Assembly (NCBI GenBank): GCA_963728565.1
Contig: CAVSLC010000014.1
Location: 64,001-128,000, forward strand
Reading direction: 5' to 3'
Source: an uncultured delta proteobacterium
Lineage (GTDB): Bacteria > Desulfobacterota > Binatia > UBA9968
DNA length: 64,000 bases
The notes under the pieces were generated by a model. It was not told the DNA's origin, searched no databases, and saw only the letters and a program-made list of their open reading frames with translations. Shown in pieces: positions 1 to 64,000 of this stretch (the first letter of the stretch is position 1; each line of letters starts with the position of its first letter). Position numbers and translations under genes: made by a program.

Positions 1-381
1 GAAGGCTTGCTCCCTGCTGCCGAGCGCGTCAGCACGGGAGAAGCGGCAATTGGAGTTAGTTACATTAAATTTAGCTATCTATTCGGACTCAAGGGAGCCC
101 CGTTGGATTACATGCGTTCTGACAGAATGTTGGGCGAGGGAAGCTACATTATGTTGGCAAGCAAGCCGGTTAGCTCGAATGCTGGAAAGTCGTTCATCGA
201 CTTCTTTCTGGGTGATGAAAGCATGAAGATCATGGCGCAGCAGGGTGAATTCGTAACTCGAAAGGGAATCCATCCGCCAATTCCCGGGGCGGAGAAGATC
301 AAGTTCATTGAAATGACGCACTTCGATCAAAACGGCCTCGCGGAGAAGAGAAAAGAATATCAGAAAATATTCTTGCAGTAG
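1..381 (+). CDS. ABC transporter extracellular solute-binding protein (Fe3+/polyamine-like), 5'-truncated by the window edge
   Basis: Frame open from base 1; C-terminal lobe pattern (VSTGEAAIGV, NAGKSFIDFFL) typical of SBP_bac_6-like proteins. Confidence 0.7.
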   Translation, partial: EGLLPAAERVSTGEAAIGVSYIKFSYLFGLKGAPLDYMRSDRMLGEGSYIMLASKPVSSNAGKSFIDFFLGDESMKIMAQQGEFVTRKGIHPPIPGAEKIKFIEMTHFDQNGLAEKRKEYQKIFLQ

Positions 382-714
382 TTAGGCCAGGCAGCATTTC
401 CGCTGACCTGTCAATCCGGGGTGGCAGAACGGACATCAACTTTGTTCTCGTGTTTAGCCGTCAATTCCGTTTTGCTCAACTCACTACGTGCTCCGACCTC
501 CTGAACACAAATAACAGGTTTGCGTGCTGGGCTAACAGATCTTTTCGTACGCCTGCATCCGAACTACCGTCCGGGAGCTTCGGCTAAATGACCCGTCCAT
601 CCTCCTGTGCACCGTTATGTTCGACTTGTTAGTCGACGAGGTGGGTTCTGATCTCGCTGATCAATTGAGGATTGAGGCTGTCCGGAGGCCACAACGGCTG
701 CCCTGATGAGCACG

Positions 715-850
715 ATATGGAGGAACCGTTCTTGAATGAGTAAACTCCAGACTAATCGACAACCAGACGGTGCCGAATCGCCGGTAATTTCTGACGTATC
801 CGCCTTGGGTCCCTCTAGTTGAGGCACTCTCCATCCACCGGGGTTTTGCA
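715..850 (+). mobile_element. Possible IS110-family left-end/non-coding relic, no transposase
   Basis: CCAGACGGTGCC (763-774) can pair with GGCAC (823-827); GGGTCC at 807-812; TGGAG...CTCCA hairpin at 718-749. Resemblance to IS110 ends is from recall only. Confidence 0.3.
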
Positions 851-1154
851 TGAATCGAATCGACCCACACGAAATTGGAGATCCTCGTGTCGGCCGTTTC
901 GATCGCGCTGCTAGTAGGTTTAGCTGCTTGAGAGCTTCGATTTCTCGGGTACTCGAAGAAATTATCTAAACATCTGACCCTGAGCCGAAAAAATTTAGCA
1001 TGCTGCGGAAAAACCTAATATTGCAGTAAGTGCGAATTGATCTGATACAGGCCGAGGAGGAATTATCCGAGATCGAAATACAGTTTCTGTGATAGCTAAA
1101 GACTTACCCTGCTAATTGTCTCCTCTATCCACCGCACCTTACATTTGCATACGA

Positions 1155-2162
1155 TTATTGTGTAACCGGCTTCTGTTTGTATAGCTGCTTGATAAGCCCG
1201 GAAGATTCTAGCTCCTGGACAAAGCTCATATCCACATACGATTTAAGATCGACAGAGGTTGCTCTCGGGTCTGTGACCGCCAAGTCATCCATGAAAGTTT
1301 TCACCCCCCGACAGTCGGGTAAGGGGCTTCAGGGAAAATCCCTCTATACGCATTATAAGCTCGCTCTAATCCTTCCTGGTCATCGATTCTCAACCTCTTC
1401 GCAATAATCGCCTTTGTTCCTTCCTTATTGGTCTTGATGAAGTGAATAGCTTCCACCATCGCTCGAGTATAACGCGCTATGACTGGTCTCCTGGCCTTTA
1501 TGACGGATTCACGGGTGTGCGATGCATTCCAGTGAAACGGGATTTTTAAAGAGCCTATATCGAGAAAATCTTTTAAGTTGAGCCTTTCCGCTTCTCGCAC
1601 GAACGGCTCGGGCATATGGGTAAAGTGGGCGACCCCCTGGGAAATTGCTGCGAGCCGTTCCGGATTGCCTCCCCTTGGCACAAGCTTTACATCTTTGTTC
1701 GGATCGAGACCCAGCTTTCTCAGCGTTAATTTAATGCCGAGTTCAGACGATGTCCCGGCCCGGTTCACAGCTCCGACCCTGCCTTTCAGCTGTTCTATCT
1801 TCGTAATGCTTGGATGCGTGATCAAATTATTTACTAAGTTGGTATCAGACCCATGATCATAACGGTGTCACCGCCTGCCAGACGTGAGACAAGATTAGTA
1901 ACTGATCCTATGATCACGTCTACTTCTCCGGATAAGAGTACCTGAACCGCAGTAGAACTAGCGGCGATACTAATTATTTCACCGTCTATCCCATGTTTCT
2001 TTAGCAAGCCCTTTTCTTCCACAACCCAGATAGGGGTGTGGGCCGGGCTTGAACCAGACCAGGCGATTCTCAAACGGTCTTGGCCCATAGCTTGATCAGC
2101 AATCAATAAGAATACTATTAGAACAAACCAAAACCGGCAGATGTTCTGACCGTCTGCGACAT
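1155..2162 (-). pseudogene. NMT1/THI5/SsuA-type ABC substrate-binding protein, frameshifted
   Basis: ORFs 1834-2208 and 1301-1825 plus a third-frame C-terminus (SYVDMSFVQELESSGLIKQLY) join into one SBP; GAGG + ATG at 2162. The breaks may be sequencing errors. Confidence 0.8.
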
Positions 2163-2182
2163 AGAGTATACCTCGTAAACAG

Positions 2183-2225
2183 TCGGGCGTGTTCCTTGAA
2201 TCACTCATTCAAGGAACACGCCCGA
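2183..2225. repeat. Perfect 19-bp inverted repeat with 5-nt loop (intercistronic hairpin)
   Basis: TCGGGCGTGTTCCTTGAAT-cactc-ATTCAAGGAACACGCCCGA. Confidence 0.9.
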
Positions 2226-2244
2226 GTTAATGCCAAACCGAGAA

Positions 2245-3112
2245 TCAGTATCCAGCAACAGCTCGGACCGGAGTAGGCTTCTCTTCTGAGAATCCCTGCT
2301 TGAGCCACCATTCTGCCATCTCAGTACCTGTGACGAACCAAACCCCTTCATGGCTCTTCATGTATTCAATCATCTCGCGAAGGGCACTCGCTCGTCCGAG
2401 GCGGCTCGAAACATACGGACTTAATCGGAAGGTCGTGAACGTCGGCGCGATTGAGGATTCTCCATAGAGCTCATTGAAGAATCGTTTCCAGAGCGTCAGC
2501 GCATTGTCAGGATGATCTCCTGCACGGTTTTCATGGCCGTAAAGGCGGCCGTCTCCAAATGGTTGCCGTGGCAGTTCAACGAGGCTCGATTTGCCGTTGC
2601 TCCATACAAATGGGATATCATCGGCAAAGGAATTGCTGTTCCACAAGTATCCTTCTTCCATCAACAGCTCGACAGTATTGTCGCTCTGGGTGCAAGTACG
2701 CCAGCCGATCGGAGTCTTGCCGGTCACTTTTTCCAAGATGTCGGTTGTTCGACGGACGACGTCTTTTTCCTCGGTTCGCGAAAGGTCTCGCGCGATCTCA
2801 TGATGGAAGCCGTGCCCCGCAATTTCATGTCCTTGCTCGGCAATAGCTTTAGTAGCCTCCGGATATTCGTTGGGCAATCCCTCCACAGGTTAAAAATGTT
2901 GTCTTAACTTTAACCTCCTCAAGGACTCGCAGTATGCGCCAAATACCCGTTTTCGGACCGTATTCACCCTCGGCATAATCTTCATTGTTCATCTTGCCGC
3001 TAGGAAGAGGCCTGACGGGTTCGCCTCCTTGAAAGTCGAAGGTAATGGCAACGGCTACTCGACAGTTGTTGGGCCAGAAATAATTTTGTTTCGCATGGAG
3101 CTCTTTGAGCAC
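2245..3112 (-). pseudogene. Polysaccharide deacetylase / PuuE-allantoinase-like protein, frameshift near 2875
   Basis: WPNNCRVAVAITFD, EYGPKTGIWRIL, HEIAGHG motifs split over ORFs 2849-3133 and 2245-2886; AGGAGG precedes GTG at 3112. Confidence 0.85.
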
Positions 3113-3134
3113 GTCTGAACCTCCTATGGTCAAT

Positions 3135-3152
3135 TGAACAAACGTTTGCGCA
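3135..3152. promoter_or_regulatory. LacI-type operator candidate
   Basis: TGaaCAAACGTTTGcgCA, CG-centred palindrome just upstream of the deacetylase RBS and next to a LacI gene. Confidence 0.65.
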
Positions 3153-3176
3153 AAGGATTATTGACTCATATTAACC

Positions 3177-3194
3177 TTTGACATGGATGTCAAA
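3177..3194. promoter_or_regulatory. Palindrome containing a TTGACA -35 hexamer on each strand
   Basis: TTTGACAT-gg-ATGTCAAA, perfect 8-2-8 inverted repeat. Confidence 0.55.
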
Positions 3195-3226
3195 TGACCC
3201 GGGAAAGAAAAAGCCGCGTCGTATGT

Positions 3227-4278
3227 TCAGAGATCACGGGGGGCAGAACTTGATTCACGGAGTACTAGTTCTACAGGCAGAACTAAATGGATTCGTCCAA
3301 GATCGGACGATGCTTGCGTTGACATAAGCTTGATCAATTGCTCGGTCGCCAGCCTTCCTACGTCATAAAAAGGATACCTAATTGTAGTAAGAGAAGGCTG
3401 CACGTATTTCGCAAGAGGTACATCATCACATCCTATGACGGACAAGTCGGCCGGTACATGAACTCCCAATCGATGCGCAACGGCAAGAACTCCCAAAGCG
3501 ACGAGATCGTTGGCTGTGAAAATAGCCGTCGGATTTCCTTCAGAGGATTTCATGAGTTCAATGAGCGCGTGCTCCCCCGCCCTCTCGTCCATACCACCGG
3601 TCGGAATTTGGTGTACGATCTCGGGCAACTCCAACGATTGCATGGTTTCCCGATATCCGGCCAGTCGGCTGGCCGTGCGACTGATCTCTTCAGAGCCCGC
3701 AATGTGAGCAATTTTTCGGTGCCCTAGCCGGGCCAGGTACTCGACAGCTAACTGTGCGCCCCGCCGATCATCAGGTATGACAGAGGCATCCTCATCAGTG
3801 TCCCGTCGACGATTCATCAAGACATACGGCAAACGCCTGGAACTGAGTTTTCCAATCGGCACATCAGTACGATGAGCGGTAGCAATCAGTAAACCATCAA
3901 CGTGGCCATCGCTCAGAGCGTCCAAATGCTCCTGAAAGCGCAATTCGCTGTCACCCGTGTTGCAGAGTATTACGTGATAGCCGGCAGCGGACGCGACGTC
4001 ATCAACCGACCTAAACAGCGCCGAAAAAGAGGGTTCGTTATGTCGGGGATCAACATCCCAATGACCTGACTGCGTTGATATCTTAGCGAGCGAGCCAGAC
4101 GATTTGGGCGATATCCCGTCTGTGATGCAATATTTAGGATGCGAATCCGGCTTGGCTCGGAAATGCGTAGATTTGGATCACGATTCAATACACGTGAAAC
4201 CGTTGATGGACTCACTCCTGCCAGCGCGGCGATCTTCCGCAATGTTATAGGACTTTCTACTTTGTTTGGAGTTTCCAC
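3227..4278 (-). pseudogene. LacI-family transcriptional regulator, frameshift near 4015
   Basis: HTH ITLRKIAALAGVSPSTVSRVLN and YRPNRLARSL in 3970-4278; sugar-binding domain (PTAIFTAND, VPADLSVIGCDD, PSLTTI) in 3227-3943. Confidence 0.9.
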
Positions 4279-4453
4279 GATAATTCCAGCGTTGGATTCG
4301 ATTCTGCTTTTACATGTGTGACTGGGCCACGCAGCTCCGCAACATGTCGGTAGCGAACGTGGGATCTTGATATCCGAGTGTTCGTGTTATCAAGTAGCTC
4401 TCGGGCAGGGATCTTTAACTTGAGAACGCAAACAATTGAAAATCCTAACGCTC

Positions 4454-4960
4454 CTACCGCTCAGCTGCTACCCTAAACTTTCGCTGCGCCTTAACGATAT
4501 TACCCCACAAATTTTTCCAGAAGTAGGTTATTGGAAACCGTTTGAAGCCGGTGATGCGCAAATCCGCGGCCAGGCACGCATCGAGCAGTTCTTCGCGGCT
4601 GTAGCGGTTCGCCTGCCATAGCCGCTCAATAAGTATTCGGTTGAGCCGGTTCTTGCGGGTGAGGGAAGAGAAGCAGCCAACCATTAGGAGCAAGGCACGC
4701 ACGCAAAGTCCGTAGCGCTGATGTCCTCCCCGCCTCGATGGAGCGCATACACCCTAAATGAATCGCAACGACACGAGGACTTTCTATTCTCGTAGCATCT
4801 TCAGCTGCCAGAAAACTCAACGTAAATTATGTGCTTTGCCATTGCTTTGCCTGAACCGTTCAACGAATGCGATAGCCTGCTTTCGGTTCAAATATCCGTG
4901 CTCCTCAAACCTGCTACAGAAGTTCCACTTCCGGTACCCAGCGCCCTAATAGCGTAACAC
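4454..4960 (-). pseudogene. Decayed class I SAM-dependent methyltransferase-like fragment
   Basis: SALRTLRACLAPNGWLLLF joins out of frame to TRKNRLNRILIERLWQANRYSREEL...WGNIVKA; 5' part is interrupted. Confidence 0.4.
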
Positions 4961-5057
4961 TCGTCAGATTGATATCGTTGGCGTCACTGTCGATGAATTT
5001 TGTTTACATCGTATTTAACACAGATTAGAACCATCTGAAGAGCGGTGGAAAACAGGA

Positions 5058-5626
5058 TGACCCCGAAAGAGCTGATTGCAACCATCAGACACGACGTAAC
5101 GGACACAAAAGAGAAAGGACTATCTTCATACCGGTAGAGAATCTATTCGCCTACTTGGAGGAATTGGAGAATAACTCAAAACATCCAGCCGACCAACTCA
5201 TGCTGCCTCAAGACTTGGAACGATATAAAGCCGAATTAGAGGCGTGGCGGTCGGATAGAACTGAATTATTGACTTGCGGTAACTTTAGCTGCTCAAAATG
5301 CTCTGAAAAGTGCGATGTTGATTAATGGCGGTGCGGCAGTTGCGCTGCTCGCCTTCATCGGTCACGTCTGGACACCGCACGGCTCGCCTCTCCTGAAAGC
5401 GATAGCAGGCACCCTGATCTGGTTTGTCATCGGAGTTTTGCTCGACGCCATCTCCGCCGCATGTTTCTACTTCACGCAATGGTCCTATGCAACGTCCGAT
5501 GATTCAGGAGATAAGTATTTCATAGCGGCAGTGATTTTTCATGTCTCGGCAGTTTTGCTTGTCCTGACCTCTTACGGGACCTTCGCATATGGAACATTCC
5601 TAGTCTACTGCGCATTAATCAAGTGA
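5058..5626 (+). pseudogene. Hypothetical 3-TM membrane protein (INGGAAVALLAF motif), frameshifted N-terminus
   Basis: ATG 5058 MTPKELIATIRHD, then a helical segment LERYKAELEAWR in another frame, then hydrophobic ORF 5315-5626. Confidence 0.55.
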
Positions 5627-6567
5627 AGGCCGCATTTTGATGGATGTTCTAAAAGGAACAGGAAGCAATAGAAAGCTGGAAGGCATCACCAGAGCAAAAA
5701 GCAAGATACAATAGAGTCTTAGAATAAGGTACGAGGTGATGGGGCGAGTCGCTTGAATGAAGTTGGGCCGGCGGCAGGGAGGTCTAAATGATTTATTGGA
5801 TTCCTGTTCTGCCGCCTCACTCATGTTCGCGTATGAGACTTGCTTCACTGAGTCGACGCTGATGCTCGGAACTCGCTAACCACGCCATAAATGTTGAAAG
5901 TAGGTCAACGGATTAACGAACGAAGTCGGCGCCTTCAGCCCCATCAGGACATCTTCTGCGTCCCCGTCCTTTTGCAAGAGAAGCAGCCTGCATTACGCTC
6001 CCGGCGAATAGCCATCGTATCAGTAGAGGCGGGTTTATATCGGTGCGGCAGGCTACAAGTCAAAGCGAGTTTTTTGCTTGGTTAGTGGAACGGCCTTAAA
6101 GACCCAAGCGATCATTATTCTCTAGAAACTATAAATTTGCCGGCTCGAACTGGATAAAAAGATGTTCGGAAGTTCAGTTGCCGGTCTCCTTGTCGTCACG
6201 TCAGTGCTTTTGGTTAGGCGCAGGCGAAGAAACGTGTGCCGTCAAATGTCGTTAGCGCAGTCGGCGATGGTTTGCCCATTGCCGAATCTGCGGTGCGAAG
6301 CAGGACTAAGGGGCTCCACCGGGGGCGCCGTCAAGTTTTAAAGAATGCACGTCGCGGCAACGAGCATCATTGAAAGGTAGAAAGCCACAGAGGCGACACC
6401 TGTAAACGATGAATAAAACAATCTCAACTTAGGAAGCTCGCCGGCCCTAAAGCTTATGCACCGATAGTAGAGAGGTACAGAAGACGCGCGTAAAAAGCAT
6501 TCTCCACACAATGATATTCCTTTATCCTTATTGCCACTGAGACAAAGAGCTGAGAACGGAGTTATCT

Positions 6568-7537
6568 CTACAGTTTTTCGAAAAACCCTTCCGCCTCGAG
6601 CTCGTTCATCAGACTCTCATCGAGGACTTCGGCGGCCAGATTTTTGGTTTTTGCCGCAGGGGTCGTTTGCGCAAGCAACTCAACGGCATTTTGCAAACCC
6701 TGCCGATCGACCCTCGGAGGATAGGACAATTTCCCGGAAAAGAAGTTGAAAGTATCATCTAGCACGGCGGGATCCTGTCTTAAGACGCTTTCCATAAACC
6801 TGGAGCGCTCTTTTTTATTGCTCACAAGCGCGTGCACCCCCTCGCTAAAGGCTTGTAAAAATCGTTTGACTACCGGGCGATTCTTCTCCAAGAAGGCACG
6901 GCGAGTCATGATGACGTGCAGGGGAAAACGCGCCTTCAACTCGCTCAGGTCGGCGAGCAGATTAAAACCCATCTGTTGGGCTTTGGTCGACTCGGGAGGA
7001 GCCAGAACCGTCGCGTCGATGGCGCCGGCGGAGAGACCCACTAGACGACTCGATGCTCCGCCGCTGGGCAAAAGCGTGACTGACTGCCGCGGAATATTCC
7101 ATTCTCTTAGGGCCGAAGTGACGGCCAACTCGTTGGAGCCGCCAAAGTTGACGATACCCATCTTTTTACCGACCAAATCGGCAGGCTGCCTGATATTCTT
7201 CTGGGTTACGATACTGAAGGGAAACTTATTCAACGAACCGGTTATGATGACAATATCGGCTCCCTAGAGGCGGGCGTTCATTGCCGCCGTGCCATCTCCT
7301 TGCGGCGAATTGCGTGGTTCCACCGACCAACGCTTGGATGCCGCGCGAGCTGCCAGCGATCATCACCACTTCCGCGCTCAGGCCATACTTGTCCAGTAGA
7401 CCTAAATCTTTGGCGGCCCACACCGGAGCCTGAAAGCCGGAAACGCCGCCGTAGCTGATCGTGTAGGTCTCGTTGGCTGGCGATATGGAGGGAGTAACCA
7501 AGCACAAGGCCAGAAAAGCGATTTGAGCCATTTTCAT
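6568..7537 (-). pseudogene. NMT1/SsuA-type substrate-binding protein, frameshifted near 7295
   Basis: Signal peptide, APVWAAKDLGLLDKYGL, DLVGKKMGI, C-terminal LMNELEAEGFFEKL; close paralog of 52926-53942. Confidence 0.85.
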
Positions 7538-7938
7538 AAGATATTCCTTTATTGGTAATGGGGAGATCTATCCGAATCGCAATCAATCCTCCAGGTATGC
7601 GCGGGGGGGTCTCCTTTGGCTAAAGCCCCGGCCATGGTGAAACCTTCCACCACACGCACAACGTGAGGTGGTTTTGGACTGAAACATGAAACGAGACGCC
7701 GCGGCTGTCTATCCGGAAAATCCGTCCCTATCGCCACTTCCCCGGACCAAGGTCACGACGGATTTCGATAAAATACGCAATGTCGCCGAGGCTTGTTTGA
7801 AGCAGCGGGAACTCTACTGTATTTCCGTCAAAGTCTATTACAACGGTAGCCGGAATAGTCATGTACAAGAGTAGTGCATTATTTCCGCAATCCTGAGAAA
7901 AAGGTTTGCCACCTATTACATGCTTATCGGCGGGAGTC

Positions 7939-7958
7939 AATTTTGCCTAGGCAAAATT
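7939..7958. promoter_or_regulatory. Perfect 20-bp palindrome, MarR-like operator core TTGCC-N2-GGCAA
   Basis: AATTTTGCCTAGGCAAAATT between divergent units, abutting a minus-strand TTGACT. Confidence 0.7.
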
Positions 7959-8142
7959 TGTACTTTTCAACACAAGGTCGGCCGATGGGGACCAAAGTTG
8001 CGTCTAGCTTAAGCGCAGAATTGACGTAAATCAGAAGTAGTGTTATGGGGATTGTCCACAGATAGTCCGAACCCGATCAAATCCAGCCTACAACAAACTG
8101 ATAAAGATCGCGGCTGTCGTTCACGATGGAGAAATCACGCGC

Positions 8143-8669
8143 ATGATGGATCAAGAGACGGTGCAAATTTTCATCGAGACCCTCAAGGAGGAGGGCATCG
8201 AAATGGTTGTAACATTGCCGGAGGATCCCAGCTATTCATTGACGGCAGCAATCCGCGCCGATCCCTATTTTACCGATATTTCCGTGGCCGGCGAAGGGCA
8301 CGGCATAGCGCTTTGCGCCGGTGCTTCGCTCGGCGGCAGGAAATGTGTTTTTATGACGGGAATCGCCGGTCTGCTCATGGGAGGATTTGCTTTGGCGCAA
8401 ATCAGCTCCCTTTACGCAATTCCGCTCTTGATTACGGTATCCTATCGAGGCGACGTTGGTGATCGCAGCGGCATTCCGTCGGGGACCCTCGCAATGTTCA
8501 ATAAGTTGGCCGAGCCGTTTTTGCAGGGTTTGCGAATTCCGTATCGCATCGTCGACGAGAAACGCCGCCTGAAAGCGGTATGATTCGCGATGCTCATTTT
8601 TCCTGCCGGCAGTACAGTTCACCGATTGTCTTGCTTTTAACGGGGGAGGTTCTGTGGTCAAACGGCTAG
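8143..8669 (+). pseudogene. Sulfopyruvate/phosphonopyruvate decarboxylase alpha-like (ComD-like) subunit, frameshift near 8575
   Basis: TPP N-terminal domain (VVTLPE, EGHGIALCAGASLGG, IPLLITVSYRGDVGD); C-terminus IRDAH...PIVLLLTGEVLW in another frame. Confidence 0.75.
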
Positions 8670-9262
8670 ATTGTCTGAAACTTGTGGCCTCCTGGATGGA
8701 CGACCACATGCTGTCGGTAAGCAGCCTTTCAAACAACGCGCGAGAATGGCCTTCCGTTTGCGGGAATGGGCATCACTTTCATAATTTGAACATGGGCATG
8801 TGCCTGTCATTTGCGCTGGGCTTAAGTCTGGCTTTTCCGAAGAGAAAAGTTTTCGCCCTGGAATCTGACGGAAGCCTGCTAGTCGATACCAGCAGCCTGG
8901 TAACACTCGCCGATGTAAATCCGCCGAACTTAATTGCGCTCGTGTTCGACAATCAGGAATACGGCAAAATGGGGCCGACCGCCACGTCCAGAAAAGCCGA
9001 TTTGAAACTTATCGCTCAAGGCGCTGGCGTCAAGGATACCGCAACGGTCAGAACCATGGACGAATTCAACTCACGAGCGAAGGCCGCCGTTGACGGTTCC
9101 GGTTTGAAATTCTTCGTCGTTAAAGTCGAGCCTGGCAGAGCTCCGGTAGGTGATTATCTGCGTACGGACGGCCGCGCAATGAAAGAGTTGTTTCTGCAGA
9201 AGTTGCTAAGCCATCCCGATTATTGGGGGAAGGAGAAAATCGTCACGGTGAACCCTAAGTAA
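8654..9262 (+). CDS. Sulfopyruvate/phosphonopyruvate decarboxylase beta-like (ComE-like) TPP-binding subunit
   Basis: MGMCLSFALGL, ESDGSLL...VFDNQEY (variant of GDG..NN TPP motif). Confidence 0.8.
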   Translation: MVKRLDCLKLVASWMDDHMLSVSSLSNNAREWPSVCGNGHHFHNLNMGMCLSFALGLSLAFPKRKVFALESDGSLLVDTSSLVTLADVNPPNLIALVFDNQEYGKMGPTATSRKADLKLIAQGAGVKDTATVRTMDEFNSRAKAAVDGSGLKFFVVKVEPGRAPVGDYLRTDGRAMKELFLQKLLSHPDYWGKEKIVTVNPK

Positions 9263-9362
9263 GCCGCAAGGTCCCAAATCAAAAATTGCTTGAGCTGTGG
9301 AATCAGCGAGTCAAACACGTTTGCTCCTGAATTCGCAAACCCATACTCGCATGGAGTGGAGA

Positions 9363-10557
9363 ATGGCCAGTCTTAACAAAAGCAGTCGCAATCGATCCGT
9401 TGTTACCCACAAGGATTTAGTGCATGTCGGCCCGGGAACTCTCGCCGGACGGTATCTGCGGCAATTTTGGCATCCGGTCGCAGTTTCCGCTGACTTGTTC
9501 CCCGGCGAAGCCAAGCCAGCGCGACTCCTCGGCGAAGATTTTACCCTTTATCGAGGTGAAGGCGGGGTAGCGCACGCCGTCGCTTTTCGGTGTGCGCACC
9601 GCGGAAGTTTGCTCTCTACCGGCTGGGTGGAAGATGACTGCATCCGCTGTATGTCTCACGGGTGGAAATACGACGCAGACGGACAGTGTGTGGAACAACC
9701 TGCTTCAGGATCCCCCCTTCGCAAAAAAGATTCGCCTTCGCAGCTATCCGGCGCGGGATTATCTGGGACGATCTTCGTCTATCTGGGAGAAGGAGCGATC
9801 GCGCCGTTTCCCAGATATCCGCATTACGAAGATCAGGGAGTCCTGGAAGTACTTCCGGTGCAGAACTGGCCGTGCAATTATCTGCAGGTCCTCGAAAACT
9901 TTCCCGATATTGTTCATGTGGCGTTTGTCCACCGAAATTCCTATCTCTTGCAAGATGAGCGAACCGGGATTCCGACATTTTTAACCGACGAGAGCGACTG
10001 GGGCTACACCACGCAGGCTTTTTTTCCGGCGGGGATGTATCACTGTTTTCAATTCGGTATGCCGAACATTACCGATTTTCGGCTACCCTCGATTGATCCG
10101 GAGATTCCCTATCAGGATCGCCTCCATTCGAGCGTCCCGCTAGACGACGAGAACGCGGCAATCTTTCGCCTGCGACTCTCACGAATTACAGGGGAAGCCG
10201 CCACGCGCTATTGTAACGAGCAGGGTGCGGCACCGGCTGTTCGCAATGGGCCGACAGTCGCGGAGCTCGGGGAAAAAATTATTGCGGGTAGGGCGAGGCT
10301 CAAGGACCTCGGCAAGCTCACGGATGATACTGTGGTCATCTCGAATGCCCAGGACTACGTCGCCCAAATCGGGCAGGGACGCATCGTCGATCGGAAATAC
10401 GAGCATCTCGGTCGGTCCGACCTAGGGGTCATCCTGTTGCGCAAAATCTTCGAGCGCAAAGCTCCGCGCGTTTGCCGAGGGGCGCGAACAGAAAAAATGG
10501 TTTCGCCCGGAGAGCCTGCCAGTCAAACTGGAAAACCGAAACCCGGCAGCGAGCTAG
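9363..10557 (+). pseudogene. Rieske non-heme iron oxygenase alpha subunit (phthalate 4,5-dioxygenase/LigX-like group), internal compensating frameshifts
   Basis: HVGPGTLAGRYLRQFWHPV, CAH-x16-CMSHGW, ENFPDIVHVAFVH, QDYVAQIGQG, EHLGRSD; segments FAKKIRLRSYP and LRAFAEG lie in other frames. Confidence 0.85.
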
Positions 10558-10592
10558 CCACTGCCCTTGCTGCGACGCGCTCGTCGACGATA

Positions 10593-11658
10593 TCACTGTT
10601 CCAGCAAATGATAGTGCCGTCCTTTTGAGATCGGCGGTATTCCGCTGATGATTTTGATCCAGCGCTCGCCTTCGTCGTCGCTGCAGAAAATCCGCCGTCA
10701 GTTGTACCTGCCAAAAATGAGTACGATCCGTTCCAAAATTCCATCAACATCGCCTCGATGTTGCCGCGGAGATGATCGGCAGGCCGTTTTTCAGCTCGTG
10801 CCAGGTCCGGCCGGCGTCGAGGCTACGCAAAACTCCCGCATCGGCCGTCCCGTTCTTGCGCCATTGAAACGGCGAGGTCCGTGAACCGGCCATGAACATC
10901 AACTCTTGTTTCTCGGGATGGATGAATAAGGAATCAGGATAGCCGATCCTGTCCGATTTGGTTGTCAAATGCTCCCATGTCTTTCCGCCGTCCTTGCTGT
11001 GGTACAACCCGTCGCCGCCGGTGACATAAAACCAGTTCGGATCCGACGGGCGAATCAAGAGCCGATGCGTGTCCAGATGAAAGCCATGCAGTTCATCCCA
11101 TGTCCTGCCTTCGTCTTTGCTTTTCAATAGCGCACCCTGCTCGATACAGGCATAGATCGTTTTCTCGTCCTGAGGATCAAATACCACGTTCTTAAGGTGT
11201 GCCTGGTTGGGCGGAGCCGGAAAGTCCCAGCTGTCCACGCTGGAAACAGAACGCAAGGACGAAAACTCATGCCAGGTTGCTCCCAGATCGTCGCTCTCGA
11301 AGAGATGAGCCGGCTCGGTTCCTGCGTAAAGCTCAGTTTTCCCGCCGCGCTGCGCATAGTTCAAACAGAAGATATGTTTTTCGGTGATCCCATGATCGCT
11401 TACGCCCCAGGTTCTTCCGGCATCCTTGCTAACGTAAAGAGAGCCATTATGCACACCGGCGAAAATATAGTGTTTGGAAGGTTCGATAATCAGACAACTT
11501 ATATGATGATTCTCCAAACTTTTATTTGTGACATCCCAACGTCCCGCCCCGATCCTTTGGATTGTAATCACGCCGCGCGCTGTAGCGACGAGCACTTCAG
11601 AGGACGGAGCCTGTGAATTAAACGTATCAGGGCTATTTTGCGCTAAACAGATCGCCAT
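10593..11658 (-). pseudogene. BNR/Asp-box beta-propeller protein (Ycf48/GH74-like), frameshifted C-terminus
   Basis: Repeated SxDxGxTW Asp boxes, YAGTEPAHLF; the last blade (SDDEGERW...HYHLL) is in shifted frames. Confidence 0.8.
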
Positions 11659-11857
11659 GAATGAATCTCCTCGGATTGATTAAGCGCAATATCCGCGATA
11701 TTTGAAGGCGTTGTCAAGCTACCGAAGCATTTCGGCTGTGGATCCTGCCGAAGATAAACCGTGCAGGTTGATGTAATACTCACAGCGCGCGGTTACCCGA
11801 GAACCTTTAAGGGCTGGCCTAGTCGCTCTGAGGCAGAATTCTGATGAGGTGTAAAAG

Positions 11858-12825
11858 ATGTTGCTTAAATTATTGATCGGAGTTTTCTTTTGCCTCGCCG
11901 GCAGCTCGGTTCGTGCTGAGGATTTGCGGATCGCCTATAGCGCGATCAATGGCGCTCAGGCGCCATTGTGGGTGGCCGTCGAAGAAAGTATTTTCAGCCG
12001 CCACGGCTTGAATGTGGAACTTATCTATATCGGCGGCGGCTCCGTGGTGGCGGGAAAGCCGCTGATCTCGCGCGATGTTCAGCTGGCGCGTGTTCGTCCA
12101 AACTCCGTAATTCAAGCATCGCTCAAAGGCGCTAATCTCAAGATGATCGCCAATACGGTGAACACGTTGGTCGGATCCTTGATGGCGAAGCCGGCCATCC
12201 GATCACCGAGAGGATTCTGGTCGGAAAGAAATCGGTGTCACCCGATTGTCGGGCAACACGGACTATGCACTTGAGTTCATTCTGCGGAAGTACAGTCTGC
12301 AACGCGGCAAAGATGTGGCTGTGCTTCTGACCAGGTGGTTTGCCGCAGCTACTCAGGGCCATCGACGCCGGAAGCGTGGACGCCGGGCTGTTGACGCCAC
12401 CGTCCAATTTGCAGGCTGTGAAGCTGGGCTTGCACGAAGTGGTCGATGTCAGCAGCCTGGAAATGCCGTATCCGAATTCCGTGGTTGCCGCCACCGGCAC
12501 TTATATTGCCGCTAATCGCAACGTTCTTTTGCGCTTTATGAGGGCCTATAGCGAAGGAATCGCGCGCGTGGCCAACGACCGGCCTGCAACCCTTAAGGCT
12601 TTTAGCAAATACACCAAGGAAAAAGATCAGGCCATCCTCGGGGCACTATACGAGCTTTATGGCGTCAAGCAGCTGGAAAAAATCCCTTATGTGAAGATCG
12701 ACGCCGTTGAAGAAGTCTTGCGTACGGAAGAAGTCAAGGGAAAGGTTGACCCCATGTCGTTTGTGGACAACACTCTCGTGGCGGAGCTCGAAAAGGAAGG
12801 TTTCTATCGAAAACTTTATCAATGA
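11858..12825 (+). pseudogene. NMT1/SsuA-type substrate-binding protein, frameshifted
   Basis: Signal peptide, APLWVAVEESIFSRHGL, C-terminal FVDNTLVAELEKEGFYRKLY; split over three ORFs. Confidence 0.85.
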
Positions 12826-12868
12826 GTTTTCATTGAATGTTTTATCGGAAGCAATTTTGGAGGTATCG

Positions 12869-14310
12869 ATGAGAACGGCGGTTGTTGATCTGCGAACGGC
12901 TTTGGAATCCTGTGAAAAGCAGCGCGAGCTCATTCGCATCCGCAAAGAGGTTTGAGCCCTACGTGAACTGCCTTCCATCATGAACGCTGATGGGAGACAA
13001 GATCGGCCGTGCGCTTTATTGTTCGAAAAAACGAAAAACTATCCTCATGCGCGGGCGGCGGCAAAATTTTTGGGCGGACCGCAACGCTTTGGAAGCTATT
13101 ACGGCTTGGCGACGGACTTCAAAACTTTAGAAATGCACTTTCTCAAAGCGCTGGAAAATCCCTTGGCGCCGCGCACGATTGCCGACAGCTTCGTCAAACA
13201 GAACATACGTCTGGGCGCGGTGGATGTTACGGAAATCATCCCACCGGTGCAAGGCGCCCTTAACGTCGGCTCGCTTTACTAGGAACCCGTGGTCGTGACG
13301 AAACATCCGAAGACCGGCGTGCGCAATACCGGCATTTACCGCGCGGCAGTCCAAAGTCCCGGCAAGCTCACCGTCAACGCGCGCACTGACCGGCACGGGG
13401 GTTTGCAGCTTACGGCTGCCAGAGGCTGAAACCTGACAGTTCCTGCGGCGCTCGTGATCGGCGTGGAGCCAGCCGTGTGGATCGCAGCCAACGCTAAGGT
13501 GCCGTATGGCTATGATGAGCTGAGCTATGCCGGCGCGATCAAGGGCAGCCCGGTAGATCTCATCAAATGCGAGACCGTCGATTTCGACGTTCCGGCGAAC
13601 GCCGAAATCATAATCGAGGGCGAGTTAGGGCCGCCGTTCGAATTGGGGGTGGAGGGTCCGTGGCCGGAATATCTCAGATATTCTCGGCATGCAGATCAAC
13701 CCTCCAATCATGGACGTGACTGCGGTAACTTTCAGAACCAATCCCATTAACTATGTCAGCATTCCCGCGAGCGGCAGAGGGGATGAGGCTTTGGGCTTGC
13801 CAAACCAGGCGCAGCTGCTTCGGCTATTGCGGGAGTTTGCCGCGGATTTCGTCGTGGATGCATTCTTGACACCGGTGACTCTGCTGCATCATGCCATCGT
13901 CAAGGTTAAAAAGAGCGAGCCTCATCACGAAGGCTTGCAAATCAATGTGGCGTTGACAGCTTTCAGCTTTTCACCGACACTCGACACCGTCACGCTCGTG
14001 GATGAAGACGTCAACATCCACAATCTGGGCGATATCAACTGGGCAATTTCGACGCGCTGCAATCCCGCCAAGCAGATCCATATTCTACCTGAAGGCCGCA
14101 CTACGCAGATCGTCCCGATTGCGGGAGTGAGAGAGCTCGATCACGAGCCGATCGTTAAAGCAAAAATGATCGTCGATGCGACTATCCCATGGAATTATAA
14201 AACGGCGGGAAATATCGCCCGGCATGACATTTTTTAGCAAAAGCACCTGGCAGGAGGTCGACTAGTCAGACTATATGAGTGAAACCGATCTTGCTCAGCT
14301 GAAGCGATAA
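12869..14310 (+). pseudogene. UbiD-family (prFMN-dependent) decarboxylase with in-frame stops and frameshifts
   Basis: DLRTAL...ELIRIRKEV, NTGIYR, VPANAEIIIEG, EGPWPEY, VDEDVNI..WAISTRC; stops at 12953, 13280 and about 13427 in one frame; frameshifts near 13680 and 14205. Confidence 0.85.
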
Positions 14311-15302
14311 TGCGCCGCGGGCTAGCAAAGTATTGGTGCCGCGGTTTCCAGCCTCGTGCCTGAAGGGTTGCGTGGGCTTTCCTTAGGAACGAAAAATCAA
14401 ACAACCGCTCAACCGGCGGGCCGTCTTTGATGCCCGCCAATTTCATTATCAGAGCAATCATCTTCTTTTGAGCATCGTCGGAAAGATCGGCTCCAGCCGT
14501 CATCGTTGGTTTCGCGGACTCATACATCTTGGCGCCCAAAGCTTCGTCGACCGTTAACGTTGAGCAATGATGTGTCGGAGCGGCGGGGTTCTCACGCAAA
14601 AAACGAAATCCCATGAGCGAGGCTCGGATGAATCTCTCGACCATGTTCGGATCCGTCCGCAGCAGATCTTCCCGAACCAGAATAGCGCCGCCGGGTAGAA
14701 GAAAATTGAGATCGCCGAAAAATACCAGCTCTTTCAGTCCCATGTCCTTCGCTTTGAATGTGAGAGGAGCTATAAGGGTGGCTGCATCGATCGTTCCGGT
14801 TGCGAGTCCCGCCAGCCGTGTTTCGGCACTTCCCATGGACAATATCGTCACGTCACGTTCTAAGCCGTGATCGGCAGAATACGCAAAGACGAAGATCGTC
14901 GATGACACCGGTTCCAGAGACGGCGATCCTTTTTGCCGCGCAGTTTTTAATGCTCTGAATTTCTGCTCTGGCATAAATACCATGTTGCGGCTTGTCGAAG
15001 GGACAGAAGTGAGCTGACGAAGCATCGCGTAGCGCCAGCATTCAGGCCGACCATGGGTACATTCGAAAACTCCACATTACCGGCTAAAACTGCGAGGTTC
15101 GCAGTTGGTGCTCGCATGGAAATGAGCTCCGCATCGAGGCCTTCTTGAGTGTAGTAGCCCTTCATATGCGAGGTCAGAAATGGCGCCGAAGTAATCGTAT
15201 GGCCCGGCAACGCTATCCGGACCTTTCTATTTTGCGCGATGCCGGAGTCGTGCGACAAAACAACAAGCATAGAAGAATACAAAAAGAGAACGTTCTATGC
15301 AT
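14234..15302 (-). pseudogene. NMT1/SsuA-type substrate-binding protein, several frameshifts
   Basis: GGAGG + ATG at 15302; KGYYTQEGLDAEL, TRLAGLATGTIDA, LFDFSFLRKAH; 3' end uncertain. Confidence 0.8.
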
Positions 15303-15376
15303 TTATACCTCCCGCCCCACGAAACGGGATTGCTCTAAGAACAAGCATTTGAGGCGTGATTTTTTAGTTCGCTGCG

Positions 15377-15405
15377 CTTATAGCAGACCATAACCGGTGC
15401 GTCAA
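15377..15405 (-). promoter_or_regulatory. Sigma70-type promoter candidate
   Basis: TTGACG-N17-TATAAG with extended TG, upstream of the SBP at 15302. Confidence 0.55.
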
Positions 15406-15542
15406 TTTGATGCGCTTCCGTATCGCACGGCATCGACAGGGGACTTACGCGAAAACAAGACGTAAGCTTAGGCACGCGTAATACGGCGTGATTTTCCCCC
15501 TCGATTGATGTTTCTCTGCGCTTGATTTTCGATTAGGGAAGA

Positions 15543-16455
15543 GTGGAGGAGCATGATGGCTCAGATATCACCGTCGGGATCTTTACGAGCAACATCGTCA
15601 TCGCTGTGGCGGAAGCGAAACATTGCTTCGCCCAAGAGAACCTTTCGGTCGATATCCGTGCGGTCACGGATTCCGCAACATTATTGCGCAGTTTTATCGG
15701 CGGCAAGTATGACATATTCTGGCGAATGCCGACAACGTCGTCAGTTGGTGTGAAGGGCAGGGCGGCGATCCGACACCCAACGATTTGGTTATTTTTCTAG
15801 GCGGCAGTCGGGGTGTGAACCAGAAACTGGTTGTAGCGCCGGCAATCGACAACTTGGAGCAGCTGCCAAACGCGTTTTGGCCGTCGATGCACCGACGACC
15901 GGTTACGCGATTGTTGGTATCTACGTCTTGAAAAAGCACGGTCTCGAGTTGAGCCGTGACTACAATCTTTGGTCCTTCGGCGATACCAAGGCGAGGGCGC
16001 GCCATACGGGAAGGAAGCCGCCGCTGCAATGATGGGAATGGCCGATGACAAGATTGAGAAACTGGGATTCGCATTGGCGTCCACGCCGAACGTTAGTCCG
16101 GTACTACGCCGCGCCCTTTGTACGACACGGAGAGAATGGGCGGAGGCGAACGATGACGTATTGGTGCGTCAGTGGGGCTATGATCCATGCGTCTGATTGG
16201 CTGCTGGATCAGGCAAATGAGAAGGAGGCGATGGACCTCTTGGCGACAACAATTCATCGAAACCAAGTCGGGCGCATTACACGGAAGCGCTCAGCGATGA
16301 GTTCGGGTCGTGCGTCGGTGTCAATCGACCTGGAGGGAAATCAGGGAGCCATGGCATTGCGCAATTCTATCGGGGTGGATGGATCTGCTCTCGGAGCCGC
16401 AAAAGTCTGTTGACGAAGGTCCCACATGAAAGCTCTGGCGACATTGGAGCCGTAA
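15543..16455 (+). pseudogene. Heavily degraded NMT1-like substrate-binding protein
   Basis: Fragments AEAKHCFAQENLSV, ANADNVV, LAVDAPTTGYA, RREWAEAND in alternating frames. Confidence 0.6.
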
Positions 16456-16676
16456 TCGCCTCGCTCGGTGTTGCCGCGGAATCGGCCATCGGTAGTCAGG
16501 GCTTGACGCAGAAACAAAGGAAAGGCTAAACGATGAACTGCCGATGACCAACGGAGAAAAACACTCAGATGCAGCCGGATTACACCATCTACATTGGTTT
16601 AGATCCGACACTCAAAATTGTTTTTTCCGCAAGTGCACGGTTTTTAGAATCGGAACGAAAAAATCGGAGTGAGACA

Positions 16677-17306
16677 ATGAAACTCTACGATCGCCACACG
16701 TCGCCGAACTGTCCAAAGAACCGCGTTGTGCTCTACGAGAAAAACCTTTCTTACGAGACGATTCCCGTCGACCTGGTAAAGAAGGAACAGAAGAAGCCGG
16801 AATCCTCAAGATGAACCCCTACGGCAAGGTTCCGGTTCTCGTCGACGGCGACACCATTCTCTACGAGTCGTGCATCATCAACGAGTACCTAAAAGAGAAA
16901 TATACAGCCCACCCACTTTTGCCAAAAGATCCAGGGCAGCGAGCGAAGATCAGATCGCCATCGATTACGGCGTTAACGGGACTTACAGCTCCTACGAGAA
17001 GCTGCGCAATGAGATGTTAAAGCCCGATAGCGAAAGGGAGGCGACGGTGATTGCCGAGTCGAGGGCGGAGCTAAGAAAATTACTGCAGAGATTCGAAGAC
17101 GATCTCAAGGACAAAGCTTACTTGGCGGGAGAATCGCTCTTGGATGCGGCGGTCATCCCCCGTTTTCTTCGCCTTGCCCACGGGGAGCAATCAGCGCTTC
17201 CGAACTGCCTCGGCTGAGCGGCTGGCTAGATCGAATGAAAAGCCGATCATCGATTCAGAAAATTGCTTCAGGAATTCCGACAAGTGCACAGCCGGAGCGG
17301 GTGTGA
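16677..17306 (+). pseudogene. Glutathione S-transferase family protein, frameshifted
   Basis: MKLYD..SPNC, MNPYGKVPVLVDG, YESCIINEYL, YLAGE.SLLD across several frames. Confidence 0.85.
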
Positions 17307-18051
17307 CATGGGACCAGCAACGCTATGCTCGCAACATCGTCTAGGCAAGAACAAAGGCCTGTTACAGTTCTCAATGGCTGTGCTTACTAAAGCAGCGCGA
17401 CTTCACCATTGTCTAAATCACGACCGGCCACCTCGCTCTGTGCTACCTACTTACGCGCGAACCGGTTGATGACCATCATTTCGGCATGTTGATAAGCGCT
17501 CGACATGCTGGGCGCCACCATACACGAGAAGCGGTTTCATAACGTGAACTGGAACCTGCAGAGGCCCGGATTGAGAGATCGTAGGATCAAGCCCATTACC
17601 CAGAGATACGTTATCTTTCGTTCTCTTCTGCATGCCACGAGGATCCCATATCCTTATGTCATTCCAGCATTTTGCAGCTTCAGCCCGGGCAAGTAGTGCC
17701 TGCGCCTCATCGGAGGATGGCCAGTTTCTCTCCACCTTCTTTTTAGCATCGCCTCATCCACCCTCGCATAGCGCGACGAGTTTCGGTCGTATCGCGGTTG
17801 CTCACCAAGAAGTTCTTGCGGCCGCTGGCACGACTTAGATGGGCGAGTGCTCGTCGCCACTTCTTTGACAGAGAACTGGAGAAAATCGATTCGGCATTTG
17901 TGAGCTGCCGGAAGCGATCCTAGGTGCAGGTCGAATGCTCATCGAGGAATGAACCCGTACTCCACGGGTGTCAGCGAGCGACACACGTCCGCTTGTAAAC
18001 GCTTATCAATCCGCTGTCGGAGGAATGATAACCAATTGATTCTAAGTAATT

Positions 18052-18126
<75 letters not shown>

Positions 18127-18150
18127 TCAAGTCAGGGTGGATGTGCAGTT

Positions 18151-18179
18151 AAAATATGGCTTTAGCCTGAGCTTGTCAA
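18151..18179 (-). promoter_or_regulatory. Sigma70-type promoter for tRNA-Gly
   Basis: TTGACA-N17-TATTTT. Confidence 0.65.
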
Positions 18180-18305
18180 TGAGAGTGAGCCGGGTGACGG
18201 GAGCAATTTGGACATCGCAGTGCCAGCGGGATCGATCGATCATCGTTCCTGATCTTGCGCATGGCTGCAAACGTGTTTTATGTTGGCGCAAAAACCGGAG
18301 GATGA

Positions 18306-19250
18306 ATGAAATACCGAATTCTTGGTAGAACAGGCTTACGAGTGAGCGCTGTTGGTCTGGGCACGATGGTTCATGCCGGACATTTCGGGCCCATGGATGA
18401 CCGTGAATCCCTGAGCGCTATTGAAACGGCCATGGACTTGGGTGTGAACTTTATTGATACCTCCGATGCCTATGGCGCAGGCTATTCAGAAACATTGCTC
18501 GGACAAGCACTGCGCGGTAAACGCGATAAAATCGTTTTGGCGACCAAGGGCGGTAACGTGATGGTCGGTCCCGACCGCGGCAAGCGAAATTTCACCCCTG
18601 ATTATATCGATCGGGTCATGGACGAAAGCTTAAAGCGGCTCCAAACCGACTATGTGGATCTGTATCAACTGCACAATCCCACTGTCGATGTGATCGAGCG
18701 CGGCGACGTGTGGGAGGTGCTCGAGCGGGCCAAGAAAGCCGGCAAGATTCGCCATTATGGGGTCTCCATCAATACTATCGAGGAAGGTATCGTGGCAGTG
18801 AACGACGGCCGTTCGGATACGGTACAACTGGAGTATAATCTTCTCGCGCAAGAGCCGGCGGAAAAAATATTTCCTCTGGCACAAGCAGCCAATGTAGGCA
18901 TTATCGCGCGCGTGCCGTTGCGTCGCGGAATTTTGACCGGGAAACTAACCGCGGCCGACGATGGCAGATTTCAGGGTGAAGATGTGCGGGCGCGCAGCTT
19001 CAAGGGCGAGCCCTTTCGCCGGGAGCTCGAAAAAGCGGAGCAACTCCGATTTCTAGCAGAACGGAACATACAAACCTTCGCTCAGGCTGCGATCGCTTTT
19101 TGTTTGGCTCATCCTGCGGTCAGCACCACGATACCGGGCGCTCGCAACGCCCGGCAGATGCGTGAAAATGCCGCAGGAGCGGATGTGATAATCCCTCCCG
19201 AGCATTTACAAAGGATCGACGAGTTATGGCGCGGCAGTTTCAGTTCCTGA
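18306..19250 (+). CDS. Aldo/keto reductase
   Basis: LGRTGLRVS, FIDTSDAYG, LATK, SLKRLQTDYVDLYQLH, IPGA. Confidence 0.95.
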   Translation: MKYRILGRTGLRVSAVGLGTMVHAGHFGPMDDRESLSAIETAMDLGVNFIDTSDAYGAGYSETLLGQALRGKRDKIVLATKGGNVMVGPDRGKRNFTPDYIDRVMDESLKRLQTDYVDLYQLHNPTVDVIERGDVWEVLERAKKAGKIRHYGVSINTIEEGIVAVNDGRSDTVQLEYNLLAQEPAEKIFPLAQAANVGIIARVPLRRGILTGKLTAADDGRFQGEDVRARSFKGEPFRRELEKAEQLRFLAERNIQTFAQAAIAFCLAHPAVSTTIPGARNARQMRENAAGADVIIPPEHLQRIDELWRGSFSS

Positions 19251-19278
19251 CGGCTGATTCGTTCCGGTCGGAGGATTC

Positions 19279-20103
19279 ATGCACAAGGTAATTTCCCATT
19301 GGCCGGGTAATTATAAAATGGCCGTTATGATCACGGTGATGTTCGAGGTCTGGTCCGAAGGTAAAGCGCCTCCCTACTCACCGATGACCACGGCGTTAAA
19401 GCCTGGAACGCCGGACCTTTTAGGAATCTCCTGGTCGCAATACGGCGGCAAGAGCGGTGTCTGGCGACTTATGCGAATACTCGACGAATGTGATGTCAGA
19501 GGGACGGTTTGCTTAAACGCCAAATGCGCGGAGGATTTCCCCGATGCCGTAAAACAGCTTCATGAGCGCGGGCATGAAATCTCAGCTCACTCTTACACTC
19601 AGGATCTCGTGCTGCCGTATCTGTCGGCGCAAGAAGAGAAAGACGTGATTCAGAAATGCAGTCGCATTATCGAAAGCGTAGTCGGAACCCGCCCGGTAGG
19701 TTGGTTCAGCCCGGTGGCCGCGCCGACCGTCAATACCGCGCGATTTCTCGCTGAAGAAGGATTTCTCTGGCACGGGGATTATAACGACACTGATCTGCCT
19801 TATTCGATGAACATGCCTGCAGGCCGGCTGGTTGCGATCGCGCACAGCGATTTTACCGACAACCGAACGCTTCGCAGTAGCCCGCGAGATTTTTTCAACG
19901 TGTATAAAGACACTTTTGACTTTCTATATCGAACCGAATCGCCATCGCTGATCAATCTAACGGTTCATACTCATTTTGGCGGACGCCCGTTAATGGCCGC
20001 CATGCTCAGCGAGCTGCTCCATTATATGAAAGGGTTTGCGGATATCTGGTTTGCTCGTCACGACGAAGTCGCGCGCTGGGTGCTGGAACAAGCGGAAGCA
20101 TGA
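19279..20103 (+). CDS. Polysaccharide deacetylase / PuuE-like protein
   Basis: WPG..MAV, YGGKSGVWRL, HEISAHS, PVGWFSP, DTFDFLY, WFARHDE. Confidence 0.9.
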   Translation: MHKVISHWPGNYKMAVMITVMFEVWSEGKAPPYSPMTTALKPGTPDLLGISWSQYGGKSGVWRLMRILDECDVRGTVCLNAKCAEDFPDAVKQLHERGHEISAHSYTQDLVLPYLSAQEEKDVIQKCSRIIESVVGTRPVGWFSPVAAPTVNTARFLAEEGFLWHGDYNDTDLPYSMNMPAGRLVAIAHSDFTDNRTLRSSPRDFFNVYKDTFDFLYRTESPSLINLTVHTHFGGRPLMAAMLSELLHYMKGFADIWFARHDEVARWVLEQAEA

Positions 20104-20213
20104 GAGGTGGGCAAGTTAGGTGCCCGTACGCTTCACCTCTGACTTGGCATGTCACAAAGAGGCTATAGGCCCAAACTGAACCATCACCTGCACATATTAA
20201 AACGCGTAAAGAG

Positions 20214-20705
20214 TTAAAACTCGCCGCGAAAGATGCCGCGCTGTCCGCGTGCTTCTTCGACGCCGACTTCCATGCTGCGGATCCGGGCGTGCGGAAACTT
20301 CTTACGAATTTCGCGCCGGATCTGATTGGCAACGTGTTCGGCCAACAACTCGGTGCTGGTGTTGACAAGGGGAAGGAGAATCACGTCTTGTCGCGGCAGT
20401 AAGAGCCGCTGGGTTTTGTAGCGCACTTCGATTTCCTTGCCTCGACGGTTTACTTTGATTATCGGGCTCTCGGTTTGAATCAAAGTGCGATGATCCAAGC
20501 CATCGCAAATCTGCTTGACCAAAGGTTTGAACGTGATGAAGTCGAGCACGACTCCGGCATGATCGATTTCTCCTTCGAGCGCCACCGAAACCTGGTAGTT
20601 GTGGCCGTGCAAAGGTTCCCTCTGGCCATCTGGGAAAATTAAGAAATGAGCCGAGGCAAAATTAAAGTAATCTTTCGCGACTTCAATGCTGAAAAATCGT
20701 GACAT
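20214..20705 (-). CDS. 6-pyruvoyl-tetrahydropterin synthase family (COG0720), ExxHGH/PTPS-III type
   Basis: FASAHF, EPLHGHNY, LDH, STELLA; ATG at 20705 after GAGGA. Confidence 0.85.
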   Translation of the reverse strand: MSRFFSIEVAKDYFNFASAHFLIFPDGQREPLHGHNYQVSVALEGEIDHAGVVLDFITFKPLVKQICDGLDHRTLIQTESPIIKVNRRGKEIEVRYKTQRLLLPRQDVILLPLVNTSTELLAEHVANQIRREIRKKFPHARIRSMEVGVEEARGQRGIFRGEF

Positions 20706-20843
20706 TCCTCGGACGTTAGCCAAAAGCCTCCACTGTTTCAAGCAATCAGTCGTGAATTGGCGCGAAAAGAGCGGTTTTTAAAAACGCTCTTTACCTTGAA
20801 TTTAACTTGCAACCGGAGCTTGGAAGAGTTAGGTGAGGAACCT

Positions 20844-21599
20844 ATGCAACTAAGGGAATCTCTCGGCGTGCGCGATGGCGAGATGGTGTCGCTGATTGGC
20901 GCGGGCGGAAAAACCACAACATTGTTGCAATTGGCCAAGGAACTGCGCGATGCGGGGAAGAGAGTTCTGGTCACAACCACGACGAAAATTTTCAAACCAA
21001 GCAAACCACACGTTGACCGACTGTTTATTGTCGAAGACGTCGATGCGCTACTGCGCGAGGCAAGCAAGCTCGACGCGCCGCTGATTATCGGCGCCGGTTC
21101 TAAGCTCGATCAGGGCAAGTTGATCGGATTGCCTCCTCGCTGGCTCGATGAGATCGCGAGGAGCAAGCACTTCGCTGCGGTTTTGGTGGAAGCAGATGGA
21201 GCGGCGTCGCGGCTCTTCAAAGTTCCGTCGGAGTTCGAGCCGGTGATCCCAGGCGCTACCAGTCTAACGATCTGGGTTTTGTCGATCAAAGTAGTGGGCA
21301 AACCGTTGGATAGTACTTCGGTCCATCGAGCGGAAACGGCCGCGGCGCTGTCAGGCATGCCGCTGGGAACTCCGGTCACCGAACAACTGATTCTGAACCT
21401 GGCGCGGCATCCTGAAGGTTGTCTCAAAGGCATTCCAGCGGCAAGTCGAAAATCAGCGATGATCAATCAGGCGGACAGTCCGGAAGAAATCGAACGGGCG
21501 AAACAGCTAGGCAAAGCTCTGCTCCAGTTGGAATTCGATCGCGTGGTGATTAACAGTTTTGTTGATAGCGGGCTCAGCAATGAAGTGATTTCCCATTAG
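20844..21599 (+). CDS. yqeC: YqeC-family accessory protein of selenium-dependent molybdenum hydroxylases
   Basis: IGAGGKTT, VLVTTTTKI, LVEADGA, EPVIP, VHR, INQAD. Confidence 0.85.
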   Translation: MQLRESLGVRDGEMVSLIGAGGKTTTLLQLAKELRDAGKRVLVTTTTKIFKPSKPHVDRLFIVEDVDALLREASKLDAPLIIGAGSKLDQGKLIGLPPRWLDEIARSKHFAAVLVEADGAASRLFKVPSEFEPVIPGATSLTIWVLSIKVVGKPLDSTSVHRAETAAALSGMPLGTPVTEQLILNLARHPEGCLKGIPAASRKSAMINQADSPEEIERAKQLGKALLQLEFDRVVINSFVDSGLSNEVISH

Positions 21600-21614
21600 T
21601 CAAAATTTTACATC

Positions 21615-22202
21615 ATGATTTCCGCCGTTGTTCTGGCCGCCGGCCGCGCCGAGAGAATGGGCGAGCAAAAGCTATTGCTGCCGCTCAACGATAAGCCGGT
21701 GCTCCAATGGGTGCTGGAGAGCGCATTGGCTTCGAGCGTTCATGAGGTGACTTGTGTCGTGCGTGATCTCAAGGCCGTGCGACAAAGAATCGCGCTGGCG
21801 CATCATCGACTCCATTGGCTAATCAACTACGCCGCGGATCGGGGGCAGAGCACCTCGGTGATAGCCGGGCTATGGGCAATCGAGCCAAGGAGCGATGGCG
21901 TGCTATTTCTGGTCGGCGACCAGCCGCTGGTCAGAAAGGATCTGCTTGACGCCTTAATTCAACGATTCGAACAGAGCTCGGCTTTGATCGTTGCGCCCTC
22001 ATTCAAGGGACAAGCGCGCAATCCGGTTCTGTTCCGGCGTGAACTCTTTCCGGAGATCCTCCGCTTGACAGGCGACCGCGGCGGCCGGTTCTTGATTGAG
22101 AAGCACAAAAGCAGAACGGAGTACGTCGAGTGGCAGCAAGAGATGCCGTTTATGGATATCGATGTGAGAGAGGATTACGAACGACTGAAGGAACTGGCAT
22201 AG
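21615..22202 (+). CDS. mocA: Molybdenum cofactor cytidylyltransferase-like nucleotidyltransferase
   Basis: VLAAG...RMG..KLLL, GQSTS, GDQP, NPVLF, GDRGGR, DID..EDY. Confidence 0.85.
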   Translation: MISAVVLAAGRAERMGEQKLLLPLNDKPVLQWVLESALASSVHEVTCVVRDLKAVRQRIALAHHRLHWLINYAADRGQSTSVIAGLWAIEPRSDGVLFLVGDQPLVRKDLLDALIQRFEQSSALIVAPSFKGQARNPVLFRRELFPEILRLTGDRGGRFLIEKHKSRTEYVEWQQEMPFMDIDVREDYERLKELA

Positions 22203-22211
22203 CTCAACAAT

Positions 22212-23309
22212 TCAATTTGCTTGTCCGACTGCTTCTCCCACCGATCTGAATCCATCTCGTTCGAGCAGCTTGATCAGGCCCTGGTTGATCCGCTTAACCG
22301 CCGCCGGACCCTCATAGACAAATCCTGTATAGATCTGCACCGCGGATGCTCCGGCGGTAATCTTGTCATACGCGTCCCGGGCATTGAAGATTCCGCCGAC
22401 ACCGATGATCGGCAGCCGTCCTCCGGTATTCTTATAGATATGAGAAACGAAGTTCGTCACCATGGTTGTGATTGGCCTGCCGCTCAAACCGCCGGGTTCC
22501 CGGCGCAACGGTGATTTCAAGCTGTCACGCATAAACGCGCTGGCGTTGGTGGCGACGATGCCTGCTAGTTCGAACGAATTCACCACCTCGATAATTTGAT
22601 CCACCTGCGCAAATTCCATATCCGGCGCAATCTTAACAAACACAGGTTTTTCTTGCCGCTGCGCCGCTGCCGCAAGTTGCCGGTTTTTTTCCCGGACAGC
22701 GCTAAGCAAATCCGCAAGCAGCGTTTTCTCCTGCAGGTCGCGCAGGTTCGGCGTATTGGGTGAACTTACGTTCAAGGTAAAAAAGTCGCCGTGCGAATAG
22801 AGCTTTTCAAAAGTCGATAGGAAATCCGCCACGGCGTCCTTGGTTTCGACGATCTTGGTTCGGCCGATATTAATACCCAGCGGAATTCCCGGGATCTTGC
22901 CGTGAGCTCTCAGGTTGGCCAGTCTCGCGGCAATTGCAGTTGCGCCTTCGTTGTTGAAGCCAAGACGATTGATCAGGGCGCAGTCTTCGGGCAGGCGGTA
23001 CAATCGCGGCTTTGGATTTCCCGGTTGAGCCTGGGCCGTCACCGCGCCCAATTCCATAAAGCCGAATCCGAAAGCGGAGATGGTCTGAAGCGCGACGGCA
23101 TTCTTATCAAAGCCTCCGGCCAGGCCGACCGGATTGGAAAAAATCAAAGATTTAATTTGCACGTTGAGCCGTTTGTCCGTCACACGGTAAAAGCGATCGA
23201 GAGGACCGTGCACGAGCTGTAATCGCGAGAGTAACTTTAGAGCTCGGTCGTGGCTTTGTTCCGGATCTTTACTAAACAACCAAGGACGAATGATCGATTT
23301 GTAAAGCAT
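22212..23309 (-). CDS. pyrD: Quinone-dependent dihydroorotate dehydrogenase (class 2)
   Basis: NPVGLAGGFDKN, GNPKPRLYRL, NVSSPNTPNLR, KIAPD, GGLSG, VQIYT. Confidence 0.96.
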   Translation of the reverse strand: MLYKSIIRPWLFSKDPEQSHDRALKLLSRLQLVHGPLDRFYRVTDKRLNVQIKSLIFSNPVGLAGGFDKNAVALQTISAFGFGFMELGAVTAQAQPGNPKPRLYRLPEDCALINRLGFNNEGATAIAARLANLRAHGKIPGIPLGINIGRTKIVETKDAVADFLSTFEKLYSHGDFFTLNVSSPNTPNLRDLQEKTLLADLLSAVREKNRQLAAAAQRQEKPVFVKIAPDMEFAQVDQIIEVVNSFELAGIVATNASAFMRDSLKSPLRREPGGLSGRPITTMVTNFVSHIYKNTGGRLPIIGVGGIFNARDAYDKITAGASAVQIYTGFVYEGPAAVKRINQGLIKLLERDGFRSVGEAVGQAN

Positions 23310-23564
23310 GATTAAACGATCTAGCGGAAAGTTTATCGCTGGGCCAGCGATTGAGAGATTCGGAAGCTGAAAAGTCTTCCACCGAAGCAGGGAGAACCAT
23401 TGGGTCCTCCCTCCTTGGCTCTAAACCCGAGGCAAAGTGCTACTTTTCGAAACCGCCCGAAATACGTTCTTACCCCACCGTAATGAAAATTACCCCGATC
23501 TGCAGTCGCAAGAATCGGGTCGGCTAACATCCCTTCGGATGAGCCGCGACATTGCACTTAATAT

Positions 23565-24182
23565 TTATTTGAAAGGTGCGCACGCCGATGGAGTCATCAA
23601 CATGTTTTCCTGCATAACCATGTACTGCCTGGTTTCCGGCGGCCAGCCGGCGACTTTCTTCGAGGCTTCAGCGCGAATCCGTTCACGTTCGCCGGCATCG
23701 CGATATGCCCATACATGAATGAATTGGTTAAGCGGACCGATGGCGCTGACCCATATGCCAATCAGGGGCGAGAGCTTCGCCCGCTCTGGAACCACTTTGC
23801 CAAAAGCCTCAAGGACCTTGGGCATCGTGCCGGGCTGGTAAGTATAAGTGCGAAATTCGTATATGTTGCCCTGCTTCGTTTCAGGTAATGGCGGCGAAAA
23901 TGGCGCAGGCTGCAAAATCTTATTCTCCTGGGTGACGATAAATTCTTGGGTCTTCGGTGGCCACATGCCGGTCTTTCTGGCCTCATTGCCAATCCGTTCA
24001 CGGTCCTCAAAACTTTCGTAAGGCCAGACATGGACGACGCGATTAAGGCCGCCGACCTCCGATTGCCAGAGGCCTAGCAGCCGTGAAAACTGCAGGCGCG
24101 CCGTCAATCCTTCGGCAAATTTTTCGACGAAGTTAGCGGTCATTCCGGGCTTCAGCACATAGGTTCGCATTTCTAAGATCAT
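23565..24182 (-). CDS. NIPSNAP-family protein (two domains)
   Basis: Duplicated YExRTY...G.LN..vHvW.Y....ER..R repeat. Confidence 0.9.
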   Translation of the reverse strand: MILEMRTYVLKPGMTANFVEKFAEGLTARLQFSRLLGLWQSEVGGLNRVVHVWPYESFEDRERIGNEARKTGMWPPKTQEFIVTQENKILQPAPFSPPLPETKQGNIYEFRTYTYQPGTMPKVLEAFGKVVPERAKLSPLIGIWVSAIGPLNQFIHVWAYRDAGERERIRAEASKKVAGWPPETRQYMVMQENMLMTPSACAPFK

Positions 24183-24279
24183 AAAGATTTCCTCCGTCCT
24201 GAGGGTTTTCTATCCTTTCCCACAAAGCGGTGAACAAATGCAACAGGGATAGGCGACTCAGATCGGCAAAACTTTCCCT

Positions 24280-24360
24280 TCCAATAAGAGTTGGGGAGCG
24301 CGGGCCTGCGCAGTGATCCAAAGATCGTTCAAATCCATCGGTTACCTTGAAGATCAATGG
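24280..24360 (-). pseudogene. Short VapC/PIN toxin relic
   Basis: Translates as PMDLNDLWITAQARAPQLLL, preceded out of frame by LQG; resembles the PIN motif G.PIG.NDLWIAA.A. Confidence 0.4.
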
Positions 24361-24541
24361 TGAGCATCATTTGCGCGACTTGTCACTTTTGTCGAGAGGC
24401 CGAGATTTGTTGACGCAGTTTATCCTTGGAAACTCCCGCAAGTGACGAAAACACTGCACTCGCGCCTGGTATGTTTGTTGCTCGATGATGAGCCTTCCAA
24501 CCTGAAAGGAGCGTTTCACTCAGTCTTAACGCAACCACACC

Positions 24542-26002
24542 ATGAACTTATTCGCACGCAAACCAACCGAAGACTCAGCATCGGCCGGAGACCGATCCGG
24601 TACGCAGCAAACAGAGCCGTCAACGCCTGTGAGCTGGAAAGATTTTGGCGCGGCTCAACAACGGGAAGCCGATGAAAATCGATCGAGCACAATTTGGCAG
24701 CGGCAACATCGATCGTTCTATCTGCCGGTCAAAGGCAAGTTCGCTCTGTCCACGGCTTTTGCTTGCGCATGGGTTTTTCTATCCTGGAATCTCGCCCAGC
24801 CTTGGCTAAACGAGCTCGCCAATGATATCGGGCACGCGCCGGCTGTGGTGATTATTTTCTTTATCGCGCTGTTTCCCGGTTTCTTGAATGCGCACATCAT
24901 CTCGAGTGTCATCCTGGACCGGCCGCCTGAGCTCCGCTTCGATATAGAGTATCCGCCGATTAACCTCTTGATTGCCGCTTACAATGAAGCTCAAGAGATT
25001 GCCGAAACCATTCGCGGTATAAAGGGACAGGACTACCCCGGCCGGATAGATATCATCGTGGTCGATGACGGTTCCACGGATAACACTACCGCCATTCTCA
25101 ACTCCTTCGATTTGCCCAATCTGAAAATTATTCGGGCGAATCACGGCGGCAAGGCAAAGGCGCTTAACGAAGGACTCAATCATGTAAGTCACGATATCAT
25201 CGTTTGTATCGATGCGGATACTTTCCTTCAGCCGGAAGCATTGAAGCGACTCGTCGCCCGCTTTTTGAGTGATCCGCAGGGCACGGCGGCGGTTGCGGGA
25301 TGCGTGCTTGTAAAAAATTCTCGCGATACTTTTATGACACGGCTACAGGAGTGGGATTACTTTACCGGGATTGCATCGGCTAAACGTCAACAATCTTTAT
25401 ATCAGGGAACGTTGGTTGCCCAAGGAGCCTTTAGCGCCTTCAACAGCAAGGTTGTCAAGGCGCACAAAGGTTGGCCCTCGGTTATAGGAGAGGACATCGT
25501 GCTGACCTGGGCGCTCATCAAAAGCGGCTGGCGTATTGGTTTTGAGCCGACCGCCATTGGCTTTACCGCCGCGCCGACGACCCTAAAGGGTTTTTTCCGT
25601 CAGAGAAAACGCTGGGCGCGAGGCATGATCGAAGGATTAAAGCAGCACGGTCATTTGATCTGGAGCAGTTCTCGATTGTCAGCTTTTTTCGTCGGGATTG
25701 ATTTCGTCATCCCGCTGATGGACTTGTTCTATACGTTTGTATTTCTACCCGGCATCATTTTAGCCCTCTTCGGCTACTACTATATCGTCGGTCCGACCAC
25801 GTTGCTGGTTCTACCGATGGCGTTTTTGATCGTGTTCTTTATGTATCGAAAACAGCAAGTCGTCTTTAAAACACTCAGTCTTCGGGTGCGACAAAATTTC
25901 GCCGGCTTTATCGTGTACATGCTTATCTATCAGATAATCATGTCCCCGATCTGTGTTATCGGCTATGTCCAAGAACTACTCGGAACTGCCAAACGGTGGT
26001 AA
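24542..26002 (+). CDS. Processive GT2 glycosyltransferase (PgaC/IcaA-like)
   Basis: DDGSTD, GKAKALN, DAD, GED, QRKRW motifs; N- and C-terminal TM helices. Confidence 0.9.
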   Translation: MNLFARKPTEDSASAGDRSGTQQTEPSTPVSWKDFGAAQQREADENRSSTIWQRQHRSFYLPVKGKFALSTAFACAWVFLSWNLAQPWLNELANDIGHAPAVVIIFFIALFPGFLNAHIISSVILDRPPELRFDIEYPPINLLIAAYNEAQEIAETIRGIKGQDYPGRIDIIVVDDGSTDNTTAILNSFDLPNLKIIRANHGGKAKALNEGLNHVSHDIIVCIDADTFLQPEALKRLVARFLSDPQGTAAVAGCVLVKNSRDTFMTRLQEWDYFTGIASAKRQQSLYQGTLVAQGAFSAFNSKVVKAHKGWPSVIGEDIVLTWALIKSGWRIGFEPTAIGFTAAPTTLKGFFRQRKRWARGMIEGLKQHGHLIWSSSRLSAFFVGIDFVIPLMDLFYTFVFLPGIILALFGYYYIVGPTTLLVLPMAFLIVFFMYRKQQVVFKTLSLRVRQNFAGFIVYMLIYQIIMSPICVIGYVQELLGTAKRW

Positions 26003-26133
26003 CAGATGCGCCACTGCATGGCGTATCCTGAATAACGCCGCTCCCGAAATAAATCAGAATCTCGCCGGCAAGTAGATCTAAGCTTCAATTCAACGGGCCC
26101 AAACCACAGAAAAATGTGGACCACTGAAAACGT

Positions 26134-27774
26134 TTGTGGCATTTTAGCGAATCTACTTACTTTCAGTACCTTGAGGAAACTTTGATCGAATCAAAACTAA
26201 TTGATCGCGTTCTACGACGGCATAGGGCCATATTCGCAGCGACTTTGACAATGATGATAATATTCATGTCATGTTCGCCGATGCTGGCCGCCGAGTCGGC
26301 CGATTCTGTTGATGAGCTGCAGAGTAGGATTAAAGCCACATCCGACCGATCGACTTTAGCCAGACTGCACAAGCAGCTGGGCGATCGATATATAGCTCAA
26401 GACCGGATCGCGGATGCGGCTGAGGCGTACGGTGATGCGCTGGAAACTGACCCGGATCAATTCTCAAGTGCAGAACGAGTGCGAATGGCTATCTATCTCT
26501 CGTGGGCGGATAAGTTAAAACGGTCGGAGCGCGAGCTTAGAGCGGTGCTTGATCGGGAACCGAAACACCAGGAAGCGCGCACTCATCTGGCGCGGGTACT
26601 ATCCTGGCAAGGTGAGCTGTCTGAAGCCATTGAAGAGGCCGACAACGTACTTAAGGAGCATCCAAATGATCGGGAAGCCTCACTGATCAAAGCCGATGCG
26701 TTGCAATGGCGAGGAAACTACAGCGAGGCAATTCCGCTATACAGGCAACTCGGCGCAAACGATAACTTCGATGCGCGGGTTGGGCTCTCCCGGTCTCTTC
26801 TTGCGACGGGAAACCGGACTGGTTCCTTAGAAATCATGAGCTCATTGAAACCCGGCAATGCTCGACAAGAGCGGGAGTTGATAAAATTGCGGGAATCCAT
26901 CGATCAGGAGACTCGACCTTCTTTAGATGCCCGTTACAATTATTTCAGTGATTCCGACGACAACCGCCTGAACCGCTACTCGCTTTCATCGAATTTCTCA
27001 ATTGGCAATCAGAAACTCGGCGTGACCTTCAGGCACACAGATGCCGAGGACGAGACACGAGACAATCGAGCTGAGGACCTGTCGTTCCGAGTTTATACCA
27101 ATCCGACGGAGCGGCTTATCCTTGGCGGCGGCTTGGGGTTCACTCAACTCCGGGATGGCCGAACCTCAACCTTCCCGACCGGTCACTTAAGAATTGAAAC
27201 GAAGCTATTTAGAGGCGCCGCCGGCGCTACCGTGCATCGGGAGGTTCTCAGTGAGACGGCTGAACTGATCGAGAATCGTATACGGATGACAGATGCCGGG
27301 TTTTACCTATCGCAACCTCTAACCGATCGAATAACCGTCTATGCCGGTTACAACTACAAGGATTTCTCTGACGGCAACCACGCCAACGATGTGCGACTGG
27401 TGTCCCAATACGCGCTGTATTTTAATCCGCGCATTGCCATCGGTCACCGATTTCGCTTCCTGGACTTTCATACGCAAAGCCGCAGCGGGTTTTTCGATCC
27501 CAGCAACTACATCGCCAACCGCGTTTTCACTTCCTATTGGTTAGAACGGGACAAATATTACACCTATCTCGAAGGTTATTTTGGCTACGAAACTTTTCGT
27601 AGAAACCGCGTTGCCTCCGACAACTTCATCTACGGCGGCTCCGGCAGTATCGGCTTTAAGCCGATTTCTACTTTGGCTATAGAGTTTAACGCCGAAGGTG
27701 GCACCTTCGCCGCCGGCTCAGCATCCGGCTTCAACTATTTCGTTATCGGCCCGAGAGTTCTGTTCAGATTCTAA
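26134..27774 (+). CDS. TPR-repeat protein with C-terminal outer-membrane beta-barrel (PgaA/YaiO-like); true start probably TTG at 26182
   Basis: Signal peptide, TPR helices (LARVLSWQGELSEA), alternating aromatic beta-strands, terminal Phe (VLFRF). Confidence 0.75.
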   Translation: MWHFSESTYFQYLEETLIESKLIDRVLRRHRAIFAATLTMMIIFMSCSPMLAAESADSVDELQSRIKATSDRSTLARLHKQLGDRYIAQDRIADAAEAYGDALETDPDQFSSAERVRMAIYLSWADKLKRSERELRAVLDREPKHQEARTHLARVLSWQGELSEAIEEADNVLKEHPNDREASLIKADALQWRGNYSEAIPLYRQLGANDNFDARVGLSRSLLATGNRTGSLEIMSSLKPGNARQERELIKLRESIDQETRPSLDARYNYFSDSDDNRLNRYSLSSNFSIGNQKLGVTFRHTDAEDETRDNRAEDLSFRVYTNPTERLILGGGLGFTQLRDGRTSTFPTGHLRIETKLFRGAAGATVHREVLSETAELIENRIRMTDAGFYLSQPLTDRITVYAGYNYKDFSDGNHANDVRLVSQYALYFNPRIAIGHRFRFLDFHTQSRSGFFDPSNYIANRVFTSYWLERDKYYTYLEGYFGYETFRRNRVASDNFIYGGSGSIGFKPISTLAIEFNAEGGTFAAGSASGFNYFVIGPRVLFRF

Positions 27775-28082
27775 GTCGCCGCACCTCGCTGACAGGATGA
27801 TGCCGCGATTCTCAGCTAGCCCCAAGCGCTCGATCTCCCATTAGCCTTTCTCTGCCGTTGCGGAAACACTCGCCAAATGGCGGAGTTCTTTCCGACCAAA
27901 GCGCAGAGCACATTCAAAACGGAAATAGCGGCCAGGTATCTTGGTCGCGTCTCGCAGGGAAGTTTTGCGACGGAGTAGTTTTACAAAGCCGTCAATCTTG
28001 ATAAGAAAAGATTCAGTGGAGCTTCGGTCCGGCGAAACGCCAACGACGACGTTTTTTTCACCGGGCTGATCTCGTCTTTTGA

Positions 28083-29210
<1,128 letters not shown>

Positions 29211-29318
29211 TAGCGCCGGGTTTAAGCTTACGGAAGCCTGCTAGAATCAGTCTGATATAAATCCAGTGCGTGATCACGGCGGGGCTGAATTCGGGCTGCT
29301 TTGCTTCAGGCAAACGGC

Positions 29319-29347
29319 TTGCAGTTTAGACGAATTCTTTCTATAAG
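29319..29347 (+). promoter_or_regulatory. Sigma70-type promoter candidate for coxSMG
   Basis: TTGCAG-N17-TATAAG. Confidence 0.45.
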
Positions 29348-29410
29348 TTAGGCCCAGTACTTATCCGCATCACTACAAACCATTTCGAAAATTGTGTGAA
29401 AGGGACCGCG

Positions 29411-29878
29411 ATGGAGAAGAAAATCAAACTGCGCGTGAATGGCAAAAAGCATGAGCTTGAGGTTCCGACCAATCGATTATTGATCGACTGTTTGCGTTAC
29501 GACTTGGGTTTGACCGGTACCAAGGAGGGATGCAGCGTTGGAGTCTGCGGCGCATGCACGGTGTTGATGGATGATGAAATGATCAGTGCTTGTATCACGC
29601 TCGCGGTAATGGCCGATGGGCACGAGATCACGACGGTCGAAGGTCTTGCCCAAAACGGTGAGCTTCATCCGGTGCAAAAGAGCTTTATCCAGTACGGCGG
29701 TTTTCAGTGCGGCATCTGCACTCCCGGGCAGGTGGTTGCTGCTAAGGCTTTGCTCGACGAAAATCCCAAACCGACCGAGGACGAGATCAAGGATTGGATG
29801 ATGGGCAATCTTTGCCGTTGCACCGGTTACTACAAGATCATCGAATCGATTCAAAAGGCGCACCAGTTCGCAAGATAA
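29411..29878 (+). CDS. coxS: Xanthine/CO dehydrogenase-family 2x[2Fe-2S] small subunit
   Basis: GTKEGCSVGVCGACTV, QCGICTPG, GNLCRCTGY. Confidence 0.93.
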   Translation: MEKKIKLRVNGKKHELEVPTNRLLIDCLRYDLGLTGTKEGCSVGVCGACTVLMDDEMISACITLAVMADGHEITTVEGLAQNGELHPVQKSFIQYGGFQCGICTPGQVVAAKALLDENPKPTEDEIKDWMMGNLCRCTGYYKIIESIQKAHQFAR

Positions 29879-29888
29879 GGACACAGCC

Positions 29889-30833
29889 ATGATACCCTTT
29901 GAATATCGTACGCCTAAAAGTCTCAAGGAAGTGCACGCGACGTTAAAAGAATTCGGATCCGACGCGAAGCTCATCGCCGGCGGCACCTCGCTGGTGATCA
30001 TGATGAGGCAGCGGTTGGTCAGGCCCAGCTGTCTGGTGAGCTTACGGTCCGTGCGAGGGCTGAACAGCATTGAGATTCATGATGGCGGCACCCGGATCGG
30101 CGGCTTGGCCACACATCGCGAAGTGGAGTCGTCCTCTTTGCTGCGCCGCAGATTGCCATTACTCGCGGAAACGTATCACCATGTTGCGACGATTCGGATT
30201 CGTAACATGGCCACTGTCGGCGGCGGATTAGCCCACGCTGATCCCAACCAGGATCCTCCTCCCACTTTGATTGCCCTTGGGGCTACGGTGAAGGCAACAT
30301 CGGCCGACGGGAGCCGGGTCCTTCCCCTAGATGAGTTTTTTACTGACTACTATGAAACCGTTCTCAAACCGGATGAAATCGTCACCGAAGTGTTCATTCC
30401 CAAAATGGCGCCCAACAGCGCCGGCGCCTATTTGAAATTTCTGCCGCGCACCGCGGATGATTATGCAACCGTTTCCGCGGCCGCGGTGCTCACTCTGGAT
30501 AAAACTAGAAGGACGATCAATGACGTGCGCATTGCCTTAGGCAGTGTCGGAGTGACCCCGATCAGAGCCACGGCGGCGGAAGCCGTCTTGCGCGGCCAAC
30601 CTCTAAAAGCGGAAGCTTTTGCCGAGGCCGGAGAAAAGGCCAAAGAGGCGGTTGATCCAGTAAGCGATTTCCGTGGCTCTGCTGCATATAAAAAGGAAAT
30701 GGCTGGGGTGTTCGTTCGGCGCGCGCTGGAGAAAGCTTTGGCCAACCTGCGTCAGCAAGCTAAACCGAAGCCTGCTCTGAAGGCCATCAAGAAGGCCATC
30801 AAAAAGGCCGTCAAGAAAGGGAAAAAACGTTGA
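29889..30833 (+). CDS. coxM: Xanthine/CO dehydrogenase-family FAD-binding medium subunit with Lys/Ala-rich tail
   Basis: IAGGTSL, IRNMATVGG, AHADP, DFRGSAAYK. Confidence 0.93.
   Translation: MIPFEYRTPKSLKEVHATLKEFGSDAKLIAGGTSLVIMMRQRLVRPSCLVSLRSVRGLNSIEIHDGGTRIGGLATHREVESSSLLRRRLPLLAETYHHVATIRIRNMATVGGGLAHADPNQDPPPTLIALGATVKATSADGSRVLPLDEFFTDYYETVLKPDEIVTEVFIPKMAPNSAGAYLKFLPRTADDYATVSAAAVLTLDKTRRTINDVRIALGSVGVTPIRATAAEAVLRGQPLKAEAFAEAGEKAKEAVDPVSDFRGSAAYKKEMAGVFVRRALEKALANLRQQAKPKPALKAIKKAIKKAVKKGKKR
30780..30815 (+). repeat. Three tandem 12-bp units in the coxM tail
   Basis: AAGGCCATCAAG AAGGCCATCAAA AAGGCCGTCAAG encoding KAIK KAIK KAVK. Confidence 0.85.
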
Positions 30834-31279
30834 AATTCACTCAGAGTGCGCAGATCCCCGTTGCCCGCGAACCGCTTTGGGAGTTTCTCATGGATGTTCC
30901 GAAAGTGGCCAAATCGCTCCCGGGCGTGGAGTCGGTCCGCAAAATCGATGATAAGACCTATGAAGGAGCTCTGACGGTCCGAGTAGGACCGATCAAACTG
31001 AACCTGCAGGGCAAGATTATCGTTGAAGAGCAAAGCAAAGAGAATTGGCGCGCAGCGCTGCGGGCGGAAGCCAAAGATCGAATGGCCGCAGGCGCCGTTA
31101 ACGGGAAAACCAACATGGTGTTAAAGGAACTCGGCGCCAATCAAACCGAGTTGTTAGTCGACACCGATGTCAACATACTCGGCAAGATCGGTGAATTTGG
31201 CCAGCCGATTATTAGAAAAAAAGCGGACTCTATGCTCAAAGAGTTCGTTGAAAATATCAAGAAGCAACTAACTGCCTAG
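30830..31279 (+). CDS. coxG: CoxG/SRPBCC-family protein
   Basis: W.FL.D...A..LPG, VRVGPI, GKIGEFGQPII; TTGA overlap with the coxM stop. Confidence 0.88.
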   Translation: MKFTQSAQIPVAREPLWEFLMDVPKVAKSLPGVESVRKIDDKTYEGALTVRVGPIKLNLQGKIIVEEQSKENWRAALRAEAKDRMAAGAVNGKTNMVLKELGANQTELLVDTDVNILGKIGEFGQPIIRKKADSMLKEFVENIKKQLTA

Positions 31280-31402
31280 TGGCCGGCCGCTTTCGATAAC
31301 GCGACGGATTCATTACGTGAGTTTCCTGACGCGGAGCAAAACTCCCTGACGCGGAGCGTCATTGATACTCGTCGCTGACAAGCCGAATGGCCAGCCTGTG
31401 AA

Positions 31403-32164
31403 CTAACGATGCTTCCAATTGGGCGTCCTTTTTTCTAGGAATGCCCGGACTCCCTCATCGACGTCCTCAGTGTGCAACAGTTCATGGCAGTAGATTTCCT
31501 CGGATCGGTTAAGCGCGCCGGAAAAATCTCGCAAAGACAACTCTCGTAAGCCCTTCAGCGCAATCCGCATTACGGCTCCGCTTTTTGAAAGAAGTTCGTC
31601 GAGTAACGATGTCACACCGTCGTCGAATTGATCTTCCGCAAAGACACGGTTGATCAATCCAACGTCAAGCGCTTCTCGGGCGCTATAGCGCCGTCCGGTA
31701 AGAATCATTTCGGCGGCGCGATGGTATCCGATCAGCGTAGAGAAACGCGCTAGCGCAACCGGCGGATAACAACCCACATGTATCTCGGGGGTGGCAAATG
31801 AGCTGTTTTCCGATGCGACGATAAAGTCACAGCAAGTTGCAAGCTCGCAACCGCCGCCGAAACATACTCCCCGAACCGCTGCGATGGTAACCTGTGGCAG
31901 ACCCAACAGCTTGCGAATGACCCGGTGTACGATCTCGAGCATCTCGGGAACCTTTTCCCGGGTGTGATCGCGAACATCCACGCCGGCAGAAAAGGCGCGT
32001 GTGCCGGCGCCCCGGAGGACGACGACGTCGGTTGTGCCATCCGCAGTGCATGCCGATAGTTCTTGGTCTAGATCTCGCAACAATTCGATACCGAGAACGT
32101 TTACGGGCGGATGCTCAATGGTAATGGAGGTTACCCGCGATTTCTTTTCTTTATCTAACCCCAT
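31403..32164 (-). CDS. Enoyl-CoA hydratase/isomerase (crotonase), dienoyl-CoA hydratase-like
   Basis: FSAGVDVRDH, GGGCELATCCD, PEIHVGCYPP, EGVRAFLEKR. Confidence 0.9.
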   Translation of the reverse strand: MGLDKEKKSRVTSITIEHPPVNVLGIELLRDLDQELSACTADGTTDVVVLRGAGTRAFSAGVDVRDHTREKVPEMLEIVHRVIRKLLGLPQVTIAAVRGVCFGGGCELATCCDFIVASENSSFATPEIHVGCYPPVALARFSTLIGYHRAAEMILTGRRYSAREALDVGLINRVFAEDQFDDGVTSLLDELLSKSGAVMRIALKGLRELSLRDFSGALNRSEEIYCHELLHTEDVDEGVRAFLEKRTPNWKHR

Positions 32165-32253
32165 GTCATCCCTATACCGTTGAATGTGACAAAAGGCGAG
32201 TCAGTCACCTGTGTAACGAATGGGATAGAAGGATACATCTCGACAAATCTGGT

Positions 32254-32282
32254 TTGACAAAGAAAACACCGCAACCTAGACT
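32254..32282 (+). promoter_or_regulatory. Sigma70-type promoter
   Basis: TTGACA-N17-TAGACT upstream of the OmpA-domain gene; RBS AAGGAGG. Confidence 0.7.
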
Positions 32283-32312
32283 TACGGTTTCGAGCTCTTA
32301 AGGAGGGCTTCT

Positions 32313-33074
32313 ATGAGACACTCACGAGTGATCGCCGCGGCTTTTGCCGTCTGGTTTGCGCTGGCACTGAAACCGGCTTCCGCGGCCCCGGATGAGTATG
32401 ATGACAGCCAGTCTCATCCATTGAGAATCGTCGCGTATTTGCTTCACCCGGCCGCATGGTTGGTCGAACAAGTAGTTTTTCGGCCTTTTCATTTTCTCGT
32501 TAGCGCGAATGAGCCAATGGAGGAAATCTTCGGCCATCGACCGCATCCGCCGGTTCTGGCCGAGCCACAGCCCAATCGAGATTACGGCATGCCTAGACGC
32601 GCACCGGTGAAACCAGCACCGCCTCCGCCGGTTGCAGCCGTCACTCAAGAACCTGTGCGTGAGATCGTCAAAATCGTCGAAGTCCCCAAGGAAACGATCG
32701 TCTATAGGGACGTTCAAAAAGTGGTTGAAGTGGAGAAGTTCGTGTTTCCGGGAATCGCTTTTCAGTTCGATTCGGCCGAGCTCACTGACTGGGGAAAGGG
32801 CAACGTATATCTGGCGGCGGAGAAACTTAAGACAAAAGGCGATATCTCCGTGGTCATCGAGGGGCATACCGATGAGGTAGGTAGTGCGGAATACAACAAA
32901 AGCCTCGGACTGCGCCGGGCGCAGCGTGTCATGACGGAGTTAACCGCTTTAGGGGTTGATCAAGCGAGAATTTCGACAGTGACTCAAGGAGAGGAGAAGC
33001 CTTTGATCAACCAACCGACGGCATGGGCGCGTGCGGTAAATCGACGAGTAGAGTTCGAGGTCAGAGGGAAATAG
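32313..33074 (+). CDS. Exported protein with C-terminal OmpA/Pal peptidoglycan-binding domain
   Basis: Signal peptide, Pro-rich linker, FQFDSAEL, IEGHTD, N..LGLRRA, NRRVEF. Confidence 0.9.
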   Translation: MRHSRVIAAAFAVWFALALKPASAAPDEYDDSQSHPLRIVAYLLHPAAWLVEQVVFRPFHFLVSANEPMEEIFGHRPHPPVLAEPQPNRDYGMPRRAPVKPAPPPPVAAVTQEPVREIVKIVEVPKETIVYRDVQKVVEVEKFVFPGIAFQFDSAELTDWGKGNVYLAAEKLKTKGDISVVIEGHTDEVGSAEYNKSLGLRRAQRVMTELTALGVDQARISTVTQGEEKPLINQPTAWARAVNRRVEFEVRGK

Positions 33075-33092
33075 GATAAACTTCAATCGTAG

Positions 33093-33123
33093 AAGGCCCA
33101 GCCTCAAGCTGGGCCTTTTTTTT
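33093..33123 (+). terminator. Rho-independent terminator
   Basis: AAGGCCCAGC-ctcaa-GCTGGGCCTT followed by a T run. Confidence 0.9.
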
Positions 33124-33143
33124 GGTACCAGCACTATGGTTAA

Positions 33144-33761
33144 ATGAGTTACAAGCTCCGCGACACCTACTATAAAAAGGCCAAACAACAAGGCTACCGC
33201 TCTCGCGCGGCTTATAAGCTGCTTGAGCTGCAGGAGCGTTTTCGCATCTTTAAAACGGGCCAGTTAATTGTCGATTTGGGCGCGGCGCCGGGCGGCTGGA
33301 TTCAAGTGGCGGCAACGCTGGTCGGTCCCAGCGGTAAAGTCCTTGGCGTGGATCTTCAGCCGATCGAGGCGTTTCACCAGAAGAACATCATCGTCATACA
33401 AGGTGACATTAGCGCGACAGAAACAGAGCAGCGAATCATGGAATATTTAGGCCGTCCTGCTGACAGCGTCATCTCTGACCTCGCGCCTAAGTTGACCGGC
33501 ATCCGTGATACGGATGAAGCGCGCTCCTTGGAATTGAACCGCACAGCCATGGAAGTAGCAAACCGACTGCTTAGAGCAGGCGGCAGCTTTCTCATCAAGA
33601 GCTTCGTCAGTGAAGAACTTCGAATCTTTTCCGCGGAACTGGAAAAGCAATTTGGCTCGGTTCAGCGTACCCGGCCTGATGCTAGCCGGAAAGGATCATC
33701 TGAAATTTATTTTTTCGCTAAGGATTACCGGCCCAGGTCGCAGGATAGCGGACTACGGTAA
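33144..33761 (+). CDS. rlmE: 23S rRNA Um2552 methyltransferase
   Basis: YRSRAAYKL, DLGAAPGGW, SDLAP, ASRKGSSEIY. Confidence 0.95.
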   Translation: MSYKLRDTYYKKAKQQGYRSRAAYKLLELQERFRIFKTGQLIVDLGAAPGGWIQVAATLVGPSGKVLGVDLQPIEAFHQKNIIVIQGDISATETEQRIMEYLGRPADSVISDLAPKLTGIRDTDEARSLELNRTAMEVANRLLRAGGSFLIKSFVSEELRIFSAELEKQFGSVQRTRPDASRKGSSEIYFFAKDYRPRSQDSGLR

Positions 33762-33853
33762 TGTCAAAAAGGACGACGACAGAACCAGGCGTAACACGGC
33801 GAGGGCGGTGACTTGTTGCCAGAGGGGCGCCGTGAACCAGTCTAAATCGGCAG

Positions 33854-34855
33854 ATGGCAATATCGCAATTAAGAAAAGACCCAGTTGTCGACCGCTGGGT
33901 GATCATCGCCACTGAACGAAGCAAGCGTCCTCATGCTAACCGAACAAGGACAGAGTCCGGCCGAGACGAACCATGTCCTTTCTGCGCCGGCAGGGAGGGG
34001 AACACGCCACCTGAAGTTCTTGCCTATCGTGATCCATCGACTCCAGCCAATACGCCCGGTTGGCGAGTCAGGGTCGTACCTAATAAGTATCCAGCTCTGG
34101 ACAGTAGGGGAGACATCTCTCTACCAACCGGTTCGGCCTACGTTGCTGTGGGCGGAGTCGGCGCTCACGAAGTAATCATTGAGAGTCCGAAACATTGCCT
34201 GAGCATGGCGGAGTTGGCTGAGGGACAGATTGACGACGTCTTGCGAGCGTATCGAGAACGTCTGATTGTTCTCCAGAACGATCGCGCTGGAAATCGATTC
34301 TTATTTACAAAAACCAAGGAAGGGCGGCGGGTGCGACCCTGGAGCATGTCCATTCGCAACTACTGGCAATGTCCATAGTTCCGCGTGAGATAGACCACGA
34401 GTGGCGCGCACTGGTCTCCCATCATGATATCGACGAAGAGCTGCCTCTATTGCGAGATGCTTGACAGGGAGCGCTCGGATGGGCGCCGCATAGTACTTGA
34501 GAGCGCGGCGTTCATTGGCTTCTGCCCATTCGCGTCTCGATTTCCCTTTGAAATCTGGCTTATGCCTAAAGAACACTCGCCCATGTTTGATTCGGTAGCG
34601 AACGACGAGCTCCGCCAACTCGCGTTCATGCTACGGCAATCCTTACAGCGCCTTGCCGCTATTGTCGATGCACCGCTTAATTACGTGCTTCATTCGGCGC
34701 CACTCAAAGAAGCGAAGCGCGAACACTATCACTGGCACCTCGAGATTTTGCCAAGAATTTCTAAAATCGCCGGGTTTGAGTTGGCGTCCGGCTATTATAT
34801 CAATACCGTGGCGCCGGAAAGCGCGGCACGGCAACTGCGCGAGCTTGCGCTCTAA
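33854..34855 (+). CDS. galT: Galactose-1-phosphate uridylyltransferase family, two compensating frameshifts (about 34285 and 34425)
   Basis: CPFC, VVPNKYP, HEVIIE; middle segment KNQGRAAGATLEHVHSQ in another frame; CLYC, HWHLEILPR, AGFEL. Confidence 0.85.
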
Positions 34856-34927
34856 CGGCTTGCCGTCTGAGTTTCGGGCACATCGTTTAAGGGCGTAATT
34901 CAATTGAATTCCGCCCAGGAGTACGGC

Positions 34928-36757
34928 TTATTCAACCGTCACACTCTTGGCGAGATTGCGCGGCTGATCGACATCAGTGCCGCGATGAACCGCAATGTGA
35001 TACGCCAGCAACTGGAGCGGTATCGTCATGACGATGGGGGTCAGGTAGTGCGACGCTTTCGGCAGTGTTAGGAGCCGATAAGCGGAGACGTCGTGGCTCG
35101 TCTTGATATCGTCGGTTAGAACGATCACTTTACCGCCGCGGGATTCGACTTCCTTGAGATTGCCGATGGTTTTTTCAAAATACCGGTCTCGAGGCGCCAA
35201 CACGACCACGGGCATCTTTTCATCGATCAGCGCAATCGGCCCGTGTTTCATTTCGCCGGCCGGATAACCTTCGGCGTGGATGTAGGAGATTTCTTTCAGC
35301 TTGAGAGCCCCTTCAAGGGCAATCGGATAATTAAGACCCCGGCCCAGATAGAGAAAATCCTGACTGTGCATAAGCTCGCGCGCCAGTTCTTTGACTTCAC
35401 TCTCCAACTTCAAAGCATCTTCAATCCAGGTCGGTAAATGCATCAGGTCACGCAGCAATTTTCTGGCATCGGCTTGCTTCAGCTTGCCGTTGCGCCTTCC
35501 GAATGCCACGGCTAGCAGATACAGCGCGGTAAGTTGCGTTGAAAATGCTTTGGTACTGGCAACGCTGATTTCCGGTCCAGCGTGGGTGTAGAGAACTCCG
35601 TGCGACTTACGCGCGATAGAGGAATCGATGACGTTGCAAATCGCCAGAATTTTCGCCTTCTTCGCGCGCGCGATTTCGGTTGCCGCCAAGGTATCTGCGG
35701 TCTCGCCGGATTGACTGACCATCAACAAAATCGATCGAGGGTCCATCAGCGGCGAACGGTAACGGAATTCCGATCCGTAATCGACCTCCGCCGGAATTCC
35801 CGCGATCTCTTCGAGCATGAATTTGCCGACTAAGCAGGCGTGCCATGCTGTGCCGCAGGCAACCAGATGAATTCTATTGATCGCCTTCACCTGGCTCTGA
35901 GTTAATTGAATTCCCTCGAGAGAAACGTCACCATTCTTCAATGAGATGCGACCGCGAAATGTGTCTGCTAAAGCCCTCGGCTGATCGTGAATTTCCTTGA
36001 GCATGAAGTGAGCATAGCCGCCCTTGCGTGCCGCCACCGCATCCCAGGTGATCTCTTTGACCGGCCGGCGAATGGCTTTACCTGTGCCGTTAAAGAGACG
36101 ATACGAACCGACAGTCACTTCGCCGATCTCCCCATCTTCCAGGAACGTCACCTTGCGAGTGTAGTCGAGCAGCGCGGGGATGTCGGAGGCAATGAACGTT
36201 TCGCCATCGCCCCAACCAATAACAATCGGCGTGGAGTTTTTCGCGACGATGAGCCGCTGCGGATCTCGACGATTGAGAAACAGCAAGGCGTAGGAGCCGC
36301 GGATTTCGCGCAAGGTACGGCGCACCGCGTCCAGAAAATCCATTCCCCTGTCGATTTTTTCGCTGACCAGATGGGCGACGATTTCGCTGTCGGTTTCCGA
36401 ACTGAAGTGAGTTCCTCTCTTCGTCAGCTGCTCTTTCAGTTCCAAGTAGTTCTCGATGATGCCGTTATGAACGACGACCACGTCCCCGGCGCGATGCGGG
36501 TGAGCGTTGGTTTCTGAAGGACGGCCATGAGTTGCCCAGCGTGTATGACCGATGCCGACCGGGCCTGACATAGGCTGCCGGCCGAGCAGGGTTGCCAGAT
36601 TGCTCAGTTTGCCTTCGCATCGGCGAATCGCAATCTCGCCGTGGTTGAGAACCGCAATGCCGGCCGAATCGTAACCCCGGTACTCGAGCTTTCGAAGGCT
36701 TTCCAAAATCAATGGCGCCGCGTCGCGACTGCCGATATATCCGACAATACCGCACAT
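34928..36757 (-). CDS. glmS: Glutamine-fructose-6-phosphate transaminase (isomerizing)
   Basis: MCGIVG, LEYRGYDSAG, GHTRWATHG, SQSGETADT, PRNLAKSVTVE. Confidence 0.98.
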   Translation of the reverse strand: MCGIVGYIGSRDAAPLILESLRKLEYRGYDSAGIAVLNHGEIAIRRCEGKLSNLATLLGRQPMSGPVGIGHTRWATHGRPSETNAHPHRAGDVVVVHNGIIENYLELKEQLTKRGTHFSSETDSEIVAHLVSEKIDRGMDFLDAVRRTLREIRGSYALLFLNRRDPQRLIVAKNSTPIVIGWGDGETFIASDIPALLDYTRKVTFLEDGEIGEVTVGSYRLFNGTGKAIRRPVKEITWDAVAARKGGYAHFMLKEIHDQPRALADTFRGRISLKNGDVSLEGIQLTQSQVKAINRIHLVACGTAWHACLVGKFMLEEIAGIPAEVDYGSEFRYRSPLMDPRSILLMVSQSGETADTLAATEIARAKKAKILAICNVIDSSIARKSHGVLYTHAGPEISVASTKAFSTQLTALYLLAVAFGRRNGKLKQADARKLLRDLMHLPTWIEDALKLESEVKELARELMHSQDFLYLGRGLNYPIALEGALKLKEISYIHAEGYPAGEMKHGPIALIDEKMPVVVLAPRDRYFEKTIGNLKEVESRGGKVIVLTDDIKTSHDVSAYRLLTLPKASHYLTPIVMTIPLQLLAYHIAVHRGTDVDQPRNLAKSVTVE

Positions 36758-38151
36758 TACTTCTTGGTTCCTTTCATTTTAATGCGCTTTTGCTCGGTCC
36801 AGCCTTCGCGAAGCCGCTCTTGCCTGTCGTTAAAGACCAGAGCTCCGTCGGGAACATCGTGACGAACCGTGGTCGCAGTGGCGACATAGACGTCGTCACC
36901 CAAAGTGATCGGCGCGACCAACGTCGAATCGCTACCGACCTGAACGCGATCGCCGATTTTGCTTTTATATTTCTGAAATCCATCATAGTTGCAGGTGATC
37001 GTGCCAGCGCCGATATTGCTATCGCGGCCTATCGTCACATCACCGAGGTAAGTAAGATGATTAGCCTTGGTGCCATCGCCGAGCCTGGCTTCTTTAGCTT
37101 CCACGAAATTGCCGATATGAACGTTGCGGCCCAAGTCCGTGCCCGGACGCAAATGGGCAAACGGGCCAATGATTGCGCCGTTAGCGACTCGACAGCTGGT
37201 TAGGACGACGGAAAAACGCAAATGAACTTCGTCATCCAGCTGCGCATCGGTCAGATATGCGCTGCCGTCAATACGGCATCGCTCACCGATCACGGTCGTG
37301 CCGCAGAGATGAGTGTTCGGGCCGATGACCGTATCTTTGCCGATGGTCGCGCCCCGTTCGATGTAGGTGGTCGCCGGGTCCTTTAACGTGACGCCTTGGG
37401 CCATCCATTTGCGGTTTATCTCTTCTTGCAAGCTCTTCTCCATGCGGGCGAGCTCCTCCCTAGTGTTGATGCCCATCATCTCACGAGCATCATCGACCTG
37501 TAGGTTTGCCACGGTCTGACCTTCGCTCAAGGCGATCGCGACGATATCGGGCAGATAGTACTCCCCTTGGCGATTCTGGTCGCTGACGCGCGACAACGCA
37601 GGAAAAAGAAATGGCGCGGCAGCGACATAGATCCCGGCGTTCACTTCATGGATCTGTTTTTGCCAATCCGAGGCGTCTTTCTCTTCAACGACACGGGCAA
37701 TCCGTTGCTTCTTATCCCGTACGATTCGGCCGTAGCCTTTCGGATCCTCTAGCTTTGCGGTTAATAACGTTACCGCTGCTTGTTGCCCGCGGTGCTGATC
37801 GACCAGTCGCTTCAACGTGTTCTCATGGATCAGGGGAACGTCGCCGCTGAGGATTAGAATATCCCCTGTGAACCCGAGAAATGTTGGTTTGGCGCACAGC
37901 ACCGCATGCGCGGTGCCGAGCTGTTTTTCTTGGATCACCCACGATAGATCGTCGCCCGAATAGGCCTGTTGAACAGCGGCGGCGCCATGGCCGACTATAA
38001 CCGCAATCCGGGACGGTTCTAATTGCTGCGCAGCCCGTAAAACGTGCAGCAATAACGGCGTGCCGCCCAGGCGATGAAGCACCTTAGGAATGTCCGATTT
38101 CATCCGGGTACCTTGCCCAGCCGCTAAAACAATGACGCCGATACCGTTCAT
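36757..38151 (-). CDS. glmU: Bifunctional UDP-GlcNAc pyrophosphorylase / glucosamine-1-phosphate acetyltransferase
   Basis: LAAGQGTRMKS, QLGTAHAV, EYYLPD, hexapeptide repeats, GAGTITCNYDG. Confidence 0.98.
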   Translation of the reverse strand: MNGIGVIVLAAGQGTRMKSDIPKVLHRLGGTPLLLHVLRAAQQLEPSRIAVIVGHGAAAVQQAYSGDDLSWVIQEKQLGTAHAVLCAKPTFLGFTGDILILSGDVPLIHENTLKRLVDQHRGQQAAVTLLTAKLEDPKGYGRIVRDKKQRIARVVEEKDASDWQKQIHEVNAGIYVAAAPFLFPALSRVSDQNRQGEYYLPDIVAIALSEGQTVANLQVDDAREMMGINTREELARMEKSLQEEINRKWMAQGVTLKDPATTYIERGATIGKDTVIGPNTHLCGTTVIGERCRIDGSAYLTDAQLDDEVHLRFSVVLTSCRVANGAIIGPFAHLRPGTDLGRNVHIGNFVEAKEARLGDGTKANHLTYLGDVTIGRDSNIGAGTITCNYDGFQKYKSKIGDRVQVGSDSTLVAPITLGDDVYVATATTVRHDVPDGALVFNDRQERLREGWTEQKRIKMKGTKK

Positions 38152-38162
38152 GATGATTATCG

Positions 38163-38190
38163 ATTATAGCGAAAGTAGACTTTCAGTCAA
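38163..38190 (-). promoter_or_regulatory. glmU promoter candidate with palindromic spacer
   Basis: TTGACT-N16-TATAAT; spacer contains GAAAGT-N2-ACTTTC; ATG only 11 nt after the -10. Confidence 0.6.
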
Positions 38191-38387
38191 AGTAAGCGAT
38201 CTTAGCGATACCTGTGCGTTGATAATTCGGAAATTGCCGCTTTTCGAACGATTAAATTGCATTTATTATGAGCCAATGGCGTTGCAACGACGGCAATCTA
38301 TAACCACAGTCTGGTCCGGATATTTCGCGCGCGTCGGGTGATCTACCGAATTGTTCTCGCACAACTCGGTGTTAAAGAGCCAGAATC

Positions 38388-39101
38388 ATGAGAGGCTCGA
38401 CAATCTTGATGCCGCCGCTGCGCGGCGCAATCGCGCTCCTGCGCGCCACGATGCGAGTGGAAGTGCTTCATGCCGAGTACTTCGCCGATCTGCGGAGCCG
38501 CCGTGTTCCGATTCTTCTGGCACTTTGGCACGGTCGGATGTTTCTCGTTACCGATGCGCACCGGGGGCAGGGGTTTGTCACCATGGCTTCGAAGTCTAAG
38601 GACGGCGACATCATCGCAGGCTGGTTGGAAAACAACGGTTATGTGGTGGTCCGAGGCTCGACCACCCGCGGCGGGAGCGAGGCTTTGCGCCGCATGGTCT
38701 ATCTCATGCGGGCGGGCCGCAACGGCGCTTTAACGGTTGATGGTCCCAAAGGCCCGGTTCGGGTTGTGCAGCCAGGAGTCGTGCGTCTCGCGCGATTAAC
38801 CGGCGCTTGGATTCTACCTGTGAGTTTTTCAAGCTCATGGCCATTGTTTCTTAGATCGTGGGATCGCCATCTTGTTCCCAAACCTTTCTCGCGCAACTTC
38901 TTATCGTACGGCGAGCCATTCCCGATCGGTTCTGAGTTATCGGAGGAAGCCGCGCTAACAAAAATTGCTGCGGCGATTAATAAGATTACCGAAGAGGTCG
39001 ACAATATCGCCGGGATTTGCCCGCGCCGCTTAAGACCGCTAGTCGGGCGATTGGGATTCAACGCCCTTTTTTCTTGCGTTCAAACGAGTGTTCTTCTATG
39101 A
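38388..39101 (+). CDS. DUF374 lysophospholipid acyltransferase-family protein
   Basis: ALWHGR, SKSKDGD, VRGS..RGG, TVDGPKGP, SWDR..VPKPF. Confidence 0.88.
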   Translation: MRGSTILMPPLRGAIALLRATMRVEVLHAEYFADLRSRRVPILLALWHGRMFLVTDAHRGQGFVTMASKSKDGDIIAGWLENNGYVVVRGSTTRGGSEALRRMVYLMRAGRNGALTVDGPKGPVRVVQPGVVRLARLTGAWILPVSFSSSWPLFLRSWDRHLVPKPFSRNFLSYGEPFPIGSELSEEAALTKIAAAINKITEEVDNIAGICPRRLRPLVGRLGFNALFSCVQTSVLL

Positions 39102-39224
39102 CGGCTGTCAATCGCCAACCAATGTGGCCTGGCCGAAAAAACCGAAACGCTGAATTGTTGCAGCACTGTTGTCGCAAACGGAATCTGTTTCGAGATCTGT
39201 CGCCGGTTATAAGATTTAAAGCCG

Positions 39225-40592
39225 ATGAAAACAAACCCTCAGAAGAAGATGCAGTCCATACGAGATTTTAGAAGCAGGGTGCTCGACCCACTTTGGCAAG
39301 CTGAACCCGCCGATCTCACTCGGGTTAAACGGCTGCTCAGTTCTTTTATCAAAATCGTTTTTCTGGTTGGACGAGATTTCATTGAGAATCTCGTCAAGCT
39401 CCAGGCCATGGCGTTGGCATTCAAAACGCTGCTTTCGATTGCACCCCTGCTCGCCGTCATATTTTCAATCCTGAAGGGGTTTGGGGTACACAACCGCATT
39501 GAGCCCGTTCTCGCCGAAGCGCTTGCTCCGTTAGGTGACAAAGGCCAAGAGGTCGCCGGTCATTTGGTCGGGTTCGTTGACAAGATGAGCGCAGGAGCCC
39601 TCGGCAGCGTGGGCGTGGTGACTCTCTTTATTACCGTGCTGTCTCTGATGGGCACCATTGAACAGGCCTTTAATACTATCTGGCGGGTTAGGTTTCCGAG
39701 AAAGCTTGCGCGGAGATTCAGCGATTATTTGAGTGTCCTTTTAGTCGGTCCGGTGCTGGTGTTCGCGGCGCTGACGATTACAGCTACATTGCAAAGCAAT
39801 TCTTTCGTTCGTAATTTGCTTGCGCTGGAACCATTTGGAACAGTCATGCTGATGCTGCTTCGCCTGCTCCCCTATGTCACTTTATGGGGAGCATTCACAC
39901 TTTCTTACCTGTTTATCCCGAATACCCGAGTCAGATTGCGTTCAGCGCTGGTCGGCGGTCTCGTCGCCGCGTTACTTTGGCAGACCATTGGTTGGGGATT
40001 TGCCACATTTGTAGCCTCGTCGACGCGTTACTATGCCATCTACTCCAGCTTTGCCATCCTCCTGCTGTTTCTTCTCTGGCTTTATGTCGGCTGGCTGATT
40101 GTTTTGTTAGGAGCACAAGTATCGCATGCGCATCAGCACATACATTTCTATTACGGTGAGCGTGAGAACCTGGCGCGGAGCCCAGCGGGGCGGGAGAAGC
40201 TTGCGTTGCAGTTGCTGCTCCTGATAGGCCGCAATTTCCACCAAGGACTCAATCCGATGAGTATTGCGGATCTGGCGAATCGGCTGCAATTGCCGGCGGC
40301 TTTGGTTAAAGATTTATTGGACATGTTTCAGCAATCCCGGCTGGTGTTGCCGTTGGCTGATGAAGAAACGTTTGTGCTCGGCCGCGCTGCCGAAAAAATC
40401 AGGATCAAAGAGATCTTGGATTGCGTCAGAACTGCCGGAGGTATCACCAAAGGCACTGGCATCTATCTCAGAGAGCCTGATGGTATCGATGAATTGCTGC
40501 TTGCGGCGGATCAATCGGTTGCCGCGACACTCGATGGTAAAACCCTGCAGAGCTTAATCGTTCGTCAGGAACCGGTTACGGCCGTTACCTAA
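39225..40592 (+). CDS. YihY/BrkB-family membrane protein with C-terminal Rrf2-like HTH
   Basis: ALAFKTLLSIAP, IEQAFNTIW, IPNTRV, YSSFA, LLGA; C-terminal winged helix (IADLANRL..P). Confidence 0.9.
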   Translation: MKTNPQKKMQSIRDFRSRVLDPLWQAEPADLTRVKRLLSSFIKIVFLVGRDFIENLVKLQAMALAFKTLLSIAPLLAVIFSILKGFGVHNRIEPVLAEALAPLGDKGQEVAGHLVGFVDKMSAGALGSVGVVTLFITVLSLMGTIEQAFNTIWRVRFPRKLARRFSDYLSVLLVGPVLVFAALTITATLQSNSFVRNLLALEPFGTVMLMLLRLLPYVTLWGAFTLSYLFIPNTRVRLRSALVGGLVAALLWQTIGWGFATFVASSTRYYAIYSSFAILLLFLLWLYVGWLIVLLGAQVSHAHQHIHFYYGERENLARSPAGREKLALQLLLLIGRNFHQGLNPMSIADLANRLQLPAALVKDLLDMFQQSRLVLPLADEETFVLGRAAEKIRIKEILDCVRTAGGITKGTGIYLREPDGIDELLLAADQSVAATLDGKTLQSLIVRQEPVTAVT

Positions 40593-40613
40593 ACTGCCGA
40601 TTAGCTCGCGCTG

Positions 40614-42135
40614 TCAGCGGCGGAAGAGCTGCCGGAAAAAGGTTGCCAAACTGTTTTCCATCGACGGCGGGGCGCCGCGCCGCGCCAATTTCCCGCTGTC
40701 TAGATCTACCGTCGGATTCTGCGCATTGCCGGTAACCGTAAGCGGCACCACCAGCTGGCCGCGCTGGTTCTTGAACAGTTGGCTGGTTCTGCCACGGCTG
40801 GCTTTACCGGAAGCCTGAGGCGAGAGAGTTGCGTCGATCCCGATATTTAGCGCCTGACGCGCCAGGGTCATAGTTCCGCCGCCTTTGAGTTCCAGCTGCG
40901 GGTTTACCAGGTGAGATGCGTGAGAAGTCGACGACACCGTTGCTCAAAGTAAATTCCGTATCCAGAGTCCTAAATGTGGTTGCTTCGCGCCGTTGTTTGT
41001 CGGAGAAGCCGATGGCGCCGGTGGCGCGTTGAATTTTTCTTATCAGATCAACGTTGGTCAATTCGCCCTCGCGCGCCGATAGTTTGCCATTGCCTTGCAA
41101 TTGCTTGGTCGGCTCGGAGCCGCCGCCGGCACCTAAACGAAGCGTAACTGCGCCGTTTAGATTTCCCTTGATCGCCCGCTTGCCATATAGCCTTACATTT
41201 TTGAACTCGCTTTGGATCTGGGTCATCAGATTGCTCGCCGGGCCGCTCACCGCAATGCGCAGGCCCATCGGCCCGGAAATGTCGATCTCCGCTGGCGCTA
41301 AACCGAACACTGCGAGAATCTGCATCACCGTTCCAGCATCCACGTTCTCGTCTGCCAAAACCAAGTTGAAGCGTGGCCCGGTGGCCAGATTGCTGATGCT
41401 TCCCTCAAGCGGCAGAGTCAAGTTCCGCACTGTTAGGTGATTGTCGTTAAGGATGAGTTTTGTTTCTTCATCCTGGTAATCGAGCTGTCCTGCTAATGTA
41501 ACCGTCTTTAAGCCCGGATAATTGAAGGTCGCGCGATATGGGAAAGGTCCTTCGCTTGAGAACTCCTCCATGAAGAGTTCGATGCCATGGATGCGCACCG
41601 GGGTTGGTTCTGCGGTAATGATGTTTAACTGCCCGTTTTTGATGCGCAGCCGGCGCGGAATTGTCAAAGCCATAGCGGCACTGTCCGGCTGTTTAGGTTT
41701 CGGCGCGAGCTTGTTTGATTCGGCTCCGCTGTTAGCCGGAATTGGTTTGTCCGCCAGGACACTGGAGCTAGCGCTGCGCTTGGATGCTTTTTGCAGCGTA
41801 AACACGGGCTTGTCCAGCACAAACTCGGTGATTTCGAAGCGACCGCTTAGCAGCGGCCATAACTTGAGGCGCAGTTCAACCTCTTGCGCGGTGAAGAAGC
41901 TTTCGGCGGGAGAAGCCGAGTTGGCCGAGATGTTCAGGTTCGATACTCTGATCGAAGGTCTTGGCACCAGACTTAGCCGTACCTCGTCCAGATCAACGCG
42001 CCGCTGCAGAGTTTCTTCGATCAACGGCAAATAAATGCTTTTGAAGCGGCCGAGATCGACAAACGTGGGCAAACTGATAACTGCTGCAATCAGCAGGGCA
42101 AGAACAGTCGCGCCGGCGATCAAGGCTTTCTTCAC
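40614..42135 (-). CDS. AsmA-family protein, frameshift near 40915
   Basis: GTG at 42135 with GGAGG; N-terminal TM anchor, LKLWPLLSG; C-terminal VPLTVTG...NP in ORF 40614-40937. Confidence 0.8.
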
Positions 42136-42325
42136 AGGATCGCCTCCGGCTCGATCGCCCAAATTCTCAAGGCAGTTCCCTGGTTTCGGTGTCGTCATTT
42201 CCCGGGACATTATACGGACCGCAGTCCGGTATTCAATGCTGGCAACCGTACTCAAGTCCTTGCGAAGAGTAGCCACCAAGGGCAGTATTTGTTAGGGTAA
42301 CAAACTTCGAAAGGTCGCTGACATA

Positions 42326-43294
42326 TTGGATTTGGCGCTGGAAATTCTCCCACAGGTATTGCTGGAGGGTCTCGTACTAGGATTCATGTACGCTCTGATC
42401 GCTCTCGGCTATACCATGGTTTATGGTGTCCTGGAGTTTATCAACTTTGCTCACAGTGAAATTTTCGTCCTCGGTGCGTTTGTCGGTGTCGAAGTTCTCT
42501 TTTGGCTTCAGGACGCCGGACAACTGGCGGTCTTACATCCGGCCTTCGTCTTGTCGCTGGTGATTGCTGCCGGCATGTTGATCAGCGGCCTGGCCGCCAT
42601 GGCGCTGGAGCGTGTGGCATATCGTCCGCTTCAGGGTGGTCCGCGTCTGGTCGCGCTGATCTCCGCCATCGGCGCGTCATTTTTTCTCCAAGATGCGCTG
42701 CGTTTGTTCGAAAGTCTCTGGCGCAACACCTTTTACCTCAATTATCCGACTCTCGATGTGCTCGATGAGGTCTTACCCTTGGCAACTAATCTTGTCGTGC
42801 CGGTGAAGTCCCTGATGGTCATTGCCACCTCACTGCTTAGCCTGGCCGGCCTCTATTACTTCGTGAATCGGACGCGCATCGGCACGGCGATCCGCGCGGT
42901 CGCGCAGGATCCGGAAACCGCCTCGCTGATGGGGATTCCGGTCAATCGCGTCATTGCGCTAACATTTTTTGTCGGCGGCGCGATGGGAGGTTTGGCTGGG
43001 GTTCTGTTTGGCCTTCACTATAGCCTGGTCAATCCCTACAGCGGATTTGCGCCGGGGCTGAAAGCTTTCACCGCCGCGGTCCTGGGCGGCATCGGCAATA
43101 TTCCGGGTGCAATGCTGGGCGGCATGGTACTGGGTTTGTTGGAGGCATTCGCCGCTTCTTATCTGTCGATTCTTACCGACGGCGCCTTCGGCGCCGAATA
43201 TAAGGATGTCTTCGCCTTTCTTGTGCTGATCATGATCTTGATTTTTCGTCCTAGAGGGTTGCTGGGTGAGACCGTGCGCGAGGGCCGGGCGTGA
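42326..43294 (+). CDS. livH: Branched-chain amino acid ABC transporter permease
   Basis: YALIALGYTMVYG...NFAH, GTAIRA, KAFTAAVLGGIG. Confidence 0.93.
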   Translation: MDLALEILPQVLLEGLVLGFMYALIALGYTMVYGVLEFINFAHSEIFVLGAFVGVEVLFWLQDAGQLAVLHPAFVLSLVIAAGMLISGLAAMALERVAYRPLQGGPRLVALISAIGASFFLQDALRLFESLWRNTFYLNYPTLDVLDEVLPLATNLVVPVKSLMVIATSLLSLAGLYYFVNRTRIGTAIRAVAQDPETASLMGIPVNRVIALTFFVGGAMGGLAGVLFGLHYSLVNPYSGFAPGLKAFTAAVLGGIGNIPGAMLGGMVLGLLEAFAASYLSILTDGAFGAEYKDVFAFLVLIMILIFRPRGLLGETVREGRA

Positions 43295-44538
43295 GTGGTT
43301 CGCTACCGTCGTTGGGCTTGTTGGCATACATCGCTGCAAGCTCCGTGCTGGCCTTTGTCTTCCCCCAATCTGTCTTGGCCTTTCTCCTGGTCGAAGCTTC
43401 ATTGCTGTTGCTCTGCTACGTCTCGGCGCCGCTCAAAATAAGAATATACTTGGCTGCTTTGGTGCTGCTGATCCTGATCCCCTTCCTGGGGACGTTTAAC
43501 GGTTACTATCTGGAAGTTGCCATTCAGATCGGCATCTATGTCGCGCTTGCTCTGGGGTTGAATATCGTCGTCGGCTTTGTCGGCCTGCTCAATCTCGGCT
43601 TCGTTGCCTTTTACGCCATCGGCGCCTACCTGTGGGCGATCTTCGGTTCGCCACAAGCCAATGAATTTATTCCCGGCGGATTCTTTCCCTTGTCGGCGAA
43701 TTGGTTTTTTATCTTTCTTATTTTCAGCATCGCTGCCGGGGCGCTGACGGGAACGTTGCTGGGGCTGCCGGTGCTCCGTTTGCGCGGCGATTATCTGGCT
43801 ATCGTCACCTTGGGGTTTGCCGAGGTGGTGCGCGCGGTCGTCAACAACCTCGATAAGCCGATCAACATCACCAATGGTCCAAAAGGCATCTCCCCGATCG
43901 TTAAACCGCCGCTTTTTTTCAAACCGTGGCTGGAATTCTTCGGGTTGGAAATCGCCGATTCGACATTGTACCCGCTGTATTTTTACTTTCTCGTGCTCCT
44001 GATGGCGCTGCTCATCATTCTTATCACACGCCGACTCGAGGACTCGCGCGTCGGCCGGGCGTGGAAGGCGATCCGCGAAGACGAATTGGCGGCGTCGGCA
44101 ATGGGTGTTCCGGTGGTGCGCATGAAGCTGTTCGCGTTCGCGGTGGGCGCGTCCTTCGCTGCGGCCGTGGGAGTGTTGTTTGCCGCCAAGCAGGTTTTCA
44201 TCAATCCCGAGAGCTTTACCTTCATGGAATCCATCGGAGTTCTGGCGATGGTGATCCTCGGCGGCATGGGCTCGATTCCAGGCGCCATTCTCGGCGCTAC
44301 CGGTGTGACGATTCTCAACCTCCAATTGCTCAAGGGCCTATCGCTATGGCTCAACGGCCTGCGCCAATCAGGCGCTGAATTGACCTTGCCGCTTTTGGGA
44401 AGCTATTCGTTGAGCCAGTTGCCGGCCCAGTTCGAGCCGGCAAAATACGAACGAATGGTTTTCGGTCTGATTTTGATTCTGATGATGATTTTCCGCCCGC
44501 AAGGTATTTTGCCGCCGCGGCGCGACCGGCGAACTTAA
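43291..44538 (+). CDS. livM: Branched-chain amino acid ABC transporter permease
   Basis: LGLNIVVG, LRLRGDYLAIVTLGF, GRAWKAIREDE, RPQG. Confidence 0.93.
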   Translation: MSGSLPSLGLLAYIAASSVLAFVFPQSVLAFLLVEASLLLLCYVSAPLKIRIYLAALVLLILIPFLGTFNGYYLEVAIQIGIYVALALGLNIVVGFVGLLNLGFVAFYAIGAYLWAIFGSPQANEFIPGGFFPLSANWFFIFLIFSIAAGALTGTLLGLPVLRLRGDYLAIVTLGFAEVVRAVVNNLDKPINITNGPKGISPIVKPPLFFKPWLEFFGLEIADSTLYPLYFYFLVLLMALLIILITRRLEDSRVGRAWKAIREDELAASAMGVPVVRMKLFAFAVGASFAAAVGVLFAAKQVFINPESFTFMESIGVLAMVILGGMGSIPGAILGATGVTILNLQLLKGLSLWLNGLRQSGAELTLPLLGSYSLSQLPAQFEPAKYERMVFGLILILMMIFRPQGILPPRRDRRT

Positions 44539-45318
44539 ATGGCGCTGCTAGAGCTGCGGGATATTTCCAAACGGTTCGGCGGATTGCAGGCTTTGGCGCG
44601 GGTCAAGCTCGACATTGAATCCGGCACCATCGCCTCGCTTATCGGCCCTAACGGCGCGGGCAAGACGACACTGTTCAACATCCTGACCGGAGTCTATCAG
44701 CCGGATGGCGGCGAAATCCGTTTTCTCGACCGGACCTTGGTGGGTTTAAAGCCCGACAGAATCACCAAGGCGGGGATCAGCCGGACGTTCCAAAATATCC
44801 GCCTGTTCTCGCATATGACGGTCCTGGACAACGTGCTAGTCGGTATGCATTCGCGCATGCACACCAGTTTCGCTGAAATCCTGCTGCGCACCCGGAACTT
44901 CCACAATCGCGAAGACCGCGCGCGCAGCCGGGCAATGGAGCTGATCGAACTGACCGGCCTCGGCGGCCGTCAAGGCGAGTGGGCGCACCAGCTCTCCTAC
45001 GGAGAACAACGCCGGCTCGAGATCGCGCGGGCCTTGGCCGCAGCCCCGAAGCTGCTGCTGCTCGATGAGCCGACTGCGGGAATGAATTCCACCGAAGCGC
45101 AGTCGCTGGTTAACTTGTTCAAAGATTTGGTCGGCAGATATGTCGAAGCGATTCTGCTCATCGAGCACAATATGCGCGTGGTCATGGGCGTGTCGCATTG
45201 GGTCCATGTTCTCGACTACGGTGAAAAGATCGCCGAAGGCCATCCGGACGAAGTGCGCCAAAATCCGCGGGTGATCGAGGCCTACCTTGGCGCATGGGCG
45301 GAGCATGCTCAGCGTTAA
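44539..45318 (+). CDS. livG: Branched-chain amino acid ABC transporter ATPase
   Basis: GPNGAGKTT, RTFQN, LSYGEQRRLE, DEPTAG, VIEAYLG. Confidence 0.94.
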   Translation: MALLELRDISKRFGGLQALARVKLDIESGTIASLIGPNGAGKTTLFNILTGVYQPDGGEIRFLDRTLVGLKPDRITKAGISRTFQNIRLFSHMTVLDNVLVGMHSRMHTSFAEILLRTRNFHNREDRARSRAMELIELTGLGGRQGEWAHQLSYGEQRRLEIARALAAAPKLLLLDEPTAGMNSTEAQSLVNLFKDLVGRYVEAILLIEHNMRVVMGVSHWVHVLDYGEKIAEGHPDEVRQNPRVIEAYLGAWAEHAQR

Positions 45319-46006
45319 CGGGATCCACGTCTATTACGACGCCATTCATGCGCTGAAGGGCGTAACGTTTTCCGTCGAGGCGGGCGAGCTCGTCACGCTT
45401 CTGGGCGGCAATGGCGCGGGCAAGACGACTACCTTGAAAACAATTTCCGGACTGCTGCGTCCACGCCGCGGTAACATCGAACTGGAGGGCTGCGCTCTAG
45501 ATGAGATCGAGGCCCACGAGATCGTCCGGCGCGGGGTAGCTCATGTGCCGGAAGGCCGGAAAGTTTTTCCTCGTTTCACGGTGCTCGAGAATTTGCAGGT
45601 CGGCGGTTACAGCCGCAGCATCAAATCGCTTGCGCCCGACCTCGACTTTGTTTATCGCATGTTTCCACGCTTGCACGAACGGCAGAAGCAATACGCAGGC
45701 ACCCTGTCTGGAGGCGAGCAGCAGATGCTGGCGATCGGCCGAGCCTTGATGGCCAAGCCGAAATTATTGCTGCTCGATGAGCCATCGATGGGGCTGGCGC
45801 CAAAAATCGTCGAGCAGATTTTGGAGAACATTCGCGCAATCAACCAATCCGGCGTCACGGTTCTGCTGGTCGAGCAAAATGCCGCGATGGCCCTGGCGAT
45901 CTCGCATCGCGGTTACGTGCTCGAGACAGGCCAAGTGATTCTAAGCGGCGCGTCCAGCGATTTGGCCGGTAATGATCTGGTGCGGCAAGCCTATCTCGGG
46001 GGCTAG
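45305..46006 (+). CDS. livF: Branched-chain amino acid ABC transporter ATPase
   Basis: GGNGAGKTT, VPEGR, LSGGEQQM, DEPSMGLAP, VEQN. Confidence 0.94.
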   Translation: MLSVNGIHVYYDAIHALKGVTFSVEAGELVTLLGGNGAGKTTTLKTISGLLRPRRGNIELEGCALDEIEAHEIVRRGVAHVPEGRKVFPRFTVLENLQVGGYSRSIKSLAPDLDFVYRMFPRLHERQKQYAGTLSGGEQQMLAIGRALMAKPKLLLLDEPSMGLAPKIVEQILENIRAINQSGVTVLLVEQNAAMALAISHRGYVLETGQVILSGASSDLAGNDLVRQAYLGG

Positions 46007-46130
46007 CAGACTGCTGAAAAACCTCACATGCTTTGTTGCGTTCGATCGACTCGCTTCAACGTAGCGCATAGCTAAGCCCGCGTTCGTCGGCTTTTCGCGC
46101 GTCGCCCTTGTGAACTTTTTGAGCAGCGCG
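46006..46130. mobile_element. MITE-like element, copy 1 (about 125 bp)
   Basis: Ends CAGACTGCTGAAAAA / TTTTTGAGCAG; colinear similarity to 55185-55309; begins at the livF TAG. Confidence 0.7.
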
Positions 46131-46231
46131 GCTTGTGGCGTCCGCTAAAGCGCTGGAGCTTCGGACCGCTAGTACTCGCCGCTCAATTGCCATGTCACGT
46201 TCGACCTGCACAATTCATCGTTCACTCACAC

Positions 46232-46260
46232 TTGACAAGCCAGGCTTGGGCTCATATTTC
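46232..46260 (+). promoter_or_regulatory. Sigma70-type promoter candidate
   Basis: TTGACA-N17-TATTTC upstream of the hydantoinase A gene. Confidence 0.55.
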
Positions 46261-46289
46261 TGCAAGCAATTCACTTCGGAAGGAATTTC

Positions 46290-48401
46290 ATGGCGGCAAA
46301 GAGAAATTACATTATCGGCGTCGATACCGGCGGCACGTTTACCGATGTTGTGGTCTTGGCGGACACGGGCGAAGTTTGGACAGCAAAGGCTTCGACCACC
46401 CCGGACGATTTTTCCCGTGGTGTGATGGATGCGGTCGGCGAAGCCGCGCAGATCATGGGAGTTGAGAGTTCGGATCTTCTCGGTCGCACGACACTATTTA
46501 AGCACGGCAGCACGGTCGCAACCAACGCGTTGATCACGCGCAGCGGCGTCAAGGTGGGTCTGATTACGACTCGGGGGTTCGAAGATACCACCGAGATCAT
46601 GCGCGCGATCGGCCGGGTTGACGGTTTGTCGGATGACGAGATCAAACACGTCACCTGGATCACCAAACCAGAACCGTTCGTCCCTAGGGAGCGGGTCATC
46701 GGCGTGCGCGAGCGCATCGACTATCAGGGCAACGAAATCGTTCCGCTCAATTGGGATGATGTCATGGAGGCGATTCGCCGGCTTATCGAAGACGATAAGG
46801 TCGACGCCATTGCCGTCAGTCTCATGCATGCATGGGTGAATCCGCAACACGAGAACGAAATTCGCGCTTTGACGGCCGAAGCGGATCCGCACCGAAAAGT
46901 TTATTGGTCTTTCGGTAGTTCGTTGTCCCAAGTAGCCGGCGAGTATGCGCGCGCCAATACGGCGATTTTGAATAGCTATCTCGGACCCACGGTGGAGCGC
47001 TACTTGAAAGGCTTGGAAGACAAACTTGCCAGCGGCGGTCTCAAAGGACCGCTGTTGATCATGCAAGGTAACGGCGGCGTGGCGCATCGCGAGCACGTCA
47101 GTGCGATTGCCAACCTCCAATCCGGTCCGGCCGGCGGCATGATTGCTTCGGCTTACATTGCCGGCCTCCTCGAACACAAGAATGTCATTACCACTGACAT
47201 GGGCGGGACCAGCTTCGACGTCGGCCTTATCACCGAAGGCTATTGGCGCTATGCGCAAGAACCCATTGTCGAACGGTTCCGCATGTTGCAGCCGATCATC
47301 GATATCGAATCGATCGGCGCAGGCGGCGGCACCATCGCCCAGGTAGAAATCGAAACCGGCCGCTTGCTGGTCGGCCCGCGCAGCGCCGGCGCCAGTCCCG
47401 GACCGGTTTGTTACGACGCCGGCGGTGATCAAGTGACGGTTACCGACGCCGATCTCGCTCTCGGCATCATCGATCCCGATTATTTTCTCGGCGGTAGAAA
47501 GTCTTTGAATAAAGACAAGGCGCTTAAGTTGATCGAGGAGAAGATTGCTCAGCCTCTAAAATTAAAAGTTCATGAAGCCGCCGCCGGAGTTCACGATATC
47601 GTCAATGCCAAAATGTCCGATCTGATTCGCCGGCAAGTGGTTCGCACCGGTTATCTTCCGGAAGAATTCGTCATATACGCATTTGGCGGTGCGGGAGCGG
47701 TGCACGCTTCAGGGTTCGCCGCTGAGTTGGGGATCAAGCAGATCTATATCTTCGCCACTTCGCCGGTTTTTTCCGCTTTCGGGGCAGCCGCTGCCGATGT
47801 CATCCGCACGCGCGTGATGAGCTGCCAGTATATTTTACCGGCGGATCCGGTCGTCATAAACCAGCGACTCGAGGGCATCGAAAAAGAGATGAGCGCCGAC
47901 ATGAACCGTGAAGGGTTCAAGCCGGGCCGGGTGGAATTCCGGCGTTTCTTCACGATTCGCTACCGCCGGCAAAGCGCCGGGGTTGAAATGCCGGTTAGTT
48001 GGGATCGGTTCAATCCCAAGCGCATGACCGAAATGCAGAGCGCGTTTGAAAAGAAATATGAGGAGCTGTACGGCGTCGGTTCGGGTTATGCCAAGGCGGG
48101 CATCGAAATCAGCGAAATTCGCGTCGATGCAGTGGGCAAGGTAGCCAAGCCGAAGGTGACGGCAAAGCGGAAGAGCAACCGCGATGCCCGCTCGGCGCGC
48201 AAAGGCAAACGCGAAATATTTTTTACCCGACCCGAACGTAAATTCATCGATACTCCAGTTTACGATTACGAGCGACTTGGCGTTGGCGCCATCGTCCGCG
48301 GCCCGGCCGTCATCGAGCTGCCGTTTACTACCGCGTTGGTGCCACCGGAGCACAGGGTGAGCATTGACCCGTATTTGAACCTGGTGATGGAAGTGCCCTG
48401 A
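46290..48401 (+). CDS. Hydantoinase A/oxoprolinase-family ATP-binding subunit (acetone carboxylase beta-like)
   Basis: GVDTGGTFTD, HGSTVATN, SGPAGG, DMGGTSFD, IGAGGG, SAGASPGP.CY, FGGAG. Confidence 0.93.
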   Translation: MAAKRNYIIGVDTGGTFTDVVVLADTGEVWTAKASTTPDDFSRGVMDAVGEAAQIMGVESSDLLGRTTLFKHGSTVATNALITRSGVKVGLITTRGFEDTTEIMRAIGRVDGLSDDEIKHVTWITKPEPFVPRERVIGVRERIDYQGNEIVPLNWDDVMEAIRRLIEDDKVDAIAVSLMHAWVNPQHENEIRALTAEADPHRKVYWSFGSSLSQVAGEYARANTAILNSYLGPTVERYLKGLEDKLASGGLKGPLLIMQGNGGVAHREHVSAIANLQSGPAGGMIASAYIAGLLEHKNVITTDMGGTSFDVGLITEGYWRYAQEPIVERFRMLQPIIDIESIGAGGGTIAQVEIETGRLLVGPRSAGASPGPVCYDAGGDQVTVTDADLALGIIDPDYFLGGRKSLNKDKALKLIEEKIAQPLKLKVHEAAAGVHDIVNAKMSDLIRRQVVRTGYLPEEFVIYAFGGAGAVHASGFAAELGIKQIYIFATSPVFSAFGAAAADVIRTRVMSCQYILPADPVVINQRLEGIEKEMSADMNREGFKPGRVEFRRFFTIRYRRQSAGVEMPVSWDRFNPKRMTEMQSAFEKKYEELYGVGSGYAKAGIEISEIRVDAVGKVAKPKVTAKRKSNRDARSARKGKREIFFTRPERKFIDTPVYDYERLGVGAIVRGPAVIELPFTTALVPPEHRVSIDPYLNLVMEVP

Positions 48402-48420
48402 GACACCGAGCAGTTGAACG

Positions 48421-49434
48421 ATGGAGCAAGGGCAAAAGGAGGACCGTCGGATGATCCAGCGAGCGATCTTCGTTTTTGTCCATGCCTGGGCCTTTCTGAT
48501 GCTGCTCTGGTCGGTCTCAGTCGCCGAGCCACTACGCATCGCGGTGGGCGCGGCAAGCATCGCGACACTGCCCACCTGGGTGGCCCAGGACGGCGGTTAT
48601 TTTATGCGTGAGGGCGTGCCCATCGAGCAGATCTACATTCGCGGCGGGCCGCAGACTTTTTCCGCGCTGATCGGCGGTGACGTGCACATCGTTCAGGTCT
48701 ATAGCGCGCCGGTACTCTCGGCGCGCTTCACCGGCGCGGATGCTGTTATCATCGCCGGGCTAGTGAACCAACCGGTTTTCTCCGTCGTTAGCACTGCTGG
48801 TATCAACAAAACGGAAGATCTTCGCGGCAAGCGCATCGGCATCACCACTTTCGGCTCGGCTACGGACTTAGCCCTGCGGCTAGCGCTCAAGAAGTGGGGA
48901 CTCAAGCCCGACACCGAAGTCAATTTACTACAGATGCGCGGTGTGCCAGAAATCCTGGGAGCGCTCCAGGCAAAAGCCATCGACGCGGGTATTCTTTCGC
49001 CACCCACCAACATGGTGGCGATTAAGGCGGGGTTTAAAGAATTATCATACCTGCCACAGGCGGGAATTTCGTTTCAACACACCACACTGGCGACCACGCG
49101 CAGATATCTCGAACGGAACCGTGCCACTCTGGTCAAGGTATTGCGGGCCTACGTCGTCGCTATCGAACGCATCAAAGCCGACAAGGCTTTCACCATGACA
49201 ACAATCTCAAAACATATGCGCACCACCGACAGCGACGTATTGGAGTACAGTTACAACGCCGCGGCGCCTCTGTTCAGGGCGCCGCCTTATCCGACACTGG
49301 AAGGCATTCAATCGACACTGGACTTTCTGGCTGAAAAAGAACCAAAAGCTAAGCAGGCTCAGCCCAAAGACTTTGTCGATAATTCCCTGCTCGACGAATT
49401 GGTCAAAACCAGCGCTGACATTCCGAAGAAATGA
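48421..49434 (+). CDS. NMT1/SsuA-type substrate-binding protein
   Basis: Signal peptide, LPTWVAQDGGYF, DLRGKRIGI, PYPTLEG, FVDNSLLDEL. Confidence 0.9.
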   Translation: MEQGQKEDRRMIQRAIFVFVHAWAFLMLLWSVSVAEPLRIAVGAASIATLPTWVAQDGGYFMREGVPIEQIYIRGGPQTFSALIGGDVHIVQVYSAPVLSARFTGADAVIIAGLVNQPVFSVVSTAGINKTEDLRGKRIGITTFGSATDLALRLALKKWGLKPDTEVNLLQMRGVPEILGALQAKAIDAGILSPPTNMVAIKAGFKELSYLPQAGISFQHTTLATTRRYLERNRATLVKVLRAYVVAIERIKADKAFTMTTISKHMRTTDSDVLEYSYNAAAPLFRAPPYPTLEGIQSTLDFLAEKEPKAKQAQPKDFVDNSLLDELVKTSADIPKK

Positions 49435-49448
49435 ACTAGGAGCCAACA

Positions 49449-51671
49449 ATGAAAAAACAAAAAGAGACCATCGATCCGATTCGCTATGAAATGTTTCTCC
49501 ATCGCCTCTGGGCCATCGGTGAAGAAGGACGCATGACCCTGCAACGAGTGACCGCTTCGCCGATCGTCTCTCAAGGAGGCGAGTGCATGAGCTCCTTCTA
49601 TGACGAGACCGGCACGATGGTGCTTGCTTGCTCGGGTCACCTGCGCTTTGCCGCCGCCACTTCGGATGCGATCCGCAACCTGATGCAGCGCTTCAGCAAA
49701 ACTCCCGGTTTTCACGATGGCGACCAATTTTTTTTCAACGATCCGTATGTCGCCGGCTCGCATACTTACGACATGATGATTGTCAAACCGATTTTCTTCC
49801 GCGGCGAGTTGATCGGCTGGACAGCGACCAGCACGCACACCGCCGACACCGGAGGCGTACTCCGCGGCGGCGCCTACGAGATCTTCCACGAGGGTATCTG
49901 CATACCGGGATTGAAAATCGTCGAGAAGAACGAGTTCCGCGAGGATGTGTTTCAAACTCTGACGGGGCAGTGCCGTGATCCCCAGTACGTCGGCCTGGAT
50001 CTCAAGGCGATGATCGCGGGGAATAATATCTGCGCCAAACGATATCTTGGCTTGGTGGAAAAATTCGGGCTCAAGTTCGTGCAATTGGCCGGCGAAAAAA
50101 TGATTGAGGATTCCGAGAGCAAGGCGCGGGCAAAACTTAGATCGATGCCCGACGGCACCTGGATGACCCGGCAGTACGTCACTACCTTGGATCGCAAGAC
50201 GCGCAAATCGGTGGCGCAACAGCTCTACTGCACCATGACCAAGAAGCGCGACGAGTTGCTTTTTGACTTCACCGGCACGAGCCCGCAGACCGATACCGAC
50301 CACAATTCGACCTTGCCCAGCACCGTGGCTCATCTGGCGCTGGCGCTGACCAATACTCTTTTCTGGGACGTGCCCTGGAGCGATGGCAAGATGCGTCCGG
50401 TCAAGGTCCAGGTGCCGGAAGGATCCATTTTAAATTGCAAATATCCTGCGGCCTGCGGCGCCGGCCCGCGCATCGGCAACGTGCTCGTGTCGACGGTATG
50501 CGAGGCGGTGGCAAAAATGATCTATGCTTCCGGCCGCTACGACGACGTCAATGCATCGACCACGGGGAATTTGGAATTTGTCGGCGGCCCCGGCTACTTC
50601 TACGGCGGCCACACCCGCGAAGGGATCGCCGTTGCTCAAGGACTCTACGATATCCATGGAGCGGGAATGGGCGCCAGGCCTCACGGTGACGGCGTCAATA
50701 CCGGCGGGCATATGAATATTCCATCGGCCGGCATATCGGACATCGAGCGCATCGAAATGCAGTATCCGTTTCTTTATTTCACCCGCTCGCACAATCCGGA
50801 CGGCAGCGGCTTTGGGCAGTACCGCGGCGGCCTCGGCAGCTATCGCATCTATCTGATCTATGGTTCGAAAGATTGCAGCGTCGATTACAAACCTTATGGC
50901 GGCGTCGCTCAAGGTGGCTTTGGCCTTGCCGGCGGTTATCCTACCGGCATCGGCGCAACCCGGGTGATGATCGAAGCCGGTCTCGAAATGCTTGGCCGGG
51001 TCAAAGCAGGCGAATATCCCACGGTGGGCGCGATGCGCGCGGGGGAGTGGGGCAAATCAATCTTACCGGCGGGTGTGCCGGAGCGAGTGCCGTTGCCGGA
51101 AGGCACTTTGTTGGTCGACTATGTAGCCGGCGGTGGCGGATTCGGCGATCCCATCGACCGGGATCCAGGCGCCGTCTTGAAAGACTTCGGCTACGGCTGG
51201 GTGAGCGGGGAGATTGCGGAAAGAATTTACGGCGTCGTCTTCGCCGACAGCGGCAAGGCTGTCGACCGCGCCGCCACCGAAGATTGCCGCCGCCGAATTC
51301 GCGAAGCACGCAAGCAAGACGCGCCGATCTCGCAGAAGTCCAGCGATAAAGCCGCTGCCGATAGTAGTGACTCACGACAGCTGCTGCGCTTTCATGCGGC
51401 TTTGGAGATTATCGGCAACGGCAAGAAAAAAACCATTCGATGCAGCCGCTGCGGTCATCTCTACTGCAAGGCCGATGAAAACTACAAACATTATGCGCTC
51501 CATCGCATTCTGGATCTCAACGACTCCATGCCGCCGCTGCCGACGGGGGAGCGTTACATCGGCGAATACCACATCTATTCCTGCCCTGGCTGCGCCACGC
51601 AGCTACAGGTGGATTTGTACAGCCCGAGCTTGGGTGGCGATCCGGTTTTGTGGGATACCAGAATCGCGTGA
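49449..51671 (+). CDS. Hydantoinase B/acetone carboxylase alpha-like subunit fused to an acetone carboxylase gamma-like Zn domain
   Basis: ASPIV..GE, NDPY..GSH..D, HTADTGG, GGGGFGDPIDRDP, then IRCSRCGH...ENYK...SCPGCATQL. Confidence 0.88.
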   Translation: MKKQKETIDPIRYEMFLHRLWAIGEEGRMTLQRVTASPIVSQGGECMSSFYDETGTMVLACSGHLRFAAATSDAIRNLMQRFSKTPGFHDGDQFFFNDPYVAGSHTYDMMIVKPIFFRGELIGWTATSTHTADTGGVLRGGAYEIFHEGICIPGLKIVEKNEFREDVFQTLTGQCRDPQYVGLDLKAMIAGNNICAKRYLGLVEKFGLKFVQLAGEKMIEDSESKARAKLRSMPDGTWMTRQYVTTLDRKTRKSVAQQLYCTMTKKRDELLFDFTGTSPQTDTDHNSTLPSTVAHLALALTNTLFWDVPWSDGKMRPVKVQVPEGSILNCKYPAACGAGPRIGNVLVSTVCEAVAKMIYASGRYDDVNASTTGNLEFVGGPGYFYGGHTREGIAVAQGLYDIHGAGMGARPHGDGVNTGGHMNIPSAGISDIERIEMQYPFLYFTRSHNPDGSGFGQYRGGLGSYRIYLIYGSKDCSVDYKPYGGVAQGGFGLAGGYPTGIGATRVMIEAGLEMLGRVKAGEYPTVGAMRAGEWGKSILPAGVPERVPLPEGTLLVDYVAGGGGFGDPIDRDPGAVLKDFGYGWVSGEIAERIYGVVFADSGKAVDRAATEDCRRRIREARKQDAPISQKSSDKAAADSSDSRQLLRFHAALEIIGNGKKKTIRCSRCGHLYCKADENYKHYALHRILDLNDSMPPLPTGERYIGEYHIYSCPGCATQLQVDLYSPSLGGDPVLWDTRIA

Positions 51672-51832
51672 CTCATACCCGTTCAGGAATTGGCTCGGAT
51701 AAGGCATTCCGCATAGCACGAAATGTAAGCGCCACTGATGTAATTTGATCGAAACTAGCCGGGGAGCGAAGTCCTGTTTGATGCTAAATTATTCGTCCCC
51801 GGACGAAGCATAACGGCGCTCTGGAGGAGACA

Positions 51833-52804
51833 ATGAGATTGAGTCGATTCGCGGACATTCTTTTCGCAATAGTTTTGCTCGCCGTGGCGGCGCAAGAAAG
51901 CAGCGCGCAGGATCGTATCAGCCTCGGGATCACGACCAAGACCGGCAGCACAGGCCTGCCGTTCGTAATCGCGGAAGAGAAAGGATTCTTCAAAAGCGAG
52001 GGCCTGAACGCGGTTTCGGTTGTGATGCAGAATCAGGTCGTGGTCAACGGCGTTGTCGCTCGACAGGTCGATTATGGCGGGACCTTTTCGAATTTCGTTG
52101 GAGCGGCTCTTTCGGGCCTTCCCGTGCGCATCGTTATGGCGGTGATGGATGGCTCGGACCATTACCTGGTGACGAGCCCGAACATAAAAAGGGTTGAGGA
52201 CCTCAAAGGCAAGAAATTCGGCATCAGCAGTTTCGGCGGCACTCCGCACAGCGAAGCAGTCATGATTCTGCGGAAATTCGGCATGAATCCGGAAAAGGAT
52301 GTTACGTTTCTCCAGATCGGCGGCAGTTCTTCCCGTTATGCGGCTTTGGACAGCGGCTCCATCGACGCCGCTATGCTTGTGCCGCCTTTCAACAAGCTGG
52401 CTGCGAAAAGAGGATTCAACGAGATTCTTTCTTTTAATGAGATTATGAGCATCCCACTGGGTGGCCTGACCGTTCATACCCAGAGAATGAAAGAAAAACC
52501 CGATGAAATCGTCAGGATGATCAAGGCCATGCTGAAAGGGGTTAGTTATATTCGAAATAACCAAGCCGAGATTCTTGCAATTATGGCAAGCAAATGGGGT
52601 ATCAAAGAGGCTGACGTGCGTGAGGGCATTTACCGCGATATCGTCGGGATCTACACTCGAAACGGCGTCGCCTCCGATGAGACAATGAAGAACGTTATTC
52701 AACTGGTGCGCGACACGCGAAAGTCCAAGGATGATTTGGGTTTATCCGACGTCGTCGACTGGAGCTTTGCAAGAAAAGCACAAGCGGAATTGAAGATTCG
52801 CTGA
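51833..52804 (+). CDS. NMT1/SsuA-type substrate-binding protein
   Basis: Signal peptide, IAEEKGFFKSEGL, DLKGKKFGI, VVDWSF. Confidence 0.9.
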   Translation: MRLSRFADILFAIVLLAVAAQESSAQDRISLGITTKTGSTGLPFVIAEEKGFFKSEGLNAVSVVMQNQVVVNGVVARQVDYGGTFSNFVGAALSGLPVRIVMAVMDGSDHYLVTSPNIKRVEDLKGKKFGISSFGGTPHSEAVMILRKFGMNPEKDVTFLQIGGSSSRYAALDSGSIDAAMLVPPFNKLAAKRGFNEILSFNEIMSIPLGGLTVHTQRMKEKPDEIVRMIKAMLKGVSYIRNNQAEILAIMASKWGIKEADVREGIYRDIVGIYTRNGVASDETMKNVIQLVRDTRKSKDDLGLSDVVDWSFARKAQAELKIR

Positions 52805-52816
52805 CCTACTGTTGCG

Positions 52817-52915
52817 GTTCAAGTCGTTCAAATGGTTCAAGCCCTTCAAGTCCAATTCAGATGATTCGCGGATCCGGACGGTTTGAACTGCTTCAACGAC
52901 TTGAACCTTTTGAAC
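52817..52915. repeat. Inverted pair of 9-bp tandem arrays (4x GTTCAAnnn ... 4x TTGAACnnn)
   Basis: gttcaa at 52817, 52826, 52835, cttcaa at 52844; ttgaac at 52883, ttcaac at 52892, ttgaac at 52901, 52910. Confidence 0.85.
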
Positions 52916-52925
52916 CAGCCGTGCG

Positions 52926-53942
52926 CTAGCCGCCCAGCTTCTTGAAAAATCCCTCTTTTTCAAGTTCATCGAGCAGCGAATGATCGATGAACTCCTCCGC
53001 CGTTCGGTTTTTCAATTCTGGATTATGTTCGGCATAGAATCTGATCGTATCCCGCACACCGGTTAAGTCGACCCGCGGCGGCAGTGAAAAACGCGGCGCG
53101 AAATAATTATAGGTCGAGTGGAGCGTTTCCGCGTCATCAATGCGCATGCGTTTGGCAAACACCTTCAAGGTTCTCTCCCGGTCATTCTTCATCGCGTAGA
53201 CGGCTTCCGAGTAGGCCCGCACGAAACGCTTCACCCGATCGCGGTCTTCCCGAAGAAAACTGCCTTTGACGTAGAGAGAGGACTGCGTGAAGTTAGCGCT
53301 CATCTCGCCCATATCGGCTAATATCCGATAGCCCGCCTGAACCGCCTTGGTCAAATGCGGCGGTGAAAGTATCGTCGCGTCGGTTCGGCCGGTCATGAGG
53401 GATAAGAGCCGGGTCGGCGCATCGCCGCCGATCATGACTTGAACATCCGGCAGCTTCAAACCCCATTCCTTCAGCGCCAGCTGAAGGGCAAGATCGTTGG
53501 AACCGCCGAAGTTGAGGATGTTAACTCTCTTGCCGCGCAAATCCTTGGGTGTGCGAATCTCGGGTTTTACGATGAAGGCGTAAGGAAATTTGTTGTACGA
53601 AGCGGCGATGACTTTTAGGTCCGCGCCCCGAGCCGCGGCTACGATCGGACCGGTGGCCGAGCCTGTGGCAAACTGGGTGCTGCCGCCCAGCAGCGCCGCC
53701 ACCGACCGAGCACTGCCGTTGATCATGATTACATCGACATCCAGGCCGTGCTTATCGAATATCTTTAGATCCTTTGCCACCCACACAGTGCTTTGAAAAC
53801 CGGAGAGCCCGCCATAGTCGGCGACGAGCTTCTCCGCTGCTTGCGGGCTGCTGATCAGCATCGACACGAGCGTCAACGCTGAAACAAAGATCGAAGAGAG
53901 CTTCATCTTAACTCCTTCCGGTGGAAGACTTCGACTGAGCAC
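52926..53942 (-). CDS. NMT1/SsuA-type substrate-binding protein (likely start near 53906)
   Basis: Signal peptide, VWVAKDLKIFDKHGL, NFGGSNDLA, FIDHSLLDELEKEGFFKKL. Confidence 0.9.
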   Translation of the reverse strand: MLSRSLPPEGVKMKLSSIFVSALTLVSMLISSPQAAEKLVADYGGLSGFQSTVWVAKDLKIFDKHGLDVDVIMINGSARSVAALLGGSTQFATGSATGPIVAAARGADLKVIAASYNKFPYAFIVKPEIRTPKDLRGKRVNILNFGGSNDLALQLALKEWGLKLPDVQVMIGGDAPTRLLSLMTGRTDATILSPPHLTKAVQAGYRILADMGEMSANFTQSSLYVKGSFLREDRDRVKRFVRAYSEAVYAMKNDRERTLKVFAKRMRIDDAETLHSTYNYFAPRFSLPPRVDLTGVRDTIRFYAEHNPELKNRTAEEFIDHSLLDELEKEGFFKKLGG

Positions 53943-53984
53943 AGGCTTTGCGGTTCGAATAATGAAAGTGGGTCGGCTCTGGCG

Positions 53985-55121
53985 TCAGTTCAGTCTCGGC
54001 ATGATTTCTTTCTTGAACAGATTGAGAGAAGAAATGACTTTCTCATGAGCGAGGTTACCGATGTGGAACATGCCCATGAAGTGATCCGCGCCGATTTGCT
54101 TCATCTGATCCTGAATCTGGCGCGCAACGCTGTCGGGGTCGCCGGCGATCATATAACCACTCTTTATCAAATCGTCCCAGCCAAGCGTTGAAAAATCGAT
54201 CCGTGAACGATTGCCTTCGCGGAAGTAGTTGAAAGAGCGTTCGCTGGTGAGCTTGGCCAGGAGTTTCTGTTGATCCGCCGCTGCTTGGTTAATGGCATCG
54301 TTAAAGCCCCGATTGTAGACGGAGAAAAAATACCGCATTGCCGGCTCGGCGATCTCTTGAGCTTTCTTGTTCGAATCGTCGATATAGATGTGACGGCATA
54401 GAATAAAATCGTCCGGCTGGGCTTCCCATCCATCCTCCTTCGCCTTGCTACGGTAGTAGTTGAAGGTATCTTCGATCTGACCCGTGGTTTGGTATACCTG
54501 GGCGCACGGCAGGTGCCGCTTAACGCACCATTCGATGGACTCGGCGCTGCGCGCCGCAATCCAAATGGGCGGATGGGGTTGTTGGACCGGGCGTGGCCAG
54601 ATGGCGCAATCTTTGAGCTTGTAAAATTCTCCGTCGAAGCTCCAGACCGAATTGGTCCATGCGGTCATGATCAGATCATAAGCTTCTTGAAATCGCCCGC
54701 GAGATTCTTCCGGGTTTACTCCGTACCATACATACTCCGCGGGAATGCCGCGCACGAATCCAGCGATCAACCGGCCCTTCGAAAGGCAGTCGATCATCGC
54801 GTATTCTTCGGCAACGCGCACCGGGTGATCGCGCAGCGGAAGAATATTTCCGAGCACGCCGATTTTGATCTTCTTGGTTCTCTGGCTCAAGGCCGCGGCG
54901 ATAAGATTTGGCGACGGCATGGTGCCGTAGGAACTATAGTGATGCTCATTGAAAACAACGCCGTCCAGGCCAAGCTCTTCACAGTAGGTCATCTCGTCTA
55001 GATGTTCGGCATAGTTGGCCGCACCTTTTATCGGATCGAAAAAACTGCTTGGCACCGGCGTGCGCGGAGCGTCTTTGGGAACGTGGGGATAAGCGAGGAG
55101 ATCGAAATTATATAGCTTCAC
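53985..55121 (-). CDS. LLM-class flavin-dependent oxidoreductase (luciferase-like)
   Basis: FNEHH, PSPN, HPVRVAEEYAMID..SKGR, WPRPVQQPHPPIW, GDPDSV. Confidence 0.93.
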   Translation of the reverse strand: MKLYNFDLLAYPHVPKDAPRTPVPSSFFDPIKGAANYAEHLDEMTYCEELGLDGVVFNEHHYSSYGTMPSPNLIAAALSQRTKKIKIGVLGNILPLRDHPVRVAEEYAMIDCLSKGRLIAGFVRGIPAEYVWYGVNPEESRGRFQEAYDLIMTAWTNSVWSFDGEFYKLKDCAIWPRPVQQPHPPIWIAARSAESIEWCVKRHLPCAQVYQTTGQIEDTFNYYRSKAKEDGWEAQPDDFILCRHIYIDDSNKKAQEIAEPAMRYFFSVYNRGFNDAINQAAADQQKLLAKLTSERSFNYFREGNRSRIDFSTLGWDDLIKSGYMIAGDPDSVARQIQDQMKQIGADHFMGMFHIGNLAHEKVISSLNLFKKEIMPRLN

Positions 55122-55151
55122 GTCTTCATTTCTCCTTAGGGCAACTCTCGG

Positions 55152-55180
55152 ATGCTAACACTGCACTCCAGGAGCGTCAA
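55152..55180 (-). promoter_or_regulatory. Sigma70-type promoter candidate for the LLM gene
   Basis: TTGACG-N17-TAGCAT. Confidence 0.55.
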
Positions 55181-55184
55181 ATCG

Positions 55185-55309
55185 ACAGGCTCCTGAAAAA
55201 GCCTCACCTGCTTCGTTGGGTTCGTTCGCGTCGCTTCAACGTACTGAAGCGTACGCCTCAGCTCGTCGGACTGCGCGCGCCTTGCCTTTGAGTCTTTTGA
55301 GCAGCCTGT
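55185..55309. mobile_element. MITE-like element, copy 2 (125 bp)
   Basis: Terminal inverted repeats ACAGGCTcCTgAAAA / TTTTGAGCAGCCTGT (13/15); no coding capacity. Confidence 0.75.
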
Positions 55310-55359
55310 GAGTCGAGTCTTTGATACGCGGATAAAGATTTATTAAACGGGAACCCTGG

Positions 55360-56355
55360 TTATTTAACGTAGCCTTCTTTGACCAGCTGATCGACAATGC
55401 TGGTATCGATAAAGGAGGCCGGATCTGCATTTGCCGCTTTCGGAGTATTCTTTTTGATGGCTTCCAATGTGGTGCGAATCGTTTCGATCTTCGGACGAGG
55501 GCTGACATCGACCCAGTTTCTATACATGTTGTAAGCGTATTCGGTTTCTTCGCGGCTGCGGCCCAAATAGGGCGCCATGTAACTGATGGTTTTTTCTTTC
55601 TGTTCGAAAAAAAACCTCATCGCCTCAGTCGTGGCTCTCATGAAGCGCACAACGTTGTCGCGGTTGCTCTTCAAATACGAGCGTGGCAGGAGCTCCCCGT
55701 TCTGTTGCCAGGGGATGCCCAATGCCGGTAGCGCGAGCAGCATTTCATAACCGCGCTTTTCGGCGATGAGATCGAAGGGCGGGGCGAAGATGCCGAACTG
55801 CACATCGCCCGTTTCCATCGCCGCAAGAATACTCGCGGGGTCGGCGCTGGAGTGCTGAACCAGCTTTACATCCTTTTCCGGATCGATCTTCAATCGGTTC
55901 AACGCAAATCTCAGAGCGGTGTCGGGGATGGTACCGAAAGGCGCGCCGACATGGCCGGTCTTGCCTTTCAGATCGGCGATTTTCTTAATGTCTTTCTGCG
56001 CCATGATCTTATACGGAAAAACATTGACCCATGAGCCGACCAGCACGAACGGCGGCGCGCCTTCCAGTGTCGCCGTGACAAAAGCCGCCGCGCCTGCTCC
56101 GGTTGCCATCTGCATGCTCCCGCCGAGCATTGCCTGAACCGCGGCTGTAGTATTGGTCTTAACGATGCTGACATCGAGCCCGTGCTTTTTGTAGAGGTTT
56201 TCTCTCTCGGCGATGACGAAAAGGCCGGCGCCCGGATTGACGCCCGCCTGGCCGGCATTCATTTTCGCTCCCTGAGCCAAGCCCTGCGAAATCCCAAATG
56301 TCAGGATCAAGAGAGTCAGCGTCAACGTTTGTAATGAAATCCTAGCTGCATTCAT
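55360..56355 (-). CDS. NMT1/SsuA-type substrate-binding protein
   Basis: Signal peptide, IAERENLYKKHGL, DLKGK, FIDTSIVDQLVKEGY. Confidence 0.9.
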   Translation of the reverse strand: MNAARISLQTLTLTLLILTFGISQGLAQGAKMNAGQAGVNPGAGLFVIAERENLYKKHGLDVSIVKTNTTAAVQAMLGGSMQMATGAGAAAFVTATLEGAPPFVLVGSWVNVFPYKIMAQKDIKKIADLKGKTGHVGAPFGTIPDTALRFALNRLKIDPEKDVKLVQHSSADPASILAAMETGDVQFGIFAPPFDLIAEKRGYEMLLALPALGIPWQQNGELLPRSYLKSNRDNVVRFMRATTEAMRFFFEQKEKTISYMAPYLGRSREETEYAYNMYRNWVDVSPRPKIETIRTTLEAIKKNTPKAANADPASFIDTSIVDQLVKEGYVK

Positions 56356-56391
56356 CGATTTCCTCCTGCGTTCAATCCACTAGCACGCTGC

Positions 56392-57210
56392 TTACTTTTG
56401 CGGCTTCCACTTTTCCAGACGCTGCTCGAGCGCTTTGAGCAGCTCGTTCAAAGTCGCGCCGAGAACCGCGATAATAACGATGGGAACGAACATCGCCGAC
56501 ATCTGAAAACGTTGCGCCGCCACTGAGCTTAGATAGCCGAGACCGGTTGCCGCGCCGTATTGCTCGGCGACGACGATGTAGACCAATGCCCGGCCCAGGG
56601 CCACGCGCATGCCGGCGACAATGTAAGGAAGCGATCCGGGAACCGAGACTTTGAGAAAGATGGTGCTGTCCTTGGCGCCGAAGGCACGTGCCATTGTAAT
56701 CAGACGATGGTCCGTGTTGGCGATGCCCACCATGGTATTGATCAGGATCGGAAACACTGCGGCAAGGATCGTCATGATGATTTTCGATATCGGGCCCAGA
56801 CCGAAAACCATGATGATCAGGGGCAGCAAGGCAATCAGCGGAGTGGCGTAAATACCCGAGAGCAGCGGATCGAAAGCCTTGCTGAGGTTGCGATACCAGC
56901 CCATTGGAACTCCGATGACAACACCGAGTATCACCGAAATCACAAAGCCGATGGAAAAATTGGTCAGGCTGAACCGCATGTGCTCCCAGATCGAGCCGTT
57001 GGCGAAAAGCTCGTAGCCTTTGGCGAGAATCTGCGAAAATGGCGGAAAATAAAACGGATTGAGAATGTGCGTGCGGGTTGCGATTTCCCAGGCTAGAAAA
57101 AATATCAGGATGCCGATGATCCCGAGCCAGTTGGATGCAACCTCACGCAAGCGCGCCAGCCACAAGTTCGAGCTCGGCGGATGCGCCTCATCGATGGGCA
57201 CGACTTTCAA
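56392..57210 (-). CDS. SsuC/TauC-type ABC transporter permease (an out-of-frame ATG at 57259 may be the real start)
   Basis: FPPFS, PLIALLPL, FPILINT, MARAFGA, LPYIVAGMR, VVAE..GLGY. Confidence 0.9.
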   Translation of the reverse strand: MKVVPIDEAHPPSSNLWLARLREVASNWLGIIGILIFFLAWEIATRTHILNPFYFPPFSQILAKGYELFANGSIWEHMRFSLTNFSIGFVISVILGVVIGVPMGWYRNLSKAFDPLLSGIYATPLIALLPLIIMVFGLGPISKIIMTILAAVFPILINTMVGIANTDHRLITMARAFGAKDSTIFLKVSVPGSLPYIVAGMRVALGRALVYIVVAEQYGAATGLGYLSSVAAQRFQMSAMFVPIVIIAVLGATLNELLKALEQRLEKWKPQK

Positions 57211-57270
57211 CGACTCTTGTTGCTGCTTGGACGTGGGCGGCTCCGGTGTTCGTGGTCATCGAATCTATTG

Positions 57271-58677
57271 TCATGAATAGCCGGTGTCAAGCATAAGCGC
57301 GTCCTGGATCAGCTTGATCATGACGAATGCGTCTTGCAAATGGCGCCGCTCCAAAGTCGATAGCTCGGCTAGGACGATCGCATGATCCAGGGGCTGTTTA
57401 TGACGATAAGCAGTGAGTTGCCGGCGCAGCCGCAGGTGCAGGAGAAAAGAAAAAATCTCGCTCAGCGTATGAGCGGTTTCGTTATTGAGGAGCGAACCCG
57501 ACGCGCCGGCCGCTTCTAATCTTGCGAGCGTGGAGCGCTCATGTGAACCGGCGCATAGCGCAGCGGCGCGCGCCAAAGCTACGATGGGCCCGATGCCGCC
57601 TTTTTTCAGATCCACTTTGCCGTTATCGGCGCGAATCCTTTTGAAGAAGCCCAGCGGCGGCCGAAATCCAAGGGCTCCGCGAATCATGTGCCATAAGAAA
57701 AGCTTTTCACGGCGCGCGCCCGCAAGAGTTTCTTCCAAAGGTATCAAAGAGAGATCACCGACTACGGAGCGGAAGTCGAAGAAGATCGCGCTCTCTAACA
57801 GCGCTTGCGGCTCGGGCGTCTGTATATGGCGGATAAAAAGCGCTTGCCACTCGTTTAACGGCTTGCACCAATTGGTTGCCATGTAGCCGCCGGCGCAAGG
57901 CGGAAAGCCGACTTGGATCAGCGCCTCCACAAGATAATTCGCCAAGGCTGCGAAATAAGTTTGCGTCGCTGCAGATTCGCTTTCATAGACCAACGCATTG
58001 TCCTGGTCGGTCAGTAAGGCTTGTTCCAATCGTCCCTCAGAGCCGAAGACGATCCATGCAAATGGCGCCGGTGGCGCGCCGAGACTCTGTTCGCCAAGAT
58101 AGACCAACCGCCTTACCAGAGCATCATTGAGGCTGGAAACGATCCGGCCGATCTCAGTGGCCGACACACCGCCGCTGAAAAGTTTTTCGACCAACGCTGC
58201 AATCTCGCCCGCATAATTACCCAGTGCCGACGGTTCCTGGATTTGATCCAAGGTGCGCCGGAGGTACAGCGGATTGTTGATCTGGTGACGCAGAAGATCG
58301 GTGCCGCTGATAACGCCGATAATCGATGCCGCATCGACGACGGCCAAGTGGTGAATGTTATTCTCGAGCATGAGTTGTAAAGCGGCAAAGATCGGCGCGC
58401 TGGCATCGATTGTCTTCACCGGCCGTGACATCACTTGACTGACACGCGCCTCCGGCCCGAGCCCTGCCGCCAATACGCGGCCGCGGAGATCGCGATCGGT
58501 GATAATCCCGGGCAAATCGCCTGCGATCAATACCGAGCCGATTCCGGCTTGTTGCATCGTCGAGGCCGCCGCGGCCACGGACGCATCGGCATCGATGAAG
58601 ACCGGCGCGCGCTTAATCAGATGCTTGACCGGCAGATTTAAATTATACGCGGACTCGGTGAGGAGAGAGGCGGACAT
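57271..58677 (-). CDS. CBS-pair + DUF294 nucleotidyltransferase-like protein
   Basis: GIITDRDLR, IHHL; GSEGRLEQ..TDQDNAL, C.GG.MA, IFFDFR, DLKKGG. Confidence 0.9.
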   Translation of the reverse strand: MSASLLTESAYNLNLPVKHLIKRAPVFIDADASVAAAASTMQQAGIGSVLIAGDLPGIITDRDLRGRVLAAGLGPEARVSQVMSRPVKTIDASAPIFAALQLMLENNIHHLAVVDAASIIGVISGTDLLRHQINNPLYLRRTLDQIQEPSALGNYAGEIAALVEKLFSGGVSATEIGRIVSSLNDALVRRLVYLGEQSLGAPPAPFAWIVFGSEGRLEQALLTDQDNALVYESESAATQTYFAALANYLVEALIQVGFPPCAGGYMATNWCKPLNEWQALFIRHIQTPEPQALLESAIFFDFRSVVGDLSLIPLEETLAGARREKLFLWHMIRGALGFRPPLGFFKRIRADNGKVDLKKGGIGPIVALARAAALCAGSHERSTLARLEAAGASGSLLNNETAHTLSEIFSFLLHLRLRRQLTAYRHKQPLDHAIVLAELSTLERRHLQDAFVMIKLIQDALMLDTGYS

Positions 58678-58686
58678 TCGATCGGC

Positions 58687-58983
58687 TTAAAGCGACTGTG
58701 GCGATGAACCGGATAGCACTCGGCTCAGCGCCACGGCAACCAGCCACAGCACGCCGTAGAACATCAAGGCTATCCATCGCAATCGCTGTTCAGGCACATC
58801 GCCCGAACGCCAAACTCTGACGGGTCGAGTAAGCGGCCCGGTCAATACCGAGAAGAACCAAAGAACTTTGTGTTCGGGTCTTTTGATGATCCGTGACACC
58901 AGGATATGCAGCATCAGATAGAATACGGCTATGAAACAGATAAAGCGCAGGAGGACGACCAGCTGCAAGACAAATCCATTCAT
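58687..58983 (-). CDS. Small membrane protein, YggT-like
   Basis: Hydrophobic helices flanking FFSVLTGPLTRPVR; tightly spaced within the operon. Confidence 0.65.
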   Translation of the reverse strand: MNGFVLQLVVLLRFICFIAVFYLMLHILVSRIIKRPEHKVLWFFSVLTGPLTRPVRVWRSGDVPEQRLRWIALMFYGVLWLVAVALSRVLSGSSPQSL

Positions 58984-59026
58984 AAAAAGTCCACGCGAGG
59001 CGCCTCCCCCTCGCGTCGACACAACT

Positions 59027-60961
59027 TTAGCGCGCGCCGATCGGTACCCCGCGGCCTAATGGATCGGATGTTATAGCCTGTCCGGATTTTGGATAACGAA
59101 CGCTCGCCACTAGATCCTGAACCGGCTTGGGTGGCGCCTCGGTTAAGAGCGACACGATCCAGATCGTCAGGAAACCAACCGGCAATCCAAAAACCGCCGA
59201 GGCAATAGTCTGAGTGCCAAACCATGAAACGCCGTAGAAGCGGCTGCCGATCATATAATACGCGGTCACCGCGAGACCCGCGAGCATGCCGGCGCAAGCC
59301 CCGGCCTTATTGGCGCGCCGCCACCAGATGCCCATGACCAGAGCAGGAAAGAAGGACGCGCCCGCCAAACTGAAAGCCCATGCGACCAACTCCACTATGA
59401 TGGCGACCCGGAAAGTTGATACCCAAGCCGCTACCAGCGCGGTTATTACCAGCAAAATCTTGGTGATCGTGAGTCGTTTGGTCAGCGACGCTTTGGGATC
59501 GATGACGTTATAGTAGAGATCGTGTGAGAAGGCGTTGGCAATGGTCAATAACAAGCCGTCCGCCGTAGACAATGCCGCGGCCAGGCCGCCGGCCATCACC
59601 AGGCCGGTGATGACAAACGGCAGGCCGGCGACCTCCGGCATCGACAGGACGACGAAGTCGGTGGATTTGACCACGAAGTCCGCCCACTGAACGATGCCGT
59701 CGCCGTTTTTATCGATGACCTCGAAAAGACCGGCGGGCTGCCAAAGCGTTACCCAACGCGGCAACTCGGCAATTTGCGTTCCGACCAGCCTCGCGTAGAT
59801 GACAAACCGGGCGAAAGCCGCATAGGCCGGCGCAGTGAAATAGAGCAGGAAAATAAAGAACAGCGACCACGCCACCGATGTCCGCGCCTGGCGCACCGAC
59901 GGCGTTGTGTAATACCGAGTAAGAATATGGGGCAGGCCCGCTGTGCCTACCATCAGGCAAAAGGTCAACGCCAGAAAATTCCACATGCCGACGCCGCTCG
60001 GTACCGTGAGGTAACGTCCCACTGTGGCGTCGTCACTGGCGGCGGGGGCTGTGGCTTGCTGCGTAGCAATTTTTGCAGCTGCCCTGAGTTTTTCCGCAGT
60101 CGCTTCATCGACTGCGCCCGCCTTGAGCTTGGCGTTGGCCTGCTCCGCCTCCTTTGCCCACAGCGCCCGGGTCTCCTTCTCTCTGGCATCGCGGGTGATC
60201 TCGATGGCTTTGGCGTTATTGGTCTGGAGCACGCGGCCATAGGTGATTTCGGGAATCGGTATCGCAAACAGTTGATAGGAAAGATACACAACGGGAACCA
60301 GATAGGAGACAATCAAGATGATGTACTGCGCCACCTGGGTCCAAGTCACCGACTTCATGCCTCCCAGCACCGAGCAGAAGAGTACGCCGATCAGACCGAC
60401 GAAGACGCCAATATTGAAATCCAAGCCGATAAAGCGCGAGACAATCAGGCCGACGCCGGTCACCTGGGCAATCAGGTAGGTGAACGAGCAGGCGATCGCG
60501 GCGACGACGCCGATGATCCTGGCGAAATTGCCGCCGTAACGCGCGCCGAGAAAATCCGGAATGGTATAGGCGCCGAACTGGCGCAGGTAAGGGCCGAGAA
60601 AGACAGCGAGTAACAGATAACCGCCGGTCCAACCCATGACGTAAGCGAGACCGGCGAAGCCTTGAGCGGAAAGCGCCCCGGCCATTGAGATAAACGAAGC
60701 GGCTGACATCCAATCGGAACCGGTGGCCATGCCGTTGAAGACGGCGGGAACGCCCCGTCCAGCGACATAGTATTGGTCAGGGTTGGAGGTGCGGGTGACG
60801 ATGCCGATAACAATATAGATACCCAGCGACAAGCCCATAAAGATCCAACCGATCCAATTGGGCGGCAAACCAAATAATTGTTCGGCAATGCCGATCATAA
60901 TGGTTACGCCAATAAATCCGATGGTGTAATAAGTGAAGATTTTTGCCAGGCTCATGGTCAA
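59027..60961 (-). CDS. Sodium:solute symporter, VC_2705/ActP-like subfamily
   Basis: YYVAGRGVP, DWMSAASF, TWTQVAQY, GTAGLPH, DKNGDG, AAALST. Confidence 0.93.
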   Translation of the reverse strand: MTMSLAKIFTYYTIGFIGVTIMIGIAEQLFGLPPNWIGWIFMGLSLGIYIVIGIVTRTSNPDQYYVAGRGVPAVFNGMATGSDWMSAASFISMAGALSAQGFAGLAYVMGWTGGYLLLAVFLGPYLRQFGAYTIPDFLGARYGGNFARIIGVVAAIACSFTYLIAQVTGVGLIVSRFIGLDFNIGVFVGLIGVLFCSVLGGMKSVTWTQVAQYIILIVSYLVPVVYLSYQLFAIPIPEITYGRVLQTNNAKAIEITRDAREKETRALWAKEAEQANAKLKAGAVDEATAEKLRAAAKIATQQATAPAASDDATVGRYLTVPSGVGMWNFLALTFCLMVGTAGLPHILTRYYTTPSVRQARTSVAWSLFFIFLLYFTAPAYAAFARFVIYARLVGTQIAELPRWVTLWQPAGLFEVIDKNGDGIVQWADFVVKSTDFVVLSMPEVAGLPFVITGLVMAGGLAAALSTADGLLLTIANAFSHDLYYNVIDPKASLTKRLTITKILLVITALVAAWVSTFRVAIIVELVAWAFSLAGASFFPALVMGIWWRRANKAGACAGMLAGLAVTAYYMIGSRFYGVSWFGTQTIASAVFGLPVGFLTIWIVSLLTEAPPKPVQDLVASVRYPKSGQAITSDPLGRGVPIGAR

Positions 60962-61233
60962 TCTCCCTCCAGGATGCCGTACTCTCTGTCCAGTTTGTTC
61001 ATCAGATAGGCATACACCGCGATTTCAATGACGAAGATCGCAAGCGATCCCTGCGCAGCCATGTAGTAGCCGAGTGGGAATCCGAGGAAAGAGAACTGAT
61101 TAAGCCAACCCGCCCAGAGCCCGGAGATAAGGTAGGTTACAACGAACCAAATGACCAGGAGAATGGTGGTGAGCGTGATGTTGTAACGCCAATACGACTT
61201 TCGTTGCTCCTCTGTGAGATCGGCCATGAGCAC
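60958..61233 (-). CDS. DUF4212 small symporter subunit
   Basis: YWRYN, GFPLGYYMAAQGS, MNKLDREYG. Confidence 0.9.
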   Translation of the reverse strand: MLMADLTEEQRKSYWRYNITLTTILLVIWFVVTYLISGLWAGWLNQFSFLGFPLGYYMAAQGSLAIFVIEIAVYAYLMNKLDREYGILEGD

Positions 61234-61532
61234 CTCCTCGATGCTAATCGTTTCCTGTCACCTTGAAGCCAAACCGGTCATAGCGGCAGATGTAAGTCTA
61301 TCAAAGCGTGCGCCTGCACCGGGCCATCACACTTCGGGGCGGGAATAATCACTGCGCCACAGCTTTAGAGATGGCCATGCGAAACGCAGCAACCGGACTC
61401 TGGCACGGCTTGTAGCAAACGCTGCAATGATGTGTCAAATGAATATTTGTAAAAGCACCGGCAAGTATCTGTGAATGACGCGCCTTACTTTCCAACCAGA
61501 TTCATCAGTTCTCGCGAAGGAGTAAGAGATCA

Positions 61533-62411
61533 ATGAAGAATCCGCGCTACGATTACAGTCCCATCATCGGTCGAGAAAAAATCGCCTGGCCCGACAATGG
61601 CCGCATCGCCCTTTGGGTGGCGCCTAATATTGAATACTTTCATTTCGATATGCCGATTCGCGGCTCAGGCAGCAATCATAAGCCGGACGTGCCGGGATAT
61701 ACCCTGCGCGACTACGGATCACGGGTGGGCGTATTCCGGATCATGAATGTGCTCGATAGATTCGGAATACGCGCCAGCGTTCTGCTCAATGCCGAGGTGT
61801 GTGAACACCATCCCCAGATTATTGCGGAAGGCAATAAACGCAACTGGGAATGGCTCGGTCATGGTTTGACCAACAGCGTGTCGATGCTGGATTACTCGGC
61901 TGATGAAGAGCGTGGAATCATCCACAAGGTTAGAGAAACTATCACTGCAGCGACCGGCAAAGAGCCAAAAGGTTGGCTAGGTCCCGGACTGGGCGAGACA
62001 TTCGATACGCCGGATCATCTCGCCGCCGAAGGCTTCGAATACGTTTGCGACTGGGGCAACGACGAGCAGCCTACGCCGATGCGGGTGAAGACAGGGAGAA
62101 TGATCGTCGTGCCCTACGAACTCGGTGTTAACGACATCAGGGTCTTCAATCGCGAGAACCACACGGCCGAACAATATTACCGAATGGTGTGCGATCACTT
62201 CGACACGCTTTACCGCGACAGCGTTTCCGGCGGCCGGGTGCTTTGTCTGCCGCTGCATCCGTTCGTAATCGGCCTGCCGTTTCGAATTTCATATCTGGAG
62301 AAGGCGCTCGATTACATTTGCTCTCATGACGGCGTCTGGCGCACAACCAGTGGAGAAATTGCCGAGTGGTATTATAAGAACTACTATAAAGATCCGGGAA
62401 AATCGGCTTAG
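61533..62411 (+). CDS. Polysaccharide deacetylase / PuuE-like protein
   Basis: YSPI..R, WPDNGRIA, RDYGSRVG, WEWLGHG, GWLGPGL, LHPF. Confidence 0.9.
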   Translation: MKNPRYDYSPIIGREKIAWPDNGRIALWVAPNIEYFHFDMPIRGSGSNHKPDVPGYTLRDYGSRVGVFRIMNVLDRFGIRASVLLNAEVCEHHPQIIAEGNKRNWEWLGHGLTNSVSMLDYSADEERGIIHKVRETITAATGKEPKGWLGPGLGETFDTPDHLAAEGFEYVCDWGNDEQPTPMRVKTGRMIVVPYELGVNDIRVFNRENHTAEQYYRMVCDHFDTLYRDSVSGGRVLCLPLHPFVIGLPFRISYLEKALDYICSHDGVWRTTSGEIAEWYYKNYYKDPGKSA

Positions 62412-62470
62412 GATTGGGGCCGCAGATGCGACCCAATGGTGTCCGGGTTTTGTGGGGATCCGCAACGCGG

Positions 62471-63025
62471 TCAAGGTTGATCCGAAGCTTTCTTAGTCAT
62501 ATTTGACTCTGTCTCTTCGATTTTCTCCAAGACCTTTTCCGGATCAACATCTTTCTTCAATTCAGCCAGCTCCGGGTGGTCGGATGCGGCTTCTATTCCC
62601 ATGCGCTCGGCCATGGCGGTGACGAGGCTGATCAATCGGGTTACTTCGTGTTCAGCCAAAAGACTGATGTGCAGGTCGAGGTCGGCGCGACGGTCGGCTT
62701 GGGCAGCCATCCGATTCTGCGTGATCAGCACGAAGGTCGAAAGAAAAATCGCTTCCACTGATGCAAACATCGCCAGAACAACAAAAGTTGGATCGAACGT
62801 CGGTAGCGGTGTCCATCCGAGATTAACAATGATCCAAACGCCGAAACCGATTAAGTGTATGTAGACAAAAATCATACTGCCGGCAAAGCGGCTTATTGCA
62901 TCCGCTATTCGGTCTTGAACGCCTTTTGTCTTTTCCTCCTGGTTACGCCGGGATAGCAGGGCTTGAATGTTTCTCTCAACCACATCTGCCATATCGCCGG
63001 ATTCGCGGGTTATGTTTTTGCTCAT
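62471..63025 (-). CDS. DUF1003 membrane protein
   Basis: RIAD...FAGS, FDP.F..L, SVEAIFLSTFVLITQNR, LLAEHE. Confidence 0.9.
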   Translation of the reverse strand: MSKNITRESGDMADVVERNIQALLSRRNQEEKTKGVQDRIADAISRFAGSMIFVYIHLIGFGVWIIVNLGWTPLPTFDPTFVVLAMFASVEAIFLSTFVLITQNRMAAQADRRADLDLHISLLAEHEVTRLISLVTAMAERMGIEAASDHPELAELKKDVDPEKVLEKIEETESNMTKKASDQP

Positions 63026-63271
63026 GGCTTCTACTTCGATAAGTGAATGGTTGGTTTCGTGCGCCGTGGTAAAGTGAATATCAAGATTCTAACTCCTCCA
63101 AGTCATTTAGCTACCCCCGGGCCGCTGGTCGGCATCATGTAACCGGTTCATTCGCTGTGACGCGGCGAAAATGGTCGACATACTAAAGTAGAGTAGGGGT
63201 CGACTTTAACTTGTTGCTTGCTCCGTGATATCCATCGAAATAGAGCGCCTTTTTTGGATAGGAGACCGATT

Positions 63272-64000
63272 ATGGATGGTGGTCGAGCAAAGAAGCTTGC
63301 CCTGGAAAACATCGAGAGCAACAGTGAACCGATTGCGCTGTTGTGCGACAACATCTTTTACTTTGCCGAGCTCGGCATGCAGGAGTTCGAGACCTCCGGA
63401 TTGATGATGCAGATCCTCGAGAAAGCCGGATTCACCATCGAGCGCAACCCATCGGGAATGCCGACGGGGTTCATAGCGCGTTACGGGTCGGGCAAGCCGG
63501 TGATTGCGCTGCACACGGAATTCGATGCGACTCCGGGGTGCTCCCAGGCGCCCGGTGTGGCGGAGCCGACGCCGATTGTCGACGGCGCTCCAGGGCATAC
63601 CGAGGGGCACAACGTCAATGGCGCGGTGATGATCGCCGCGGCGTTGGCGATCAAAAAGACCATCGATGAATTCGGCATCAAGGGCACCCTGAAAGTTTTC
63701 GGCGCCCCCGCGGAAGAGCAGCTCGTCAGCCGTCCGTATTTTGTGCGCGACGGCTATTTCAAAGATGTCGATGTGGCATTGCACGATCATATCGGCAAAG
63801 AGCTCGGCACTGTTTACGGCTTGCGGCAGTATGCGCTTATTTCCGCTGAGTTCACTTTCAAGGGACAGAGCGCCCATGCCGCCACCGCGCCCTGGAACGC
63901 CCGCGATGCTTTGGACGCGGCGGTGCTGATGGACATCGGCTGGGATAAACTGCGAGAGCACTTGGAGCCCACTCAGCGAAGCCATCGGGTGATCACCAAC
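63272..64000 (+). CDS. M20 amidohydrolase (AbgB-like), 3'-truncated by the window edge; absent from the ORF track
   Basis: AGGAG + ATG at 63272; FAELGMQEFET, MPTGF, GSGKPVI, EFDA.PG, GHTEGHN, APAEE, SAHAA.APW, ALDA. Confidence 0.9.
   Translation, partial: MDGGRAKKLALENIESNSEPIALLCDNIFYFAELGMQEFETSGLMMQILEKAGFTIERNPSGMPTGFIARYGSGKPVIALHTEFDATPGCSQAPGVAEPTPIVDGAPGHTEGHNVNGAVMIAAALAIKKTIDEFGIKGTLKVFGAPAEEQLVSRPYFVRDGYFKDVDVALHDHIGKELGTVYGLRQYALISAEFTFKGQSAHAATAPWNARDALDAAVLMDIGWDKLREHLEPTQRSHRVITN

Follow-up and report, generated by a model that had tools for sequence, protein, structure and literature searches.

At the locus described here, two genes encode an enzyme of the ATP-dependent ketone-carboxylase/hydantoinase superfamily, in which the Zn(Cys4) gamma subunit of the acetone and acetophenone carboxylases (Acx and Apc) is reduced to a trimmed core that is flexibly linked to the C terminus of the hydantoinase B-type (HydB) subunit. 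The ATP-binding fold is carried by the hydantoinase A-type (HydA) subunit, and a Glu/His/Asp/His metal site by HydB. Its orthologs, so far uncharacterised, come from uncultured Binatia-type bacteria and together form the lineage most closely sister to the clade of Acx and Apc.

The window (the whole stretch of 64,000 nucleotides that was analysed) comes from an uncultured soil bacterium. Positions 46290-52804 hold four ORFs, all on the + strand, in the order HydA, binding protein SBP1, HydB-gamma fusion and binding protein SBP2 (Table 1). This set, which a preliminary description had read as a HydA type, an NMT1-type binding protein (SBP), a 740-residue HydB type with a CxxC domain and a second SBP, was confirmed by coordinates and Pfam matches, and the strings IRCSRCGH, ENYK and SCPGC quoted there are present in the HydB-gamma translation.

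Table 1. Positions of the enzyme genes, their functional sites and the neighbouring genes in the window.
Feature	Position	Strand	Remarks
HydA-type subunit (P0001)	46290-48401	+	703 aa; Hydant_A_N, Hydantoinase_A, Hydant_A_C
Embedded NMT1/SsuA-type periplasmic binding protein SBP1 (P0002)	48421-49434, likely start 48451	+	337 aa
HydB-gamma fusion (P0003)	49449-51671	+	740 aa; PF02538 residues 9-568, PF08882 residues 649-736
Second NMT1-type binding protein SBP2 (P0004)	51833-52804	+	323 aa; 161 bp 3' of fusion gene
Metal-ligand codons of HydB	E45 49581-49583, H105 49761-49763, D108 49770-49772, H130 49836-49838	+	site span 49581..49838
Interdomain linker, ~residues 626-642	51324..51374	+	variable among orthologs
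AcxC-like gamma core, residues 643-740	51375..51668	+	PF08882, phmmer, Foldseek
Cys4 codons	C665 51441-51443, C668 51450-51452, C712 51582-51584, C715 51591-51593	+	
LivH/LivM/LivG/LivF-type ABC transporter	42326..46006	+	two permeases, two ATPases; 283 bp upstream of HydA
Convergent four-gene block	52926..57210	-	Pfam, NCBIfam
NMT1 binding protein, convergent block	52926-53942	-	
Luciferase-like monooxygenase, convergent block	53985-55121	-	
NMT1 binding protein, convergent block	55360-56355	-	
SsuC/TauC-type ABC permease, convergent block	56392-57210	-	

The fused gamma domain

As proposed in the preliminary description, the C-terminal domain of ORF3 was compared with PF08882 (Acetone_carb_G), and a match of 25.0 bits (E 2.4e-5) was found, over the gathering cut-off of 21 bits. 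A phmmer comparison with AcxC (5m45_C, E 0.005) aligned the four cysteines to Cys74/76/124/127, the Zn ligands of AcxC (PMC5543143), and these cysteines are invariant in 17 orthologs. Two parts of free AcxC are missing from the gamma domain: an N-terminal extension of approximately 50 residues and the C-terminal tail. In the window translation, neither a stop nor a frame change was found at the junction between HydB and gamma. The linker differs in sequence and length among orthologs, is in frame every time, and residues 631-640 had the lowest mean confidence of any 10-residue block of the AF2 model (mean pLDDT 55).

The AF2 model of HydB-gamma as a whole had a pLDDT of 91.2 and a pTM of 0.93, and its Foldseek matches included Apc delta (5l9w_A, E 4.7e-47). 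Separate matches of the model, with a probability of 1.00, were the small chains of AcxC and Apc: 5svc_C (E 1.9e-4), 5m45_C (2e-4) and 5l9w_C (E 0.026; target-normalised TM 0.60, rmsd 2.5 for 100 columns). In the predicted structure the domain thus folds like AcxC, as suggested, and like the Apc small chain.

The fusion is not peculiar to this locus: of the 150 nearest clusters at 50% identity, 104 have the Cys motif, making the fused form the majority state there. Among the 120 best clusters at 90% identity (67-98% identical), 112 have both Pfam domains in one protein, and a relative is encoded in 212 of 242 candidate stretches of species-representative genomes, nearly all of them Binatia-type MAGs; deposited proteins from Candidatus Binatia MAGs are 98% identical to the window protein. 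Niveispirillum cyanobacteriorum TH16, which is cultured, has a plasmid-encoded fused protein at 30% identity. This one looks more CapB-like (CapB 243 vs ApcD 203 bits), which speaks against reading the fusion as a sign of carboxylation. Several other genes, all within the first 35 kb, are split (among them UbiD-like, GalT and NMT1 fragments), so that the assembly may carry indels, or the genome pseudogenes. This might lend some colour to the idea that the fusion is an assembly or gene-calling artefact, produced when a stop codon was lost or an indel introduced. Such an artefact is barely credible and close to refuted, given an uninterrupted ORF repeated in so many independent clusters, in dozens of separately assembled genomes and on the Niveispirillum plasmid, and a predicted fold that places both domains. 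The PF02538+PF08882 fusion is conserved, and is neither chance nor an assembly product. In public databases the fused relatives are annotated as 'hydantoinase B/oxoprolinase family protein' or 'N-methylhydantoinase B'; their architecture is identical to that of the window protein.

The ATP-binding and metal-site subunits

HydA matched the Pfam families Hydant_A_N (E 6e-41), Hydantoinase_A (E 1.9e-86) and Hydant_A_C (E 2.1e-24), and its ATG is preceded by an SD-like AAGGA. Its top solved relatives were ApcC (5l9w_B, E 8e-127), CapA (6yra_A, 1e-109), N-methylhydantoinase (NMHase, 1e-98) and AcxA (1e-96), with NCBIfam scores under the cut-offs for both CapA (536 vs 1000 bits) and ApcC (456 vs 1500). 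The sequence RERIDYQG fits R/KERiDsxG, the fingerprint of the beta-contacting Apc alpha (PMC5214803). HydA is the ATP-binding subunit, corresponding to the beta subunit of Acx and to the apcC product, Apc alpha, and it lies immediately 5' of HydB-gamma in 65 of 70 loci with sufficient upstream sequence, a point in favour of a carboxylase.

HydB-gamma is the metal-site subunit, corresponding to the alpha subunit of Acx and to the apcD product, Apc beta, and has gamma in cis. Its Hydantoinase_B match (residues 9-568) had an E of 5e-106, and among PDB sequences it matched ApcD (E 3e-57), AcxB (3e-53), NMHase (1e-49) and CapB (9e-36). Residues E45/H105/D108/H130 align to Glu89/His150/Asp153/His175 of Acx alpha and to Asp65/His123/Asp126/His148 of Apc, the metal-ligand roles of which are given in PMC5543143 and PMC5214803, respectively, and they are unchanged in 17 orthologs. 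Of the 140 aligned HydB rows, 27 have Glu as the first metal ligand, 24 of them among the 26 of the Acx/Apc/window clade and 3 among the 114 elsewhere, a distribution that favours the carboxylase reading. The likeness of the ASPIV..GE motif to AcxB noted earlier was borne out (ASPIVEQEGE in C. metallidurans AcxB, ASPIVSQGGE in the window), its Glu being a signature of the clade. The H/D/H pattern, also offered as a pointer to AcxB, is non-discriminating, being conserved across carboxylases, hydantoinases and oxoprolinases in the available part of PMC8453981.

Profile comparisons also favoured a carboxylase, HydB-gamma scoring 239 bits with the ApcD model and 165 bits with the CapB model (NCBIfam equivalog cut-offs 1500 and 1000); the Acx and Apc references showed the same order, and four gamma-less HydB the reverse. 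Against it, the pairwise score with NMHase (173 bits) was near that with AcxB (184 bits).

HydB trees were calculated with the gamma columns left out (FastTree, 140 rows; IQ-TREE LG+C20, 57 rows) and with four uncharacterised gamma-less plasmid HydB as the outgroup, CapB, NMHase and OplB being absent from the tree. The window protein was placed apart from these four and inside a 26-row clade with 2 Acx and 2 Apc rows among its members, which was identical in FastTree and IQ-TREE (SH-like 100, SH-aLRT 100). Within it, the window group was sister (support 88) to a 14-row Acx+Apc clade (99). The reference labels were checked: CH34 AcxB scored 1296 bits to 5svb_A, and the Rhodococcus DK17 protein was best to ApcD (292 bits). 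Membership in Acx, Apc or caprolactamase was considered and rejected, with the protein outside the Acx clade and NCBIfam scores under the cut-offs.

Relative to Acx (Xanthobacter autotrophicus AcxABC, PDB 5M45/5SVB/5SVC; C. metallidurans CH34), the window enzyme shares the HydA-type ATP subunit, the HydB-type metal subunit, the PF08882-type Cys4 Zn module, the metal site including the channel-gating Glu, and the well-supported HydB clade, and Acx alpha (5m45_A) was the best structural match of HydB-gamma (E 2.6e-47, TM 0.77, query-normalised). In contrast to Acx, there are two enzyme genes instead of three, gamma is a core only and sits at the C terminus of the metal subunit, a binding-protein gene lies between the enzyme genes, and HydB-gamma is only about 25% identical and outside the Acx clade. 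Apc (Aromatoleum aromaticum ApcABCD(E), PDB 5L9W; Rhodococcus Acr type) supplied the top sequence matches of both large subunits and shares the RERID..G interface fingerprint, the HydB clade and a short gamma without N-terminal extension (5l9w_C). However, the window has neither a second HydA-type subunit (alpha') nor a recognisable epsilon, its first metal ligand is Glu where Apc has Asp, its scores of 239 and 456 bits stand against equivalog cut-offs of 1500, and its gamma is fused, whereas that of Apc is encoded between two HydA genes. The gamma-less hydrolases (CapAB, 6YRA; N-methylhydantoinase, 7HK5/9H03; 5-oxoprolinase; HyuAB) resemble it in the two-gene hydA-hydB layout, the folds, the His/Asp/His metal core and operons that often adjoin ABC binding-protein genes, but they are without gamma, have Asp at the first ligand and a HydB about 150 aa shorter; the four gamma-less HydB were separate on the tree, and the caprolactamase scores (536 and 165 bits) were below the CapA and CapB cut-offs of 1000.

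Neighbouring genes and possible function

SBP1 matched NMT1 (E 1.3e-17) and also NMT1_2 in Pfam, and scored 87 bits with SsuA_fam, under the cut-off of 163.5. Its solved relatives are distant (TauA, E 2.7e-10; SsuA, 2e-5; THI5; and 3e4r, a chain deposited as 'Nitrate transport protein', E 3.5e-4). The N terminus is hydrophobic and signal-peptide-like, and with AAGGAGG 7 nt 5' of the ATG at 48451, this is most likely the true start rather than 48421. SBP2 (NMT1/NMT1_2, E 1.1e-22) also has an N terminus that resembles a signal peptide, and its orthologs (71-94% identity) lie 3' of HydB-gamma in many of the most window-like loci.

The embedded SBP had been taken to point to a polar substrate. This is a weak step because only 16 of 65 related loci have an SBP1 ortholog (59-95% identity) between HydA and HydB-gamma, and because the genome is rich in NMT1 paralogs. 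That the embedded and flanking SBPs are functionally unrelated to the enzyme, members of a large scattered paralog family present here by chance, falls only a little short of an even chance. No SBP gene lies between the enzyme genes in the other 49 loci, 88%-identical relatives L005, L007 and L008 included; 36 of 79 loci are without an NMT1 gene within the flanks examined; in the window, NMT1 genes or fragments lie at no fewer than four further places distant from the enzyme (1304-2124, 6571-7558, 11885-12816, 14354-14860); and no matching ABC ATPase was found by Pfam in the window beside the SsuC-type permease. On the other hand, SBP density per 10 kb fell from 1.68 to 1.26, 0.35 and 0.10 at 0-2, 2-4, 4-6 and 6-8 kb from the enzyme genes, in loci that are related and hence not independent; gaps of only about 49 and 14 bp set the embedded gene, which has its own SD, apart from its neighbours; SBP1 forms an orthologous group; and the block of binding protein, permease and monooxygenase remains linked despite inversion. 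Genes of this convergent block, all with NCBIfam scores under equivalog cut-offs, are found on the + strand 5' of HydA in L011, L012, L016, L020, L024, L032 and L040, so that the association with the enzyme survives rearrangement. The flanking exported SBPs may feed an ABC importer for the enzyme substrate, a weak link.

The Liv-type transporter genes gave two BPD_transp_2 and two ABC_tran matches in Pfam, and NCBIfam Liv/Urt-type matches under cut-off; no adjoining type-I binding protein was found. The full set of four genes also lies 5' of HydA in L001, L002 and L007, and part of the set in L008 and L005. Loci about 75-84% identical have a thiolase-like/DUF35 pair or a citryl-CoA-lyase gene 3' of HydB-gamma and genes for a Family III CoA-transferase and an enoyl-CoA hydratase nearby. 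These neighbours are compatible with a carboxylated acid processed as a CoA ester. Against a carboxylase, no thiolase, CoA-transferase or citryl-CoA-lyase gene adjoins the enzyme in the window itself, and the variation of neighbourhoods between sub-clades weakens any pathway reading.

PF08882, fold and tree support the preliminary description in so far as it makes the enzyme ATP-dependent, Acx/Apc-like and encoded by two genes, with the HydB-type subunit carrying a fused gamma. By analogy with these relatives, we give an even chance to ATP-dependent carboxylation of an enolisable carbonyl compound. Gamma is a marker of carboxylases in the published view (PMC5214803 and the available parts of PMC13677872 and PMC4959651), but according to the Apc authors it is distant from the active site and dispensable for catalysis (PMC5214803), and its presence is therefore no proof of carboxylation. 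Nor is bicarbonate chemistry exclusive to carboxylases, since caprolactamase is likewise bicarbonate-dependent (PMC8453981, Table 2, as far as available). The main rival, rather unlikely though substantial, is an ATP-dependent hydrolase (lactamase- or hydantoinase-like) that opens a polar cyclic amide brought in by the adjoining binding-protein-dependent transporters, with gamma as no more than a structural add-on. In its favour are the two-gene layout, which is that of the hydrolase branch (PMC5214803), the HydA preference for CapA over ApcC, the ABC binding-protein genes adjoining the gamma-less plasmid hydAB operons L085 and L086, the fused gamma on CapB-like proteins and an M24 peptidase (creatinase-type fold) gene, F25, near some related loci; the D/E-H-D-H site is common to hydrolases in the consulted part of PMC8453981. 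It fits poorly with the fully supported grouping of HydB with Acx and Apc apart from the four gamma-less HydB, with the ApcD-over-CapB profile order, with the Acx-type Glu where CapB and homologs have Asp (PMC8453981, in the same part) and with the absence of gamma from all characterised hydrolases in PMC5214803 and the accessible part of PMC13677872.

A Binatia version of an acetone or short-chain-ketone carboxylase, with the AcxABC substrate in two-gene packaging, is improbable. The Glu gating ligand and ASPIV motif in common with AcxB, the four-Cys gamma core and thiolase-like genes 3' in about a dozen related loci agree with it, acetoacetate-handling genes being found 3' of acx and acr operons in the part of PMC13677872 available. 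Yet the protein is outside the Acx clade at low identity to AcxB, and its gamma lacks both terminal parts of AcxC, including the carboxyl-end tail, in the region of which PMC5543143 locates a helix in contact with the ATP-binding subunit. The closest relatives are flanked by SBP, luciferase-like monooxygenase, dioxygenase-like and dienelactone-hydrolase genes, not by acetoacetate genes, and the Arctic Ocean study (PMC13714315, in part) treats the substrate of deep-branching AcxB-like clades as uncertain. Acetone itself is probably not the substrate.

If the enzyme is a carboxylase, the structures of Acx, Apc and CapAB suggest a complex in which a HydB dimer forms the base and each HydB is joined by one HydA. 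HydA would phosphorylate the enolisable carbonyl substrate and bicarbonate with ATP, the intermediates would pass through an internal channel, with the Acx-type Glu as the gate, to the HydB metal, and the C-C bond would be made there to give a beta-keto acid; the gamma domain would be a non-catalytic structural clamp on HydB. A literature search found no published description of the fused HydB-gamma form, and this uncharacterised fusion is a common form in the databases.

Layout of the locus

Four closely spaced genes (ORF1 to ORF4), listed in the table with the other features of the window, were found at 46290 to 52804 on the forward strand. The preliminary description had read them as an acetone carboxylase (Acx)-like enzyme with a fused gamma subunit and a binding protein embedded in the operon, and its anatomy was correct: the motifs that it quoted are present in the translation, and the ORF3 frame is uninterrupted across the two domains. 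The HydA and HydB domains (PF01968 and PF02538), the neighbouring gene pair and the metal site of the hydantoinase/ketone-carboxylase superfamily are all present.

Features of the window
Feature	Position	Strand	Length	Content
ORF1 (HydA)	46290-48401	+	703 aa	Three hydantoinase-A domains
ORF2 (SBP1)		+	337 aa	NMT1-type binding protein, N terminus signal-peptide-like
ORF3 (HydB-gamma)	49449-51671	+	740 aa	Hydantoinase_B, residues 9-568; PF08882 (acetone carboxylase gamma), residues 649-736
ORF4 (SBP2)		+	323 aa	NMT1-type binding protein, N terminus signal-peptide-like
Liv-type ABC transporter	42326-46006	+		Two permeases, two ATPases; 283 bp upstream of HydA
Convergent block downstream				Binding protein, luciferase-like monooxygenase, second binding protein, SsuC-type permease
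SsuC-type permease of that block	56392-57210			No ATPase adjoining
Distant NMT1-type gene or fragment (one of at least four)	1304-2124	-
Distant NMT1-type gene or fragment	6571-7558	-
Distant NMT1-type gene or fragment	11885-12816	+
Distant NMT1-type gene or fragment	14354-14860	-
LacI-type ligand domain	3227-3943	-		DNA-binding part lacking
TPP_enzyme_C	8654-9262	+		Lone domain
UbiD-like gene	12887-14237	+		Split, two frames
Oxidoreductase group	28101-31279	+		Zinc alcohol dehydrogenase, small (2Fe-2S) and medium (FAD) CO-dehydrogenase/xanthine-dehydrogenase-type subunits, CoxG
GalT	33854-34855	+		N-terminal and C-terminal halves in two ORFs

The intergenic gaps are short: 19 bp from HydA to the annotated start of the SBP1 gene, or 49 bp to the ATG at 48451, and 14 bp from SBP1 to the HydB-gamma gene, which has an AGGAG. 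The SBP1 gene probably starts at 48451 rather than at the first ATG (48421), because AAGGAGG precedes the former and a normal signal peptide results, whereas 48421 lacks such a site. A scan of 45800 to 53100 returned two promoter-like sites (4.0 expected) and 10 terminator-like sites (8.6 expected), and none was above chance. No type-I binding protein adjoins the Liv-type block, which also precedes HydA in four related loci (L001, L002, L007 and L008).

Elsewhere in the window, GC content is lower in the first ~10 kb (0.49 to 0.53), and the split or truncated genes are either pseudogenes or the result of assembly indels; no obvious homopolymer was found at the two split-gene junctions inspected. 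A large molybdopterin subunit for the oxidoreductase group was absent among the ORFs scanned.

The gamma domain and its fusion to HydB

The C-terminal domain of ORF3 scored 25.0 bits against PF08882, above the gathering cut-off of 21, and the last 114 residues aligned with AcxC (5m45_C) at an E value of 0.005 with the four cysteines matched, so the AcxC-like assignment held up. Residues C665, C668, C712 and C715 align to the published zinc ligands of AcxC, which are Cys74, Cys76, Cys124 and Cys127 (PMC5543143). An AlphaFold2 model of HydB-gamma, built on 146 sequences, had a mean pLDDT of 91.2 and a pTM of 0.93; only the linker was weak, with the block 631 to 640 averaging a pLDDT of 55. Compared with the PDB, the model matched the Acx alpha chain 5m45_A (E 2.6e-47) and the delta chain 5l9w_A of acetophenone carboxylase (Apc; 4.7e-47), followed by N-methylhydantoinase (1.1e-40) and CapB (4.9e-34), and, separately, the small chains 5svc_C and 5m45_C (E about 2e-4) and 5l9w_C (E 0.026, target-normalised TM 0.60, rmsd 2.5 across 100 columns).

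The fused domain was compared by alignment with gamma proteins encoded as separate genes in C. metallidurans CH34, S. meliloti and two Apc-type operons. Relative to free AcxC, the fused gamma is a trimmed core without the ~50-residue N-terminal extension and the C-terminal tail, and it stops ~25 to 40 residues short of the ends of the full-length CH34 and S. meliloti Acx gamma proteins (~165 aa). In PMC5543143, a helix contacting the ATP-binding subunit is placed at the carboxyl end of AcxC. By analogy, the fused domain would most likely be a structural zinc clamp supplied in cis.

Both Pfam domains were found in 112 of the 120 best 90%-identity clusters (67 to 98% identical), and five shorter proteins are among the eight clusters in which gamma was not called. 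Residues E45, H105, D108 and H130 and the four cysteines were invariant in 17 orthologs (56 to 95% identity), among which the interdomain linker varied in sequence and length. A scan of one genome per species gave 242 candidate stretches, 212 of which encode a relative; the 79 loci kept come almost entirely from MAGs titled Candidatus Binatia, 'Deltaproteobacteria' or similar, with no isolate among them. Some genes are split within the window's first 35 kb, so the genome or its assembly has flaws; these cannot account for the fusion, which many independent assemblies share.

The fusion is also not unusual in sequence space at large. Among 1.84 billion 50%-identity representatives, 10,926 matches were obtained at E ≤ 1e-3; a Cx(1-2)C...CxxC motif lies within the last 140 residues in 104 of the best 150 of these, and PF08882 was detected at E ≤ 0.01 in 40 of the first 70, reaching the cut-off in 36 of the 40. 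One representative of 1430 aa (P0145) carries Hydant_A_N/A/C, Hydantoinase_B and PF08882 in one chain and is, as predicted from these domains, a single-polypeptide version of the whole enzyme. Three complete Binatia genomes (L041, L043 and L058) hold on their chromosomes a second HydB-gamma paralog (L073, L076 and L079; 61 to 62% identical), with no HydA within 8 kb upstream.

When residues 627 to 740 were searched against shorter proteins, with a word-based method whose reach did not extend to true AcxC, 89 matches and no convincing free close homolog were obtained. Almost all of these matches are on contigs of 0.5 to 4 kb or have a HydB remnant, and they are most likely fragments of fused genes. 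PMC5214803 (section 7), PMC13677872 and PMC4959651 treat gamma as a stand-alone subunit that is specific to Acx and Apc. A description of the fused form was not found in the literature searched, which covered few subscription journals; the form is common in databases and absent from the searchable literature.

Metal site and family placement

Residues E45, H105, D108 and H130 align to Glu89, His150, Asp153 and His175 of Acx, and the Glu/His/Asp/His site is thus one that the window HydB shares with that enzyme. According to the caprolactamase paper (PMC8453981), the His/Asp/His core is common to all branches, and the first-ligand Glu occurs only in Acx, where it gates an internal channel.

For comparison, annotated plasmids supplied the reference operons: acxABC of C. 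metallidurans CH34 (AcxB scoring 1296 bits to 5svb_A), an Acx-like set on pSymB of S. meliloti, and two five-gene Apc-type operons of Rhodococcus DK17 and Neorhizobium (a DK17 protein having ApcD as its best match, 292 bits). Four uncharacterised gamma-less plasmid HydB proteins from hydAB pairs, for which the top model was that of the caprolactamase subunit CapB, yet far under its cut-off, served as the outgroup. Trees were computed on the HydB part alone, with the gamma columns excluded, using FastTree (140 rows) and IQ-TREE LG+C20 (57 rows). Both recovered the same 26-row clade with a support of 100, consisting of the window protein, both Acx, both Apc, 10 other fused proteins and 11 without the Cys motif, which bears out the suggestion in the preliminary description that this HydB is Acx-like. 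The window protein was apart from the four gamma-less HydB (support 99 to 100), in trees whose rows did not include CapB, oxoprolinase (OplB), hydantoinase (HyuB) or N-methylhydantoinase. A 14-row clade (99) with Acx and Apc in it came out as the sister of the window group (SH-aLRT 88), which lay outside the Acx pair on both trees; HydB-gamma is 25% identical to 5m45_A. An Acx-type Glu at the first metal-ligand position was found in 27 of the 140 rows, that is, in 24 of the 26 within the clade (all except the two Apc) and in 3 of the 114 outside it. On these comparisons, the enzyme is the nearest relative of the ketone carboxylases among uncharacterised enzymes.

The window proteins scored 456 and 239 bits against the NCBIfam equivalogs ApcC and ApcD (cut-offs 1500) and 536 and 165 bits against CapA and CapB (cut-offs 1000). 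The ranking of the ApcD model over the CapB model for HydB was the same in the Acx/Apc references, whereas it was the opposite in the four gamma-less HydB. The window protein falls below every equivalog cut-off and does not belong to Acx, Apc or caprolactamase.

The gene arrangement also differs from the named systems. Acx has three separate subunits, with the gene order acxABC given in section 7 of PMC5214803 and also seen in loci L081 and L082; the window has two enzyme genes, separated by a binding-protein gene, with gamma as the C-terminal domain of HydB and the four cysteines of the Acx zinc site retained as a putative metal site. Apc-type enzymes have a second HydA-like subunit (alpha'), and two HydA-like genes are present in the Apc-type loci L083 and L084, whereas a single HydA copy was found by tblastn in the 64-kb window. 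They also have an epsilon subunit of ~30 kDa encoded downstream, where the window has an NMT1-type binding protein; epsilon is too divergent for exclusion by sequence (PMC13677872).

On the trees as rooted with the four uncharacterised outgroup rows, gamma is fused in the earliest-diverging branches that carry it, with Acx and Apc nested well inside; it is a reasonable reading of this pattern that the free gamma of Acx and Apc may have arisen by fission of an ancestral fusion.

Binding proteins, neighbouring genes and possible chemistry

By tblastn, HydA was found upstream of HydB-gamma in 65 loci; the upstream sequence was too short in seven others, and in five there was ample upstream sequence and no HydA, four of these five being paralogs of 57 to 62% identity. 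In 16 of these 65, an SBP1 ortholog (59 to 95% identity) separates the two enzyme genes; in 47 the pair is adjacent (gaps of -69 to 449 bp), and two have another arrangement. Some NMT1 gene is present in 43 of the 79 loci, and such genes thin out with distance from the enzyme, with 1.68 per 10 kb in the nearest 2 kb and 0.10 at 6 to 8 kb, which suggests linkage to the enzyme genes, though the loci are interrelated. The NMT1 family is heavily expanded in this genome, three of the distant genes each being broken into two pieces in different frames, and gamma-less hydAB operons likewise adjoin ABC binding proteins.

SBP1 and SBP2 scored 87 and 90 bits against TIGR01728 (cut-off 163.5), with the TauA/SsuA equivalogs far below cut-off, and they can be placed only in the broad NMT1 fold family. 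Their PDB sequence matches are distant (TauA, SsuA, THI5 and nitrate-transport-protein-type chains, E 1e-10 to 1e-3). An identity as SaoX/SaoP, described in a preprint as a selenoprotein-linked transporter, was rejected on NCBIfam matches far below cut-off, and the import of bicarbonate for the enzyme by an NMT1_2-type protein found no support beyond the fold family. Given the variable embedding among interrelated loci, the NMT1 expansion evident elsewhere in the window, the similar gamma-less operons and the distant PDB matches, the earlier proposal that the embedded binding protein indicates a polar, imported substrate is weak, though possible.

Neighbourhoods of the related loci, compared by conservation-weighted gene choice and tblastn, differed by sub-clade. 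The closest relatives (83 to 98%) have the block of permease, binding protein and luciferase-like monooxygenase and often also intradiol-dioxygenase-like and dienelactone hydrolase genes. In the ~78% group, a thiolase-like/DUF35 pair is directly downstream and a citryl-CoA-lyase-family gene upstream. In complete Binatia genomes at ~75%, the citryl-CoA-lyase-family gene is directly downstream, UbiD-like and SDR genes are upstream, and a doubled family III CoA-transferase, an enoyl-CoA hydratase and a 2-hydroxyacid dehydrogenase are on the other strand. Conserved neighbours in the Binatia genomes of L036-L074 and in six further related loci (L013, L015, L029, L044, L064 and L068) include the citryl-CoA-lyase-family and doubled CoA-transferase genes, the thiolase-like/DUF35 pair and enoyl-CoA hydratase. 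The citryl-CoA-lyase-family protein scored 283 bits (cut-off 193), the doubled CoA-transferase is 812 aa long, and two copies of a 366-aa protein among the conserved neighbours had no Pfam or NCBIfam match.

A cultured example is Niveispirillum cyanobacteriorum TH16, whose plasmid NZ_CP025613.1 (L080, 5668-19218) has both hydA and a hydB-gamma fusion gene (30% identity). An IclR regulator gene is upstream, and genes for a dienelactone hydrolase, two alpha/beta hydrolases, a LigB-type ring-cleavage dioxygenase, a class II aldolase, a TonB receptor and an MFS transporter are downstream. The dienelactone hydrolase and dioxygenase-like genes, present both here and beside the closest relatives of the window, hint at a link of the fused enzyme to aromatic breakdown.

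Acx converts acetone, bicarbonate and ATP to acetoacetate, AMP and 2 Pi. By analogy, ATP-dependent carboxylation of an enolisable carbonyl compound would have about an even chance of being the reaction here, and the CoA-ester-handling genes beside the relatives fit a carboxylated acid product. Within carboxylation, plain acetone or short ketones would be an improbable substrate, given the sequence distance from Acx. ATP-dependent lactamase-type hydrolysis is a less likely alternative; the gamma-less hydrolase branch has no gamma, whereas the window protein has PF08882 above cut-off and structural matches to AcxC and the Apc small chain. The remaining probability goes to a chemistry not yet known in the family. 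These CoA-ester-handling genes, among them those for thiolase, citryl-CoA lyase and CoA-transferase, are all absent from the window, and with the variability among the loci no firm pathway follows.

A further joint reading, less likely than not, is that the two-gene, gamma-fused form came first among the biotin-independent, ATP-dependent carboxylases and far exceeds the others in diversity, with the free-gamma Acx and Apc derived by a gene split. The window group would then be the nearest unexplored sister of the ketone carboxylases, acting on a transported polar carbonyl compound, possibly an aromatic ring-cleavage product, and what it makes would pass, as CoA esters, to the enzymes encoded by the thiolase, citryl-CoA-lyase and CoA-transferase genes of the related loci.

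To our knowledge, biotin-free, ATP-driven carboxylation of unactivated ketones has been studied in acetone and acetophenone carboxylases alone, and these enzymes are of interest to CO2 capture chemistry. In their nearest sister lineage, and across most of the sequence space around them, gamma is joined to the catalytic subunit and the enzyme has a simpler, two-gene make-up, which would make it easier to express and to study structurally. This puts in question the free gamma gene as a search key for ketone carboxylases; a 2026 survey took free gamma homologs as its starting point and left out uncultured sources. The locus also points to an unknown substrate class in the Binatia. This lineage is widespread in soil and uncultured, and if the joint reading is true, over 100 family-level clusters of enzymes that fix CO2 or open rings would await study in uncultured bacteria of the soil.
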